Assembly (NCBI GenBank): GCA_004402915.1
Contig: SORU01000002.1
Span: forward strand, 28,842-92,841
Direction of reading: 5' to 3'
From: Fidelibacterota bacterium MT.SAG.2
GTDB lineage: Bacteria; Fidelibacterota; SORT01
DNA: 64,000 bases
Shown in pieces: positions 1 to 64,000 of the stretch (positions are counted from its first letter, which is position 1; each line of letters starts with the position of its first letter). A program made the translations under genes and the position numbers. The notes beneath the pieces were generated by a model that worked only from the letters and a program-made list of their open reading frames with translations, was not told the origin of the DNA and did not search any database.

Positions 1-510
1 GAAATCAGGCTGTTTCAATATCAGTAATGACGATATGCCGATCACGATGACCATCGGCAGGAGTCCGTCATTGAAGGAGTTCATTTTGTCCTTCTTCTTT
101 TCGAGGTAATATGCAATGTAAGTGATAAGCGAGAACTTCATCAGCTCGGAAGTCTGCACGCTTATCCCGCTGATATATATCCAGCGTGCCGTGGTACCCG
201 TTCCCCAAAAACGATGGTGTATCAGACCGGCGAGTAAAACTATCGCCGCGATGACTAATAGCGGGAATGCGATCTTTTTATAAAGTCTGTAATCTATATG
301 CATTGTCAGGGCAAGCACTCCGAAGCCTATAAGCAGCCGCACGAAATGACCCTTCAGATAGATGGCGCTGTCGCCCAGCTCTCTGCCGATAGCGGAGCTT
401 GCGCTGTAAAGCATCACCATGCCTGTTCCCGCGATCAGCACGATAATGAACAGAAGCTGTTTATCGTAATCTCCTAAACGGAAAGGGATATATGAAACTA
501 TCTGGTTCAT
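1..510 (-). CDS. ftsW: Cell division protein FtsW (partial, runs off window start)
   Basis: Manual translation from ATG at 510: MNQIVSYIPFRLGDYDKQLLFII...MLYSASS...ARWIYISGISVQTSELMK...KQPDF; overlaps the murD stop; dcw context. Confidence 0.92.
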   Translation of the reverse strand, partial: MNQIVSYIPFRLGDYDKQLLFIIVLIAGTGMVMLYSASSAIGRELGDSAIYLKGHFVRLLIGFGVLALTMHIDYRLYKKIAFPLLVIAAIVLLAGLIHHRFWGTGTTARWIYISGISVQTSELMKFSLITYIAYYLEKKKDKMNSFNDGLLPMVIVIGISSLLILKQPDF

Positions 511-1871
511 GAGCCGGCTCCGTAGGAATTAACCTCGTCTTTGAACTCTTTGCCGCGCTCCTCGTAATTTTTGAACATATCGAAGCTTGCGCAGCCGGGT
601 GAGAGGAGCACCACTTCACCGCTTTCCGCTATCATGACGGCAGTTTCCACCGCTGCCTTCATGCTTGTCGCAAAATGCACATCTTTGATTTTCCAGAATG
701 CTTTGGCGATCTTTTCATCCGCTTCGCCGATAAGGATAAGTTTTTTTACTTTTTTTGCCGCAAGTTCTGTCAACGAATTGAAATCGCCGCCCTTATCTCT
801 GCCCCCGGCAATAAGTACCAAAGGTTCATCAAAAGAGTTAAGAGCTACAGCCAATGAATCTACATTTGTAGATTTCGAGTCGTTGACGTAACTTACTTCA
901 TCGAGCATACGAACCGTTTCGAGACGGTGCTCGACGCCTTCAAAGGAAAGGAGGGCGCTACCAGACCTGACAATGGAAGCGCCCCCTTGTGTGGTGAGAA
1001 TCATGCAAGCTGCGGCATTTGCCACGTTGTGCAAGCCGCGGAGCTTAAGGTCTTTAATGTCTAATATTTTTTCATCAAAACTGTCGAATTTCAATTTGAG
1101 TTCGGTTCCTTCGAGCCAGCAGCCCTCTTCTAATTCCTGCGTAACGGAAAACGGCAACTTTCTGCTCTTGGAAAGCGAGGCTATTCGAGTTGACTCTTCG
1201 TCATCGAGATTATAAACGAAGCAATCTTCGGCGGTCATATTCTCTACTATGCGGTCTTTGGCTCCAACGTAACTCGCAAGGTCGGTATGCCAATCGAGAT
1301 GGTCGGGCGTGACGTTCAGCACGGTGGCGAGGGAAGGGTGAAAATCTTTGATCCATTTGAGTTGGAAACTACTCACCTCCAAAATGTAATTCGTATCGGC
1401 GTTGTCTCCGTCAATTACCAAAGATGAAAACGGAGTTCCTATATTTCCGCCGACGCGAACGTCGTCAAACGAACCCTTCATCATCTCGCCTAACAGGGAA
1501 GTGCAGGTTGTTTTCCCGTTAGAGCCTGTGATGGCGGTTATCTTTCCTGCGGCGAACCAGCTTGCCGCTTCGAGCTCAGTGTAGAGAGGCAAGTCAGAAT
1601 CTAACACCTTCTTTATCACGTCAGATGATTCAGGAATGCCGGGGCTGGTGACAACGAAGTCGGCTTCCAACACTCTGTCGGTGTGACCGGCGGTTTCGTA
1701 AGGGATATTCATGCCATTCAATTCTTCAATGGCACTGACAAAGTTTTCCGATTTGCCGCTGTCGCTCATGAACAGCTCCGCGCCCGCTTCCGATAAGAGC
1801 CGGGCTGCCGCTCTGCCGCTTTTTCCCATTCCGAGCAGCGTGATCTTTTTATTTGACAGTTCATCTTTCAT
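507..1871 (-). CDS. murD: UDP-MurNAc-L-Ala:D-Glu ligase
   Basis: GMGKSG, ITGSNGKTT, NDSKSTN, LLSPGCASFDMFKNYEERG motifs. Confidence 0.97.
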   Translation of the reverse strand: MKDELSNKKITLLGMGKSGRAAARLLSEAGAELFMSDSGKSENFVSAIEELNGMNIPYETAGHTDRVLEADFVVTSPGIPESSDVIKKVLDSDLPLYTELEAASWFAAGKITAITGSNGKTTCTSLLGEMMKGSFDDVRVGGNIGTPFSSLVIDGDNADTNYILEVSSFQLKWIKDFHPSLATVLNVTPDHLDWHTDLASYVGAKDRIVENMTAEDCFVYNLDDEESTRIASLSKSRKLPFSVTQELEEGCWLEGTELKLKFDSFDEKILDIKDLKLRGLHNVANAAACMILTTQGGASIVRSGSALLSFEGVEHRLETVRMLDEVSYVNDSKSTNVDSLAVALNSFDEPLVLIAGGRDKGGDFNSLTELAAKKVKKLILIGEADEKIAKAFWKIKDVHFATSMKAAVETAVMIAESGEVVLLSPGCASFDMFKNYEERGKEFKDEVNSYGAGS

Positions 1872-1907
1872 CTTAAAATTTTATTCACTGTTAAAACGGT
1901 GATTAAT

Positions 1908-2392
1908 GTGCGAGTTAGGGCTTGCCCTGACCGCACTTCCGATCCTCTCCCCTCCTTTTTAAGGAGGGGAAACGCTGTAAGCGAGGAGGGGGTTGAATTA
2001 TTCTTGAATATCGACTCCTCAGAAAAATCTATTGTCATCCCTGAAAGCGTTGTCGATGACCAATAGGCGTCAGGGCAAGCCCCGACTGCCACGTATCTTA
2101 TAACTTTCGATAACCGGATAGTATGAGATTGCCCGCCTGACATTAGTCGGGCAGGCCGCGTTGCTACGCTCCTCGCAATGACTGTGATAGTTTGAATCTT
2201 TACACACTCCGTCTTCTCATCCTTCGGATTCGAATCCACCCCTCTTAATAGAGGGGAATATTTCGTCCCCTCCTTTTTAAGGAGGGGAAGCGCTGTAAGC
2301 GCGAGGGGTGGTTGATGCCCTGACCGCATTTCCAAAGAATCAGACCCTGAGATTGCCGCGTCGTTCAACAGTTGTCGAACTCCTCGCAATGA
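1908..2392. repeat. Cluster of about 8 REP/MITE-like palindromic units between mraY and murD
   Basis: GTGCGAGTTAGGGCTTGCCCTGACCGCAC (1908-1936), two CCCTCCTTTTTAAGGAGGGG...GCGAGG units (~1950 and ~2266), two GAGATTGCC...CCTCGCAATGAC units (2125-2182, 2348-2392), TACACAC...CCCCTCTTAATAGAGGGG (2201-2260). Confidence 0.85.
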
Positions 2393-2476
2393 CACAATCC
2401 TATGCTTGGAGGGCAATAGCACAGGCCTATGTCTGAAGGACAAGGATATAGATTGTCTATTATTATCTTTCATACT

Positions 2477-3580
2477 TCATCTTAATTTGAATGTGCTTAA
2501 ACTGATTATTGCGGAGAGGATACCTATTATCCAGAACCGCACGACTATTTTCGATTCATCCATCCCTTTCAACTCAAAGTGATGATGGATCGGAGCCATC
2601 TTAAAAAACCGAACTCCTTCGCCGAATTTTCTTTTTGTATATTTGAAATACAAAACCTGAATGACCACCGAGAGTGTCTCCATCAGAAAAACCGAGCCGA
2701 CGAATACGAGCAGAATTTCCTTTTTGATCAAAATCGCCGCGACTCCGAGCGCCCCGCCGAGCGCCAGCGCTCCCGTGTCACCCATGATAACCTGCGCGGG
2801 TTTGCTGTTGAACCAGAGGAATCCGAGTGTCGCTCCCACCATCGCGGAGAGGAAGACGGTCATTTCACCCGAGCCTGCAAGATAATCTATATAGAGATAG
2901 TTGGCGATTATCGAGTTACCGGTGGCGTAAGCCATGACGGTAAACGCGAGAGCGGCGATACACACGAGTCCGGTCGCAAGTCCGTCAAGTCCGTCTGTTA
3001 GATTGACGGCGTTTGAAAACCAGGTAACAGTGAATACGACCATCGGGATATAGAAAACTCCGTAGTCTATCTGATAACCTTTAAAGAAGGGGAGGTAACT
3101 GCGGGTACCGACCGATTCCCATTCGGGGGAGAAGTAAACTATTCCGCCGATTATCAATCCGAGCGTAATCTGTCCGAAGAGTTTATATCTCGCTACAAGT
3201 CCTTTTTCGATCTTTTTAACAACCTTGAGATAATCGTCAAGCCAGCCGACGAACCCCATCCAGCAAGTTGCGAAGAGCGCAAGTTGAACGTAATGATTCA
3301 GTAGATTAGCCCAGAGCAGTGTCGGCAGAATGATGGCAGTCAGTATCAAAAGTCCGCCCATCGTCGGCGTGCCCTTTTTCGCTTGATGAGATTCCGGTCC
3401 GTCGGACCTTATCTCTTCCCCAAGTCCATGTTTATGCAATAGCCTGATGACGAACGGACCGACCATAAAACTGATGAGCAAGGCGCTGACTGCAGCGCCG
3501 GCGCTTCTGAAAGTTATATATTGAAAAACATTGAACCCTGAAAAGTAATCTCTCAGTGGATATAAAAGATGAAACAGCAT
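2477..3580 (-). CDS. mraY: Phospho-N-acetylmuramoyl-pentapeptide transferase
   Basis: KKGTPTMGG, NAVNLTDGLDGL, MGDTG, MAPIHHHFEL motifs. Confidence 0.98.
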   Translation of the reverse strand: MLFHLLYPLRDYFSGFNVFQYITFRSAGAAVSALLISFMVGPFVIRLLHKHGLGEEIRSDGPESHQAKKGTPTMGGLLILTAIILPTLLWANLLNHYVQLALFATCWMGFVGWLDDYLKVVKKIEKGLVARYKLFGQITLGLIIGGIVYFSPEWESVGTRSYLPFFKGYQIDYGVFYIPMVVFTVTWFSNAVNLTDGLDGLATGLVCIAALAFTVMAYATGNSIIANYLYIDYLAGSGEMTVFLSAMVGATLGFLWFNSKPAQVIMGDTGALALGGALGVAAILIKKEILLVFVGSVFLMETLSVVIQVLYFKYTKRKFGEGVRFFKMAPIHHHFELKGMDESKIVVRFWIIGILSAIISLSTFKLR

Positions 3581-4950
3581 CAGTTGACGTTCCCGATCAT
3601 CAGAGTTATCACGTCTTCCATTTGCATACCGCGGGAACCTTTAACGAGTATCACATCACCCGGAGCCGAAAAATTCATAAGCGTTTCGGTCATTTCTTCC
3701 TTGCTTTCAAAGTGAACTGCTTCCTCGCTGCCCTCTTTTTGCGCTTCGTCTATCGTTGCCTTCGTTTCCGTACCGTAAGCGTAAACAGCATCGAACCCCG
3801 CAACCGACAGCTTTCTTCCTATCTGCCTGTGCTCTTCTTCGCTGTGAGAGCCTAATTCGAGCATGTCTCCTATAACGACTATTTTTTTGGAAGAAGAGGT
3901 GAACGCCGAGAGCGAATTCAGCGCGAATTCCACGGAAGCAGGATTTGCGTTATAGCTGTCGTCAATGACTATTCTTCCTGCAACTTCTAACCTATTCATG
4001 CGTCCCTTGAATCCCCGGTATGACTCGATCGCTTCACATATGTCGGGAAGCGGTACGGCGAACTTCAGACCGATAGCCGCCGCTGCAATGGCGTTCTCAG
4101 CCATTTTTTTGCCCAAAACGTTCAGAGTAAACGGTTCGCAGCCATTGAATTCGACAACTGCGCGTGAATCATCCTCGATTCTCAATATCTTTCCACGCAT
4201 ATCGGCATCTACATGGAGACTGTAAGTCAATTTTTTATCTAAATTTTCGGCCAACGCCTTGATATGCGAATCGTCAATATTCACGATGGCGGTCCCACCG
4301 ACCGCCATACCGGTGAACAGTTCACCTTTTGCTTTCGCAACCCGGTCAACACTTCCGAAAAATTCAATATGCGCCAACTCCACATTGGTGATAAGAGCGA
4401 CGTCAGGCTCGGCGATGGAGCAGAGATAGGTCATTTCGCCGGGATGGTTAATTCCCATTTCAATTACAGCATAATCCGTGGAGTCATTCATTTCAAGCAG
4501 AGTGAGAGGGACCCCGATATGATTATTCAGATTTCCTTTGGTCTTGTGGACATTCCCGATCTTGGACAGAACGAGAGCGGTCATCTCCTTAACGGTTGTT
4601 TTGCCGTTCGATCCGCTGATGCCCACTATCGGTTGTTTTTTAAAATTCCGGTGCATATTGGCGTATTGACCGAGAAAGAGCAGAGTGTCGACAAAAGTGT
4701 AAATACCGACCGATTCATTGATCGGAAGAACATTCTCGGAATTCCATTTTCGTGAGACTACGACAGCGGCTGCTCCGTTAGATATAGCGGAATCAAGAAA
4801 ATTGTGACCGTCGAATTTGTCTCCCTTCAGCGCGACAAACAGATTTCCCTCGCTGACAGTTCTGGAGTCGATAGACACGCCCGTGAGTTCTCCGCTGAAC
4901 GGTTGAAGTTCGGTCAAACCTTTCATCTCTTTAAGAGAAACGAAACTCAT
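3580..4950 (-). CDS. murF: UDP-MurNAc-tripeptide:D-Ala-D-Ala ligase
   Basis: GSNGKTTVKE, NNHIGVPLTL, EMGINHPGE, DDSYNANP, VKGSRGM motifs. Confidence 0.97.
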   Translation of the reverse strand: MSFVSLKEMKGLTELQPFSGELTGVSIDSRTVSEGNLFVALKGDKFDGHNFLDSAISNGAAAVVVSRKWNSENVLPINESVGIYTFVDTLLFLGQYANMHRNFKKQPIVGISGSNGKTTVKEMTALVLSKIGNVHKTKGNLNNHIGVPLTLLEMNDSTDYAVIEMGINHPGEMTYLCSIAEPDVALITNVELAHIEFFGSVDRVAKAKGELFTGMAVGGTAIVNIDDSHIKALAENLDKKLTYSLHVDADMRGKILRIEDDSRAVVEFNGCEPFTLNVLGKKMAENAIAAAAIGLKFAVPLPDICEAIESYRGFKGRMNRLEVAGRIVIDDSYNANPASVEFALNSLSAFTSSSKKIVVIGDMLELGSHSEEEHRQIGRKLSVAGFDAVYAYGTETKATIDEAQKEGSEEAVHFESKEEMTETLMNFSAPGDVILVKGSRGMQMEDVITLMIGNVN

Positions 4951-6410
4951 ATATTCAATTGCTCCATAAGCTCTATAAGTACCTCTTTGTCGCTAAACTT
5001 AGTCCTGACTCCCATAACCTCCTGATACGCTTCATGCCCTTTGCCGGCTATCAAGACAACATCACCTGTTCCGGCGATCTTCAATGCCCTCTTCAGAGCA
5101 GCGCGCCTATCAGGTATTGACTCGAATGGCGCTTTTGAGACTATTCCCGTCAGTATTTCACTGATAACAGCTTCCGGTTTCTCGCCTCGTGGATTGTCGG
5201 AGGTAATGATCGTAAAATCGGAAAGGGTGGAGGCGACTTCTCCCATGAGAGGTCTTTTTTCTCTGTCCCTGTCACCGCCGCATCCGAAAACCGTTATGAG
5301 TTTCCCGCTGCCGCTCAGAATCTCACGAGAAGCGTTAATGGCGTTTTTCAAAGCGTCCGGCGTGTGCGCGTAATCCACGAGCACGGTGAAATCCGAATCG
5401 ATTGAGATCTTTTCGAGTCTGCCCGGAATTTGAGGAAGCTCGCTGAGGTCGCTACCGGGTTCGGCTCCCACAGCTTCCGCGGCGGCATAAGCTGCCATAA
5501 GGTTGTAAATGTTGAATTCGCCGACCAACGAAGATTTGATCTCGGTTTCAGCGTCGGGTGTAATGAGATTGAGCCGTAATCCGTCCGAAGAGTAAGAATA
5601 CGATTCGGCATGATAATCAGCTGTCGAATCTGACAGCGAATAAGTGATGAGTCCGGCGGGGGAGGAGGAAACCATCTTCTCCCAAGAGGAGTCGTCTTTG
5701 TTCAAGATCGCCTTGGAGGAGGAACTCAAGTCGTTGAACAGCATCGCTTTTGATTCTCTATATGAATCGAAATCACCATGAAAATCGAGGTGGTCGTGCG
5801 TCAGATTAGTGAAGAGAGCCACGTCAAAGGCAAGCCCCGCAGTCCTCTTCATAGATAAACTATGCGAAGAGACTTCCATTACTGCATGAGTGGAGCCTGT
5901 CTTTAACGCGTCCCGCAAAAATTTGTTGATCTCGGGCGCTTCCAGTGTGGTCAATTTGCTTTCGATCAGACCGCTGCCGAGATCATTACCAATAGTTCCC
6001 ATGATTGCTGTCCGGTGTCCGTCCGATTGAAGCAGATAACGAAGAATGAACGCTACAGATGTTTTGCCGTTCGTTCCCGTAATTCCGATAAGCTTCAGTT
6101 CCCGTGAGGGATGACCATGAAATGCGGAAGAGGCAAAAGCGAGAGCCGAGCGGGAATCAGGCGTGATCAAGAGCGGGGCGAACGATCTGTCGACAGCTTT
6201 CTCTGTAACCACAGCGCTGCAACCCTTTTCGATAGCGTCATCGATAAACTCCGCGCCGTCGAAAGTTCCCCCTGTCAGAGCGAAGTAAACGTCACCCTCC
6301 TGAAGCGTGCGCGAATCATACGCAATTCCGCTCACAGGTGTGTCCTGACCCGATTTCTGCGTGTATTCTATTCCTTCCATAATTTCAAATAGCGTAAGCG
6401 TTCCGCTCAC
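4947..6410 (-). CDS. murE: UDP-MurNAc-dipeptide:meso-DAP ligase
   Basis: ITGTNGKT, MEVSSH, DYAHTPD, GCGGDRD, DNPR (DAP-type motif), AGKGHE. Confidence 0.97.
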   Translation of the reverse strand: MSGTLTLFEIMEGIEYTQKSGQDTPVSGIAYDSRTLQEGDVYFALTGGTFDGAEFIDDAIEKGCSAVVTEKAVDRSFAPLLITPDSRSALAFASSAFHGHPSRELKLIGITGTNGKTSVAFILRYLLQSDGHRTAIMGTIGNDLGSGLIESKLTTLEAPEINKFLRDALKTGSTHAVMEVSSHSLSMKRTAGLAFDVALFTNLTHDHLDFHGDFDSYRESKAMLFNDLSSSSKAILNKDDSSWEKMVSSSPAGLITYSLSDSTADYHAESYSYSSDGLRLNLITPDAETEIKSSLVGEFNIYNLMAAYAAAEAVGAEPGSDLSELPQIPGRLEKISIDSDFTVLVDYAHTPDALKNAINASREILSGSGKLITVFGCGGDRDREKRPLMGEVASTLSDFTIITSDNPRGEKPEAVISEILTGIVSKAPFESIPDRRAALKRALKIAGTGDVVLIAGKGHEAYQEVMGVRTKFSDKEVLIELMEQLNI

Positions 6411-8437
6411 TCCGATTCTTGCCCCATTGTTAATATCACTTCGCTACCGCTGACGATGCGCGCTCCGGCAGACGGTCTCTGCTTCTTTACAATGCCGCTT
6501 CCTGAAAATTTCGGATTCAAATTTCGCTCGCCTAAGATCTTCAGCGCATATCTGAGGCTCATCCCCTTAACGTTCGGCATGATGTTGCCCGGAACAGTTT
6601 CATCTTGTAAATTCGGTTCTACATATCTGACAGTTTGAAGGCTCATAAAAGAGTTTTCGTGTTTCGCCTCTTCCCTAAGCTGTGAATTCGACCGCTCGAT
6701 CTTTGTTGAAGTCCCGGAGACGAAAAGATGCGGGTTCGCATTCGCAATCCGTGTAAATATCTTTTTCACTATCGGAGCCGCGACCTCTCCTCCGTAAGGA
6801 AGATATGTTTTAGGATCATCCACAATTATCAGGCAGAGAAATTCAGGATCTTCTGCGGGAAAAAACGCCACAAATGAAGCATAGTAATCGTTTGAGTGCT
6901 TACCATCGATGATTTTCTGAGAAGTTCCGGATTTTCCCGCTACCCTGAATCCCCTAATATACGCCTTCTTTCCCGTTCCTACTTTTACCACCCCCAGAAA
7001 AAGCTCTTTAAGCTTTTCGGAGGTTTCGGGCGACATCACCCGCCGGATGACCTTGACATCATCAGAGATATCAACACTGCCGTCGCTCGATTTTGCTGAA
7101 CGGATGATCTGAGGTTTAAGAAGATATCCTCCATTCGCTGCCGCTGCGTAAGCCATTGCGAGCTGGAGCGGAGTGACCGAGACTTCATACCCGATGGCAA
7201 CCTCAGCTAAGGAGAGCGCAGACCATTTTTTCAATTCTCTCAGGATCCCGTTCGACTCGCCGTCTAAAGAGAGTCCCGTTTTATTACCGAATCCAAACGC
7301 TCTCGCCATTTTGTATATATTCTCTCGACCGGCGTTTTGCGCTATCTTTATGACTCCCACGTTACTTGAATTGTAGAATACCTGATTGAATGTCAGCCAG
7401 CCGTAAGGTTTATGGTCGGAAATGGAAATGTTTTGTATATCTATTTTTCCGTTTTCGCAGAAGATGAGGTCAGAATCGTTGTATAGATTATGTTCGATCG
7501 CGGTGGTAGCGGTAACGAGTTTGAAAGTCGACCCCGGTTCGTAAATGTCGGTGATCGTTCTGTTCTTATAGTTTGCAACGGGATATTTCGTATACTCATT
7601 CGGATTGAAACCGGGCGCGCTCGCCATAGCAAGCAATTCACCCGTACGAGGCTGTAAGATAATACCGATAACATTTTCAGCCTTTTTACTCTTGTAGGCG
7701 GAGAGTATTTCTTCCTGAAGGATTATTTGATATTCACGGTCTAACGTGAGGATCAGATCGCCGCCCGGAATCGGCTCAACAGTGCGGGAGAGGAGACCGG
7801 AAAGGTCTCTGCCCTTGCCGTCGATCTTGAAACTCTTATGACCGTCGGTTCCTTTTAGGAATTCATCATACGTTTTTTCGATTCCTTCTATACCTCTGTT
7901 GTCTATATCGGTAAAACCGATGACCTGAGCGCCGATTTCATCATACGGATAAAAACGTTTACTCTGCTTGATAGCCGAAATACCCTTAAAATCATGCCTT
8001 ATAATAGCCAGACCCTTAGCCGGAGCGACCTTTCGCTCCATCCAGACGAAATTTTTGTCGGTCGATAGCTTCTCCATATAGTAGGAGGTGGATTTCCCGA
8101 AAGTTTCGCTGAAAACCTTCGCCATAAGCTCGGGATTCTCGACAACAGGTGGGTGCGCTCCCAAGTCATAATGCGGCAGATTCATCGTCAAAGCGGTTCC
8201 GTTTCTGTCTCTTATCGTACCGCGTTCCGCTACAAGCAGCAGTTCCTGATTATAAAGGTTATTCCGCACCAGCTGCACGCTCTCATGATTCACTACCTGC
8301 AGCCAGAAGAGCTTGCCCATTATCAACAGCCATCCGGCTAAAACCATGACAGACAGAACAGCAAGACGAATGTTCACTTTTGAACTTTTTTTCTTTGATG
8401 TTCTACTTTTTCGTTTCACTCTATCTGCCTTTGTCAT
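6407..8437 (-). CDS. ftsI: Class B penicillin-binding protein FtsI with C-terminal PASTA domain
   Basis: EPGSTFK (SxxK), SSN, KSGTSQK; N-terminal TM; MPNVKGMSLR PASTA domain. Confidence 0.93.
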   Translation of the reverse strand: MTKADRVKRKSRTSKKKSSKVNIRLAVLSVMVLAGWLLIMGKLFWLQVVNHESVQLVRNNLYNQELLLVAERGTIRDRNGTALTMNLPHYDLGAHPPVVENPELMAKVFSETFGKSTSYYMEKLSTDKNFVWMERKVAPAKGLAIIRHDFKGISAIKQSKRFYPYDEIGAQVIGFTDIDNRGIEGIEKTYDEFLKGTDGHKSFKIDGKGRDLSGLLSRTVEPIPGGDLILTLDREYQIILQEEILSAYKSKKAENVIGIILQPRTGELLAMASAPGFNPNEYTKYPVANYKNRTITDIYEPGSTFKLVTATTAIEHNLYNDSDLIFCENGKIDIQNISISDHKPYGWLTFNQVFYNSSNVGVIKIAQNAGRENIYKMARAFGFGNKTGLSLDGESNGILRELKKWSALSLAEVAIGYEVSVTPLQLAMAYAAAANGGYLLKPQIIRSAKSSDGSVDISDDVKVIRRVMSPETSEKLKELFLGVVKVGTGKKAYIRGFRVAGKSGTSQKIIDGKHSNDYYASFVAFFPAEDPEFLCLIIVDDPKTYLPYGGEVAAPIVKKIFTRIANANPHLFVSGTSTKIERSNSQLREEAKHENSFMSLQTVRYVEPNLQDETVPGNIMPNVKGMSLRYALKILGERNLNPKFSGSGIVKKQRPSAGARIVSGSEVILTMGQESE

Positions 8438-8792
8438 AGTGATTTATAGTTTTCTCATTAACTCTTGCTGCAAGTCTGATTGGCTCCGGTTCCGGGAAGA
8501 CCATATCAAGTTCGTTCTTTGCTTTGTCGGTGATCCTGTCCGACCGGGAGAGATGCGCGATCTCCGCATCGAGCAGGTTCAGCGCCGTGCGGTTTTTCGA
8601 TAGTTCCTTGCTCAAAATGGAAATATCGTTCAGAGTGGCGGTGACCTCGTTGTTCAGCCAAACGTAGCCGATCATCAGCGCGAATGAACTGATAGTAAGG
8701 AAAATGAAGCCTATTGCTGAACCCTCGCCCTTCTTTTTGGCGTGTTTGGCTCTCTTCGGGAGTTTGATTCCTTTATTTAGCGATTTAAGCAT
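8421..8792 (-). CDS. ftsL: Cell division protein FtsL-like
   Basis: Single TM plus coiled coil ending LSRSDRITDKAKNELDM; lies between rsmH and ftsI. Confidence 0.8.
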   Translation of the reverse strand: MLKSLNKGIKLPKRAKHAKKKGEGSAIGFIFLTISSFALMIGYVWLNNEVTATLNDISILSKELSKNRTALNLLDAEIAHLSRSDRITDKAKNELDMVFPEPEPIRLAARVNEKTINHYDKGR

Positions 8793-8795
8793 ATT

Positions 8796-9740
8796 CTACA
8801 ATTTCTCCGCTGCTCTCAAACGGGCGCTCCTCGAACGGGGATTACGTTCGATTTCCGATCCGGTCGGTTTTATCACCTTTTTAGTGAGTAATTTCAACTC
8901 TTTCACCTGATCTCTATAGCCTGTAGGGCTTTCAGGATCCTCTATGTGAGATTTCGACAGATCCCGCAACCGGTTCTTGACTATCCGGTCCTCGAGGGAG
9001 TGATAGGAGAGAACAACGATCCTTCCGCCTTTTTTTAGTAGTTTTATTGCTGCGCTAAGACCCTCTTCGAGGCTTGAAAGCTCGTCATTTACCGCTATCC
9101 GCAGCGCCTGAAAGACCCGCGCAAGCGATTTCGTCTTCATATTTCCCATTATGACCCTCTTAACGATAGAAGAGAGGTCGGATGTGGTTCTAAGCTGTGA
9201 TTCTTTCTGAAAATTGACTATCGCAGACGCTATCTTTCTGCTGTGCCGTTCTTCACCATATTCGTAAATGAGATCTGCTAACTCCCTTTCAGTCAGCGAT
9301 TTAATCAAATCAGCTGCATTGATCCCTGAATCCTGATCCATCCTCATATCGAGAGGACCGTCTGAGGAGAAGGAGAAGCCGCGTTCCGGAAGATCTATCT
9401 GAGTGGAAGAGACGCCGAGGTCGAGTAGAACGCCGTCAACGCCCTTAACACTCATCCGTTCGGCGATCTCGTACATCATTGAGAAGTTGCCCTGAAATAA
9501 CTCAACTTTTGCAGTAGAGTCCTTGAATCGTTCTTTGCAATAATCAATTGCGGTTGCATCTTTGTCAATCCCTATGTAAAGGGCTTTATCGGTTAGTCTG
9601 TCAAGTATAACTTCAGCGTGACCGCCACCTCCGATAGTTCCGTCAATATAAACCCCATCCGGGTTTATGGTTAAAAACTCCGTTACTTCTTCCGCCATAA
9701 CCGGGGTGTGTCTTTCATTTCCGCTGAAATCAGACCCCAT
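8796..9740 (-). CDS. rsmH: 16S rRNA m4C1402 methyltransferase
   Basis: HTPVM, DGTIGGGGHA, DLGVSS, GPLDMRM, FQALRIAVN, NPRSRSA. Confidence 0.97.
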   Translation of the reverse strand: MGSDFSGNERHTPVMAEEVTEFLTINPDGVYIDGTIGGGGHAEVILDRLTDKALYIGIDKDATAIDYCKERFKDSTAKVELFQGNFSMMYEIAERMSVKGVDGVLLDLGVSSTQIDLPERGFSFSSDGPLDMRMDQDSGINAADLIKSLTERELADLIYEYGEERHSRKIASAIVNFQKESQLRTTSDLSSIVKRVIMGNMKTKSLARVFQALRIAVNDELSSLEEGLSAAIKLLKKGGRIVVLSYHSLEDRIVKNRLRDLSKSHIEDPESPTGYRDQVKELKLLTKKVIKPTGSEIERNPRSRSARLRAAEKL

Positions 9741-9751
9741 GACGGATTCAA

Positions 9752-10225
9752 CTATAAAACTATCTTTTCGGCGAGAGCCGCTAACTGCTCTTCGGTCAAC
9801 TTTTCGTCGTCCGAACTCTTCTTATCCAGCTCTCCCGGATCCCAAATCTCTATTTGTTTCAACATTCCGATAATGACGGCTTCATTGGTCAAGCCGGCAA
9901 CTTCGAGGAGACTTTTAGGTATAGTTATCCTCCCCTGGCTGTCATATCTGCAAATGGTGGCGTACCGTGTCAAATCTCTAAGCCATTTCTGATCTATAGG
10001 GTTCATCCGAAGGAGTTTCCGTGTCAGATTTTCTTCGAACAGTGACCAATCCTCAAAAGGCATGGCGACAAGGCATTTATCCTTAGCAATACTCTTCGAA
10101 ATAACAAAAGTCCTGTTATTCGCGGGGTGCAGTACCTTTCTGAAAGGGGCAGGCACATTGACTCTGCCTTTTTTGTCTATCGTGTACCGATACTCACCTA
10201 AAAATGAATTTGGTTCGGGTGTCAT
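9752..10225 (-). CDS. mraZ: Transcriptional regulator MraZ
   Basis: Two DxxGR motifs (DKKGRV, DSQGRI); first gene of the dcw cluster. Confidence 0.93.
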   Translation of the reverse strand: MTPEPNSFLGEYRYTIDKKGRVNVPAPFRKVLHPANNRTFVISKSIAKDKCLVAMPFEDWSLFEENLTRKLLRMNPIDQKWLRDLTRYATICRYDSQGRITIPKSLLEVAGLTNEAVIIGMLKQIEIWDPGELDKKSSDDEKLTEEQLAALAEKIVL

Positions 10226-10279
10226 TACCTTATCGTTTATTTAAAATTGCTAATATTTAATTATAAAAAGCGGGCTTTT

Positions 10280-10324
10280 ACCCACAATTACCCCATAACA
10301 TACACAATTACCCATTGTTGTCAA
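10280..10324 (-). promoter_or_regulatory. dcw promoter with 10-bp periodic MraZ boxes
   Basis: Minus strand TTGACA (10324-10319), 16 bp, TATGTT; overlapping TGGGT/TGTAT/TGGGG/TGGGT repeats at ~10-bp spacing. Confidence 0.75.
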
Positions 10325-10560
10325 GGAAAATATTCAATATATGCGAATCTACTTTAACCTAAACCGCTGAAACGCTTATATAACATAGCTTATAACAATT
10401 AAACTTTTTTTAGGTTTACTTGAATTGAAAGGGCGAATTACCCTCTGTTACTGAATTAAGCTACCCGCACCTAATGGAGTTGTTTAACTACATACTGAGT
10501 GTTGATAACTTCTATACATATATATGGTATTGGTAGGGGATGAGGTGGGGATAAGCGGAA

Positions 10561-10772
10561 GTGCGGTCAGGGCTCCATAGGAGTGTCTTCGACACAAGTC
10601 CTAACCCGCATCTTATTCCTCTCCCCTTGAGGGGAGTGCCTCGCAGAGGCGAGGGGTGTGACTATTCGATACCGAGGAGTACTAAAAGAATATTACAATT
10701 ACACCCTCCGTCACTCCGTGACACCTCCCTCAAGGGAGGAGGTTTTAGGTTTCCCCCTGAGGGAGAGAGGGG
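10561..10772. repeat. Composite REP/MITE-like element (29-bp palindrome with nested insert plus ~125-bp inverted-repeat unit)
   Basis: Arms near-identical to 23722-23845 and 61531-61660. Confidence 0.85.
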
Positions 10773-10782
10773 AACTGTTAGC

Positions 10783-11205
10783 TCAATCGTCATCCTTGAC
10801 ATTGCCGCGGAGGCGTTTCAGATTGCCTCTAATCTTTTTACTTCTCAGTTGTTTTTCCTTAGAGGCGGCGGTCGGTCTGGTTTTACGGCGCGGTTTCGGT
10901 TTGTGGATCGCTTTCAGTATCAAAGATTTCAGCCGTTCCAATGCTTCCGCTCGGTTCTGCGATTGGGATCGGGATGTCCGCGCGTCGATCAGAAGAACAG
11001 CCTCTGAATTGACTCTTTTTCCGGCCAACTTTATCAGTCTCGGTTTGATCTCATCCGGGATGGAGGTGGAGTTACGAATATCGAAGCGAAGTTGAACCGC
11101 AGATGCTACTTTGTTGACGTTTTGTCCGCCCGGTCCGGATGAGCGCACAAAATCGAAACGGATTTCGGCGGTTTTTATTGTTATATCAGAGTTTATTTCA
11201 AGCAT
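10783..11205 (-). CDS. arfB: Ribosome rescue peptidyl-tRNA hydrolase ArfB
   Basis: RSSGPGGQNVNKV (GGQ), RSQSQNR, basic C-terminal tail RRKTRPT. Confidence 0.95.
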   Translation of the reverse strand: MLEINSDITIKTAEIRFDFVRSSGPGGQNVNKVASAVQLRFDIRNSTSIPDEIKPRLIKLAGKRVNSEAVLLIDARTSRSQSQNRAEALERLKSLILKAIHKPKPRRKTRPTAASKEKQLRSKKIRGNLKRLRGNVKDDD

Positions 11206-11224
11206 TCTGTTTAGTGTAACTCTT

Positions 11225-11486
11225 TACACACCCCAGCCTTTTGCTATAAGATTTCTAAAGGATCGGCTACCCCTCTTAATAGAGGGGAATTTATCGGACT
11301 ATTTCTTAATTGTAAACCACCCCTCAGTCCTCTCGCTTGGAAGGAGGGGAAAACCACACCCTCCCGATGTATCGGGATAAACTTCCTCGTTTGGAGTACT
11401 CCAAAAAACCTCATCAGTGTCACAAAGTCAACCACCCCTCAGTCCCCTCCTTTGGAAGGAGGGGATGAAAACCGCTAACCCGCACA
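11225..11486. repeat. Cluster of REP-like palindromes
   Basis: TACACACCCC...CCCCTCTTAATAGAGGGG, two ACCACCCCTCAGTCC...GGAAGGAGGGG units, CTAACCCGCAC. Confidence 0.8.
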
Positions 11487-11494
11487 ATATCATC

Positions 11495-14374
11495 TCAATT
11501 TTCTAAGACTTCTCTTATCTTCTTTCCGAGTGACGAGGCGGTAAAAGGTTTCTGCAGGAAGGAGAGACCCTCGTCAATCATCCCGTGCTTGGCGATCACA
11601 TCGTCGGAATAGCCCGATATGAAAAGCACTTTCATATCCTCCCGCTTCTTGGCAAGTTTTTCGGAGAGTTCCCGCCCGTTCAATCCGGGCAGAATGAGGT
11701 CTGTCAAGAGGAGATGGATCTTATCCTTGTATTTACCTGATATTTTCAGCGCTTCGGCAGAATCTGAAGCCTCCACAATCAAATATCCGAGCTCTTTGAG
11801 TATAAGCTTCAAAACCTCTCTGACCTCTTTGTCATCTTCTACGAGTAAAATGACCTCATTTCCGTGATAATCCTTATCAGCAATAGTTTCATGTTTCAGC
11901 TCTTCCACCGGTTGATCGATCTTCGGCAGATATATCTTGAATGTGGTTCCTTTCCCCGGTACGCTATGGCAGGTTATCTCACCACCGTGTTGTTTCACGA
12001 TGCCGTAGACCACGGACAGACCGAGTCCGGTTCCGTGTCCTTTGTCCTTCGTAGTGAAAAACGGCTCGAATATATGTTCTCTTATTTCGTTGGTCATACC
12101 CGGACCGTCATCAATTACGGAAGTGAGTACGTAATCGCCTGCTGTCAGTGCAAGTCCCGCTTTTATCTGTTTGCTGCTCACAGTTATGTTCTCGGTAAGA
12201 ATAGTAATCGTGCCTTTATCACCGATCGCGTCCTTGGCGTTAATAACAAGATTTATCAGTACTTGTTCTACCTGAATAGGATCCGCTTTAACGTTCCATA
12301 GCCCAGAACTCGGTCTCATCTTTATGGAGATTCCATCGCCTATAGAGCGTTGGAGCAGATCACCGACAGAGAGGAGTGTAGTGTTGATATTTATTACATG
12401 CGGTTCAAGGACCTGCTTTCTTCCGAACGCCATCAATCTTGCCGTGAGTTGCGTAGCTCGTGTTGCGCTTTTGTTTATCGTATTCAGCGCTTTTTTCAGC
12501 GGATCGTCATCTTCGAGGCGGGCGAAATGCATCTGAGAGAGGGCAAGAATAGGAGTCAGCGCATTGTTAAAATCGTGCGCTATCCCGCCTGCAAGATTGC
12601 CTATAACTTCCATACGCTGCGCATGACGCAGCTGCTCTTCGGCATTGATCCTGTCTGTCATATCGGAGCCGATGCTTGCTGCTCCGAATATTTTACCGGA
12701 TGAATCTCTAAGAGGAGTGTTATTCCAGGAGAACAGGAGATTATTCCCATCTTTTGTAATTATTTCGTTATCAAAGTGAGAGGGTATTGAACCGGCGAGA
12801 ACGTTATCCAAAAACATTTTTTTAATATTAGCTCTTATCTCTTCGGGGAGGAAAATATCGAACCAGTTCTTCCCTAAAACGTCACTCTTCTTATGACCTG
12901 TTTTTTCCAACAGGTAATCGTTGCAAAAGAGGATATTCCCCTCGAGGTCAAGGAGAATAGCTATCATTTTAAGGTTTTCAAGCAGTTCACGGAATCTCCG
13001 CTCGGTCTGGAGCAGCGCTTCTTCAGATTGTTTATGTTGGGTTATATCCCTGATAATTCCCTGATAACGTAAAACCTTTCCATCGGCTGACGGTCTGATA
13101 GTAGCGGAGAGCAAACAGTCTATCGGTGTACCGTCCCTTTTTTTAAGTTTCAGTTCATAATCTCTGACAAAGCCGTTGGATTCTAAATCGTGAACGAATT
13201 TAAAACGATCATCGGGATTTAGGTAAAGGTCCCTTGCGGTGATCTTCTTGATCTCTTCACGAGTGTAACCGAAGAGCTCCAAGCCCGACTCGTTTATCTC
13301 TATGAAGTGCCCATCGGTGTCCGTGACATAAATGACATCCCGTGATTCTTCAAATATTGAACGGTATCTTCGCTCGCTTTCCGCTAACGCGAATTCAGCC
13401 ACCTTTTGCTGCGTTATGTCTCTTGCGACCGCCTGAAATCCCTTTATCTTGCCTTTTTCGATGATAGGTTGAACGTTTTGACCAAGCCATATTTCAGACC
13501 CGTCGCCTTTAATTGCAGGGAATTCGAAGTAGGTATTCGAAACTTTATTCCGAAACTGTTTCGTATAGAATTTCTTAGCAATTTTGCGATAATCTTTCCT
13601 GATAAGACTTAGATAATTTCTTCCTAAGAGCTCCTCTTTCGATATTTTCATGATAACTGAGGCTTTAGGATTAAAGTAAGTTGAATTGCCTCTCCGATCG
13701 GTTTCATATATCATGTCGCTTGCATTATCGATGATGTGCCTGAATCGAGCTTCGCTCTCGAGAAGAGCCTTTTCCATTTTGGTTCTTTCTTTAATATCTC
13801 TCCGAAGTTTTTCCAAAGCTTGATTGAGCTCTTCGGTGCGTTGCTTTACTTTATCTTCAAGTGACTTATTGAGCGTAATTATTTCATTTTCTATTTTTTT
13901 GCGGGTAGCGATATCTCTTGCGATCCCGAGAACGAGTCTGCGTCCTCCGATCTTGACGGGGTGCGTACGAATCTCCAAATCGATTTGTGAGCCATCTTTT
14001 CTGTTGAAGGTGAACACGGTAGGACCGGTAGATCTTCCACGGGCATTATGGTATAAATGTTTAGCCGCTTTGATTATCCCACTCGTCGTTAGGAGTCTGA
14101 GCTTAAGGAAGTTTTTTCCGATAAGTTCTTCCCGCTTGTATCCGGAAAGTTTTTCAGTCATCAAATTTCCGTCAATGAAGTAGCCTTTTAGATCGTAAAG
14201 ATAATACGCATCGGGCGCGTGCTCAAAAATTACGTTTAGATCTTCGGTATTATAACCTTCTCCAAAGTAGCTGGAAATATTATCATTGAGCGAGGATTTC
14301 TTTTCAGGCTCTTTCCCGTCGATGAGCTCTAAATCTTTATCCGGTCTACCTTTCGTCTTTTGAAATATTTTCAA
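11495..14374 (-). CDS. Hybrid sensor histidine kinase (4 PAS domains, HisKA, HATPase, receiver)
   Basis: Four PAS/PAC repeats (RDIT), LAGGIAHDFNN H-box, FEPFFTTK, GTGLGL, LLVEDD...TDLILPG...KPF. Confidence 0.93.
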   Translation of the reverse strand: MKIFQKTKGRPDKDLELIDGKEPEKKSSLNDNISSYFGEGYNTEDLNVIFEHAPDAYYLYDLKGYFIDGNLMTEKLSGYKREELIGKNFLKLRLLTTSGIIKAAKHLYHNARGRSTGPTVFTFNRKDGSQIDLEIRTHPVKIGGRRLVLGIARDIATRKKIENEIITLNKSLEDKVKQRTEELNQALEKLRRDIKERTKMEKALLESEARFRHIIDNASDMIYETDRRGNSTYFNPKASVIMKISKEELLGRNYLSLIRKDYRKIAKKFYTKQFRNKVSNTYFEFPAIKGDGSEIWLGQNVQPIIEKGKIKGFQAVARDITQQKVAEFALAESERRYRSIFEESRDVIYVTDTDGHFIEINESGLELFGYTREEIKKITARDLYLNPDDRFKFVHDLESNGFVRDYELKLKKRDGTPIDCLLSATIRPSADGKVLRYQGIIRDITQHKQSEEALLQTERRFRELLENLKMIAILLDLEGNILFCNDYLLEKTGHKKSDVLGKNWFDIFLPEEIRANIKKMFLDNVLAGSIPSHFDNEIITKDGNNLLFSWNNTPLRDSSGKIFGAASIGSDMTDRINAEEQLRHAQRMEVIGNLAGGIAHDFNNALTPILALSQMHFARLEDDDPLKKALNTINKSATRATQLTARLMAFGRKQVLEPHVININTTLLSVGDLLQRSIGDGISIKMRPSSGLWNVKADPIQVEQVLINLVINAKDAIGDKGTITILTENITVSSKQIKAGLALTAGDYVLTSVIDDGPGMTNEIREHIFEPFFTTKDKGHGTGLGLSVVYGIVKQHGGEITCHSVPGKGTTFKIYLPKIDQPVEELKHETIADKDYHGNEVILLVEDDKEVREVLKLILKELGYLIVEASDSAEALKISGKYKDKIHLLLTDLILPGLNGRELSEKLAKKREDMKVLFISGYSDDVIAKHGMIDEGLSFLQKPFTASSLGKKIREVLEN

Positions 14375-14664
14375 TCAGAACCTTTTGTAATGAGCCATCT
14401 TAACCACGCCAGCAGCTGAGCATACCATAAAAAAGCAGTAGTATGGTTGTGAATAACTTTTATTAAAATTTAATTATTAGCATGAAATATAAAGCCCGGC
14501 GTTCATTTTTAAAAGAGGAAAATATAAAAGGAATTCACGTTTTTTAGTTCAACTCTCTAAATATGTTTTTATTATATTGATATTACAAGAGTTAGCACGT
14601 TTAATAAGGTTCAATATTTTTCCTATATCGGTTACTTAAACGAATTAGATAACCATTCCTAAGC

Positions 14665-14690
14665 TGTTGATAATGTGAGGTATATCAACA
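14665..14690. promoter_or_regulatory. Putative operator palindrome in divergent intergenic region
   Basis: TGTTGATA-N10-TATCAACA just upstream of TTGACA at 14703. Confidence 0.4.
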
Positions 14691-14766
14691 AAAATCATCA
14701 TATTGACAGGGAACACACTATGTTACTCTCGTCTGATTAGCTTGATTTAATAAGGAGAGGAGTAGA

Positions 14767-15141
14767 ATGAGCGGTAAAAATAGATCACGGATCGGACGAG
14801 AGGAGGCATCGAGGAAGGCATTTATCGGGCTTTGCATCGCAATGGCGGGGTGTGATTCAAAGATGGACATCAAAGAGATTTCGAAGCTCAGAAGAGTCAT
14901 GGACAGATACGGATTTTCCGAGGAAGAAGTAGTGCGTGAACTAAAAGATTTTTCCAAAATGAATATCGAGGAGGCGTTACTATATGGAAGACGGTGCATG
15001 GCTGCTCTTCCAGAGTTAGACGAGGATTTACAGAAGAGATTGTTGATTTCTCTTACAGAAATAGCCTTAGCTGAAGACGATTTCGAAGAGACTGAAATCA
15101 GAGTGATGAACACGGTTATGGATCGGTTCGTAAATGATTAA
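14767..15141 (+). CDS. TerB-like (tellurite resistance/DjlA N-terminal-like) protein
   Basis: IAMAGCDSKMDIKE...IALAEDDFEETE paired acidic motifs; AGGAG RBS. Confidence 0.6.
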   Translation: MSGKNRSRIGREEASRKAFIGLCIAMAGCDSKMDIKEISKLRRVMDRYGFSEEEVVRELKDFSKMNIEEALLYGRRCMAALPELDEDLQKRLLISLTEIALAEDDFEETEIRVMNTVMDRFVND

Positions 15142-15297
15142 GACTTTAGACTCGAATGTAGTATATAAAATCAATTGAAAAGTGTTACCCATCTCTCCGA
15201 ACATTTGATATTATAATTTGAACTGGGCAAAATAATCACTGCTCACATAGGTTGTGATAGTGACCTAAAATAGTGGGGAAGGGAGGGAAGACTAATT

Positions 15298-15588
15298 TCA
15301 GCCCAGACTCAGACTCTCCATATTCGAAATTACCAACTCTTTTACCGGTTGGAACTCGGGGATATGAGTAATGGAGTATTTGATCGTCTCCCCGGTAATA
15401 GGGTCGCTTTCCGCAATTTTCGAGTGTATCGAGTATTTAAAAGATCCAAGCCCCTTAAGGGTGACACTTCCTTTGTCATTTAAGGCAATTTTCATGTTGG
15501 TTGCCAAGGACTTGAGTACTTTCGCAGTCTGTTCAACGGAAACACCGCAATCACGGGCTACAGCCCGAATGAGGTCTTTATCGTTCAT
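15298..15588 (-). CDS. HU/IHF-family DNA-binding protein (divergent)
   Basis: MNDKDLIRAVA...VTLKGLGSF...DPITGETI...PEFQP. Confidence 0.85.
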   Translation of the reverse strand: MNDKDLIRAVARDCGVSVEQTAKVLKSLATNMKIALNDKGSVTLKGLGSFKYSIHSKIAESDPITGETIKYSITHIPEFQPVKELVISNMESLSLG

Positions 15589-15642
15589 TTATTCCCTCCC
15601 TTTTGCCCAAAATCTTATAGATCGAATTCATCTATTTTAAAG

Positions 15643-15658
15643 GCAATAGTTGTGCCAA
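15643..15658 (-). promoter_or_regulatory. sigma54 -24/-12 promoter of the HU-like gene
   Basis: Minus strand TTGGCAC-AACTA-TTGC, a perfect consensus match 55 bp upstream of the ATG. Confidence 0.8.
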
Positions 15659-15731
15659 TCTATGCTGCTGGCTGTTTTTGGCTTAGACTCTGTATCAGTG
15701 ATTTTAATTAGACTGTTGAATCGGGAACTAT

Positions 15732-15778
15732 CGGCAATATATTGCCGCTTTAAGATGTAAAACGGCAATATATTGCAC
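15732..15778. promoter_or_regulatory. Tandem palindromic enhancer (bEBP UAS) sites
   Basis: CGGCAATATATTGCCG (15732-15747) and CGGCAATATATTGCAC (15763-15778), 31 bp apart. Confidence 0.7.
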
Positions 15779-15815
15779 ATTTCACATTTAAGGTTCAGAG
15801 CGGGAGAGAAAGAAT

Positions 15816-15869
15816 ATGCTCCGCATATTCGGTTGCACCATGAAAAATGAACCTCAGTATGCGGAGCAT
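15816..15869. terminator. Long hairpin downstream of the pilin-like pair
   Basis: ATGCTCCGCATA ... TATGCGGAGCAT inverted repeat. Confidence 0.45.
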
Positions 15870-15909
15870 TGTGGTTGTTGGGGATGTCTAAAAATTCAAA
15901 TAGGGTGGT

Positions 15910-16407
15910 TCATCTTACTATCCTGTCAAGTGAAGGCATTCTCACCGGTTGCCAGGAGACGATGCCGTCCTTGTTGATTATTGTAGAAAATTCTAATCCT
16001 GTATAATTACCTCTTGCTATGAGCGTGAACTGCTCACCTGTAATATCTGCTACTTCATAGGTGCCCCATTCATAAGTCGAATCGATGGCGAAGTTCGTAA
16101 TATCGGAACGGGTAATGATCTTTGGAGCGTCCATACCTCTGGATACCGGCGTTCTCCAATACAATTTTGAAACTTCCGATATTTCCTGCACTCCCTGCAT
16201 GAGTTGGTTAAATTCCATTAAAAGGACTTTTCGCTCTATGTTAAAGTCAGCGAGCAGATACTCATATTGTCCGTAAATCTTGTCCTGAAATATTTCGTTC
16301 TCAACCTTTACTTCGTGCATTACATACCAACCGATGCCGGAAGTAATTAAGATCCCGAATATCGATATTACCAATACCACCATTGCTGATTTATTTTGAT
16401 TCATCAT
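15910..16407 (-). CDS. Pilin-like membrane-anchored protein, divergent paralog of the upstream gene
   Basis: N-terminal TM; YWRTP..G, FAIDST..GT, FTLIARG align with YWRKP..G, FGADST..GT, FILTATG of 16547-16933. Confidence 0.6.
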   Translation of the reverse strand: MMNQNKSAMVVLVISIFGILITSGIGWYVMHEVKVENEIFQDKIYGQYEYLLADFNIERKVLLMEFNQLMQGVQEISEVSKLYWRTPVSRGMDAPKIITRSDITNFAIDSTYEWGTYEVADITGEQFTLIARGNYTGLEFSTIINKDGIVSWQPVRMPSLDRIVR

Positions 16408-16546
16408 AGAGTTTCCTCTTTATTGTTCGTTAGAGTTAAGTTTTCAATAATTCGGTTCATATCTATTAGCTCCCGTTTTGAGTCGTTGGCGGCAGAGGGA
16501 GCTGCCGCCGTAATATCTGACTCGTTAGATCCTATCATTCACTCAC

Positions 16547-16933
16547 TTACGGTAATGTTATCGTAGGAGTTCCCGAAACTCCCTGTTGAGTAATAGTCGC
16601 CACAATAACGACTCCTTCGTTCGCTCCGGTGGCGGTAAGTATAAAATCATCTTTCGTAGGTGTTGACATAACGAAGGTTCCATTTGCATTTGTTGAATCG
16701 GCTCCAAATACAACCACATCGGCAACTAAGAGAAAACTACGCGCTCCGCCGCCGAGTGCGGCAGGTTTACGCCAATATGCCGCTGCCGTTGATGCGATAT
16801 TATTGACATCCTGGAGTAGTGCGTCCCTTTCCGCGTTGATTGCACCTGTAGTGAACATATTAATTCCTACCACTACTGCGACTCAGACGATTATAGTACC
16901 GAGTACGATAAGCAGTAATTGTTGTTGACCCAT
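16547..16933 (-). pseudogene. MGQQQLLLIV-family pilin-like protein with in-frame TGA at codon 17
   Basis: GGAG RBS, then ATG(16933) MGQQQLLLIVLGTIIV*VAVVVGINMF...; TGA at 16885-16883. Confidence 0.75.
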
Positions 16934-17338
16934 GATTCTTCTCCTTTATCTTGTTTTTTGTTTTTCCACAGTGTTACTGTTCATATTCCGCCCAACAACA
17001 TGGAGCCGTTAGTATCCGTATCCGGTCCTGACTCTCCTGATCCTTATTTTTTTTACCGCCTATCATTTTTCCATCTCTGTTCATGCCACAAAGATATCTG
17101 TGCGAAGATATTGTGATATGACCCAGAGCACGTTATGCACTGTTTAGACGGTTTACACGCTAATTCTGTGACTTGTGTCATAAAATTGCGACAGCTTATG
17201 TTATCCATGTCACAATCGGTTCAAATATAATAGTAAATGTGAAATATGAAAGTAAATATCAGCTCCCGGTTCATTTTTAATTTTCACTCTGAATTGCACA
17301 AATGATGCCGAAAAGTTAAGAAAGTTCTAAATTTTATC

Positions 17339-17366
17339 TTGACTATTTATAGAGGCATGATAAGTT
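17339..17366 (+). promoter_or_regulatory. sigma70 promoter of the tRNA cluster
   Basis: TTGACT-16 bp-TAAGTT with extended TGn. Confidence 0.65.
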
Positions 17367-17382
17367 TACGCAGCTGTGAAAT

Positions 17383-17455
17383 GCCACCATAGCTCAGTTG
17401 GAAGAGCAGGGGTTTTGTAAACCTCAGGTCGCGGGTTCGAATCCTGCTGGTGGCT
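17383..17455 (+). tRNA. tRNA-Thr(TGT)
   Basis: GCCACCA/TGGTGGC acceptor stem, GGGGT-TTTGTAA-ACCTC anticodon arm, TTCGAAT T-loop. Confidence 0.96.
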
Positions 17456-17465
17456 CTGCTGAGAC

Positions 17466-17548
<83 letters not shown>

Positions 17549-17563
17549 CGAATTGCGGTAATT

Positions 17564-17634
17564 GCGAGAGTAGCTCAGTGGTAGAGCCCCGGCCTTCCAA
17601 GCCGGATACGCGGGTTCGATCCCCGTCTCTCGCT
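17564..17634 (+). tRNA. tRNA-Gly(TCC)
   Basis: GCGAGAG/CTCTCGC stem, CCGGC-CTTCCAA-GCCGG. Confidence 0.95.
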
Positions 17635-17737
17635 CGGATGAAATCTCTTCAATTTTCCGAAGATTTTCCCAACTGTTTTTTCGTGTATTTTAGTGATCTT
17701 CAGGTGGCATATAGCGGTCACACTATCGGCAAGAGAA

Positions 17738-18171
17738 TTATTGCTTGGTATATTCAATCACGGTAAAGGTAGTGTAACCATCTACGGTCTCGCTGCTCGT
17801 TAGGGTAAGCTTATTTCCCGATATAGAATATTCATAAACGTCATCTCCATCACCAACCCCATACAGAGTCAGCGTATCTCCATCAGCCCACCAGCCGCCT
17901 GAATCGTTTTTTGTTTCAACAAGAGATAGGCTTTCCGCTGACCATCTGTTGTCAGCGCTGATAGTAAGCGTAAATTGCAAGTCATTAACGAATGTATACA
18001 CGAACGTAAAATCAGGATTTGAGATCGATCCCCTATAAATGGTGAATTTATCTGCTTTCCACGTACCAACCAATTCGTGAGTCTTGGTGCAGTAGGATTA
18101 TCATCACCACATGCGGAAAAGAGCGATAATGTCAATGATAGAATCAAGACTAAGATTTTCAAAGAATTCAT
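17738..18171 (-). pseudogene. Lipocalin-like lipoprotein with single frameshift
   Basis: Lipobox FSAC-GDDNPTAP in one frame; adding one base near 18085 gives PKTHELVGTW... and joins the 17738-18073 ORF. Confidence 0.7.
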
Positions 18172-18270
18172 TATCTAACTTCCTTTGTTGCGAATATAAA
18201 TGTCAATGTGGTTCTACCAATCTAGCTGATTCTTTAGCATAAGTCAAATATTAATTGAGTAAAAGGTTCT

Positions 18271-18327
18271 TGCCGCCCCCGATCATCCGATTTTGTCTGG
18301 ACGAGGAAGATGATGTGATTGAAATAG
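18271..18327 (+). repeat. Orphan secretion-CTD 3' tail, copy 1 (degenerate)
   Basis: Translates CRPRSSDFVWTRKMM*LK*; compare YRLQAGDFVQTRKMVLLK*. Confidence 0.7.
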
Positions 18328-18377
18328 AGGATCCCCGTCTCTTGCTTAATAGAGGATAATTTAGGCAATCATTTATC

Positions 18378-18406
18378 TTGCGAGATTTTAATTAATGAGG
18401 TATCTT
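18378..18406 (+). promoter_or_regulatory. sigma70-like promoter in the CTD-tail module, copy 1
   Basis: TTGCGA-17 bp-TATCTT, preceded by ATCATTTATC as in copy 2. Confidence 0.55.
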
Positions 18407-18490
18407 TTGACCTTAGTTTTGTGTAATCAATATGAGATATTTAAAAGGATATTGATGACATCTGAGCCTAAACGAAAATTAGCCTATTCA

Positions 18491-18618
18491 GTCTTTGCGA
18501 GAAGCGAGGCGACGAAGCCCGGAGGGATTCCTTTGGAACAATCTCAATTTAAAGCTGTGCGGGACAATTTTGAGATTGCCGCGATCATCCGCCAAGAGGC
18601 GGATTCCCTCGCAATGAC
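18491..18618. repeat. Complete GTC(A/T)TTGCGAG...CTCGCAATGAC palindromic element with nested mini-hairpins
   Basis: Terminal inverted repeats plus internal CAATCTC/GAGATTG; half copies at 2125, 2348 and 39800. Confidence 0.8.
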
Positions 18619-18873
18619 AGCTGATCACTGTTTAGGGCTTATTTTGATCTCCCTTAGACACGATATTTCACATACCGATTGGAGAAACGGACGCAAGTTG
18701 CAGCATTAAAAGTTTTTATTGTTAATGTGATGAATTTAGTCTTATATTTTTCATAGTGAAACTCCATAGGGTCTAACTTCTTGGTAATACTTGATAGCCC
18801 TTGAAGATTTTAGTTCAGTACGATAGGTCAGATGGAGCATACACTATTACTCAAACTCAAAAAGGAGCACGAT

Positions 18874-19485
18874 ATGCGGATAAATCCTTTATTTATCACC
18901 ATAGCACTCATTAGTATTATAACTGTAACCTCCTGCTCCGGCTACGAAGAGAAAAAGCCGGTTGCAAAAAGTTCTCGGGCTGTATCAGAGGTAAATGAGG
19001 GAACAGTAAGAAGAACTTACGTTGACAAGCCACTCATTGGTGCAAAGGGTTATGTAGTCGGCGATTGGGAAAAGGGAGAAGCCAGGGTTGAAGTAATGAA
19101 CTTCCCGCCATCAGAAACAGGATATGAAGCATTCCTCTTTGAAATTGATGTGATGGCCTATATGTCAATGATGTTCGTTGATGGAAATCCGGAAAAAGGG
19201 ATTGTCCCTGAACCACCACCTTTTGGTGACGTTGGAGCTTTGATAAGCCAATGGCACAGTTTAGGAGATATTGAGATGAACGACAATGGGGGCGGTACGC
19301 TCGAATATCGGGAAGGTGATGACCTTGTAGCCAAAGGACTCAACATGATAATGATATTTGAAAAGGTAACAGATGGTAGGCACGAAGGTCCTGAGGATTT
19401 CAGTAAGCTCATGGTCGAATGCAATGGGCCAGTTGCCGGATTCCCGGGTGCGGATATAATGGCTAAGGCGATAAATGTGTTTTAA
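18874..19485 (+). CDS. Lipoprotein of unknown function, possible RskA-C-like fold
   Basis: AAGGAG RBS; lipobox VTSC; pattern V.VMNFPP..GYEAFL...SLGDI...IMIFE. Confidence 0.65.
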   Translation: MRINPLFITIALISIITVTSCSGYEEKKPVAKSSRAVSEVNEGTVRRTYVDKPLIGAKGYVVGDWEKGEARVEVMNFPPSETGYEAFLFEIDVMAYMSMMFVDGNPEKGIVPEPPPFGDVGALISQWHSLGDIEMNDNGGGTLEYREGDDLVAKGLNMIMIFEKVTDGRHEGPEDFSKLMVECNGPVAGFPGADIMAKAINVF

Positions 19486-19533
19486 GTCTAAAAAATAATT
19501 GAATTGCTTTTTTCCAATTATGCTAAATGCCAA

Positions 19534-19569
19534 CTCGTCCCGACGATGAAGATGATCTGATTGAAATAG
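19534..19569 (+). repeat. Orphan secretion-CTD 3' tail, copy 2
   Basis: Translates LVPTMKMI*LK*; same internal TGA as copy 1. Confidence 0.65.
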
Positions 19570-19676
19570 AGTATCAGATTCATAAGGAATAGAGTTCCCC
19601 CGAGAGGACTCTTCGGTGACCTTTGGAGGATCTCCCTCTTTCGTTCACTGAATGCTAATTTAGCTGATCATTTATC

Positions 19677-19705
19677 TTGCGGAGAATTTAACAAATTGGT
19701 ATCTT
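19677..19705 (+). promoter_or_regulatory. sigma70-like promoter in the CTD-tail module, copy 2
   Basis: TTGCGG-17 bp-TATCTT with extended TGn, 24 bp upstream of the start codon. Confidence 0.6.
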
Positions 19706-19729
19706 CCAGCTTTAACAATGGAGGTACCG

Positions 19730-19954
19730 ATGCCGGAAGAAAAAAATGTAGGTCAACTTGACAGTATAATAAGAATAATTTTAGGCTTCGGCTTTGTAGG
19801 GTTGATCGCTTATCATTTCATTGGTGATAGAATTCTCCCGATCTATGGGCTTATTCCTGTCCTGATCCTTATACCATATTTCCTTAAAACCGGATTTACT
19901 AAAGTATGCCCGATCATGAAAGCCATGAATGTTTCGACTATCAAAAGCAAATAG
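19730..19954 (+). CDS. DUF2892/YgaP-like small membrane protein
   Basis: KNVGQLDSIIRIILG...TGFTKVCP; GGAGG RBS. Confidence 0.75.
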   Translation: MPEEKNVGQLDSIIRIILGFGFVGLIAYHFIGDRILPIYGLIPVLILIPYFLKTGFTKVCPIMKAMNVSTIKSK

Positions 19955-20019
19955 AATCACTGAAGCAGGAAAGTTAAATCTATAGATCTCAGTCATATCA
20001 AAAGAATGAGGTTATTGAG

Positions 20020-20325
20020 TTGAAATATAAAGTCCAAGCGAGAGTTATCCAGAGCAAATCTAAAGAGTTTTATCAGCTGCTCAAGGGCGGGAGTTTAGAA
20101 GAGCAAGCGCCCGACGGACCGGAAATTCTTGCCTCGATGGATAGAGCGACGGTGGACTCTTCAGGTTTAGTCAGGTGGACAGAAACGTGTTATTGTCCGA
20201 CTCCATTGAGACATGAACGGGCAACGGTTTACGATAAATATTTCTCTGATATGCAAACCGAGGAGACAACGGATCATGAAAGGTTTGAGGGAGAATCATT
20301 CTTAAAGCATATTTCTAAGAATTAA
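20020..20325 (+). CDS. Hypothetical protein with CYCPTPL motif
   Basis: TTG start with GAGG RBS; QAPDGPEI..SM..A...W.ETCYCPTPLRHER..VYD.YF. Confidence 0.65.
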   Translation: MKYKVQARVIQSKSKEFYQLLKGGSLEEQAPDGPEILASMDRATVDSSGLVRWTETCYCPTPLRHERATVYDKYFSDMQTEETTDHERFEGESFLKHISKN

Positions 20326-20355
20326 TGCTTTTGATTATCGCAAGCTACAAGTCCG

Positions 20356-20415
20356 TTCGCCCGACTGTCTGGCAGCGGTTTCATCCGGACAATGAAGATG
20401 TCTCTTTTGAACTGA
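20356..20415 (+). repeat. Orphan secretion-CTD 3' tail, copy 3
   Basis: Translates FARLSGSGFIRTMKMSLLN*. Confidence 0.6.
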
Positions 20416-20425
20416 ATACCGCTGA

Positions 20426-21409
20426 ATGAAAGCAATTGTCTATTACAGCTATGGCTCACCGGATGTTCTCGAATTCAAAGAAGTAGAAAAACCTGTTCCA
20501 AATGAGAATGAAGTCCTGATAAAAGTCCGGGCGGCGTCCGTAAATCCACTCGAGTGGCATTTCATGAGAGGCAAACCGCTCTTTATGCGACTAATGGGTA
20601 TAGGTCTTCTAAAACCGAAAAACAATATTCTCGGAGTTGACATAGCGGGCCGGGTAGAGGCGGTTGGCAGAAACGTAAAACGGTTTCAGCCGGGTGATGA
20701 GGTCTTCGGAGGAAGTAATTCCGGGGGAGGATATGCTGATTATGCCTGTGTCGATGAAGATCGATTAGCGCCGAAACCGGAGGGTACGACGTTCGAGGAA
20801 GCAGCGGCTATTCCTATAGCGGCAATCACCGCCTTGCAAGGTCTTCGAGATAAAGGAGAGATTCAGTCAGGACAAAAAGTATTGATAAATGGAGCGGGTG
20901 GAGGTGTTGGTACATTCGCGGTGCAGATAGCCAAATCGTTCGGGGCTGAAGTGACAGGAGTGTGCAGCACAGAGAAATTGGAGATGGTCAGTTCGCTCGG
21001 GGCAGACCGGGTAATTGATTATACTCAGGAAGATTTCACTGAAAATAGTGAGCGATATGATCTGATCTTTGATGCTGCGGCATATCGTTTGATTTCAGAC
21101 TATAAGCGCGCATTAAGTCCGAATGGAATTTATGTCATGATCGGTGGCTCGATGTCTCTCATGTTCCGAATTATGTTTTCAGGACCATGGCTTTCAATGA
21201 CCGGGAGTAAGAAATTCTTTGTCTTGATGGCGAAAATAACCGACAAGGATCTGGTATTCTTGAAAGAGCTTTTTGAAGCAGGGAAAGTAAAATCTATTAT
21301 AGACAGACGTTACCCGCTCAGTGAGGTTGCTGAAGCTATCCGGTATCTTGAAGAAGGACACGCCCGGGGAAAAGCTGTTATAACTTTGGAGCATGACAGC
21401 AAAACCTAA
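20426..21409 (+). CDS. NAD(P)-dependent MDR-family oxidoreductase (quinone oxidoreductase-like)
   Basis: YGSPDVL, ASVNP, VLINGAGGGVGTFAVQIAK, GHARGK. Confidence 0.9.
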   Translation: MKAIVYYSYGSPDVLEFKEVEKPVPNENEVLIKVRAASVNPLEWHFMRGKPLFMRLMGIGLLKPKNNILGVDIAGRVEAVGRNVKRFQPGDEVFGGSNSGGGYADYACVDEDRLAPKPEGTTFEEAAAIPIAAITALQGLRDKGEIQSGQKVLINGAGGGVGTFAVQIAKSFGAEVTGVCSTEKLEMVSSLGADRVIDYTQEDFTENSERYDLIFDAAAYRLISDYKRALSPNGIYVMIGGSMSLMFRIMFSGPWLSMTGSKKFFVLMAKITDKDLVFLKELFEAGKVKSIIDRRYPLSEVAEAIRYLEEGHARGKAVITLEHDSKT

Positions 21410-21506
21410 TATAGCGTTTCAGTTGATGGTGGTTCTGACCTTACAAGGAAGATAGCGTTTTTAAGTAATCTGCGTAGAAATTAAATAATCAGGAAAGGAG
21501 GAAGAA

Positions 21507-21728
21507 ATGCTCACTCTATTCGGCTCTGTTGCCGTCGCTGTCATGTTCTTGTCTTACTGGTTCGAGCCGAGGTCTAAATGGTTCGTTCTGATCTTCGCCG
21601 GTGCCTGTGCTTCTACTTCAGCCTACAGCGCCCTTGCGGGGGTCTACCCAATAACCGTTATTGAGGCGCTCTGGTCGATCGTGGCGTATCAGCGGTTCTC
21701 TCAGAGGAGTCGGCATGAGGCATCATAA
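21507..21728 (+). CDS. Small membrane protein
   Basis: AGGAGG RBS; three hydrophobic segments ending IEALWSIVAYQRF. Confidence 0.65.
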   Translation: MLTLFGSVAVAVMFLSYWFEPRSKWFVLIFAGACASTSAYSALAGVYPITVIEALWSIVAYQRFSQRSRHEAS

Positions 21729-21819
21729 CAATTCTTCTGGTGGATGGACTTGGAACGGGTTCTTTGCAACAGCTTGATCAAAGTAGGTTCATCGTAAAAC
21801 CAAATCAGTGAGTGGCTGG

Positions 21820-21897
21820 ATGGAATTCAGCATCGCTGAAAAGGAAGGTTACTCGGAAGTGGCTCAATTGCAGAAGAAAGCAGGTGCGAAGGTCTAA
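21820..21897 (+). pseudogene. C-terminal relic of an ankyrin-repeat protein
   Basis: IAEKEGYSEVAQLQKKAGAKV* resembles a terminal ankyrin helix (A..G..EV..LL..AGA). Confidence 0.5.
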
Positions 21898-21903
21898 CAA
21901 TAA

Positions 21904-21972
21904 GGCATCTACTTCTACCGTCTCCAAGCCGGCGATTTCGTCCAGACGAGGAAGATGGTTTTGTTGAAGTAG
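21904..21972 (+). repeat. Orphan secretion-CTD 3' tail, copy 4 (intact reading)
   Basis: GIYFYRLQAGDFVQTRKMVLLK* directly after an in-frame TAA; matches the CTD end of 58801-61380 (GIYFYRLSAADFTETKKMILLK*). Confidence 0.85.
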
Positions 21973-21997
21973 AACTGTCCCATAAACCCAGGTTATG

Positions 21998-22127
21998 ACA
22001 CACCCCGTCAGACCGATGTCGGGCTGGTTGATAGCGGGGAATTTTTCAGTCTCTCCTCGCGAAGGGAAAGGTTTATTGAAACCACCCCTCCGCTCAGAGC
22101 GGTTTTCCCTCCTTTGAAAGGAGGGGA
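21998..22127. repeat. REP-like palindrome cluster
   Basis: ACCACCCCTCCGCTCAGAGCGGTTTTCCCTCCTTTGAAAGGAGGGGA is similar to 58162-58209. Confidence 0.75.
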
Positions 22128-22224
22128 GATATCAGCATTTCGACTCCGATTTTGAGTAAAACGGATTCGCAATCCGGAATGCATAGAAAAATGTAAATTT
22201 ATTTTATTTTCGGCACTTTTTTTC

Positions 22225-22253
22225 TTGACAGATAAATCTTTCTTTTATAACTT
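22225..22253 (+). promoter_or_regulatory. sigma70 promoter of tRNA-Thr-tuf
   Basis: TTGACA-17 bp-TAACTT with an AT-rich UP element. Confidence 0.7.
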
Positions 22254-22325
22254 TATGAGCTGTCTTGCTTGCGTAAATTTTACGCATATTTTGAGGCGGC
22301 TGAGAGAAGAAAAAATGGGCAGAGT

Positions 22326-22398
<73 letters not shown>

Positions 22399-22468
22399 CT
22401 GAAAAAGTAAGATGTCCCGTTATTGGGAGGGACAATAAAAGAACTGAAATAGAACCAGGAGGAGATCG

Positions 22469-23659
22469 ATGGCTAAGGAAAAGTTTGAGAGGACAAAGCC
22501 ACACGTAAATGTCGGTACTATCGGTCACGTTGACCATGGAAAGACGACGTTGACCTCGGCGATCACAATGTATTTGAGTAAGAAAGGACTGGCTGACGCC
22601 CGTACCTTCGATTCTATTGATAACGCTCCTGAAGAGCGTGAAAGAGGGATCACCATAGCCACGGCGCACGTCGAGTATGAAACGGAAGCTCGTCATTACG
22701 CTCATGTTGACTGTCCCGGTCATGCCGACTATATAAAGAACATGATAACGGGTGCCGCTCAGATGGACGGCGCTATCCTTGTGGTCTCCGCAGCTGACGG
22801 TCCGATGCCTCAGACTCGCGAGCATGTGCTTCTTGCCCGCCAGGTCAACGTTCCTTCTATTGTAGTGTATCTGAACAAGATCGATATGGTCGACGATCCC
22901 GAACTGATAGAGTTGGTGGAACTCGAGTTAAGAGAGCTTCTCTCCAAGTATGAGTTCCCGGGCGATGAAATACCTATCATTAAAGGGAGCGCACTCGAGG
23001 CGCTCAACAATCCCGATGACGCCGAGAAGACGAAGAGCTTACAGGAGTTGTTGGATGCGATTGATAATTACATTCCGATCCCTGAGCGTGAGATCGACAA
23101 ACCCTTTTTAATGCCTGTCGAGGATGTATTCTCCATAACGGGTAGAGGAACTGTAGGCACAGGCAGGATAGAGCGTGGAGTTGTTACGGTAGGCGAAGAG
23201 ATGGAGATGGTCGGTCTTAACGCCGAAGGAAAGACTACTATCACGGGCGTAGAGATGTTCCGTAAGCTTCTCGACAGAGGCGAGGCAGGCGATAACGTCG
23301 GTCTCCTGATGCGTGGAGTCGACAAGGATTATCTGAAACGCGGAATGGTCATAGCCAAACCCGGCAGCATTACTCCTCATACGAAGTTCAAGGCTGAGGT
23401 ATATATCTTGTCGAAAGACGAGGGCGGCCGTCACACACCTTTCTTCAAGGGCTACAGACCGCAGTTTTATTTTAGGACAACCGATGTGACCGGTTTGGTC
23501 GAGCTTCCCGAAGGCACGGAGATGGTAATGCCGGGTGACAGTCTGAGTCTTGAGATCGAGTTAATAATGCCTATAGCGATGGATAAGGAGTTGCGTTTCG
23601 CCATCCGTGAAGGTGGACATACGGTCGGAGCGGGTGTCGTAACGGAGGTGATAAAGTAG
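22469..23659 (+). CDS. tuf: Elongation factor Tu, copy 1
   Basis: [32 protein letters not shown]. Confidence 0.99.
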
Positions 23660-23721
23660 TTGATGTATTCTAATAATTATACAGATGTGCGATCGGGTTT
23701 TACCACAAACTACATCCATGA

Positions 23722-23845
23722 TCCTCTCCCCTTGAGGGGAGTGCCTCGTAGAGGCGAGGGGTGTAACCTTTTAGAGGCGATAATACTGGAAAGAACATCA
23801 GAATCACACCCTCCGTCACTTCGTGACACCTCCCTCAAGGGAGGA
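23722..23845. repeat. ~125-bp MITE-like inverted-repeat element
   Basis: Arms nearly identical to 10617-10740. Confidence 0.85.
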
Positions 23846-23853
23846 GTTAAATA

Positions 23854-24003
23854 ATGAGAGAAAAGATTACTCTTGAGTGCGTTGAATGCCATCAGAGGAA
23901 TTACGATACGACTAAAAATAAACATTTGCATCCGGACAGGGTCGAGCATAAAAAGTACTGCCGCTTTTGTCAGAAGCACACTACACATAAAGAGACTAAA
24001 TAG
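23854..24003 (+). CDS. rpmG: 50S ribosomal protein L33 (Zn-binding C+ form)
   Basis: Manual translation [49 protein letters not shown]. Confidence 0.95.
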
Positions 24004-24018
24004 AGAATTTTAATATAA

Positions 24019-24092
24019 AGGCCTGTAGCTCCAATTGGTAGAGCGCCGGTCTCCAAAACCGGATGTTGGGGGTTCGAATCCCTCCAGGCCTG
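24019..24092 (+). tRNA. tRNA-Trp(CCA)
   Basis: AGGCCTG/CAGGCCT stem, CCGGT-CTCCAAA-ACCGG. Confidence 0.96.
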
Positions 24093-24119
24093 CAGAGCAG
24101 GCACGGAAATAAAAGGAAT

Positions 24120-24305
24120 ATGATAACAAAAATAAGATTGTTTTTCGAGAGCGTCGTCTTCGAGTTGAAGAAGGTCTCATGGCCCAGCTGGGCGGAGCTC
24201 AAAGGTTCAACCATAGTAGTACTTGTCTTCTCTCTGATATTGGCAATATTCCTATTCGGGATCGACCGGACGCTCGGCGGTGTTGTAGGATTTTTACTTC
24301 AGTAA
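24120..24305 (+). CDS. secE: Preprotein translocase SecE
   Basis: ELKKVSWPS motif plus TM; between tRNA-Trp and nusG. Confidence 0.93.
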   Translation: MITKIRLFFESVVFELKKVSWPSWAELKGSTIVVLVFSLILAIFLFGIDRTLGGVVGFLLQ

Positions 24306-24310
24306 GGATT

Positions 24311-25207
24311 ATGAAAAATAAAAAAGAAAATATGCCTAAAAGCGAACCGCTTGATAAAACGATAGATGGTTCCACTATGGCAGAGGATGTTGAAGCGGTC
24401 GATAGCGTCGCTCAACCCTCAAAAGAAATCGTTGCAGCGGAAGAGAGCGAAAGCGAGAATGGGGATAGCTCCGTGACGGAAGAAGCTGAGGAAGCGTCTG
24501 ATGCTGATACTACTAAGGGTGCTGCTGAAGAAGACGGGGACGAGAAACCCGAAATTGAGGTCACCGGGTCTGAACCTGCTGTAGAAGATGTCAAGGTTGC
24601 CGAGGAGACGGAAGAAGAGTCGGACGAGGCTGTAGATCCGGATGATCCGGATGGCGAGCATAAAATTGATATCGGCAGAGCGAAATGGTATGCCATTCGG
24701 ACATTCAGCGGTCAGGAGAAGAAGATAAAGGATTCGTTGCAGGCGAATATTGACCGCGAAAAGATGGATGACAGTATCTTTGAGATATTGGTGCCTACGG
24801 AGAACGTTGTCGAGATGCGCGACGGAAAGAAGCGCTCGAGGGTTAAGGTCTTTTTCCCCGGTTATGTTCTCATCCAGATGGATCTGAATAAAGCGACACG
24901 CTTCCTTATAGAAGAGACTTACGGCGTTTTGAATTTTATCGGACCGGGTAACAATCCTCAGGAGCTCAAAAAGAAGGAACTGAGGCGGATATTAGGCGAT
25001 ACGGAAGAGCGTAAAAAGAGGAATATCATGGCTGCTCCGTATGAGGTCGGTGATTCGATCAAGGTCGTTGACGGTCCCTTCAATGATTTCTCCGGTTACG
25101 TGCAGGAGATAAACGAAGAGAAACAGAAGGTCAAGGTGATGGTGTCCATATTCGGCAGGGCGACGCCGGTGGAGCTTGATTTTCTTCAAGTAGCATTAGA
25201 GAAGTAG
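24311..25207 (+). CDS. nusG: NusG with ~120-aa acidic N-terminal extension
   Basis: KWYAIRTFSGQE, FPGYVLIQM, DGPFNDFSG, IFGRATPVEL; start chosen after AAGGA RBS. Confidence 0.93.
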   Translation: MKNKKENMPKSEPLDKTIDGSTMAEDVEAVDSVAQPSKEIVAAEESESENGDSSVTEEAEEASDADTTKGAAEEDGDEKPEIEVTGSEPAVEDVKVAEETEEESDEAVDPDDPDGEHKIDIGRAKWYAIRTFSGQEKKIKDSLQANIDREKMDDSIFEILVPTENVVEMRDGKKRSRVKVFFPGYVLIQMDLNKATRFLIEETYGVLNFIGPGNNPQELKKKELRRILGDTEERKKRNIMAAPYEVGDSIKVVDGPFNDFSGYVQEINEEKQKVKVMVSIFGRATPVELDFLQVALEK

Positions 25208-25213
25208 AGGATT

Positions 25214-25642
25214 ATGGCAAAAAAAGTAGAAGCAGTTATCACATTACATATTAAGGCAGGGGAAGCTTCTCCTGCGCCGCCCGTCGGACCGGCGCTCGGT
25301 CAGCACGGCTTGAACATTATGGAATTTTGCAAGGCGTATAATTCCCGAACGGATAAGATGCGTGGATATATCATCCCTGCTAAACTTACCGTCTATTCGG
25401 ATCATACGTTTTCATTTATTACAAAGACTCCTTTAGCCTCCGATCTGCTTTTGAAAGCGGCGAAGATAGAGAAAGGTTCCGGGGAGCCGAATAAGGAAAA
25501 GGTTGCGGATATCAGCAAAGCAGAAGTTAAAAAGATAGCGGAAATGAAGATGGTCGATCTGAATGCGGGCGATATCGAAGCGGCGATGAAGATAATTGCC
25601 GGCACGGCACGCAGCATGGGGATATTAGTAGAGGGGGAATAA
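25214..25642 (+). CDS. rplK: 50S ribosomal protein L11
   Basis: [20 protein letters not shown]. Confidence 0.98.
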
Positions 25643-25643
25643 A

Positions 25644-26339
25644 ATGAAGCATTCAAAAAGATATAATGAAAGTTCTAAGAAGGTGGATCGATTGACAGAG
25701 TATTCCCTGAACGACGCAGTGGCATTATTAAAGGATATGCCGGCTACGAAATTTGATCAGACGGTCGAAGTAGCAATTAATCTCGGAATAGATCCCAAGC
25801 ATGCAGACCAGCAGATAAGAGGGACGGTCTCTCTTCCTCATGGGATCGGGAAAACGGTAAAAGTTCTCGCCATCACTAAGGGCGAGAAGCAGAAGGAAGC
25901 AAAAGACGCGGGCGCAGATGTGGTAGGGTTTGAAGATATATTGGAGAAGATAGAGGGCGGATGGTCGGATATAGACGTCATAGTCGCGACACCCGACGTT
26001 ATGGGTCAGCTCGGAAAGCACGGAAGGATTCTTGGTCCGAAGGGATTGATGCCGAATCCTAAGAGCGGCACGGTAACAAACGACATAGGCAAAGCAGTGA
26101 AAGAATTGAAAGCGGGTAGGTTGGAGATCAGGACGGATAAGTTCGGAGCCGTTCACTCCGCGGTAGGGAAGCTTTCGTTTGACAACGACAAGATAGCAGA
26201 GAACATCAAAAGTCTCGTAAGTACTCTGATGCGGATGAAACCTGCGGTTGCAAAGGGTGTTTACTTTAAGAATATGACGATCTCGTCATCGATGGGTCCC
26301 GGTATAAAGGTTGAAAAGACCTCTGCGGGCGCAAAATAA
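25644..26339 (+). CDS. rplA: 50S ribosomal protein L1
   Basis: RGTVSLPHG, LGPKGLMPNPKSGTV, SSSMGPG. Confidence 0.98.
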   Translation: MKHSKRYNESSKKVDRLTEYSLNDAVALLKDMPATKFDQTVEVAINLGIDPKHADQQIRGTVSLPHGIGKTVKVLAITKGEKQKEAKDAGADVVGFEDILEKIEGGWSDIDVIVATPDVMGQLGKHGRILGPKGLMPNPKSGTVTNDIGKAVKELKAGRLEIRTDKFGAVHSAVGKLSFDNDKIAENIKSLVSTLMRMKPAVAKGVYFKNMTISSSMGPGIKVEKTSAGAK

Positions 26340-26372
26340 GATTTGAACATTTTTTTAATGGAGAACTGATAA

Positions 26373-26891
26373 ATGCCTAATGCTCAGAAGATAGAAGCCG
26401 TAAAGGAACTCGTTGAGAAGCTTTCCAAGGCAAAAGGGATCTATCTTGCCGATTTTACCGGATTGACGGTTCAGGAGGCGGTTGAATTCAGAAGGAAGCT
26501 CAAGGAGAACGGCATTGAGTACCGCGTTGCTAAGAACACTTTGATAAAGATCGCAGCGAAAGAAGCCAAAATTGAAGGACTTTCGGAATATCTTGTAGGT
26601 CCGACGGGGATCGCTTTGAGTTACGATGATCCCGCCAGTCCCGCGAAGCTATTCTACGATTTTGCAAAAGAAAATGATAAGATGAATGTGAAGGTGTGTT
26701 GGATGGAGGGCGAACTGTTCGGGGCGGAGAAGTTCGTGGAGATAGCCAAGCTGCCACCGAGAAATGAAATGTTAAGTCGTCTTATCGGCGATTTGCAGAG
26801 TCCGATGAGAACATTGGCAGCAACTCTCCAAGCGTCGATGTCCAAATTGGTAGGAACTTTGAATTCACTAAAAGACACTAAACAGGAATAG
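26373..26891 (+). CDS. rplJ: 50S ribosomal protein L10
   Basis: DFTGLTV, RVAKNTL, GPTGIA. Confidence 0.96.
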   Translation: MPNAQKIEAVKELVEKLSKAKGIYLADFTGLTVQEAVEFRRKLKENGIEYRVAKNTLIKIAAKEAKIEGLSEYLVGPTGIALSYDDPASPAKLFYDFAKENDKMNVKVCWMEGELFGAEKFVEIAKLPPRNEMLSRLIGDLQSPMRTLAATLQASMSKLVGTLNSLKDTKQE

Positions 26892-26960
26892 ATAAATTTT
26901 AATTATAAACATGATAAGCAACCAGCCCGACATAGGTCTGGCAGGGAGGATAGACTAAGA

Positions 26961-27341
26961 ATGGCAGCCATCAAAAAAGATGATGTAATCTCTTACCTCG
27001 AGAAAGCGAATATGCTTGAGATATCCGAGTTGATCGGAGATATAGAAGAGAAATTCGGAGTAACAGCAGCAGCGCCGGTCGCGGTAGCGGAGGCAGAAGG
27101 CGGAGATGCCGGCGTAGCAGCGGAAGAAAAGACAGAATTCGATGTTTTTCTCGCAGATATAGGCCCTCAGAAAATTCAGGTTATCAAGACGGTCAGAGCC
27201 ATGACGGATCTTGGATTGACAGAAGCGAAGGAAGTTGTTGACAAAGCACCCGGTAATGTGATTGAGGGGGTCTCAAAGGAAGACGCCGAGAAAGCAAAAG
27301 CAGCTTTAGAAGAGGTTGGCGCAACAGTAGAGCTGAAGTAA
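26961..27341 (+). CDS. rplL: 50S ribosomal protein L7/L12
   Basis: [26 protein letters not shown]. Confidence 0.98.
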
Positions 27342-27402
27342 ATATCCGTTTCGCGCAAGAATATCTAAACTTTCAAGCGATTTATCGCAAGGAGGAATAC
27401 TC

Positions 27403-30400
27403 TTGAAAAGAGTAAAGGGTCAATTTTTGACTCGGCAGTCCTTCGCTAAGATTCCCGTATCTGTTGATATGCCGAATCTTCTTGACATTCAGCTGTTGTC
27501 GTACGAGGATTTTTTGCAGCAGAGTGTGAAACCCGAGGATAGGGAGAGTAAAGGGCTACAAGCCGTATTTGAGACTGTCTTTCCAATTGAAGACAATCAT
27601 GGAAATTTTAAAATTGAGTTTCTAAATTATTTTGTAACATATCCTAAATACACTGTTGAGGAGTGCCAAGACAGGGGAATGAGTTACAGCGCGCCGCTGA
27701 AAGCGAATCTTCGACTGACGGTGGCGAGTGAAGACGATAAAAACGTTGTTGCCGAAGTTATTGAGCAGGAAGTCTTCTTCGGAAACGTTCCTTATATGAC
27801 AGATCGGGGAACGTTCATCATCAATGGGGCCGAAAGGGTTATCGTCAGCCAGCTGCATCGCTCACCGGGAGTTTTCTTCGATCAGAGTATTCATCCGAAC
27901 GGGACAAGATTGTTCTCGGCAAGGATCATACCTTTCCGCGGGTCATGGGTCGATTTCACTACGGATATTAACGATGCGCTTTTCGCGTTGATAGACAGGC
28001 GAAAGAAGTTTCCCGTAACAACTCTTTTGCGCGCTATCGGCTATTCGACGAACGCCCAAATATTAGAGTTGTTCGGTATGGCAAAAGAGCTCAAGGTCGG
28101 CTCTAAAAATATTTCCGATCATTTTGAGTCCGCCATCGCCGAAAATATAATCAATAAGGAGACGGGCGAGATACTTGCGGAGGCGGGTTCTCCTCTCAAC
28201 GAAGAGGTAGTTGCCATTCTTAAGAAAGAGAAGGTCAGATCCGTAATCATCTTCGACGCTTCAGACGAAAAAGACGCTGAAGTAATCGCCAATACTCTGA
28301 AGAAGGATACTTCCACCGATGAGGAATCGGCGCTTCGGCTTATCTATAAACAATTGAGATCCGGAGAACCGCCGAATATAGAGACTGCGCGGAAATTCGT
28401 TGACAGACTCTTTTTCAGTCCTGCGAAGTACGACCTCGGAAGCGTAGGAAGGTATCGTATAAACAGAAGGTTCGATCTTAAAACGTCTGACGATGTTACG
28501 GTTCTCACCAGAGAAGATATTGTCGCGATAATTAAACATCTGATGGAAGTAAAGAAGGGTAATGAGACCACGGACGACATCGATCATTTAGGAAATAGAC
28601 GGATAAAGACGGTCGGAGAACAGCTCAGCAATCAGTTCAGCATCGCTTTCGCGCGTACTGCGAGGACAATAAAAGAACGCATGAATGTAACCGACGGGGA
28701 AACGCTGACTCCTTCAGACCTCATTAACTCACGGATAATCACTTCCGTAGTCAATACGTTCTTTGGAACAAGTCAGCTTTCGCAGTTCATGGACCAAACA
28801 AACCCGCTCTCGGAATTGACTCACAAGAGGCGTCTGAGCGCACTCGGACCGGGTGGATTGACGAGAGAACGGGCAGGGTTCGAGGTAAGAGACATTCATT
28901 ATACACACTATGGCCGTCTCTGTCCTATCGAGACTCCGGAGGGTCCGAACATCGGACTTATCTCTTCGCTTTGCACATTCGCGAGGATAAATCAACTCGG
29001 ATTTATCGAGACTCCTTATATGAAAGTCAGCCATCACGGTAAATCAAGGGTGACAAAGAAAGTAGTGTTTCTATCAGCCGACGATGAAGAGAAAATGAAG
29101 ATAGCGCAGGCAAATGCTCCGCTGAACGATAAGGGAGAATTCTTAGAATCGACCACTCGTGTGAGATTACGGGCGGATTATCCTCTTGTGGATATCAAAT
29201 CTGTTCAATATATGGACGTTGCTCCTCAGCAGATAGTCAGCGCCGCCGCAGCGTTGATACCGTTCTTGGAGCATGACGATGCTAACCGCGCGCTCATGGG
29301 TTCAAATATGCAGCGGCAGGGTGTTCCGCTTCTCAGACCGGGTACTCCTATAGTAGGAACCGGAATGGAACGGATAGTGGCGATGGATTCCAAGGCGGTA
29401 GTGCTTTCAGACGTCACCGGAGTAGTTCAGAGCGTCTCGGCGGATAAGATAGTCGTACGCAGAGATATATCCGAGTCCGAGGCTCTTCATCAGATCACCG
29501 ATGAAGGGGTACGGGAGTTTGATCTTATCAAATTCCTCCGGACGAACCAGGATACTTGTGTCAATCAAAAGCCTTTAGTCAAGGTCGGCGATAAGGTAAA
29601 AGTCGGTGATGTGTTAGCCGACGGCGCCGCAACCGAAATGGGCGAGCTTGCTCTCGGGCAAAACGTCCTGGTCGCTTTCATGCCATGGAGAGGTTATAAC
29701 TACGAAGACGCAATTGTCGTAAGCCAACGGCTTGCGAGAGATGATGTCTATACTTCTATACATATTGAGGAATACGAGCTTCAGGTCAGAGACACCAAAC
29801 GGGGCGAAGAAGAGCTTACGAGGGAGATACCCAACGTGAGCGAAGAAGCCACGATGAACTTAGATGAAAACGGCGTTATAAGAGTTGGAGCTGAGGTTGA
29901 GCCCGGAACTATCTTAGTAGGTAAGGTGACTCCCAAAGGTGAGACCGATCCCACACCTGAAGAAAAGCTTCTCAAAGCCATCTTCGGAGAGAAGGCGGGC
30001 GACGTAAAGGATGCCTCGCTGAAAGCCTCACCCGGCGTTCATGGAGTAGTGGTCGACACAAAAGTCTTCACACGCCGAAGCAAAGACTTCAAACAGGAAG
30101 AGAAGAAGAAAGCGGCAAAGATAAGTTATGAATTCAACAGGCGGTTGAAATGGCTCCGCGAGCTTCGTAACGCGAAATTGACGAAGATCTTGGAAGGCAA
30201 AAAGAGCATGAGCTTACGCGATGTTGAAACCGGAAAGAGCGTTCTGAAAGCCGGTCTCGAGTATAACGCCGACCGAATTGATTCGATAGATTTCGACAAT
30301 GTCAGCAAGGATACTCCTTGGACAGATAACACTGAAGCCAACGAATCTGTCTTCAAATTAATGAAGAACTACGAAACAAAAGTTACCCAATTAAATGAAG

Positions 30401-31179
30401 AGAGAGATAGGGAATCGTTCAAGCTCAAGGCGGGTGACGATCTTCCCCCCGGAATAATTCAGCTGGTAAAGGTTTATATCGCCTCGAAGAGAAAGATTTC
30501 GGTGGGTGATAAGATGGCAGGACGCCATGGTAACAAGGGTGTTGTGGCAGAGATAGTGCCGATAGAAGATATGCCTCACTTGAAAGACGGCACACCGATA
30601 GATATGATCCTTAATCCGTTAGGCGTTCCCTCACGTATGAATTTAGGGCAGATCTACGAAACTCTGCTCGGATACGCAGGATTCAAACTCGGTGTTTATT
30701 ATGAGACTCCGGTGTTTGACGGCGCCCAAGCTTCAGAGGTTGCTGATGAGTTGAAGAAAGCGGGGATCCCCGAAGACGGCAAGATTGAACTTTATGACGG
30801 AATCACAGGTGAGAAATTCGATCAAAGAGTGACGGTAGGAAAGATATATATGCTGAAACTCTCTCACCTTGTTGACGATAAAATGCACTCACGTTCAACC
30901 GGACCCTATTCACTTATAACTCAGCAGCCGTTAGGCGGGAAGGCGCAGTTCGGCGGGCAGCGGTTCGGAGAAATGGAAGTATGGGCTCTTGAAGCTTACG
31001 GAGCTGCTCACACACTCCAGGAGATGTTGACGATAAAATCCGATGATGTCGAAGGCAGATCGAAGACTTATGAGGCTCTTGTCAAAGGTCAGAACCTGCC
31101 TGAACCCGGTATCCCTGAATCTTTCAACGTGCTGTTACGAGAGCTGATGGGCTTAGGATTAGACATTGAACTTAGATAG
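27403..31179 (+). CDS. rpoB: RNA polymerase beta subunit
   Basis: SQLSQFMDQTNPL, GDKMAGRHGNKG, GGQRFGEMEVWALEAYGA. Confidence 0.99.
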   Translation: MKRVKGQFLTRQSFAKIPVSVDMPNLLDIQLLSYEDFLQQSVKPEDRESKGLQAVFETVFPIEDNHGNFKIEFLNYFVTYPKYTVEECQDRGMSYSAPLKANLRLTVASEDDKNVVAEVIEQEVFFGNVPYMTDRGTFIINGAERVIVSQLHRSPGVFFDQSIHPNGTRLFSARIIPFRGSWVDFTTDINDALFALIDRRKKFPVTTLLRAIGYSTNAQILELFGMAKELKVGSKNISDHFESAIAENIINKETGEILAEAGSPLNEEVVAILKKEKVRSVIIFDASDEKDAEVIANTLKKDTSTDEESALRLIYKQLRSGEPPNIETARKFVDRLFFSPAKYDLGSVGRYRINRRFDLKTSDDVTVLTREDIVAIIKHLMEVKKGNETTDDIDHLGNRRIKTVGEQLSNQFSIAFARTARTIKERMNVTDGETLTPSDLINSRIITSVVNTFFGTSQLSQFMDQTNPLSELTHKRRLSALGPGGLTRERAGFEVRDIHYTHYGRLCPIETPEGPNIGLISSLCTFARINQLGFIETPYMKVSHHGKSRVTKKVVFLSADDEEKMKIAQANAPLNDKGEFLESTTRVRLRADYPLVDIKSVQYMDVAPQQIVSAAAALIPFLEHDDANRALMGSNMQRQGVPLLRPGTPIVGTGMERIVAMDSKAVVLSDVTGVVQSVSADKIVVRRDISESEALHQITDEGVREFDLIKFLRTNQDTCVNQKPLVKVGDKVKVGDVLADGAATEMGELALGQNVLVAFMPWRGYNYEDAIVVSQRLARDDVYTSIHIEEYELQVRDTKRGEEELTREIPNVSEEATMNLDENGVIRVGAEVEPGTILVGKVTPKGETDPTPEEKLLKAIFGEKAGDVKDASLKASPGVHGVVVDTKVFTRRSKDFKQEEKKKAAKISYEFNRRLKWLRELRNAKLTKILEGKKSMSLRDVETGKSVLKAGLEYNADRIDSIDFDNVSKDTPWTDNTEANESVFKLMKNYETKVTQLNEERDRESFKLKAGDDLPPGIIQLVKVYIASKRKISVGDKMAGRHGNKGVVAEIVPIEDMPHLKDGTPIDMILNPLGVPSRMNLGQIYETLLGYAGFKLGVYYETPVFDGAQASEVADELKKAGIPEDGKIELYDGITGEKFDQRVTVGKIYMLKLSHLVDDKMHSRSTGPYSLITQQPLGGKAQFGGQRFGEMEVWALEAYGAAHTLQEMLTIKSDDVEGRSKTYEALVKGQNLPEPGIPESFNVLLRELMGLGLDIELR

Positions 31180-31218
31180 ATATGATTACGAGGCTGATTT
31201 ACCCCTTAGGAGGATAGT

Positions 31219-34200
31219 TTGGCATATATAAAACCACGACAGGCGAAGTTTAAAGAAGAATTCACCGAAATAATTATTTCTCTTGCTTCTCCCGATGCAA
31301 TACTTTCCCGTTCTTACGGTGAAGTGCTTAAACCGGAGACGATAAATTACCGTACCTATAAACCGGAGAAGGACGGGCTGTTCTGCGAGAAGATCTTCGG
31401 TCCGGTCAAAGACTGGGAATGTCACTGCGGAAAATATAAGAGGCCGCGTTACAAGGGGATCATCTGTGACCGGTGCGGAGTCGAAATAACCCGCAAGAAA
31501 GTCCGGAGAGAGCGGATGGGACACATCACTTTAGCGGTACCGATAGTCCACATCTGGTATCTCCGCTCGATACCGAGCAAGATCAGCTACGTCTTGGGGA
31601 TGTCGGTCAAGGAACTCGAAAAGATAGTTTATTATGAGAACCATGTTGTTGTAGCTCCCGGCAGGACGACTTTAGACAAAAATCAGCTCCTGACGGAAGA
31701 GGAATACAATGAAGTTATTGAGGAGTTCGGCGAAGAGATAGAAGAAGGCGATGAACCGCTGATAGTTGAAACGGGCGGTGACGCCATCCGAAAAATGCTC
31801 TCCATTATAGTGGTGCCGGACCTTATGGCAGAATTGCATGAGAAGGTTCTTACCGAGACTTCTGTTCAGCGGAAGAATGATGCTCTCAAACGGCTCCGTG
31901 TTGTGAAAGCCTTCGCGGAAAAAGAAGGCAAGAAGTTGAACAAACCTGCGTGGATGGTGATGAACATCATTCCTGTAATACCTCCGGAACTCAGACCTCT
32001 CGTGCCACTTGACGGCGGCAGGTTCGCCACAAGCGACCTTAACGATCTTTACCGGCGCGTCATCATACGTAATAATCGTTTGAAGCAGCTCATGGAAATA
32101 CGCGCTCCCGAGGTCATCTTGAGAAACGAAAAACGGATGCTTCAGGAAGCGGTGGATTCACTTTTTGATAACTCGCGCAGACGCACAGCGGTGAGAAGCG
32201 GCACACGAAGGCTGCTTAAGAGCCTTTCAGATATGCTCAAAGGGAAACAGGGCAGGTTCCGCCAAAATCTACTCGGTAAACGAGTGGATTATTCGGGACG
32301 TTCGGTAATTGTTGTCGGACCGGACTTGCAAATGCATCAATGCGGATTGCCGAAAGAGATGGCGATAGAGTTATTCAAGCCGTTTATCATCAACAAACTT
32401 ATTGAGCGCGGCTATCAGAATACAGTCAAGGGCGCAAAAAGAATGGTCGAGGGGAAAGACCCCCAAATATGGGATGTCTTAGAAGAGGTGATCGAAGATC
32501 ATCCCGTTCTTCTCAATCGCGCGCCTACCCTTCACAGGCTCGGAATACAGGCATTTCAACCCGTTCTGGTCGAGGGAAGAGCTATTCGAATTCATCCGCT
32601 TGTCACTACGGCGTTCAACGCTGACTTTGACGGTGACCAGATGGCGGTACATATTCCGCTTTCAGTTGAAGCTCAACTCGAAGCCCGCGTGCTGATGCTT
32701 TCGAGTCACAACATTCTTTCTCCGGCGCACGGTATGCCGATCGCGCTGCCTTCGCAGGACATGGTATTGGGATGCTACTATCTGACGAAGACTCTTCCCG
32801 GCGCGAAGGGTGAAGGTATGGTTCTCAGCTCTACATCAGAGGCGATTATCGCATATGATCATAAAGAGATAGCATTACATGCCATTGTAAAGGTGCGGAT
32901 GAACGGCGAGCTCGTTGAGACGACCGCTGGCAGGGTTATTTTTAACACTGTAGTTCCGGAAACTTTGGAGTATGTGAATAGGGTAGTTACTAAAAAGCAT
33001 CTTGAAAAGATTGTGGGTGAAGCATTCAGATTGTCTGGTAACTATGAGACTGTCAAATTCCTTGACGGGTTGAAGAGACTCGGCTTTGAACATGCGACAA
33101 TGGGCGGAATCTCTTTCGGTCTCGGTGATGTGGTCATCCCTCCGGAGAAAGATGCATTGGTGGAATCTGCCCGGAAGCAGGTCGATCAGATCATGGCGCA
33201 ATACGATGCGGAGATCATTACCGACGGCGAGCGGTATAATAAAGTGATCGATATTTGGACCACCACGAGTTTGAAGATAGGCGACGCTATGATGACTCAC
33301 CTCAAGGAAGCGGATCACGGATTTAATCCTGTTTATATGATGTCCGATTCCGGCGCAAGAGGAAACAAAGAGCAGATCCGGCAGTTAGCCGGTATGCGCG
33401 GACTTATGGCGAAACCGCAGAAGAGTCTCACGGGCGGCACCGGTGAGATCATTGAAAATCCGATCGTATCGAACTTCAAAGAAGGGCTTACAGTACTTGA
33501 ATACTTTATTTCGACGCATGGCGCGCGAAAAGGACTTGCCGATACTGCATTGAAAACAGCCGATGCGGGTTATCTCACAAGACGGTTGGTTGACGTAGCT
33601 CAGGATATGGTAATTCTCGAAGAGGATTGCAAAACAATTCGTGGAATTTCAATCTCTGCTCTTAAAGAAGGTGAAGAGGTCAAAGAGCTTCTTAAGGACA
33701 GAGTCCTTGGAAGGGTTTCGCTTGACGACGTTTACGATCCGATAACAGAAGAATTTATCGTGGGCGCAGGCAAGGAGATAGTTGAAGCCGTAGCTGATAA
33801 GATTGAAAACAGTTCGGTCGAAACAATGTCGATCCGTTCTGCGTTGACCTGTGAAGCCAAGCGCGGTCTTTGCGTTCGCTGCTATGGCCGAAATCTCACT
33901 ACAGGGAAGATGGCGAATATCGGGGAGGCAGTCGGTATCATGGCTGCCCAAAGTATCGGAGAGCCGGGAACACAGCTGACTCTTCGTACATTCCACGTCG
34001 GCGGTATCGCAAGCGTCATCGCCGCCAGGACCGAGATGAACGCCAAGGTAGCGGGAATTATAAAATATGATAAGGGTCTTAAAGTCACAAAGAAGAGGAA
34101 AGAGGGAAGAATTGCCCTTACAAGGAATTCCAGGATACATATCATAAACAATGACGGTCAAAATCTTGTGAACTATAACGTTCCTTACGGAGCGGGCGTC

Positions 34201-35475
34201 CTCAAGAGGGACGGCGCGAAGATAGAAAAGGATGAAGTGATATTCAAGTGGGACCCGGATATGGATGTAATCCTTGCTCCGGAAGACGGCAAGGTCAAAT
34301 TCCACGAGATAATCGAGGGACAGACACTGCGCGAGGAATCTGATGAAGCGGGTCGTAAACAGCGATTTATCATTGAATCGAGAGACAAAAAACTTTCGCC
34401 GAAGATAGAGATATCGGCAAAGGGGAAGAAATCTCCATCGAGCTCGAGGATCCCTGTCCGTTCACAGCTCATGGTAGTCGATGGACAGACTGTAGTACAG
34501 GGCGACATACTTATCAAGAAGCGTCGTGAAAGCAGGAAAGCCGGCGATATTACCGGCGGTCTTCCGAGAGTTGCGGAACTCTTCGAGGCGAGACAGCCTA
34601 AAGAACCCGCCGTCGTGACCGAAATTGACGGTGTCGTGAGTTACGGTAAGTTGAAACGAGGTGTGCAGGAGATCTATATCAACGAGGGACATGAAGAAGA
34701 TGAGAAGAAATATAATATTCCATACGGAAAACATATTCTTGTGCATCCGGGTGATATAGTTATTGCCGGCGAGGCATTGTCTGAAGGGTCGATCGTGCCG
34801 CAGGATATTCTGAGCATTCTCGGACCGGGTCGAGTTCAAGAGTATTTGGTGGATGAGATTCAGGCTGTTTACCGATTCCAAGATGTGCGTATCAACGATA
34901 AGCATATTGAGGTCATAGTCAGGCAGATGATGCAGAAGCTCGAAGTTGAAGATCCGGGCGATACCGATTATCTTGAGGGCGATCGTGTAAATAAGGTTGC
35001 CTTCCTTAAAGAGAACATTAAGATGGAAGGGATCGTTGTGATCACCGATTCAGGCGACTCCAAAATCGCTGTCGGTGAGATCTTGGATAAAGAACGCTTT
35101 AAACAAACCAACGAACGCTTGAAGAAGGTAAAGAAAGCTCCCATGAAATCGCGCCCTGCTAAGCAGGCAACATCGAAACCGCTGCTCCTCGGGATTACCA
35201 GAGCCTCACTCAACACTGACAGCTTCATCTCCGCAGCTTCATTCCAGGAGACTACAAGAGTGCTTACGGATGCGGCTGTAGCGAGTAAGGTAGATCCGCT
35301 GAGAGGGTTGAAAGAAAACGTTATTATGGGACGATTGATACCTGCCGGAACAGGAACAATAAACATGAAAGATATGGAACTGATAGTCGACGATGATATT
35401 AAAACCGGTGTCAGCGAACAGATATCCGAATTGGAAGAGAAGGAAGCCGATGGAGTGGAAGAAAAAAGTCTGTAA
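31219..35475 (+). CDS. rpoC: RNA polymerase beta' subunit
   Basis: NADFDGDQM catalytic motif, Zn ribbon, SAASFQET. Confidence 0.99.
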
Positions 35476-35490
35476 ATTGGCTGAAAAAGG

Positions 35491-35518
35491 TTGACAATAA
35501 TGTTTATTCTATTACCTT
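35491..35518 (+). promoter_or_regulatory. str operon promoter
   Basis: TTGACA-16 bp-TACCTT upstream of rpsL. Confidence 0.6.
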
Positions 35519-35555
35519 TAATCGGCTTTACAAGAAACGGATAAAAAAGGATGAT

Positions 35556-35927
35556 ATGCCGACAATAAGTCAGTTGATTAGAAAAGGTCGTTCGACGAAG
35601 AAGAAGAAAACTTCGGCGCCGGCGCTTGCCGGTTCTCCTCAAAAAAGAGGCGTTTGCACGCGAGTTTACACGACCACTCCGAAGAAACCGAATTCGGCTC
35701 TGCGAAAAGTGGCGAGAGTCCGTCTGACAAACGGTTTTGAGGTTACCGCCTACATTCCGGGTGAAGGACACAACCTTCAAGAGCACTCTATCGTGCTCAT
35801 CGAAGGCGGAAGAGTAAAAGACCTTCCGGGAGTCAGGTATCATATCATCCGAGGCACGCTCGACACAAGCGGCGTAGATGACAGAAAAACCAGCCGTTCA
35901 CGATACGGCACAAAAAAACCGAAATAA
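35556..35927 (+). CDS. rpsL: 30S ribosomal protein S12
   Basis: [21 protein letters not shown]. Confidence 0.99.
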
Positions 35928-35933
35928 TAAGAT

Positions 35934-36407
35934 ATGGCTCGAAGAAGAAGACCTGAAAAACGATTAATACTCCCCGATCCTAGGTTCGGGGATCTGGTGA
36001 TCAGTAAGTTCATAAACAACCTGATGATGAAGGGTAAAAAGAGCATAGCAGAAACGATCTTTTATGACTCTCTCGAGATCATATCAAGTAAGCTCAAAAC
36101 CGATGCACCGGAAGAGATATTCAAAAAGGCTTTGGAAAACGCCACACCAATGTTAGAAGTCCGTTCCCGCAGGATCGGCGGTTCGACCTATCAGGTGCCG
36201 ATAGAAGTAAACCCGAAGAGAAAACAGGCATTGGCAATGAGATGGCTTATAGATTTCTCCCGTTTAGGCAATGGCAAGAGCATGGCTATAAAATTAGCGA
36301 ACGAACTGATCTCTGCCTCGAAGAACGAAGGTCCAACTATTGAAAAGAAGAAGAACACCCATAAGATGGCTGAGGCGAACAAGGCGTTCGCTCACTTCAG
36401 GGTTTAA
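35934..36407 (+). CDS. rpsG: 30S ribosomal protein S7
   Basis: RRIGGSTYQVP, HKMAEANKAFAH. Confidence 0.98.
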   Translation: MARRRRPEKRLILPDPRFGDLVISKFINNLMMKGKKSIAETIFYDSLEIISSKLKTDAPEEIFKKALENATPMLEVRSRRIGGSTYQVPIEVNPKRKQALAMRWLIDFSRLGNGKSMAIKLANELISASKNEGPTIEKKKNTHKMAEANKAFAHFRV

Positions 36408-36422
36408 GAGAATTTAGGAACA

Positions 36423-38504
36423 ATGAGCTCAAGGCAGGAATTAGAGAAAGTTCGTAATATAGGCATCATGGCTCACATAGATGCCGGTAAAACAACGACG
36501 ACTGAGCGGATACTCTTTTATACCGGTAAACTTCACCGGATGGGCGAGGTGCATGACGGCGCCGCGACCATGGATTGGATGGAGCAGGAAAAAGAGAGAG
36601 GCATCACCATCACGAGCGCAGCGACAACCTGCGAGTGGGAAGGCCACAAAATAAATATCATAGATACACCCGGGCATGTTGATTTCACGATGGAGGTCGA
36701 GAGGTCTCTCCGTGTACTTGACGGAGCCGTCGCGCTTTTTTGCGCTGTAGGGGGAGTCGAACCGCAATCGGAAACGGTTTGGAGCCAGGCGGACAAGTAT
36801 AAGATACCGCGGATCGCCTTCGTCAATAAGATGGACCGGGTAGGGGCTGATTTCAAATATGTAGTGGATATGATAAAAGAACGGTTAGGAGCGAATCCGC
36901 TTCCTCTTGTGCTGCCTATAGGCGCGGGAGAGATGTTCAACGGTATCATCGATCTACTTGAAATGAGAACGGTCATCTACAGCCAAAGTTCGCAGGGTAT
37001 GACCTTCGATTACGGTGAAATTCCCAACGAGATGTTGGCGGAAGCCGAAGAGGCGAGAAAGCATCTGATGGAGGAGACCGCCACATTCGATGACAGCCTA
37101 TTAGAAGATTATCTCGAAGGTAACGAGATCACAGTCGAAAGAGTGATCGCGGCGTTGAGAAAAGCAACTATCGCCAATCAGGTTGTTCCTGTTATTTGCG
37201 GCTCCGCATTCAAGAATCAAGGCGTTCAGCGTCTTTTGGACGCAGTTAATCATTTTCTTCCTTCTCCTCTTGATGTACCTCCGACAATCGGTCATCACCC
37301 GTATTCGGATGATGAGGTCGAGCGTAAACCGAGCGATGACGAACCGTTCACCGCTTTGGCTTTTAAGATAGTTACCGATCCGTTCGTAGGGCGATTAACC
37401 TATGTTCGTGTTTATTCCGGTGTCATAGAAAAGGGCCAGCACGTATACAATAACACTACAGGCAAGAAAGAGCGTATAAGCAGAATACTTCTTATGCATG
37501 CCAATAAGAGAGAGGATCTGAAGATCGCCAGCACAGGCGATATTTGCGCGATGGTCGGACTTAACAAGACTAAAACAGGGGACACTATCAGCGAAAAGGA
37601 TCATCCGATAATCCTTGAATCGATGAATTTCCCCGAGCCGGTCATATCGGTTGCAATAGAACCTGTATCCAAGGCGGATCAGGATTCCCTTTCGACCGGA
37701 TTGACAAAACTCTCGGAAGAAGACCCGACATTCAGGATAAAGACCAACGAAGATACGGGACAGACAATAATTTCGGGTATGGGTGAACTTCACCTCGAGA
37801 TTCTCGTTGACAGGCTTCTTAGAGAATTCAAGGTAGCAGCGAAAGTCGGTCGTCCGCAGGTCGCGTACAAAGAATCTATCACCAAACTGGTGGAAGCGGA
37901 AGGTAAATTCGTGCGTCAGAGCGGCGGCAGAGGACAGTACGGACATTGTAATATTATACTCGAACCGAGTGAACCGGGCAAAGAATTTGAATTTATAAAT
38001 AAGATAGTCGGCGGATCGATTCCGAAAGAATATATTTCGTCGGTTGCAAAAGGGATCGAAGAAGCGATGTCGAACGGCGTGATAGCGGGTTTCCCGCTTA
38101 TTGACGTGAAGGTCACATTGGTTGACGGTTCTTATCATGATGTTGATTCCTCTGAGATAGCATTCAAGGTAGCAGGTTCCATGGCATTGAAATCAGGAGC
38201 GAAGAAAGCGTCTCCGATCCTGTTAGAACCTATTATGGCAGTTGAGTCGGTCACTCCCGACGAATATCTCGGCGATGTGGTAGGCGACATTACCGCCCGC
38301 AGAGGAAAAATACTAAGTATGACTCCACGTAACAAGGTGCAGGTGGTTGCGGCAACCGTACCGCTTGCTAAAATGTTCGGATATGCGACGGATCTTAGAT
38401 CTATGACACAGGGGAGAGCGGTATTCAGTATGCAATTTTCCCATTACGAGAAGATGCCGAAACAGGTTGAGGAAAAGATCCTCGAAACTATAGGCGCGGC
38501 ATAG
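36423..38504 (+). CDS. fusA: Elongation factor G
   Basis: [33 protein letters not shown]. Confidence 0.99.
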
Positions 38505-38536
38505 TCCGGTGAAGCAATTAAACCAGGAGGAGATCG

Positions 38537-39727
38537 ATGGCTAAGGAAAAGTTTGAGAGGACAAAGCCACACGTAAATGTCGGTACTATCGGTCACGTTG
38601 ACCATGGAAAGACGACGTTGACCTCGGCGATCACAATGTATTTGAGTAAGAAAGGACTGGCTGACGCCCGTACCTTCGATTCTATTGATAACGCTCCTGA
38701 AGAGCGTGAAAGAGGGATCACCATAGCCACGGCGCACGTCGAGTATGAAACGGAAGCTCGTCATTACGCTCATGTTGACTGTCCCGGTCATGCCGACTAT
38801 ATAAAGAACATGATAACGGGTGCCGCTCAGATGGACGGCGCTATCCTTGTGGTCTCCGCAGCTGACGGTCCGATGCCTCAGACTCGCGAGCATGTGCTTC
38901 TTGCCCGCCAGGTCAACGTTCCTTCTATTGTAGTGTATCTGAACAAGATCGATATGGTCGACGATCCCGAACTGATAGAGTTGGTGGAACTCGAGTTAAG
39001 AGAGCTTCTCTCCAAGTATGAGTTCCCGGGCGATGAAATACCTATCATTAAAGGGAGCGCACTCGAGGCGCTCAACAATCCCGATGACGCCGAGAAGACG
39101 AAGAGCTTACAGGAGTTGTTGGATGCGATTGATAATTACATTCCGATCCCTGAGCGTGAGATCGACAAACCCTTTTTAATGCCTGTCGAGGATGTATTCT
39201 CCATAACGGGTAGAGGAACTGTAGGCACAGGCAGGATAGAGCGTGGAGTTGTTACGGTAGGCGAAGAGATGGAGATGGTCGGTCTTAACGCCGAAGGAAA
39301 GACTACTATCACGGGCGTAGAGATGTTCCGTAAGCTTCTCGACAGAGGCGAGGCAGGCGATAACGTCGGTCTCCTGATGCGTGGAGTCGACAAGGATTAT
39401 CTGAAACGCGGAATGGTCATAGCCAAACCCGGCAGCATTACTCCTCATACGAAGTTCAAGGCTGAGGTATATATCTTGTCGAAAGACGAGGGCGGCCGTC
39501 ACACACCTTTCTTCAAGGGCTACAGACCGCAGTTTTATTTTAGGACAACCGATGTGACCGGTTTGGTCGAGCTTCCCGAAGGCACGGAGATGGTAATGCC
39601 GGGTGACAGTCTGAGTCTTGAGATCGAGTTAATAATGCCTATAGCGATGGATAAGGAGTTGCGTTTCGCCATCCGTGAAGGTGGACATACGGTCGGAGCG
39701 GGTGTCGTAACGGAGGTGATAAAGTAG
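38537..39727 (+). CDS. tuf: Elongation factor Tu, copy 2
   Basis: Protein identical to 22469-23659. Confidence 0.99.
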
Positions 39728-39757
39728 TTGATGTATTTAATTAATGATATAGATCAG

Positions 39758-39925
39758 GTGGCGGTCGGGGCAAGCCCCAACTCGCACGGGGAGTTAACGT
39801 CTTTGCGAGGAGTGCAACGACGTGGCAAACTCGAAATTGAACATACCGGAAGACTCTTTACACACCCCGTCTTCTCGATACCTTCGTATCTCGAATCCAC
39901 CCCTCTTGATAGAGGGGAATATTCG
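39758..39925. repeat. REP-like cluster between tuf and rpsJ
   Basis: GTGGCGGTCGGGGCAAGCCCCAACTCGCAC, GTCTTTGCGAGGAG..., TACACACCCCGTCTTCTC...CCCCTCTTGATAGAGGGG (cf. 2201-2260). Confidence 0.8.
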
Positions 39926-39945
39926 TGGTCAGGACAAGGATTATA

Positions 39946-40254
39946 ATGGCTGGACAAACAATAAGAATAAGACTCAAAGCGTATGACTATACATTGGTCG
40001 ATAAATCTACCGCATTGATAATGAAAACGGCGAGGTCAACCGGAGCTGTAGTTTCCGGACCGATTCCGCTTCCAACCCGCAGGACGATTTATACGGTGTT
40101 ACGCTCACCTCACGTTAACAAAAAATCAAGAGAGCAGTTCCAGACAAAGATACATAAGCGTCTACTTGATATATTGAACTCCACACCGAAGACGGTCGAT
40201 GCGTTGATGAAGCTCGATCTTCCATCGGGTGTAGATATCGAGATAAAGGTCTAA
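39946..40254 (+). CDS. rpsJ: 30S ribosomal protein S10
   Basis: [29 protein letters not shown]. Confidence 0.98.
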
Positions 40255-40256
40255 GC

Positions 40257-40895
40257 ATGGCGGGAATCATCGGAAAGAAATTAGGAATGACGCGGTTCTT
40301 CACTGAAGAGGGCAAGAGTTTCCCTGTCACATTGGTTGAAGCGGGACCGTGCGTCGTTACTCAGATAAAGACAGTTGAAATTGACGGCTATGATGCCGTT
40401 CAGGTAGGTTATTTCTCGAGGAAGGAATCAAAGACCAATAAGTCAATTCTCGGAATTTTCAAAAAAGCAAACGTAGAGACCAGACAGGGATTGACAGAAT
40501 TCAGAGGTCAGCTTACTATAACCGACGGGGAAGAGGAAAAACCGGTTGAAGTCGGCTCGGAGCTAACGATCGACCAGTTCAAAGCGGGTGAAAAAGTCCG
40601 TATCAGGGGTAAGTCAAAAGGGAAAGGATTTGCCGGAGTGGTGAAGAGATATCACTTCAAGGGCGGACCGGGTTCTCATGGACAGGGTGACAAATTGCGG
40701 TCGCGTGGTTCGGTAGGAGCAAGTTCGTATCCGTCGAGAGTAATCAAGGGAATGAAGATGGCGGGCAGAATGGGCGGCGAAAACAGAACTCTTCGCGATG
40801 TTCAGATACTCGAGATAGACAGAGAGAAGAATTTATTAGTATTGAAGGGACCGATACCGGGAGCCATTAATTCTACTATAAGAATTTGGAATTAG
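40257..40895 (+). CDS. rplC: 50S ribosomal protein L3
   Basis: GKKLGMT, KGKGFAGVVKR, KMAGRMG. Confidence 0.97.
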   Translation: MAGIIGKKLGMTRFFTEEGKSFPVTLVEAGPCVVTQIKTVEIDGYDAVQVGYFSRKESKTNKSILGIFKKANVETRQGLTEFRGQLTITDGEEEKPVEVGSELTIDQFKAGEKVRIRGKSKGKGFAGVVKRYHFKGGPGSHGQGDKLRSRGSVGASSYPSRVIKGMKMAGRMGGENRTLRDVQILEIDREKNLLVLKGPIPGAINSTIRIWN

Positions 40896-40896
40896 A

Positions 40897-41556
40897 ATGA
40901 GAGTAAACGTACTTACGGCAGGCGGCGAAGACAGCGGAAAGAAGATCAATCTCAATCCGTTGGTTTTCGAAGTGGAGCCGAGCAAGAATGCAATTTTCTC
41001 TTCGGTTGTCGCTGAGATGTGGCATCTGAAGCAGGGTTCACGAGCCACGAAGAGCAAAGGCCAAGTAAAGGTAAGCGGGAGAAAACCCTGGCGCCAGAAA
41101 GGCACAGGACGGGCAAGAGTAGGAACTTTGGGCTCTCCGATCTGGAGAAGCGGCGGTCATACGTTTGCGATCAAACCCGGCGTACGCGCTCACAAGGTAA
41201 ATAAGAAGGTCAAGCAGCTTGCGCGGAAAAGCGCATTTTCGGTTCACGCAAAGGCGGGTACTTTAAAGGTCGTGGAAGAGTTGAAATTTGAAACCAATAA
41301 AACCAGCCAGATGCGCGCGCTTCTGAAGAATCTTGGTATTGACGGCGTCAACAGCTTATTGATACTGAAGGAACTCGACGAGAATATACTGCTTTCGGCG
41401 AGGAATATTCCGAACATTATGGTTGTCACAGCAGGCAACAGTTCCACGTTAGACCTCGTGAGTTCAAGGAAAGTTATTTTAGAATCGGGAGCTGTCGAAA
41501 TTTTAAATAATATGTTTGTCAAGAAAGAAAAAGACTCCAAAGGAGATCCTGAATGA
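40897..41556 (+). CDS. rplD: 50S ribosomal protein L4
   Basis: KPWRQKGTGRAR.G..SPIWR.GG. Confidence 0.97.
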   Translation: MRVNVLTAGGEDSGKKINLNPLVFEVEPSKNAIFSSVVAEMWHLKQGSRATKSKGQVKVSGRKPWRQKGTGRARVGTLGSPIWRSGGHTFAIKPGVRAHKVNKKVKQLARKSAFSVHAKAGTLKVVEELKFETNKTSQMRALLKNLGIDGVNSLLILKELDENILLSARNIPNIMVVTAGNSSTLDLVSSRKVILESGAVEILNNMFVKKEKDSKGDPE

Positions 41557-41867
41557 GCGGATCAATTGTAATGGTGCCGATAATCACTGAGAAGATGCAT
41601 AATCTTCAGGAGTCAAACAACAGTTACGCTTTCAAGGTGTTACCGAGCAGTAATAAACTTGAGATAAAAAAAGCGGTGGAAGAACGATTCGGTGTTCACG
41701 TGAAACATGTGAGGACGATGAATCTCAAAGGAAAAAGCAGGATAATGTCTGTCAGAAGCGGTGGAAGAGTTATCCGCACTTCGGGAAAAAAGTCGAACTG
41801 GAAGAAAGCCATAGTAACGCTTCTGTCCGGTGAGACACTTGATATTTATGGAAACGAACCATCTTAA
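41553..41867 (+). CDS. rplW: 50S ribosomal protein L23
   Basis: PIITEK, NKLEIKKAVEERFGV, WKKAIVTL. Confidence 0.96.
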   Translation: MSGSIVMVPIITEKMHNLQESNNSYAFKVLPSSNKLEIKKAVEERFGVHVKHVRTMNLKGKSRIMSVRSGGRVIRTSGKKSNWKKAIVTLLSGETLDIYGNEPS

Positions 41868-41884
41868 TTTGAGACATGGATTAG

Positions 41885-42709
41885 ATGCCGATTAAACAAT
41901 ATAAACCGACGACTCCCGCTCAAAGGTATAAAACTACCTCGACTTTTGACGAGATAACGAAAACAGAGCCTGAGAAGAGTCTTGTCACAGTTTTGAAGAA
42001 AACGGGCGGCAGGAACAATAACGGGCGAATTACCTCCCGCAGACGGGGCGGCGGTCATAAGCGCAGATACCGTATTATCGATTTCAGAAGGGATAAGACT
42101 GGGATTCCGGCTAAGGTAGCGTCTATCGAATATGATCCGAACAGATCCGCGAGGATCGCACTGCTCTTTTATGCGGACGGGGAGAAACGGTACATTCTTT
42201 ATCCTGTCGGAATGAAGGTTGGCGACAGTGTGCAGTCGGGCACAGGCGCTCCGTTGAAACCGGGTAATTCACTTGCGATGGAAGATATTCCCACCGGTAC
42301 AATGGTGCATAATGTCGAGATGACTCTCGGAAAAGGGGGACAGGCTGTCCGAAGCGCGGGCACATCCGCTCAGCTGATGGCTAAAGAAGGCGGTTATGTC
42401 ACACTGAAGATGCCTTCAGGCGAAATTCGTATGCTTCGAAAAGAGTGTGTCGCTACGATCGGACAGGTGGGGAACAGAGATCATGAACTTATAGTAATCG
42501 GTAAAGCAGGACGCTCCCGCTGGTTAGGCAGAAGACCTAAGGTTCGCGGTGTCGCGATGAACCCTGTTGACCATCCGATGGGTGGTGGCGAAGGAAAATC
42601 TTCAGGAGGAAGACATCCCGTTTCACCGTGGGGAAAACCCTCGAAGGGAGGGAAAACCCGCAGAAAGAAGCTGTCGGATAAATTGATCATTAAGAGAAGG
42701 ACAAAGTAG
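41885..42709 (+). CDS. rplB: 50S ribosomal protein L2
   Basis: [25 protein letters not shown]. Confidence 0.99.
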
Positions 42710-42712
42710 GGT

Positions 42713-43000
42713 ATGCCAAGGTCAGTAAAAAAAGGACCGTATGTGGACGAACGGCTTTTAAAGAGAATCACGGAGTTGAACAAGACTCGCGGTAAAAAGG
42801 TCATTCAGACCTGGTCGCGCAGAACGACGATCCCACCGGATTTCGTGGGACATACGATCGCAGTGCATAACGGAATGAAGTTTATCCCCGTATATATATC
42901 GGAAAATATGGTAGGACACAAGCTGGGCGAGTTTTCACCGACACGCACATTCAGAGGTCACGCAGGCAGCAGCAAAGATTCATCATCAAGGGTACGATAA
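42713..43000 (+). CDS. rpsS: 30S ribosomal protein S19
   Basis: [18 protein letters not shown]. Confidence 0.98.
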
Positions 43001-43003
43001 AAA

Positions 43004-43369
43004 TTGAACGCTAAAGCAATTAAAAAATATTCAAGACAAGGACCACGCAAGGTTCGCCTGTTGGCAGACCTGATTCGGGGCAAGAATGTGGAAACGGCAA
43101 TAAATATTCTTCATTTTTCTAAAAAGAAAGCGGCAACGGAATTAGAGAAAACAGTACGCAGCGCAATAGCCAACCTCGTAAACTTAGAGGGTGGAGATGT
43201 AGATCCGGAGAAGTTGTTCGTCAAGGAGGTCTATATCGACGGGGGACCGTCAATCAAGCGATTCCGTCCGAGAGCGATGGGCAGGGCGACACCGATATTG
43301 AAGAGAACTGCTCATATGACCGTAATTGTTGCAACCCAGGATGAACGCAAAAAAGGAGTAAGGGCTTAA
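43004..43369 (+). CDS. rplV: 50S ribosomal protein L22
   Basis: [21 protein letters not shown]. Confidence 0.97.
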
Positions 43370-43371
43370 GT

Positions 43372-44022
43372 ATGGGACAAAAAGTACATCCGATAGGGTT
43401 CAGGCTCGGTTATATAAAGACCTGGGATTCCCACTGGTTCGATGAAAAGAATTTTGCCGAAAAACTGAACGAAGATATAATGCTGAGGCGTTATGTGAAC
43501 AAGCGTCTCGATAAAGCGGCGGTTTCAAAAGTCAGGATTGAGCGAACCAATAAGAGGATAACGATAACGATCCACACGGCGAGACCGGGCATAGTTATAG
43601 GCAGCAAGGGGACTGAGGTCAATAAGCTCCGCGAAGAACTCAGAAAGCTGACTGACCGGGAAGTGCAGATCAATGTCAGCGAGATCAAACGTCCGGAACT
43701 CGACGCATTTCTCGTTGCGCAAAACATCGCGAAACAGTTGGAAGAAAAAGTCTCTTACAGAAGAGCGATAAAGAAAACTATTCAGTCGACTATGAGAATG
43801 GGCGCATTGGGAATTAAAATTGGAGCAGGCGGAAGACTCGGAGGCGCCGAGATGGGCAGAAGAGAACGGTTTCAGGAAGGCAGAGTTCCGCTGCATACAT
43901 TGCGCGCCGATATTGATTACGCCAGCGTAACAGCCTTCACGACCTACGGTTGTGTAGGTGTAAAGGTTTGGATCTACAGCGGTGAGGCGCAGCCGTTAAG
44001 AAGAATTGAGAAGAAAGATTAG
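43372..44022 (+). CDS. rpsC: 30S ribosomal protein S3
   Basis: [27 protein letters not shown]. Confidence 0.98.
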
Positions 44023-44436
44023 ATGTTAGAGCCGAGGAAAGTAAAACACAGGAAACATCATCGCGGTAAAAGAACCGGATTGGCATATCGCGGTTCAACA
44101 GTAGCTTTTGGTACCTATGGCTTGAAGGCGCTCGAGGCTGCATGGATAACGGGGAGACAGATCGAAGCGGCGCGTGTCGCAATAACCCGAAAGGTCAAAA
44201 GACACGGCAAGCTCTGGATACGGATATTCCCCGATAAACCCGTGACACAGAAACCCGCCGAAACCAGAATGGGCAAAGGTAAGGGTTCGCCGGAATACTT
44301 CGTGGCGGTGGTGAAGCCGGGAAGGATTCTGTTCGAGATAGACGGTGTTGACGAAAAATTGGCGCATGAAGCATTCAGACTTGGGCAGCATAAACTGCCG
44401 ATAAAAACAAAAATAGTTAAGAGGGTAGAAGTGTAG
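44023..44436 (+). CDS. rplP: 50S ribosomal protein L16
   Basis: QIEAAR, RIFPDKP, RMGKGKG. Confidence 0.98.
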
Positions 44437-44438
44437 CG

Positions 44439-44681
44439 ATGAAAAGAGAGGAATTAAGAGAACTCACGGAGGACGAAGTATCAAATCGACTCCGCGATTC
44501 AGTCGAGGAGTTGGAAAATCTCAAATTTAAACACTCGCTTCGGCAGCTGGAAAACCAGCAACGGATTAAAATGGTGCGAAGAAATATTGCGCAGTTAAAG
44601 ACGGTCATACATGAAGATAGGTTGGGACTCAGCGAATTACCCGGCAAAACGAAAAAGCAAGATGTTAAGGAGAACGAATAG
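44439..44681 (+). CDS. rpmC: 50S ribosomal protein L29 with short C-terminal extension
   Basis: ELRELT...LKF...[19 protein letters not shown]. Confidence 0.94.
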
Positions 44682-44941
44682 TGAGCGGTGAAAGCGGCAG
44701 AAGGAAAACGCTTACAGGTGTGGTAATGAGCGATGTCAACGATAAAACCGTGGTCATTAAAGTCGAAAGGAGATTCCCCCATCCTAAATACGGTAAGATG
44801 GTGCGGAAGTCTAAACGGTTCATGGCTCACGATGAGAATAACTCATGCAGCATGGGCGACACTGTCAGGATAATCGAGTCGAGACCGATCAGTAAACTGA
44901 AAAGATGGCGCGTGTCGGAAATTATTGAGAAGGCGAAATAG
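44681..44941 (+). CDS. rpsQ: 30S ribosomal protein S17
   Basis: [23 protein letters not shown]. Confidence 0.97.
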
Positions 44942-44943
44942 GG

Positions 44944-45312
44944 ATGATCCAGACTCAGACAAAATTGACCGTTGCTGATAATACAGGCGCAAAAAGCATC
45001 ATGTGCATAAAGGTTTTAGGTGGTACGAAAAAGCGTTACGCAACCTTGGGCGATACCGTCGTGATAACGGTTAAGAGCGCAATACCAAACGGGATGGTGA
45101 AAAAGGGTCAGGTCGTGAAGGCGATAATCGTGCGGGTAAAGAAAGAGCGTGCAAGAAAAGACGGCACTTACATCAGATTTGACGAAAACGCCGCGGTGCT
45201 CGTAAACGATGCTTCCGAGCCGATAGGCACTCGTATTTTCGGCCCCGTTGCAAGAGAACTTCGCGAGAAGAATCATATGAAGATAATTTCTATGGCTCCG
45301 GAGGTTGTGTAA
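44944..45312 (+). CDS. rplN: 50S ribosomal protein L14
   Basis: [22 protein letters not shown]. Confidence 0.98.
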
Positions 45313-45313
45313 A

Positions 45314-45619
45314 ATGGTAAAAAAAGGCGATCAGGTTCTCGTTATTTCGGGTACAAGCGTTGCAAAAAAGGGGAAAGTCCTCAAAAGTCTGCCTAAGAAG
45401 AACAGGGTAATTGTTGAAGGACTGAATCTTGTAAAAAGACATTCAAAACCGTCCCAGAAACATCCGCAGGGTGGCATAATGGAATTTTCCGCTCCGATTC
45501 ATGTGTCGAATGTGATGCTTATATGCAGTAAATGCAACACTCCGACGCGGGAAAAACATAAAACGCTGGATGACGGCAGCAAGGTGAGAGTTTGCTCTCA
45601 CTGTGGAGAGATTACTTAG
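45314..45619 (+). CDS. rplX: 50S ribosomal protein L24
   Basis: KKGDQVLVISG, PIHVSNVM, CxxC pairs. Confidence 0.96.
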   Translation: MVKKGDQVLVISGTSVAKKGKVLKSLPKKNRVIVEGLNLVKRHSKPSQKHPQGGIMEFSAPIHVSNVMLICSKCNTPTREKHKTLDDGSKVRVCSHCGEIT

Positions 45620-45621
45620 AA

Positions 45622-46515
45622 GTGGCTGATAAAAAAGATAAAGCGGCAAAGCCGGAGGTGGCAAAGTCAGCGGCGAAACCACCGGTGGCAAAAGCAAAAG
45701 CTGAAGCGAAACAGGTTAAAACGGAGACGGCGGCTAAAGATGCCGTTGCAAAGAAAACCACGGCGAAACCGAAAAAGGTGGCAGTGCCACAGGTGAAACC
45801 ACAGGCAAAGGCACAGGCGGAACCTGAGGCAAAGAAGGAAGTAAAAGCGGTGTCCAAAGAGGCTAAGCCTAAGGCGACAGCTAAAGCAAAGTCTGAAGCA
45901 GCCCCTACCGCAAAGGCATCGAAGAAAGCGCCTAAAACAGCGGGAGATTACGTTCCTCGCTTAAAGGTATACTATAAGGACAAAGTAATACCGTATATGA
46001 TAGATAAATTTGAATACTCAAATACAAATATGGTACCGAAGCTCAGTAAAATATCTATAAACTCCCGCGTTTCGACCGCGAGGGACGAGGTTAAGGACCT
46101 TGAATCGATCACCGATGATATCAGCGTCGTTTCCGGTCAAAAAGCGGTTGTGACAAGGGCAAAGAAAGCTATCGCGAATTTCAAGATCAGACAGGGAGAC
46201 CCTGTCGGAGCTACGGTAACGATAAGAGGAAGCAGGATGTACGAGTTCCTTGACAGGATGATATCCATTGCCATACCTCGAGTAAGAGATTTCAACGGTC
46301 TGAAAGAGAAGTCGTTCGACGGATTCGGCAACTTTTCTTTCGGCGTAAAAGAACAGATAATATTTCCGGAGATCGACTACGATAAAGTTAATAAGATAAG
46401 AGGAATGGACATAACAATAGTAACCACAGCCAATACGGATGAGGAAGGTTACGAGCTGCTGAAGTCGCTCGGAATGCCCTTCAGGATTCTCGAAACGGCG
46501 GAACCAGGTAATTAA
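45622..46515 (+). CDS. rplE: 50S ribosomal protein L5 with ~108-aa Lys/Ala-rich N-terminal extension
   Basis: PRLK...GQKAVVTRAKKAIANFKIR, FDGFGNF, IFPEIDYDK; GTG start after GGAG. Confidence 0.93.
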   Translation: MADKKDKAAKPEVAKSAAKPPVAKAKAEAKQVKTETAAKDAVAKKTTAKPKKVAVPQVKPQAKAQAEPEAKKEVKAVSKEAKPKATAKAKSEAAPTAKASKKAPKTAGDYVPRLKVYYKDKVIPYMIDKFEYSNTNMVPKLSKISINSRVSTARDEVKDLESITDDISVVSGQKAVVTRAKKAIANFKIRQGDPVGATVTIRGSRMYEFLDRMISIAIPRVRDFNGLKEKSFDGFGNFSFGVKEQIIFPEIDYDKVNKIRGMDITIVTTANTDEEGYELLKSLGMPFRILETAEPGN

Positions 46516-46518
46516 CTA

Positions 46519-46704
46519 ATGGCAAAAAAATCATGGATAGCAAAGCAGAAGAAGACTCAAAAGTTTGCCGTAAGAGAGTATAACCGCTGTCAACGATGCG
46601 GTCGAGCGCGTTCATATTACAGGAGATTCGGACTTTGCAGAATCTGTTTCAGGGAGTTAGCGCTCAAGGGCGAGATACCCGGTATAACAAAGGCAAGTTG
46701 GTAA
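46519..46704 (+). CDS. rpsN: 30S ribosomal protein S14 type Z
   Basis: RCQRCGR...LCRICFRE Zn motif, 61 aa. Confidence 0.97.
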
Positions 46705-46717
46705 GGGAGAGCTTTAG

Positions 46718-47116
46718 ATGTCGCACACATATCCGTTAGCGGATTATCTGACGAGAATTAGAAACGCCCAAATGGCAGGGAAAAGATGGGTAGACGTTCC
46801 GTCATCAAATTTGAAGAAAGCAGTCTCTCTGATACTTCGCCGCGAGGGGTATATTAAGGATATCATTCATGTAGACGAAGGTCCACAGGGGATCCTGAGA
46901 TTATATCTGAAGTACTTTGGCGAGGGGAGGGGAGTCATCGCAGGTATCGATTGCGTTTCCAAGCCGGGTAGACGCGTTTACTGTAATGCAAGCAACATTC
47001 CACGGGTGAGAAATGGACTCGGAATAGCAATAATCAGCACCTCTTCCGGAGTTGTCACCGGAAATGAGGCAAAGAAAAAAAATCAGGGTGGAGAAGTTCT
47101 CTGCCGGGTTTGGTAG
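46718..47116 (+). CDS. rpsH: 30S ribosomal protein S8
   Basis: ADYLTRIRNA, SKPGRRVY, GGEVLC. Confidence 0.97.
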   Translation: MSHTYPLADYLTRIRNAQMAGKRWVDVPSSNLKKAVSLILRREGYIKDIIHVDEGPQGILRLYLKYFGEGRGVIAGIDCVSKPGRRVYCNASNIPRVRNGLGIAIISTSSGVVTGNEAKKKNQGGEVLCRVW

Positions 47117-47124
47117 AGGTAGGA

Positions 47125-47709
47125 ATGTCAAAAATTGGTAAAGAACCGATAGTTTTACCTGAAGGCGTCGAGCTGAAACAATCGGGAACGCTCATTAGCG
47201 TAAAAGGTCCGAAAGGTGAATTATCCCAGGTGATCGACGAGCGTATCAGTGTAACAGTGGCAGACGGAATCGCTACCCTGACAAGAGCAAATGATGAAAA
47301 GCAGGTTCGCTCTTTACACGGATTATATAGAGCATTGTTAGCAAATATGACAATCGGCGTCAGTGAAGGATACGAAAAAATTCTCATATTGATAGGGATA
47401 GGTTTCTCAGCAGAGTTAAAAGGGAGTAAGCTCCTTCTCAGTCTCGGATTTTCCCATCCCGTTCTATTTGAAGCGCCGGAAGGTATCACCTTCGATATTC
47501 AAAAACCTGATCCGCAGCTAAAATCGGAATTTCGCAATCTGCAGGTTCAAATTTCGATTAAGGGAATTGACAAGCAATTGGTCGGACAGGTTGCCGCGAA
47601 CCTAAGGGCTATTAAACGACCGGAACCCTATAAGGGCAAGGGATTAAGATATTTAAACGAATATGTACGGAAGAAAGCAGGTAAGCAGGTTGCCACGGCT
47701 GCCGCTTAA
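47125..47709 (+). CDS. rplF: 50S ribosomal protein L6
   Basis: [22 protein letters not shown]. Confidence 0.97.
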
Positions 47710-47723
47710 AGCTAGAGGAAGAA

Positions 47724-48095
47724 TTGAAGGATAAAAATAAAATAAAAACCGCCTTAAGACTGAAAAAAGCGAGAAGGATCAAATCTCGTATGAGCGGAAC
47801 CGCGGAGAAACCGCGTTTAGTCGTATTTCGTTCGCTCAAGCATATATACGCTCAATTGGTCGATGACGTTTCGGGGAATACTCTCGTAACATCTTCAACA
47901 GCAGGAAAAGAATTGAAAGATAAAGGTTCATCAGGCGGCAAGGTCGAGCTAAGTAAGTTAGTCGGTATGCGATTGGCGGACGAGGCAAAGAAAAAGAAGA
48001 TCACTGCGGCAGTTTTTGACAGAAACGGTTACCTCTATCACGGACGGGTAAAAGCCGTTGCCGAAGGCGCCCGTGAAAACGGCTTAAAAATTTAA
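47724..48095 (+). CDS. rplR: 50S ribosomal protein L18
   Basis: [26 protein letters not shown]. Confidence 0.97.
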
Positions 48096-48104
48096 GGATA
48101 ATAG

Positions 48105-48620
48105 TTGAAACGAATTAATGCATCGGAATTAGAGCTTCTCGATGAGAAGGTAGTAAAGATCAATCGCGTGTCCAAAGTGGTCAAGGGCGGACAAAGGTTC
48201 GGGTTCAACGCTCTTGTGGTCGTGGGAGACGGTAAGGGGCATGTCGGAATAGGTCTCGGCAAGGCGGGCGAAGTTCTCTCATCAGTGAATAAGGGAAAGG
48301 ACGTCGCAAAAAAGAATATTGTGAAGATACCGCTGATGGGAGGGACGATTCCTCATAAAATAATAGGAAAGTTCGGCGCAGCGAGAGTAGTATTGAAACC
48401 GGCATCGCCGGGAACGGGAATAATCGCGGGCGGCGCCGTGCGAGCAGTTATGGAACAGGTAGGTATCCATGATATTCTCGCCAAATCGATAGGCTCGCCG
48501 AATCCGCATAACGTTGTAAAAGCGACTATGAACGGATTGTTAGGTCTTATGGATGCCACGGAAGCTTCACGCAAGAGAGGTATCTCGATCAAACAGATGT
48601 TCGGGATGGAATCAGAATAA
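48105..48620 (+). CDS. rpsE: 30S ribosomal protein S5
   Basis: [22 protein letters not shown]. Confidence 0.98.
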
Positions 48621-48817
48621 TGGCTGAGAATAAAGAGAGCGGCAAATTGAAAATCACACAGGTGAAGAGTGGTATCGGCTATCACCATACAGCCAAAAAG
48701 ACTCTGATAGCGCTCGGGCTGAGGAAGATGCATCAGACGGTGGTGCAGCCGGATAACGCTGCGATCCGCGGGATGATATTCAAGATCGACTATTTATTGA
48801 AGGTAGAAGAGGTATAG
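48620..48817 (+). CDS. rpmD: 50S ribosomal protein L30
   Basis: [20 protein letters not shown]. Confidence 0.95.
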
Positions 48818-49255
48818 ATGGGTTTAGAGAATTTAAGACGACCCGGAGGTCCGCGAAAAGCCCGTAAGAGAATCGGCAGGGGACAAGGTTCAGGCACCGG
48901 CGGTACGTCGGGAGCTGGGCATAAAGGAGCGCATTCGCGCAGCGGATTCAAGCGGAAGAAGGGTTTTGAAGGCGGGCAGATGCCACTGCAGCGCCGGGTG
49001 CCGAAAGTAGGATTCACCAATATATTCAGAGTCGAATATCAGGTGGTGAACGTTCGGGATCTCGAAAGAGCAGGGGGCAAGGAGATAACGCTCGACACGT
49101 TGATAGCGAGTGGACTTGTAAGAAACATGAACAAGCCGGTGAAAATATTGGGTACGGGCGACCTGACTGAAGCGTACAATGTTTCGGCAAATGCTTTCAG
49201 CAAGAGCGCCGTTGAGAAAATAGAGGCAGCCGGAGGCAAGACCACTACCGTATGA
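48818..49255 (+). CDS. rplO: 50S ribosomal protein L15
   Basis: GRGQGSG, GFEGGQMPLQRRVPK.GF. Confidence 0.97.
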   Translation: MGLENLRRPGGPRKARKRIGRGQGSGTGGTSGAGHKGAHSRSGFKRKKGFEGGQMPLQRRVPKVGFTNIFRVEYQVVNVRDLERAGGKEITLDTLIASGLVRNMNKPVKILGTGDLTEAYNVSANAFSKSAVEKIEAAGGKTTTV

Positions 49256-50592
49256 TAGAAAAGATATTAGCAATAACAAAGATACCCGAGCTTCGTAAAA
49301 GAATCGTTTTTACGCTGTTCATTATTATCGCTTATCGCATAGGCGGTCATATTCCTATTCCGGGAATTGACAGTCAGGCGTTGGCGATTGCGGTTCGCTC
49401 TTTCGCGAATACTCTGTTCGGACTTTACGATATGTTTGCCGGCGGCGCGTTTGCCAAGGCTACCATCTTCGCTCTCGGTATCATGCCTTATATCACTTCA
49501 TCAATTATCATACAGTTATTAGGTTCGGTAATTCCTTACTTCCAGAAACTTCAGAAGGAAGGGGAAGAGGGAAGAAAGAAGATCACTCAACTGACGAGAT
49601 ACGGTACGGTTGCTATCGCAACGGTGCAGTCTTACGGTATCGCCATTTATCTTATGGGTCTGCAGGCAGGAGCGGGGGGACAATCACTTCCTGTAGTGCC
49701 GGGCGATCCCGGGATGGCATTCATCTTGATGTCGATGTTGACGCTTATCACGGGAACGGTTGTTATCATGTGGCTCGGCGAGCTCATCACCGAAAGGGGA
49801 ATAGGTAACGGTATCAGTCTTATAATCATGGTTGGAATCCTCGCGCGATTCCCGAATGTTATTATCATTGAAGCCGATCTTGTACGTGAAGAGGTCAGAG
49901 GAATATTCACCGAGGTCGTGCTCATAGGTCTGATGTTCATCATTGTCGGATTCGTAGTGCTGCTGACTCAAGGGACTCGTAAGATCCCGGTTCAATATGC
50001 CAAACGTGTGATAGGGCGAAAACAGTACGGCGGTCAGACGACGCATATTCCGTTGAAAGTAAATACCGCAGGCGTTATGCCTATTATCTTCGCGCAGTCG
50101 ATCATGTTCGTTCCGAGCACAATAGCGACCATATTTCCGAATATAGCGTGGCTCCAGGATTATTTCCTAAGATATTTCTCTACCGATCATCCGTTTTATT
50201 GGTCCGTATTCGGGATTATGATAGTGTTTTTCACTTATTTTTACACGGCAATAGCTTTCAATCCGATCGAAGTAGCGGACAATATGAAAAAATCAGGCGG
50301 TTTCATACCGGGTATCAGACCGGGAAAGAAAACGTCGGAATTCATTGATAATATTTTGACACGGGTAACTCTTCCCGGCTCTTTCTTCCTGGCGTTTATC
50401 GCAATATTCCCGTATATACTGATGCAGATGACGGATGTGCAATACGATCTTGCTTCATTCTTCGGCGGGACAAGTCTGCTCATAATCGTAGGCGTGGCAT
50501 TGGATACGCTCAACCAAATTGAATCGCACCTCATCAGCAGGCACTATGACGGCTTCCTGAAGAGCGGTCGGATCAAAGGCAGGCGAAGGTAA
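49252..50592 (+). CDS. secY: Preprotein translocase SecY
   Basis: ALGIMPYIT, GIGNGISL, FIPGIRPG, GGTSLLI. Confidence 0.98.
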   Translation: MIEKILAITKIPELRKRIVFTLFIIIAYRIGGHIPIPGIDSQALAIAVRSFANTLFGLYDMFAGGAFAKATIFALGIMPYITSSIIIQLLGSVIPYFQKLQKEGEEGRKKITQLTRYGTVAIATVQSYGIAIYLMGLQAGAGGQSLPVVPGDPGMAFILMSMLTLITGTVVIMWLGELITERGIGNGISLIIMVGILARFPNVIIIEADLVREEVRGIFTEVVLIGLMFIIVGFVVLLTQGTRKIPVQYAKRVIGRKQYGGQTTHIPLKVNTAGVMPIIFAQSIMFVPSTIATIFPNIAWLQDYFLRYFSTDHPFYWSVFGIMIVFFTYFYTAIAFNPIEVADNMKKSGGFIPGIRPGKKTSEFIDNILTRVTLPGSFFLAFIAIFPYILMQMTDVQYDLASFFGGTSLLIIVGVALDTLNQIESHLISRHYDGFLKSGRIKGRRR

Positions 50593-50596
50593 GATC

Positions 50597-51370
50597 ATGA
50601 CTCTGCTGAAGACAAAAGAAGAGATCATGACGATCAGGGAGGCGGGTAAGATACTTTACGGCGCGATGCAGGCGGTGGAAGAAAAGATACAAGCCGGAAT
50701 GACGACCGAAGAGATCGATCTGTTAGTGGAAAATTATATAAAAGAGCATGATGCGATCCCTTCTTTTAAAGGTTTTCAAGGATTCCCGGGAAGCATCTGC
50801 ACTTCAGTCGGCTCGCAGGTAGTACATGGAATACCGGGCGACAGGGTACTCAAGACGGGCGAAATAGTAAGTATTGATATCGGCGTGAATAAAAACGGTT
50901 ATCACTCCGATTCCGCAAAGACGTTCGCGCTCGGAGATATTGACGAAAAAGTTCGCTGCTTGGTTGAAGTGACGGAGGAGGCTCTTTATCTTGGCATTGC
51001 GGAAGCTAAGGTAGGAAATAACATCGGAGATATTTCACGCGTGATCCAGGAGCATGCCGAATCCAACGGATTTGCGGTCGTTAGACAATTGGTGGGACAT
51101 GGTATCGGCAGATCGCTTCACGAAGATCCGAAGGTTCCGAATTTTGTGGACAGAAACCCGGGTCCCGTTCTTGAAAAAGGGATGGTTCTCGCGATAGAAC
51201 CGATGTTCAATATGGAAGAAATCGATGTGTTGACAGAACAGGACGGCTGGACGATAGTAACTAAAGACGGTAAACCGTCAGCGCATTTCGAGCACACTAT
51301 CGTGATATTGGACGAAGGCCCTAAGATATTAACGAACGGAACATCAATCGACTGGGAGAACATAAATTAA
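50597..51370 (+). CDS. map: Methionine aminopeptidase type I
   Basis: VVHGIP, GHGIG..LHEDP, AIEPM, SAHFEHT. Confidence 0.97.
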   Translation: MTLLKTKEEIMTIREAGKILYGAMQAVEEKIQAGMTTEEIDLLVENYIKEHDAIPSFKGFQGFPGSICTSVGSQVVHGIPGDRVLKTGEIVSIDIGVNKNGYHSDSAKTFALGDIDEKVRCLVEVTEEALYLGIAEAKVGNNIGDISRVIQEHAESNGFAVVRQLVGHGIGRSLHEDPKVPNFVDRNPGPVLEKGMVLAIEPMFNMEEIDVLTEQDGWTIVTKDGKPSAHFEHTIVILDEGPKILTNGTSIDWENIN

Positions 51371-51589
51371 ATGGCAAAAGAACCGGGCATAGAGGTTGAA
51401 GGCAAGATACTTGAAACGCTTCCAAACGCAACGTTCAAAGTGGAATTAGAAAACGGGCATGAAGTTCTGGCGCATATATCGGGTAAAATGAGAATGCATT
51501 ATATTAAGATACTTCCGGGCGATAAGGTGACATTGGAATTATCCCCCTATGACTTAACGAGAGGCAGGATAACCTATCGCCATAAATAG
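51371..51589 (+). CDS. infA: Translation initiation factor IF-1
   Basis: [26 protein letters not shown]. Confidence 0.98.
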
Positions 51590-51601
51590 GCGGGTAGAAT
51601 T

Positions 51602-51715
51602 ATGAAAGTTAGAGCATCAGTGAAAAAGATTTGTGACAATTGTAAAGTGATCAAGCGCAAGGGAGTTGTGCGTGTCATTTGCAGTAATCCTAAACATAAG
51701 CAGCGTCAAGGATAG
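51602..51715 (+). CDS. rpmJ: 50S ribosomal protein L36
   Basis: Manual translation [37 protein letters not shown]. Confidence 0.96.
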
Positions 51716-51731
51716 GCAGGGAGGAAAAGAT

Positions 51732-52109
51732 TTGGCACGAATTGCCGGCGTAGACATACCGAGTGATAAGAAGATAAAGATAGCGCTTACTTACCTGTTC
51801 GGAATCGGTAGAACGAGAGCGCTTAAAATTTTAGAAATCGCGGGTGTAGATCCTGAAGTCAGAACTAATACTTTGGACGATTCCACGGTTGCGAAGATCA
51901 GGGAGATAATCTCGGACAATTATGTCATCGAAGGCGCCTTGAGGACTGACAGGACGATGAACATCAAGCGGTTGATGGATATCGGAAGCTACAGAGGCTT
52001 GCGTCATCGTAAGGGACTGCCGGTGCACGGGCAGCGGACAAGCACTAACGCCCGGACGCGTAAAGGCAAGAAACGAGCCGTTGCAGGCAAGAAAAAAGTG
52101 ATGAAATAA
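51732..52109 (+). CDS. rpsM: 30S ribosomal protein S13
   Basis: TTG start after GGAGG; [30 protein letters not shown]. Confidence 0.97.
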
Positions 52110-52141
52110 TGGATAGAATTTTTAGCATAGATATTAACATC

Positions 52142-52189
52142 GTTGCGGTCGTGGCTCCGAAGGAGTTCAAAATAAACCCCAACCCGCAC
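52142..52189. repeat. Degenerate GTGCGG...CCCGCAC palindrome between rpsM and rpsK
   Basis: GTTGCGGTCGTGG[CTCCGAAGGAG]...CCCCAACCCGCAC, same design as 10561-10609. Confidence 0.6.
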
Positions 52190-52206
52190 AATTTTAGGAG
52201 GTAAGA

Positions 52207-52599
52207 GTGGCTGCTCCAAAGAAAAGCCGAAAGAAAAAGAAAAAAACTAAGGTAGATGCCAACGGTATCGCGCACGTGAAAGCGACTTACAATAACACCA
52301 TAGTCACCTTGACCGATATATACGGGAACGTAATATCATGGTCTTCGGCAGGACGCGCAGGATATAAGGGTTCACGTAAGAATACACCGTTCGCGGCTCA
52401 GCTTGCGGGCGAAATGGCGGCGAAAGAGGCAATGGAACTTGGACTTGTGAGGGTAGAAGTGCGAGTGAAGGGACCGGGCGGCGGACGCGAATCCGCTATC
52501 AGATCGCTTCAAGCTACAGGTCTTGAAATTATCGCCATCAAAGATGTTACTCCTCTGCCACATAACGGTTGCCGTCCTCCTAAACGGCGAAGGGTATAG
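52207..52599 (+). CDS. rpsK: 30S ribosomal protein S11
   Basis: [31 protein letters not shown]. Confidence 0.98.
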
Positions 52600-52607
52600 G
52601 AGAGCCT

Positions 52608-53237
52608 ATGGGTAGATACACCGGACCGGTTTGTAAGTTATGCCGGAGAGAAAAAGAGAAACTCTTTCTGAAAGGCTCGAAATGCACTTCATCAAAATGT
52701 CCTGTAGAGAAGCGGGCATATGTTCCCGGTCAGCACGGACAGAACAGAAGGAGCAGATTATCCGATTACGGGATTCAGCTCCGGGAGAAACAGAAAATAA
52801 AACGGATTTACGGACTATTCGAGAAGCAGTTCAGGAACTATTATAAAAAAGCCGACAAGATGGCGGGTATCACGGGTAACAACCTGATACTTCTGCTCGA
52901 AAGCAGGCTTGATAATATAGTTTACAGGCTCGGATTTGCCCCGTCACGCAATGCGGCAAGGCAGCTAATCAGTCATCGTCACTTCAACGTGAACGGCAGA
53001 ATAGTAAATATCCCGTCGTACCTCACAAGTGAAGGCGACCTTATCGAGGTCCGTGATAAAGCAAAGAAGATGGAGGTGATACACGCTTCCATGAGAAGGG
53101 TCAAGACGGAAAACGCTACTCCATGGCTTGAGTTGGATAAAGCCAATATGCTCGGAAGGGTAATTGAAATTCCCGAGAGAGAGCAAATTCCGCTTGAAGT
53201 GAAAGAACATTTAGTAATCGAACTTTACTCAAAGTAG
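52608..53237 (+). CDS. rpsD: 30S ribosomal protein S4
   Basis: CKLCRRE, PGQHG, LESRLDN, ELYSK. Confidence 0.98.
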   Translation: MGRYTGPVCKLCRREKEKLFLKGSKCTSSKCPVEKRAYVPGQHGQNRRSRLSDYGIQLREKQKIKRIYGLFEKQFRNYYKKADKMAGITGNNLILLLESRLDNIVYRLGFAPSRNAARQLISHRHFNVNGRIVNIPSYLTSEGDLIEVRDKAKKMEVIHASMRRVKTENATPWLELDKANMLGRVIEIPEREQIPLEVKEHLVIELYSK

Positions 53238-53253
53238 CATAGGAAATAAATAA

Positions 53254-54240
53254 ATGAATAAGATCAATGTAAGAATGCCCGATGCAGTAGTTGTGGATGA
53301 GTCCACATACACCGCCACAAAGGGAGAACTGTCGCTAGGACCGTTAGAGAAGGGATACGGACTCACACTCGGCAATTCACTGAGAAGAGTCCTTCTTAGC
53401 GCCATTCCGGGAACAGCCATCACTTCGTTCAAGGTAGACGGCGTGAACCATGAATTTACCACTATCGAGGGTGTCACGGAAGACGTATCGGAAATGATAC
53501 TCAACATGAAAGAAGTCAAAGTGAAAATGATAGAAGGCACCTCAGATAAGGTGACCTTGGATCTGAAAGGACCGGGAGAATTCACGGCAGGCTCGATACA
53601 AAAAGCAACTTCGAACTTAGAAGTGCTCAATCCCAAACATCACATTGCAACGCTGAACGAAGATACCAATTTCACGATCGAACTCAGGTTCGAGGTCGGA
53701 AGAGGTTACGTTCCGGCGGATAAGAATAAGATCCCCGATACGCCGATAGGCACAATCTTCATAGACTCGATCTTCACTCCCGTGAAGTTCGTGAATTATG
53801 AAATTTCGCCTGCGAGAGTCGAAGGCAAGACCGACTTCGAGAAGCTTACACTCGAAGTTGAAACAGATGGAAGCATCACTCCTGATGACGCCGTCAGCGA
53901 AGCGGCAAAGATTCTACGGGATCACTTGAACCTGTTCATCACCCACGACGGTGAAAACAGATATGAAGAACCGAGTGAAAAAGAGGAAGACCTCGCCCGC
54001 ACCAAGAAACAGCTCCAGCGCAGCATAGACGAGTTGGAACTTTCCGTGCGTTCTCATAACTGTCTTAAAGCAGCGGAGATAAATACTTTAGGCGACTTAG
54101 TCTCGAAAAGTGAATCAGAGATGCTGAAATTCAAAAATTTCGGCAGGAAATCACTCTTGGAGCTTCAGCAAAAATTAGGCGAACTCGGACTCAACTTCGA
54201 TATGGACGTGAAACATTACATCGGTGAAGAGACCTTATAG
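53254..54240 (+). CDS. rpoA: RNA polymerase alpha subunit
   Basis: PLEKGYGLTLGNSLRRVLLS, ELSVRSHNCL, NFGRKSL. Confidence 0.98.
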   Translation: MNKINVRMPDAVVVDESTYTATKGELSLGPLEKGYGLTLGNSLRRVLLSAIPGTAITSFKVDGVNHEFTTIEGVTEDVSEMILNMKEVKVKMIEGTSDKVTLDLKGPGEFTAGSIQKATSNLEVLNPKHHIATLNEDTNFTIELRFEVGRGYVPADKNKIPDTPIGTIFIDSIFTPVKFVNYEISPARVEGKTDFEKLTLEVETDGSITPDDAVSEAAKILRDHLNLFITHDGENRYEEPSEKEEDLARTKKQLQRSIDELELSVRSHNCLKAAEINTLGDLVSKSESEMLKFKNFGRKSLLELQQKLGELGLNFDMDVKHYIGEETL

Positions 54241-54242
54241 AG

Positions 54243-54677
54243 ATGCGTCATAGAATTAAAAAAAATAAACTCAACAGGACAACGAGCCACAGAAAAGCGA
54301 TGTTGAACAATATGGTGGCTTCACTCTTTGAGCATAAACAGATCAAAACCACGCACGCAAAGGCGAAAGAGGCGAGGAAACTTGCCGAACGGTTGATTAC
54401 GTTCGCGAAAAAAGGCGATCTCGCCGCGCGGCGGCATGTTCTCCGGTTCATTCCTAATAAAGCGCTGGTGCGCGAACTGTTTGACGTGATCGCACCGGTC
54501 TATGCAGAACGGGTCGGCGGATACACACGCGTCCTCAAGCTCGGCTATCGGCAGGGTGACGGCGCCGACATGTCACTGCTCGAGCTGGTCGATATTGAAA
54601 AAGCCGTTGTAGAGAAAAAAGAGAAGAAAGAAGGAATTGCGGATAAGCTGAGAAAAGTGCGTTCAGGAGGAGGTTGA
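54243..54677 (+). CDS. rplQ: 50S ribosomal protein L17
   Basis: MRHR, HRKAML.N, R.GGYTR. Confidence 0.98.
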   Translation: MRHRIKKNKLNRTTSHRKAMLNNMVASLFEHKQIKTTHAKAKEARKLAERLITFAKKGDLAARRHVLRFIPNKALVRELFDVIAPVYAERVGGYTRVLKLGYRQGDGADMSLLELVDIEKAVVEKKEKKEGIADKLRKVRSGGG

Positions 54678-55891
54678 GCAAGGAATTAAACTCCTTTAAA
54701 CGCATGCTGTTTATCCTATTAGGACATATTAAAGGCAACCTGAAACGGTTGCCTTTTCTTTTGTTTATTCTCGTCTTGAATCACCCGGCTGCAACAGCCC
54801 AAAACAGAGAAACACGACCGGTCAAAGCTTTCTGGGTCATAAGGGACAGGCTTACCACAAAACAGAGCGTCAGAGAAGTTGTGGAGACTGCAAAGAAACA
54901 CGGCTTTAACCATATCTTCGCGCAGGTCAGGGGGAGGGGAGACGCTTATTACAACAGCGAAATCGTTGTGCGCTCGCCTTTTGTGAAGGGCAGAAATTTT
55001 GACCCGCTGCGCGTACTCATAAATCAAGCACATAAAGAGAATATCAAAGTGCACGCCTGGGTGAACGTTTACCTGCTTTGGAGTTCAGAGAAGAAACCCG
55101 TATCAGAAAACCATCTGCTCAATCAGCATCCGGAGTGGACGGCTCGAGCGTACGGAGATGTGATAGACGCTAAAAAGAGCCGCCGGCAATTCAAACTGCA
55201 AGGCTCGGAAGGCGTATATCTCTCACCCGGGCATCCGCAGGTCAAAAAATACCTTCTCGCCGTATTCGGCGAACTTATAGACGAATACGACATCGACGGG
55301 CTGCATCTCGATTATGTTCGCTATCCCGGACCGGAATACGGTTTCAACCGGGCGGCGATGAACAGTTTCAGAGATGAGACGGGAGTCGACCCGGTGCTCT
55401 TCATAGAAAGCGGTGCGGAAATTTCTGAGGTGATGGGCAAGGCGAGCGTAGAAGCGTTTGAGCGTCAGTGGAAAAACTTTAAATTACGAAGCATATCGAA
55501 TCTCGTCATAGCGCTGAAAGAACGGATAAAAGCTTCGGGGAAACCGATACTCCTCACGGCAGCCGTAAAACCGAATCCCGTCTCGGCGCGGGAACAAAAC
55601 TATCAGAACTGGGTCAGGTGGGTGATGTCGGGCACGCTTGACTATGCGGTACCGATGAACTATAATGCCGACCTTACACAATTCATGAATAACTTGGAAT
55701 CGATACTGACGCTCGTTCCAGCAGATAAATTGATCATGGGGATCGGCGCGTTCAATCAGAACCACTTCGACGTCGAAAGCAAGATCTACAAATCCAAATC
55801 AAGAGGGATCGGAGATTTCATCTTCTTCTCCTATAACGAGATACTCAAGGAAGAAGAGTACGTCAAGGCGATCCAGAGAGCGTTGGAGTAA
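54674..55891 (+). CDS. Glycoside hydrolase family 10-like (GHL10/DUF187, DigH/YddW-like)
   Basis: QVRGRGDAYYNS, FDPL, VHAW, YDIDGLHLDYVRYP, PMNY. Confidence 0.85.
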   Translation: MSKELNSFKRMLFILLGHIKGNLKRLPFLLFILVLNHPAATAQNRETRPVKAFWVIRDRLTTKQSVREVVETAKKHGFNHIFAQVRGRGDAYYNSEIVVRSPFVKGRNFDPLRVLINQAHKENIKVHAWVNVYLLWSSEKKPVSENHLLNQHPEWTARAYGDVIDAKKSRRQFKLQGSEGVYLSPGHPQVKKYLLAVFGELIDEYDIDGLHLDYVRYPGPEYGFNRAAMNSFRDETGVDPVLFIESGAEISEVMGKASVEAFERQWKNFKLRSISNLVIALKERIKASGKPILLTAAVKPNPVSAREQNYQNWVRWVMSGTLDYAVPMNYNADLTQFMNNLESILTLVPADKLIMGIGAFNQNHFDVESKIYKSKSRGIGDFIFFSYNEILKEEEYVKAIQRALE

Positions 55892-55921
55892 GACAATGAT
55901 ATCACAAAATAAGAGCATGAT

Positions 55922-56482
55922 TTGATTCCGAAGAACGCAGTATTATTTGTTGTGGATATACAAGATGGATTTGACGAGCCGCATTTTGGAAATAGAAATA
56001 ACCACGAAGCCGAATCCAATGTGGCGCGACTTCTCGCCGCATGGAGAAAGTCAGCTCGTCCAGTGATGTATGCGCAGCACCATTCCATTAATTCTGATTC
56101 GCCGTTGCACCCAAGTCATCCGGGTGTCGCCATCAAGGATATCGTCAAACCCGAAGCGGGAGAGCAGGTATTCATCAAATCAGTCAACAGCGCCTTTATC
56201 GGAACGGATCTTGAAGATGTTTTGCGTGAAAAGGGTTATGATACGATCGTGTTCACAGGGTTCACCACCAATTATTGTGTTTCGACGACAGTTAGGATGG
56301 CAAGTAATCTCGGCTTCAAAACATATGTGATCTCAGATGCGACCGCTGCGTGGGATACTGTCGACCATACCGGTAAAACGCACCCGGCGGAAACTATACA
56401 CGAGATCTCGCTGGCGAACCTGCACGATGAATTCGCTACGGTGTTAGACAGTGAAAGCCTATTGGCTGAGCTGGAGGGATAG
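55922..56482 (+). CDS. Isochorismatase-family cysteine hydrolase
   Basis: VVDIQDGF, K..NSAF.GT.L, TNYCV.TT.R. Confidence 0.92.
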   Translation: MIPKNAVLFVVDIQDGFDEPHFGNRNNHEAESNVARLLAAWRKSARPVMYAQHHSINSDSPLHPSHPGVAIKDIVKPEAGEQVFIKSVNSAFIGTDLEDVLREKGYDTIVFTGFTTNYCVSTTVRMASNLGFKTYVISDATAAWDTVDHTGKTHPAETIHEISLANLHDEFATVLDSESLLAELEG

Positions 56483-56706
56483 CATGCATTTCTATTATTT
56501 ATTGCTTAATATTAATCTGTTTCTGAATTTGTCAGAAATTCGTTTAATTCCTCTGCAGATATTTTTCTATCCAGCATATCTATTAATTTTAGGAATAAAT
56601 TCTTTATATCATTCTCCTCTCTTGACCGAAGAAATATACGTACTTCATAAAACGACCAATACATCCATTTTTGTTTTTCCAGACCAACCTTATTGATTAA
56701 TTCTAA

Positions 56707-56856
56707 ACAAATATTTACAACCCTTCGTTAGGATTTAAAAAGTTAAAGGCTGCCAAAAACGAATATCAATTCAGAGTAGACTACAAGTTCAGAATACTCG
56801 GATTTCTAAATAAAGGTACGCTATCCCTGTTCTGGATTGGACCCCATAAAAAATAG
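56707..56856 (+). pseudogene. 5'-truncated RelE/ParE-like toxin
   Basis: No start codon; NPSLGFKKL...QFRVDYKFRILG...LFWIGPH*. Confidence 0.65.
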
Positions 56857-56952
56857 GCTGATTCATCCTGAATAATAATTCAATTTTGATTTAACACAGA
56901 TATTCTTATCTTATCCGAACAGTTTCTATGATAAAAGCGAGGTAATGGCGTA

Positions 56953-58149
56953 GTGGCGTTTGTAATCATCTTCACAACCGTACTTGGATTGGTGTACGGG
57001 TACGTCGGTTGGCGTCTCATGTCGACCGCTGCGTTTCCCTCTCCCTGGAATTACGTTGTATGGGGAGTGATAGTGTTCTTGTGGCTGTCCATTCCGCTAC
57101 GGTTCATGTTCTGGTTTAGAGGTTACTTCTCCACATGGGTCGATTGGTTCGCTTCGTTCGCATACATCGGATTGGCGCTGTTTTCGATTTTGTTTGTACT
57201 AATGCTATCCCGTGATATCGTCTGGCTGCTGATCCTGCTCGGAGGAAAAGGCTTAGCTCTTTTCCAGGGATCAAAGGGCAGCGAAGAGGCGGCTTCGGCG
57301 GTGATGGATCCGGAGAAGAGGCGATTCCTGCTGAACATGATAAACATAGGTATTGTAGGCGTTTCAGGCTCTTATATCGGTTGGGGGGTATACACCGCAA
57401 AGAGTCGTATCAAGGTTAAAAAGATCGATATCAGGGTCCCGAACCTTCCTGAGGAGTTCAGCGGATATGAGATATTGCAGATTACCGATATCCATGTAGG
57501 TCCGTCAATAAAGAGGAAATTCGTGGAGCGGATCGTGGAGATAGCAAAAAGACTCTCACCCGATCTGTTGGTAATGACGGGTGATCTTGTTGACGGTTCA
57601 GTTGAATCGCTCCGGGATGATGTCGCTCCGCTGGCTGAACTTGATATTCCTCACGGAAAATATTTTGTCACCGGGAATCACGAGTATTACTCGGGAGTAA
57701 ATGAGTGGGTGGCTCATATCAGTGATGAATTGGGTTTCAGGGTTTTGAACAATGAGCATATCGTGCTTAAAAAAGGGAAGGGGCATATCGTTCTTGCAGG
57801 TGTTACCGACTTAGTGTCTAAGAATATGGATCCGCAAAACGCATCTGATCCTCACAAAGCAATCGAAGGAGCCTCAGAAGAGAGCTTCAAAATACTATTG
57901 GCGCATCAGCCGAGCAGTATATTCAAAGCAGCGGAGGCGGGTTTCGATCTTCAACTTTCAGGACATACACACGGTGGACAATTTTATCCGTGGAACCTGC
58001 TTGTCGGACTGCAGCAGCCGTTCATTAAAGGAATTCATAGGTATAAAAACACAGGTATTTATGTTGATACCGGCGTCGGTTATTGGGGTCCGCCCGTGCG
58101 AATCGGTGTACCACCGCAGGTTACGCTTTTGAAACTCGTTAAGGGGTAA
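56953..58149 (+). CDS. Membrane-anchored metallophosphoesterase (YkuE/YaeI-like)
   Basis: DIH, GDLVD, GNHEYY, LLAHQP, SGHTHGGQ. Confidence 0.92.
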   Translation: MAFVIIFTTVLGLVYGYVGWRLMSTAAFPSPWNYVVWGVIVFLWLSIPLRFMFWFRGYFSTWVDWFASFAYIGLALFSILFVLMLSRDIVWLLILLGGKGLALFQGSKGSEEAASAVMDPEKRRFLLNMINIGIVGVSGSYIGWGVYTAKSRIKVKKIDIRVPNLPEEFSGYEILQITDIHVGPSIKRKFVERIVEIAKRLSPDLLVMTGDLVDGSVESLRDDVAPLAELDIPHGKYFVTGNHEYYSGVNEWVAHISDELGFRVLNNEHIVLKKGKGHIVLAGVTDLVSKNMDPQNASDPHKAIEGASEESFKILLAHQPSSIFKAAEAGFDLQLSGHTHGGQFYPWNLLVGLQQPFIKGIHRYKNTGIYVDTGVGYWGPPVRIGVPPQVTLLKLVKG

Positions 58150-58161
58150 GGTAGGTAAAAT

Positions 58162-58209
58162 ACCACCCCACCGCTCAAAGCGGTTTCCCCCCCCTTAGGA
58201 AGGAGGGGA
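58162..58209. repeat. REP-like palindrome between convergent genes
   Basis: Similar to 22081-22127. Confidence 0.7.
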
Positions 58210-58258
58210 GTCCATATAAAGTACTGTTTCCCCTTCTTTCTGAGGTGTCGATCAGGAC

Positions 58259-58645
58259 TCACAGATAAAGAAATTCGGAGGTCTGAATTTTAAGTGAGAC
58301 AGCATCATCAACGATTTTTATGCCGAGGAAATACTCATGCGACGAACCTATCTGAACGGAGGAATCATCTGTCAATTGAGCGCCCGACGATCCCCATAAG
58401 ACTTTGACAACGGCAATTCCCCGGGTCATGGAAAGCGTGAATTGACCTTGCGGACCTGCCAATGGCTGCTGGCCTGACACCACTGCGTTATAAACTTGTT
58501 CATCATTCACCCAAATAGTTACCTGCCCGAAGAAACCGGATTGAAGATGAACTTCAGTGAGAACGCTCTCCGCTTCGTTCAGTGCTCTGTCCGAACATGC
58601 CATGAGCATCATGATAGAAATAAATATAAGTCTGCTCAGATTCAT
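58259..58645 (-). CDS. Hypothetical lipoprotein
   Basis: GAGGAG RBS; MNLSRLIFISIMMLMAC lipobox. Confidence 0.65.
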   Translation of the reverse strand: MNLSRLIFISIMMLMACSDRALNEAESVLTEVHLQSGFFGQVTIWVNDEQVYNAVVSGQQPLAGPQGQFTLSMTRGIAVVKVLWGSSGAQLTDDSSVQIGSSHEYFLGIKIVDDAVSLKIQTSEFLYL

Positions 58646-58737
58646 TTTTCTCCTCTGCAAAAGTATCAAGCCCTTCGGATATAGATAACCTATTGGGTTA
58701 TCAATGTCAAATGTTGAACTATTTTTTTATCTGTTCA

Positions 58738-58786
58738 GTTGCGGTCAGAGTGCCAGGGGCACTTATTTTGTAGCCCTGACTCGCAC
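58738..58786. repeat. GTTGCGGTCAG...CCCTGACTCGCAC palindrome with nested insert
   Basis: Same family as 1908-1936 and 61531-61559. Confidence 0.65.
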
Positions 58787-58800
58787 GTATCTATCAATTC

Positions 58801-61380
58801 TCATTTCAAAAGAATCATCTTTTTGGTTTCCGTGAAGTCGGCGGCACTGAGACGGTAAAAGTAAATGCCGGAGGAGACGTTCGAAGCGTTCCATTCGAAT
58901 ACATGAACCCCGGCGGGCTGCATCCCATTCGATAGGCGTTCGACCTCACGACCGTTCACGTCATAGATGATCAAGGAAATAGTAGCCGCTACCTTGTTAT
59001 GGTATTTTATAGTTGTGACCGGGTTGAACGGGTTCGGATAATTCTGCGCGAGTGTGAAGCGCTGCGAAATTGCTGACGGTTCCGGTCTTACTCTTACGAT
59101 CGCCTCGGGCAGCTGCCGTTGATAGACTCCGCTGCCGTGCGTCGCGACACGAAGTTTTCTGTTTTGCGGCGAGATGACCAGGTCCATTACGATCACGGCT
59201 TCGGGCATGCCATCCATCAGAGTTTGCCACGTATTGCCCGTATCGGCTGACACGTAAACACCGATGTCGTTTCCGACATACAGACGGGCAGGGTCTTCAG
59301 GGTTTATAAGAACCGCGTTTGTCGGAATATCGGGCAATCCGCTTCCGATATCGTCCCAGTTAAGTCCGCCGTCCGCCGACCGGAAGAGATGCGAGGAGCC
59401 GAATTCCGACAGAGCCGCATATACAACATTGTTATCAGTCGGATCGACCGCCAGATCGACTATGTACCGGTCAGGGAGATCCTGCGTGATATCCGTCCAG
59501 CTGATTCCGCCGTCACGCGTCACAAAAACGTGTGCCCTCGAATACCATGGAGCGGTAGCGACGTAAACGACATTCGGATCAATTTCGGCTATTGCCATTG
59601 TAAGTACCGGGTTACCGTCGAGTTCATTTCCGTTATTCCCCGCAGTCCAGGAGGCGCCGCCGTCGGTCGTGCTATGAACGATGCTTCCTCCCGCATAGAG
59701 ATGATCGGGGAATGTCGGGCTCATAACAAAAGGCGAGATGAAGTTAAGACTCTCGTTCGTTGTGTTTTGAGGAGAAACATTCGAAAAAAAGTTCATTCCT
59801 CTGTCGTTGGATCTGAGAATGTTTCGATAGTACCATGAGCCGTAAATAATATTGTCATCGCTCGTATTGATAGCGGAATAAGCGCCGTCGCCTCCGATGA
59901 CTTTCATCCAGCCGTCACCGCCGTAATATATAGCGCTTCCGTTATCCTGAAGTCCGCCCATTGCGAGGTTGGAGTCGAGTCTTGAACTCGAAAATCCCGA
60001 GTAGAATTGAGTCGTTTGATAACCGCCGTTCGAACTTCGGTATGTTTCTCCGCCGTCGATAGTGCGGAATATTCCGCCGTCGGTAGCGAAATAAATGGTG
60101 TCCCGGTCTGTCGGATGGAAGACCATCGCATGGTGGTCGGCATGAGAATAGTCCGCAGGTCCTTCGGGATCACCGGGGGGAACTACCGTTCCGAATGACC
60201 ATTTCCACCAGTAGGTCTTTTGGCTGAACGTGCCGGAATCTTCGATCCATTTGAAAATATCGATACCGCCCACAATCACCTTCGAGGAATCGGTCGGATG
60301 AACGCCGACAAAGTGAGAATACCAGCCCTGATAGATAGAGTAATCGAAATCTGAAAGCAGTGTCCATGTGTCGCCTCCATCTGTTGACCTGCAAAGCTGT
60401 GTAGCTGTCGCGCCGCCGTGACTGAAGCCGATACTTACATAAATCGTACTCGGGTCTGCCTCAAAGATAGAGAGTACAGCCTTTCCTCCGAAAGTTGCCG
60501 GTAGGCCGGCGGTCAACTTCTCCCAGCTGCCGCCCGAATCCTGAGTTCTGTAAATGCCGTGACCCTGACTGAACAGATCGCCATGTGTCACGAAAACGAT
60601 ATTCGTATCGACAGGGTTAACCGCCAGATCCATCGCCATGATGACCGAATTAACGAGGGTCCAGGAGGTTCCCGCGTCAAAAGAGCGATAAACTCCGTCG
60701 GTCGTCGCAGCCCAAACGGTGTTCGGATTTTGCGGGTTCAATCGAATAGCTTCGATCCCTTTACGCTGGTCGAGAGAGAAATCGAGGCTCTTCTCCCATG
60801 CAACGCCGCCATCAGAGGTTTTCAGGATGCCGATCCCGTAGCTGCCTCTCGTGGCTCTGATGCTATAGCCCGTGCCAGTGCTTTCGGAATTATAAACCTC
60901 GCCCGTCCCTATATACATAGTGTTGGAATCATCGGGTGAGATCGCTATCGAGCTGACGCTCAGAACGGGGAAGGCTGTCGAAACGTGTTCCCATGCCTGC
61001 GCACCCTCACCGAGAGTGTAGCTGCGCCATAATCCACCGCCGGCAGAACCGGCATAGATCGTGTTCGGGTTTTGCGGGTTGAACGCAATTGCAAGCGTCC
61101 TGCCGCCGATGTTTTTCGGTCCGATAGCTTCCCAGGGGTGAGAAGCAGAGCTTTTACTGAGAGAGCGTTGCATCAATTTAGTTTGTTCAAACGCCTGATA
61201 GAAACCGCTTGCGGGAACATCATCACCCGGATAGGCGCGCTGAACCGCCCATCCTTGCAACGCTCTGAATGCCCCGGATATCTTGCCTTTCTTTTCGGTC
61301 TCATCTGAAGACGTGAGATATACGATTATCAAAACGATGACCATTGCAATGGGTATGAGAAATTCTCTGCGTTTATTCAT
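58801..61380 (-). CDS. Secreted BNR/Asp-box beta-propeller (VPS10/GH74-like) protein with T9SS type-A-like CTD
   Basis: Many SxDGGxTW repeats; C-terminal QNYPNPFNP...SGIYFYRL...KKMILLK. Confidence 0.88.
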   Translation of the reverse strand: MNKRREFLIPIAMVIVLIIVYLTSSDETEKKGKISGAFRALQGWAVQRAYPGDDVPASGFYQAFEQTKLMQRSLSKSSASHPWEAIGPKNIGGRTLAIAFNPQNPNTIYAGSAGGGLWRSYTLGEGAQAWEHVSTAFPVLSVSSIAISPDDSNTMYIGTGEVYNSESTGTGYSIRATRGSYGIGILKTSDGGVAWEKSLDFSLDQRKGIEAIRLNPQNPNTVWAATTDGVYRSFDAGTSWTLVNSVIMAMDLAVNPVDTNIVFVTHGDLFSQGHGIYRTQDSGGSWEKLTAGLPATFGGKAVLSIFEADPSTIYVSIGFSHGGATATQLCRSTDGGDTWTLLSDFDYSIYQGWYSHFVGVHPTDSSKVIVGGIDIFKWIEDSGTFSQKTYWWKWSFGTVVPPGDPEGPADYSHADHHAMVFHPTDRDTIYFATDGGIFRTIDGGETYRSSNGGYQTTQFYSGFSSSRLDSNLAMGGLQDNGSAIYYGGDGWMKVIGGDGAYSAINTSDDNIIYGSWYYRNILRSNDRGMNFFSNVSPQNTTNESLNFISPFVMSPTFPDHLYAGGSIVHSTTDGGASWTAGNNGNELDGNPVLTMAIAEIDPNVVYVATAPWYSRAHVFVTRDGGISWTDITQDLPDRYIVDLAVDPTDNNVVYAALSEFGSSHLFRSADGGLNWDDIGSGLPDIPTNAVLINPEDPARLYVGNDIGVYVSADTGNTWQTLMDGMPEAVIVMDLVISPQNRKLRVATHGSGVYQRQLPEAIVRVRPEPSAISQRFTLAQNYPNPFNPVTTIKYHNKVAATISLIIYDVNGREVERLSNGMQPAGVHVFEWNASNVSSGIYFYRLSAADFTETKKMILLK

Positions 61381-61459
61381 TGTTCCTCGATATAGTGAAC
61401 GCTTGATTGTTCTTTCAATATATCTATTTATCTACATAAAGCAATAGTCTCTTTTTTTA

Positions 61460-61660
61460 TCCTCCTTGAAAGGAGCCTGCTCAAGTCGGTCTGGCGGGGA
61501 GAGGAATTTATCGCATCAGAGATGCGATGAGTGCGGTCAGGGCAAGTCCTAACCCGCACGGTAATCCTCTCCCCTTGAGGGGAGTACTCCACAGGAGGGA
61601 GGGGTGTAATTGATCGATGCTCTCAAATTTAGCTAAGCAGGATAAATCACGCCTTCCGTC
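61460..61660. repeat. Composite REP/MITE-like cluster
   Basis: GTGCGGTCAGGGCAAGTCCTAACCCGCAC (61531-61559) followed by TCCTCTCCCCTTGAGGGGAG..., as at 10561. Confidence 0.8.
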
Positions 61661-61793
61661 TTCTTGTCTCTTTAAAATCCGACAGAAATAACCCTTGTGA
61701 TAGCAAACAAAAACAGTATATTCACAGCGATAGGATTGATTTTTTCAGAAAAATATTTTAGTGTAACTCGCAAATAGGAGATGAGCTAATATC

Positions 61794-62635
61794 ATGAAAA
61801 AAATACCGTTCTAACTATTCGCATTATATTTGTCACTGTCCGTAAGCATTCAAGGCTGCGGCGATGACGATCCGACCGGACCGAATGACGAAGAAAATCA
61901 GGTGACAGTTAACGACCCGAAAAATGATTACAACATCTCTGCGACTATATTCAAAACGGGATTTTTAGGTTGTACATTCATAGCAGTCGATAATAACGGA
62001 CCAGTAACAGATGCCACAGTAAAAATAAACGATATGGAGCTCACGGGGCAGACTTTTGGTGTATATTGGGACAGTTCCGGCTGGTAGGCTACGTAGTGGG
62101 GAACCAATATGAACTTACAGTTAGTGTAGGAGGAAATGAAATTGCCAGCGGGACTGCTATCATGCCGTCTGAGCCTACAATCACCAATCTTTCGGACAGC
62201 ATTTCGCATGGCGCGAACCAACCGCTTACGGTGGAATGGAAGGAACCCACAAACGCAACATCTATCCAGTTGGTGCTGGCGAGACCTTTTCCCTCGGATA
62301 GTTTCACAACCGTATTTCTCGCAATATCTCCTACTACTTATACAATTGCCGGTTCACTTTTCAGTGTTGACGGCAGCTATCAACTTACCATAGCGGCATA
62401 TTACGGATTTAATCCCGGTCTCAATGATAACTCCACAAAAGGATATAATATTAAAGGCGCTGCAGGCGCGTTCATTGCAATAAATTCGACTGGATCTACG
62501 GTAATCACCGTTGGGGATGGCAGTAGCGGTTCTTTGATCAAGAAAAATCAAAGTCTTTATTATGGAATTATTGAGAACGCCTCGTTTATGGGTGAGTATT
62601 GGATAGTGCGTTTGCGGGAGAAATTATTAGAGTGA
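61794..62635 (+). pseudogene. Lipoprotein pseudogene (nonsense plus frameshift)
   Basis: MKKIPF*LFALYLSLSVSIQGC-GDDDPTGP with TAA at 61812-61814; frameshift near 62080 into the 62066-62635 ORF. Confidence 0.7.
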
Positions 62636-62789
62636 GTCCCGCGGGTTGTAATATCGCCTACTGACACAGAATTATCTAAATAAAATATTCAGCCCAGCGA
62701 GTTACTCCCTTTTCAATGATCTTTGGATAACGCCGTGAACGGCGTAAATTCGATTTTATTAACCACCGGTCCCAACCATAAATGGCTAG

Positions 62790-63203
62790 GTTAAAAAAAG
62801 CTTAAAAGGAAAACTCCTGCCGATTGGGTCAGCATCACCGCTTACTGCGGGACAATACCATGATCCCATCCTTGTAGGAAGAAGAGGAGATCTCCACCCT
62901 GACGGCTACCCTTACGATAAGCTTGAAGTCGGTGATACCATTACGTTGCAAGATGATGAACTCGGAATAGACATTACCGCGAGGATCCGATCGAAACGTT
63001 GGAACGTGCTTGAACCGCGGGATGCCGAGTTTGAAATAGATAATTTCATTGACCGACTCCCGCGCAGACTTAAAAATGATCGGAAAAACCGCAAAAATCT
63101 TGATACTAATCTCTCAAACCTGATGGGCAGAAGGGTGGACGACCGCCAATTAGAGGAGGTAACTCTCGTTGTTAATGTTCGAGAGAATCAGCCTTTGGTT
63201 TAA
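62790..63203 (+). pseudogene. Probable phage tail protein fragment
   Basis: Open frame without a proper start: ...YDKLEVGDTITLQDDELGIDITARI...WNVLEP..AEFEIDNF. Confidence 0.45.
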
Positions 63204-63282
63204 CTCCAACTTCTTAAGTAACTAAGCTACAAACTAAAAATATTTATTCGGTTTCCGTAAATTCAATATAGAAATAAACATG

Positions 63283-63378
63283 GAAATGAAAGTGGAAATA
63301 GAGAATACATAAAATTACTCTAAGCATTGGCAAATAAGGGTTATAACGTTAGATTAGATAGAAATGAAAGTGGAAATA
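63283..63378 (+). repeat. 18-bp direct repeat pair
   Basis: GAAATGAAAGTGGAAATA at 63283-63300 and 63361-63378. Confidence 0.7.
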
Positions 63379-63500
63379 AGATGGAACAAAAACCCCTAGA
63401 TAACGTATATAATATTGCAAACGAATAGTGAGGATAAAGAAAATGAAATGGACGGCATACGGGTGGGGATACTAACCCGTATTGATAAAATAAGAAAATG

Positions 63501-63530
63501 AAGCCCCGAGGAAACTCGGGGCTTTTTATT
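63501..63530 (+). terminator. Intrinsic terminator
   Basis: AAGCCCCGAG-GAAA-CTCGGGGCTT followed by a T-run. Confidence 0.8.
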
Positions 63531-63584
63531 TTCTCCGAATAGCCATATATTCACTTCTCGGTAACAATAAATGCGAATGAATAT

Positions 63585-64000
63585 ATGTTAATGTATCTGA
63601 CTGTAATGGTTGCCGCGCTTGCGGTGGCTGCTTTGACTCTCATTTCCGGATTTGGTATCGGAACCCTTCTGATGCCGGTCTTCGCGATTTTCTTTCCGAT
63701 AGAGGCGGCGGTGGCAATGACAGCGGTAGTGCATCTCTCAAATAATCTGTTTAAAACGGCGCTTGTCGGTAAGCACGCTGATTGGAGCATTGCACTGCGA
63801 TTTATAATTCCCGGACTGCTCTTTTCCGCGTTCGGCGCTTATTTATTGACTCGAATGGCTGTATCCGAGCCTGTTTATTCGTACGAATTCTATGGCGCTC
63901 GTGATATGACGCTTATCAAATTGGTCATCGCGGCGCTTATGCTGCTTTTTGCGATTTTGGAGTTTTCCAAACGATTTGAAGGGCTGGCATTTCCGAAGAA
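63585..64000 (+). CDS. TauE/SafE (TSUP) family permease (partial)
   Basis: Manual translation LTLISGFGIGTLLMPVFAIFFP.E.AVAMTAVVHLSNNLFK; runs off window end. Confidence 0.85.
   Translation, partial: MLMYLTVMVAALAVAALTLISGFGIGTLLMPVFAIFFPIEAAVAMTAVVHLSNNLFKTALVGKHADWSIALRFIIPGLLFSAFGAYLLTRMAVSEPVYSYEFYGARDMTLIKLVIAALMLLFAILEFSKRFEGLAFPK

Follow-up and report, generated by a model that had tools for sequence, protein, structure and literature searches.

Truncated sorting-domain tails as probable exchange sites between small gene units in a tRNA-bordered bacterial island

The window analysed here is a 64-kb stretch of the genome of Fidelibacterota bacterium MT.SAG.2, a marine-sediment bacterium. 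Within it, a string of small genes lies between tRNA-Gly(tcc) (17564–17635, + strand, identified by ARAGORN), immediately 3′ of which the island begins, and tRNA-Thr(ggt) (22326–22399, +), which forms the right border and is followed by tuf. The gap between the two tRNA genes measures 4,690 nt, compared with 47–120 nt in three genomes of other families. The first gene of the island encodes a lipocalin-like lipoprotein (17738–18171, − strand; PF13648, E = 3.7e-5), which is split here into two overlapping frames and is unbroken (144 aa) in the congeneric genome G002. It is followed on the + strand by genes for a 217-aa lipoprotein-like product (18832–19485; no Pfam family), a 78-aa YgaP-like membrane protein (19718–19954; PF11127, E = 4.6e-10), a 101-aa ORF (20020–20325; no Pfam family), a 327-aa zinc-type dehydrogenase (20426–21409; PF13602, E = 7.8e-28) and a 73-aa membrane-protein-like ORF (21507–21728).

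Four short sequences punctuate this string, and a first-pass annotation had read them as the 3′ ends of T9SS C-terminal sorting domains (CTDs) that have lost their genes. All four were found at the positions claimed for them, on the + strand and with the translations reported, and a gene body is absent upstream of each, the open frame leading into the fourth amounting to 22 codons. One 20-nt repeat family with 80–100% identity joins them (18293–18312, 19535–19554, 20381–20400 and 21938–21957). For scoring, a nucleotide HMM was built from the last 78 nt of 25 tails that end frames of at least 200 aa in the same genome, and the window was searched using nhmmer. The T9SS cargo gene used for comparison, which is intact and has a complete type A CTD (58801–61380, −; PF18962, E = 2.7e-10, profile positions 2–74 of 75), has a tail at 58801–58877 that scores E = 3.8e-15. 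Against the same model, tail 1 (18269–18327), which is decayed and carries an internal TGA, gives E = 6.7e-6 (18269–18326); tail 3 (20356–20415), whose stop codon lies 11 nt from the start of the next gene, gives E = 0.0021 (20365–20411); and the near-consensus tail 4 (21902–21972) gives E = 1e-19 (21902–21971). Tail 2 (19534–19569), decayed and interrupted by the TGA also seen in tail 1, is marginal by HMM (E = 0.032, 19534–19568) but closely matches tail 1 (93% identity over 30 nt), and all four assignments are upheld. Over 85 nt, tail 4 and its flank share 96.5% identity with the tail and flank of a 109-aa frame on contig C51, and the sequence directly 3′ of tail 4 (21973–22010, +) also follows six other tails of the genome, orphan and attached alike. 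A fifth tail (about 21410–21460, +), missing from the earlier list, is decayed and has lost its stop codon. Alone it scores E = 0.23, the best background matches in the window being at E = 0.29–0.9; it aligns, however, with a tail of G002 (L031, 4833–4877; E = 1.6e-5) that occupies the same place 3′ of a paralogous dehydrogenase gene and is likewise followed by the 73-aa ORF. Contigs from the runs of four different studies cover the island, a single contig of 1,644 nt spanning from before tail 1 to past tail 2, and the island is therefore not an assembly artefact. On the contigs of these four studies, the depth bin of tail 4 is about 60–100 times that of the flanking bins.

A second kind of repeat accompanies the first two tails. 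The 3′ end of tRNA-Gly, from the T-loop to the discriminator base (17618–17634, +), was recovered in a repeat search as the first copy of an att-like core; a second copy matching at 16 of 17 positions (18330–18346, +) lies 2 nt past tail 1, and a weak third copy (19629–19645, +; 13/17, 76%) adjoins the second of two related junction segments. The core has two matches in the window, where 0.04 are expected from shuffles. The first junction segment (18347–18406, +) is shared in alignments with the segment after tail 2; by our own reading it also holds a weak promoter-like hexamer pair, which falls under the threshold of the promoter scan and is unlisted there. Tails 1 and 2 have a derived internal stop in common and are to be regarded not as independent relics but as parts of one duplicated junction module. 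The earlier description of an integrase-free array holds for the present state of the island: contig C2 (105 kb), which carries the window, contains no integrase, and the 13 PF00589 matches of the genome are all on other contigs. It is not supported for the origin of the island, since the position exactly at the tRNA-Gly 3′ end and the 16/17 copy of that end after tail 1 are, at the level of sequence, the signature of a putative integrase-type insertion. Arrays elsewhere adjoin integrase genes or fragments (C21:204–401; G002:C3, beside tRNA-Leu; G004:C5).

Comparison of the island with that of G002 locates one exchange. The unit at 18407–19655 (+) is present here and absent from the same site in G002, and its crossover maps to 15 identical nucleotides within the junction segment, about 40 nt past the tRNA-like core and outside any tail. 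It is the sole unit that differs from G002, the closest relative, and its break in the junction module does not bear out the suggestion that synteny breaks at this locus fall in tails. Island segments are 76–87% identical to G002, compared with 92–97% for the flanks, which counts against the recombination model favoured below. In G003, a member of another genus, the same tRNA-Gly to tRNA-Thr gap measures 472 nt and also contains an orphan tail (E = 4e-9).

The HMM was then applied to whole genomes. All of the genomes compared are metagenome bins, in which joins after full-length tails could be mis-assembled. At a cut-off of E ≤ 0.01, and with a tail called orphan when its frame is under 60 aa, the 1.69 Mb of this genome yielded 60 matches, comprising 25 orphan tails, 34 attached tails and one at a contig edge. 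The orphans are strongly clustered: 14 of the 25 lie, all on the + strand, within one 19-kb array on contig C21 (10.9–29.8 kb), a contig assigned to this organism by binning. Orphan tails also occur in the remaining five genomes of the Marinimicrobia family to which this one belongs; among six genomes from other families they are scarce (3/132, 0/27 and 1/75 matches).

The orphan tails, about 23–92 nt long, are truncated copies of the 3′-terminal part of the coding sequence in a single type A CTD subfamily whose members are nearly identical. They could be passive debris, the remains of deletions in island-borne T9SS cargo genes with no role in later rearrangements, and the decay of tails 1–3 and the fifth tail (E = 7e-6 to 0.23), with internal stops, fits such an origin, as does the existence of longer remnants or broken CTD genes (C3:31934, with 294 nt of homology plus a stop; C39:10899; C41:5900). 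The form of the remnants speaks against it. Their left borders cluster at −23 to −92 nt, with groups near −40 and at −59 to −70, and, of 29 truncated copies, 22 retain no more than 43 codons; random deletion in genes of 200–1,200 codons would not produce such clustering, and it also lies outside what the recombination model accounts for. Relative to the consensus, first, second and third codon positions show 24, 14 and 41 differences in 21 orphans and 13, 8 and 30 in 11 intact tails, a coding-like rather than neutral pattern, and the last 13 codons are still open in 18 of the 21 orphans; the orphans are therefore not decaying freely. The extreme clustering of the orphans, the tail in the equivalent gap of G003 despite its mere 472 nt, and the hybrid tail and tail-bounded units common to genera described below also weigh against debris, which we consider improbable.

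The same coding-type substitutions and open frames would suit tails kept for a function of their own, for instance as a latent minimal export tag that could be captured by a small frame change, or as a shared 3′ regulatory element. Most orphans keep 13–25 codons, which match the last two CTD strands, said in a passage of PMC4804311 to carry the export signal; the same passage, citing Shoji 2011, gives the last 22 CTD residues as carrying this signal and as sufficient for secretion of GFP in P. gingivalis. Many upstream genes encode, by our reading of their N-termini, lipoproteins or signal-peptide proteins. Nevertheless, every orphan is out of frame with the gene that precedes it, and the distance and reading frame between the two differ from case to case. 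Several of the preceding genes belong to cytoplasmic families (dehydrogenase, ferredoxin, GYD), no stable structure is predicted for the tails, and the sequencing runs recovered consist entirely of DNA contigs. An independent function appears the least probable of the explanations considered.

Some units travel with their tails. Four are found with the same truncated tail in different genomes, either at a different locus or beside different genes. The first is an 86-aa ORF whose tail has 25 codons, common to C21 of this genome and C5 of G004 (93.7% over 527 nt). The second, a 370-aa ORF followed by about 37 nt of tail, occurs in G004 and on C69 of this genome (95.2% over 794 nt), and the third, a ferredoxin gene whose tail has 23 codons, on C21 and on C3 of G002 (92.7% over 626 nt). 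The fourth is the 217-aa lipoprotein gene of the window, whose homologues elsewhere in G002 (C37) and G004 (C29) also have a truncated tail 57–90 nt downstream. In the first three, homology extends no farther than the stop codon, and the genes that follow are different. Units shared with G004 are 93–95% identical, whereas DNA outside the array at the G004 locus in question reaches only 68–77%, and this high unit identity between genera relative to the backbone suggests horizontal movement. On some units common to genera (C69, G004) the tail matches the consensus over only about 26–37 nt, which is the lower limit for efficient homologous recombination and counts against the recombination model.

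Crossovers mapped to a block number two, of which the one within the island lies outside tails. The other is in G001, where the tail of CTD-657 is a hybrid: it matches the CTD-639 tail of this genome to about −31 nt and, from there on, the CTD-422 tail together with the sequence downstream of it. A block of 35 identical nucleotides contains the switch, and a 1,344-nt unit that this genome has in addition at that point is missing in G001. Of the 18 homology ends in two arrays, six lie inside a tail or no more than 15 nt from one, compared with 7.2% of positions expected (binomial P = 0.0012), a count biased by the partial retrieval of the loci using tail-containing queries. The other 12 ends lie away from tails, six of them at 50–102 nt and others at the tRNA-like core or farther.

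These borders bear on a further possibility, an integron-like system in which a tyrosine recombinase would act on the last ~25 nt of the tail or on the adjacent tRNA-like core and the units would be cassettes. The arrays have the look of integrons, with co-oriented short ORFs, a repeat after each and an opposite-strand integrase gene or fragment at one end (C21:204–401, G004:C5). Units have a sharp right border at the stop codon and a variable left tail border, much as attC lengths vary; even very short tails (~23–37 nt) bound shared units; and tRNA-3′-end-like cores occur nine times in this genome and seven times in relatives, none within a tRNA gene, one G004 homology block with this genome ending within such a core. 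Folding, however, revealed no attC-like hairpin in three tails analysed on both strands, the z-scores of −0.92 to +0.76 being no better than shuffles. The hybrid-tail crossover lies in a middle block (−66 to −31) and not at one set position near the 3′ end, the crossover of the indel in the island itself falls in yet another, third type of repeat, the 105-kb contig of the window lacks an integrase, and the integrases adjoining arrays are fragments or parts of ordinary tRNA-adjacent elements. DUF1670 pairs, present in two arrays, do not track with orphan tails across the phylum. We regard a site-specific system as rather unlikely, although less so than debris.

The best reading, to which we give slightly better than even chances, is that dispersed tail repeats undergo homologous recombination within an island that an integrase seeded. 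On this view, the 4.7 kb between the tRNA genes would be a series of small gene units that is old and has decayed in part. It would have started with an insertion of the integrase type at the tRNA-Gly 3′ end, probably made by an integrase since lost, and would later have been remodelled through recombination between the short repeats that punctuate it. Each genome contains dozens of copies of the CTD tail block, which also recurs in different genera and therefore constitutes portable homology. A crossover between two tails, or between neighbouring tRNA-like cores or junction segments, would delete, insert or swap whole units, each with its own truncated tail as the 3′ border. Such crossovers would presumably be of the RecA type, and gene conversion would keep the orphans similar to live tails; in this island, the decayed tails 1–3 and the fifth tail may be relics past recombining. 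The first-pass interpretation is thus supported in part. That tails mark places of unit exchange agrees with the hybrid tail, the tail-keeping units, the excess of homology ends and the clustering of orphans, whereas the integrase-free description and the proposed likeness to Rhs/CDI modules do not stand as worded.

Chromosomal integron arrays and CALINs (attC clusters without an integrase) resemble the present arrays in their co-oriented, mostly small and unrelated ORFs with one repeat family after each, in the differences of whole units between relatives and in the opposite-strand integrase gene or fragment that ends some arrays. They differ in that the repeat here is the 3′ end of a protein domain without attC-like folding, and crossovers fall in identity blocks rather than at a fixed site. 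In tandem accretion of integrative elements at tRNA genes and in integrase-less, cis-mobilisable derivatives, insertion occurs exactly at the tRNA 3′ end, the tRNA end is repeated at the inner boundary and junctions lie in tandem. The island resembles them in all three features, with a putative insertion at the tRNA-Gly 3′ end and related junctions in tandem, whereas its units are only 0.7–1.3 kb and lack an integrase, and most inner boundaries are a tail without a tRNA-like core. The silent pilin cassettes of Neisseria, with their conserved 3′ Sma/Cla repeat, and minimal mobile elements exchange intervening DNA through short gene-end or flank homology without a dedicated recombinase. Short conserved gene-end sequences serve as exchange homology in both cases; the Neisseria systems swap variants of one gene or act between fixed neighbours, whereas here a dispersed repeat bounds many unrelated genes. 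Orphan module arrays built by successive displacement, namely the Rhs/CDI C-terminal tips and the T6SS effector–immunity arrays of Vibrio cholerae, for which a passage of Kirchberger et al. (2017; PMC5361080) proposes an origin by homologous anchoring and illegitimate joining, are also strings of horizontally acquired units with short remnants of a conserved gene between them. The earlier analogy with Rhs/CDI is apt only as a mirror image: in those systems a conserved 5′ region or a gene farther upstream serves as anchor, with toxin tips and immunity genes as cargo, whereas here the conserved piece is the 3′ end, the last 23–92 nt of a secretion domain, and the cargo comprises unrelated housekeeping-type and envelope genes of metabolic, membrane and lipoprotein kinds.

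The 3′ ends of T9SS type A C-terminal domain (CTD) coding sequences, here termed tails, occur without their gene bodies at four places in the window (copies 1–4 at 18271–18327, 19534–19569, 20356–20415 and 21904–21972), on the + strand and with the translations reported in the first-pass annotation. Their reading as CTD tails was borne out by a nucleotide HMM of the final 78 nt of tails ending frames of at least 200 aa, of which this genome (G000) has 25. In a search of the 64 kb window, the copies matched with E values of 1e-19 (copy 4), 6.7e-6 (copy 1), 0.0021 (copy 3) and 0.032 (copy 2), the best background being 0.29–0.9. Copy 2 is 93% identical to copy 1 over 30 nt. The orphan tails thus carry, by nhmmer with the tail HMM, the last-strand sequence of the type A CTD. 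The intact example, a T9SS cargo gene at 58801–61380 on the − strand, aligns with positions 2–74 of the 75 positions of the PF18962 Por_Secre_tail profile (E = 2.7e-10) and contains the complete domain. This complete domain of ~75 residues is absent from the orphans, the frames of which hold 2–43 codons and the DNA homology of which to intact genes covers the last 23–92 nt only. A fifth, decayed tail at ~21410–21460 scores an E value of 0.23 alone against the tail HMM and aligns with a clear tail (E = 1.6e-5) located 3′ of a paralogous dehydrogenase gene in G002, a relative of the same genus. All five tails lie on the strand of the array genes. A sixth, very decayed tail at ~22055–22085 was recognized by eye only and was dropped, since nhmmer at E ≤ 10 gave no match.

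These tails lie on contig C2 of a bin of 1.69 Mb (118 contigs, 66.65% complete), in a stretch preceded by tRNA-Thr(tgt), tRNA-Tyr and tRNA-Gly(tcc) (17383–17635) and followed by tRNA-Thr(ggt) at 22326 and then by tuf, tRNA-Trp, secE, nusG and rplK. The gap between tRNA-Gly and tRNA-Thr(ggt) measures 4690 nt in G000 and 6013 nt in G002, 472–627 nt in three further members of their family and 47–120 nt in three genomes of other families. Given the short gap in relatives, this stretch represents an island whose insertion point is the 3′ end of tRNA-Gly. Its genes encode a lipocalin-like lipoprotein (broken gene, minus strand), a lipoprotein-like protein of 217 aa, a YgaP-like membrane protein and a zinc-type dehydrogenase; the island also holds an ORF of 101 aa and a membrane-like one of 73 aa. 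The organism occurs in at least 20 public runs from marine sediment, belonging to eight studies. Contigs from the runs of four studies cover the island, and a single contig spans from before copy 1 to past copy 2; the arrangement is therefore not an artefact of binning or assembly. In these studies, the contig depth in bins 21302–21475 (which includes the fifth tail) and 20780–20953 (a conserved portion of the dehydrogenase gene) is 2–12 times that of neighbouring bins. A promoter scan returned 14 promoter-like sites in the island (9.3 ± 2.8 in shuffles), with the hexamers of the junction segments falling below its threshold, and a terminator scan returned five terminator-like sites (4.6 in shuffles). 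A GC-rich, palindrome-rich stretch at 18490–18620, within a spurious-looking 104-aa ORF, matches several unrelated loci of G000 and its relatives at 71–89% and is probably a REP-like repeat. Island segments are 76–87% identical to those of G002, the flanks 92–97%; together with the decay of the inner tails, this makes the island look like an old array. Of the copies, only copy 4 looks fresh, sharing 97% identity with the consensus of the last 13 codons and, over 85 nt, 96.5% with a tail and its flank on contig C51.

The anatomy of the orphans bears on the possibility that they are debris of deleted genes. Homology to intact genes begins 23–92 nt before the stop codon, in groups near −40 and −59 to −70, and ends at the stop codon, whereas intact genes of the same subfamily are alignable over 100–256 nt. 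Remnants so short are not expected from random deletions in genes of 200–1200 codons. Differences from the consensus at codon positions 1, 2 and 3 number 24, 14 and 41 in 21 orphans and 13, 8 and 30 in 11 intact tails; the ratio of synonymous to non-synonymous changed codons is 35:32 and 23:18, respectively, and the last 13 codons are open in 18 of the 21 orphans. The codon-position pattern and the open frames thus show a coding-type pattern in the orphans, which are either young copies or are maintained like live tails by conversion. No attC-like single-strand folding was detected in three tails on both strands (z-scores of −0.92 to +0.76 relative to shuffles).

Across G000, the tail HMM gives 60 matches at E ≤ 0.01, comprising 34 on longer frames, one cut by a contig end and 25 orphans, an orphan being counted as a tail that ends a frame of less than 60 aa away from contig edges. 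The orphans are clustered: 14 of them lie within 10.9–29.8 kb of contig C21, all on the + strand and each following one or two small ORFs. Five G000 tails lie within ~200 nt of a contig end (C17:74, C48:172, C92:174, C62:2674 and C49:4765, the last being the one cut by the end); assembly seems to break at the repeat, so that tails and arrays are probably more numerous than counted. Relatives were searched with a 34-residue tail of the G000 family, and matches ending frames of at most 60 aa were counted. Orphan-type matches made up 8 of 35 in G001, 6 of 23 in G003 and 5 of 27 in G004, all of the same family; two of these 19 lie at contig edges, and a few score weakly. In other families the same query gave three orphan-type matches among 132 across four genomes, and queries with a genome's own tails gave none of 27 in the closed genome G029 and one of 75 in G036. 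Because short orphans of divergent tails would escape such a search, orphans outside the family are described as rare rather than absent. At the DNA level, matches to the tail and to the C21 repeat module were found in all five family relatives and in one of the seven other genomes searched. An orphan tail (E = 4e-9) is present in the same tRNA-Gly-to-tRNA-Thr gap of G003, a member of a different genus, although this gap is only 472 nt long; a perfect GC-rich palindrome of the REP type, 28 nt long, comes after this tail (contig C89 of G003, ~1890–1960 of locus L012).

The island was first proposed to be an integrase-free array. This holds insofar as no integrase gene is left in it: of the 13 PF00589 matches in G000, none is on C2. 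The insertion at the 3′ end of tRNA-Gly and a repeated tRNA end speak against the proposal. The 3′ end of tRNA-Gly from the T-loop to the discriminator base (17618–17634) recurs at 18330–18346 with 16 of 17 positions identical, 2 nt past copy 1, against a mean of 0.04 such matches in shuffles. A third, weak copy at 19629–19645, downstream of copy 2, has 13 of 17 positions identical. The island thus shows both an insertion at a tRNA 3′ end, with a short or empty site in relatives, and a direct repeat at a boundary, as tRNA-targeted integrative islands do. Copies 1 and 2 have a derived internal stop in common, and after each come the tRNA-like core and a shared segment of ~55 nt, so the first two boundaries of the island are copies of one junction module. 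Such a duplicated module is as expected from serial insertion of related elements at a tRNA gene. An 80-nt segment just past the module (18400–18480) has copies of 76–81% identity in G001, G002, G003 and G005, at least some of them near tails.

Cores resembling tRNA ends also occur in arrays of the C21 type, where the tail is often the first part of a 450–550-nt repeat that ends in a tRNA-3′-end-like core and a conserved flank of ~110 nt. The array on C21 carries ferredoxin, GYD, Lgt-like, CsgG-like, NTP-transferase, PhyH and DUF1670 genes and many ORFs without a family. At least six copies of the repeat lie at ~6.8–27.3 kb of C21, each consisting of an orphan tail, a short hairpin, ~300 nt, the core and the ~110-nt flank, and partial copies comprising the repeat's last 190 nt recur at no fewer than 12 other sites on C21, C3, C4, C19, C38, C39, C59 and C79. 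The C21 array, this repeat included, contains no RNA family at the Rfam gathering score and no tRNA or tmRNA. A tmRNA origin of the repeat was rejected, as it matches the tmRNA locus on C30 (gene and flanks) over 11 nt at best. The T-arm motif of the core occurs nine times in G000 and seven times in five relatives, never in a tRNA gene; a resident tRNA as its source was likewise discarded, since none of the tRNAs found by ARAGORN in the 67%-complete bin has that 3′ end. Arrays adjoin integrase genes or fragments, as on C21, on contig C3 of G002 and on contig C5 of G004, C21 having only a 101-aa fragment at 204–401. The cores and tails at array boundaries are therefore two kinds of punctuation, the att-like cores pointing to integrase activity. 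Beside tRNA-Leu(caa) on C4 (~26000–34470), an element encodes a tyrosine integrase of 355 aa, a DnaB-like helicase and a replication-protein-like product, and beyond it lie a tRNA-like core and two CTD genes; the integrase side is 96% identical in G002, but a tail array lies beyond it there. Pairs of DUF1670 genes with helix–turn–helix domains directly follow a tail at 5087–6768 of locus L001 (C21:1–20000) and on contig C40 of G001 (801–4181 of locus L047), the DNA being 94% identical. DUF1670 is sporadic in the phylum, was present among 14 control genomes in Methanosarcina acetivorans only and found no mention in the literature searched. As a dedicated recombinase these pairs were dismissed, because they occur in three of the six family genomes (G000 counted) and in four genomes of other families and thus do not track the orphans. 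Another C21 unit (19917–21584; 4917–6584 of locus L002), followed by an orphan tail, encodes a protein of 555 aa that has an Lgt (prolipoprotein diacylglyceryl transferase) domain at its N-terminus; an array is an unusual location for an enzyme of this otherwise essential type.

Two crossovers could be mapped by comparison of genomes. In G001, the tail of a CTD gene of 657 aa equals that of a 639-aa G000 gene up to ~−31 nt and thereafter the tail of the following gene, of 422 aa, together with its downstream flank; the switch falls inside a 35-nt block that is identical in both G000 tails, and G000 has 1344 nt more. The G001 tail is a product of recombination between two tails. The second concerns the unit at 18407–19655, present in the G000 island and absent from that of G002, where the left side of the junction is like copy 1, the right side is like copy 2, and the switch lies in a 15-nt identical stretch ~40 nt past the core. 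When relatives were aligned, synteny breaks fell in the tails only in part. This break lies in the junction module. Over the two G000 arrays, 6 of 18 homology ends are inside a tail or no more than 15 nt from one, compared with 7.2% of positions (P = 0.0012), a count that is biased because queries containing tails had been used to retrieve some of the loci. Of the remaining ends, six lie 50–102 nt from a tail and the rest are at a tRNA-like core or farther away. Four units, those of an 86-aa ORF, a 370-aa ORF, a ferredoxin gene and the 217-aa lipoprotein gene, keep the same truncated tail across genomes, and in the first three the sequence right after the stop codon differs between genomes. 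Tail-bearing units are 93–95% identical between G000 and G004, compared with 68–77% for non-array DNA of the same locus, which indicates recent transfer between genera. Contigs of the four runs, which cannot reveal rare variants, contain no tail-to-tail joints of the island with at least 30 letters on both sides; the joints found have sides of 21–26 letters or join similar tRNAs and are read as other loci or organisms.

The most economical explanation comprises two steps. Integrases would seed islands at tRNA genes, and the tail block, with dozens of near-identical copies common to genera, would then serve as portable homology for the deletion, insertion and exchange of units, while conversion would keep many orphans close to live tails. 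A dedicated site-specific recombination system is a less likely basis of the arrays; in its favour are the sharp right borders of the units, the sharing of units bounded by very short tails and a layout like that of integrons. Both mapped crossovers fall in the longest identical blocks available and involve two kinds of repeat, which fits homologous recombination better than one fixed site. We consider it unlikely that the last 25–70 nt of type A CTD genes form the cassette-end site of a previously undescribed integron-like capture system in this Marinimicrobia family, in which tails, tRNA-like cores and tyrosine integrases would organize arrays moving between genera and the retained 13–25 codons would be a minimal export signal, not accidental, allowing the gene of a unit to gain or lose surface display through a small frame change. 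As described in PMC4804311 (citing Shoji 2011), the T9SS signal lies within the last 22 CTD residues, and GFP fused to these residues is secreted in P. gingivalis. The orphans retain about as much as this signal, so a putative role as secretion tags is not absurd; the comparisons of G000 with its relatives revealed no gene–tail fusion.

Multicopy sequences encoding secretion signals are usually regarded as protein features only. In G000, ~40% of the tail copies (25 of 60) are gene-less fragments bounding gene units, and such tails also bound units throughout one family of a marine-sediment phylum that is abundant and uncultured. If the two-step explanation is correct, a conserved protein tail would double as portable DNA homology, diverged genomes could swap small gene sets without dedicated mobile-element machinery, a simple route of accessory-gene flux, and tails would be a cause of mis-annotation and assembly breaks in such genomes. 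The arrays also provide testable material on how short a repeat can drive unit exchange in nature and on the capture of a T9SS tail of 13–25 residues by new proteins.

Among the papers listed by searches, supplements aside, on T9SS CTD recombination and on integrons and T9SS in Marinimicrobia, none was seen to describe orphan CTD tails or arrays bounded by tails. Tandem accretion at tRNA genes is a described process close to that suggested here, and with integron/CALIN arrays and the displacement arrays of Rhs, CDI and T6SS systems it forms the nearest set. Like integrons and CALINs, the window island and the C21 array consist of ORFs in one orientation, with a member of one repeat family behind each; unlike them, the tails lack the imperfect-palindrome folding of attC sites and no integron integrase adjoins either array, C2 being without a PF00589 match and C21 having the short fragment only. 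Tails also differ from REP and MITE repeats, as they show no significant folding and the five island tails and 14 C21 orphans all lie on the strand of the array genes. Rhs, CDI and T6SS displacement arrays have been proposed, in PMC5361080, to arise by homology-facilitated illegitimate recombination. The likeness to Rhs/CDI modules drawn in the first-pass annotation holds in mirror image only, since the conserved piece is a 3′ end and not a 5′ core with a toxin tip and an immunity gene; in contrast to the orphan arrays of those systems, the cargo is lipocalin-like, YgaP-like, dehydrogenase, ferredoxin, GYD, Lgt, NTP-transferase, PhyH or of no family. The tail arrays differ from each of the nearest described processes both in their cargo and in having the 3′ end of a secretion domain as the repeat.
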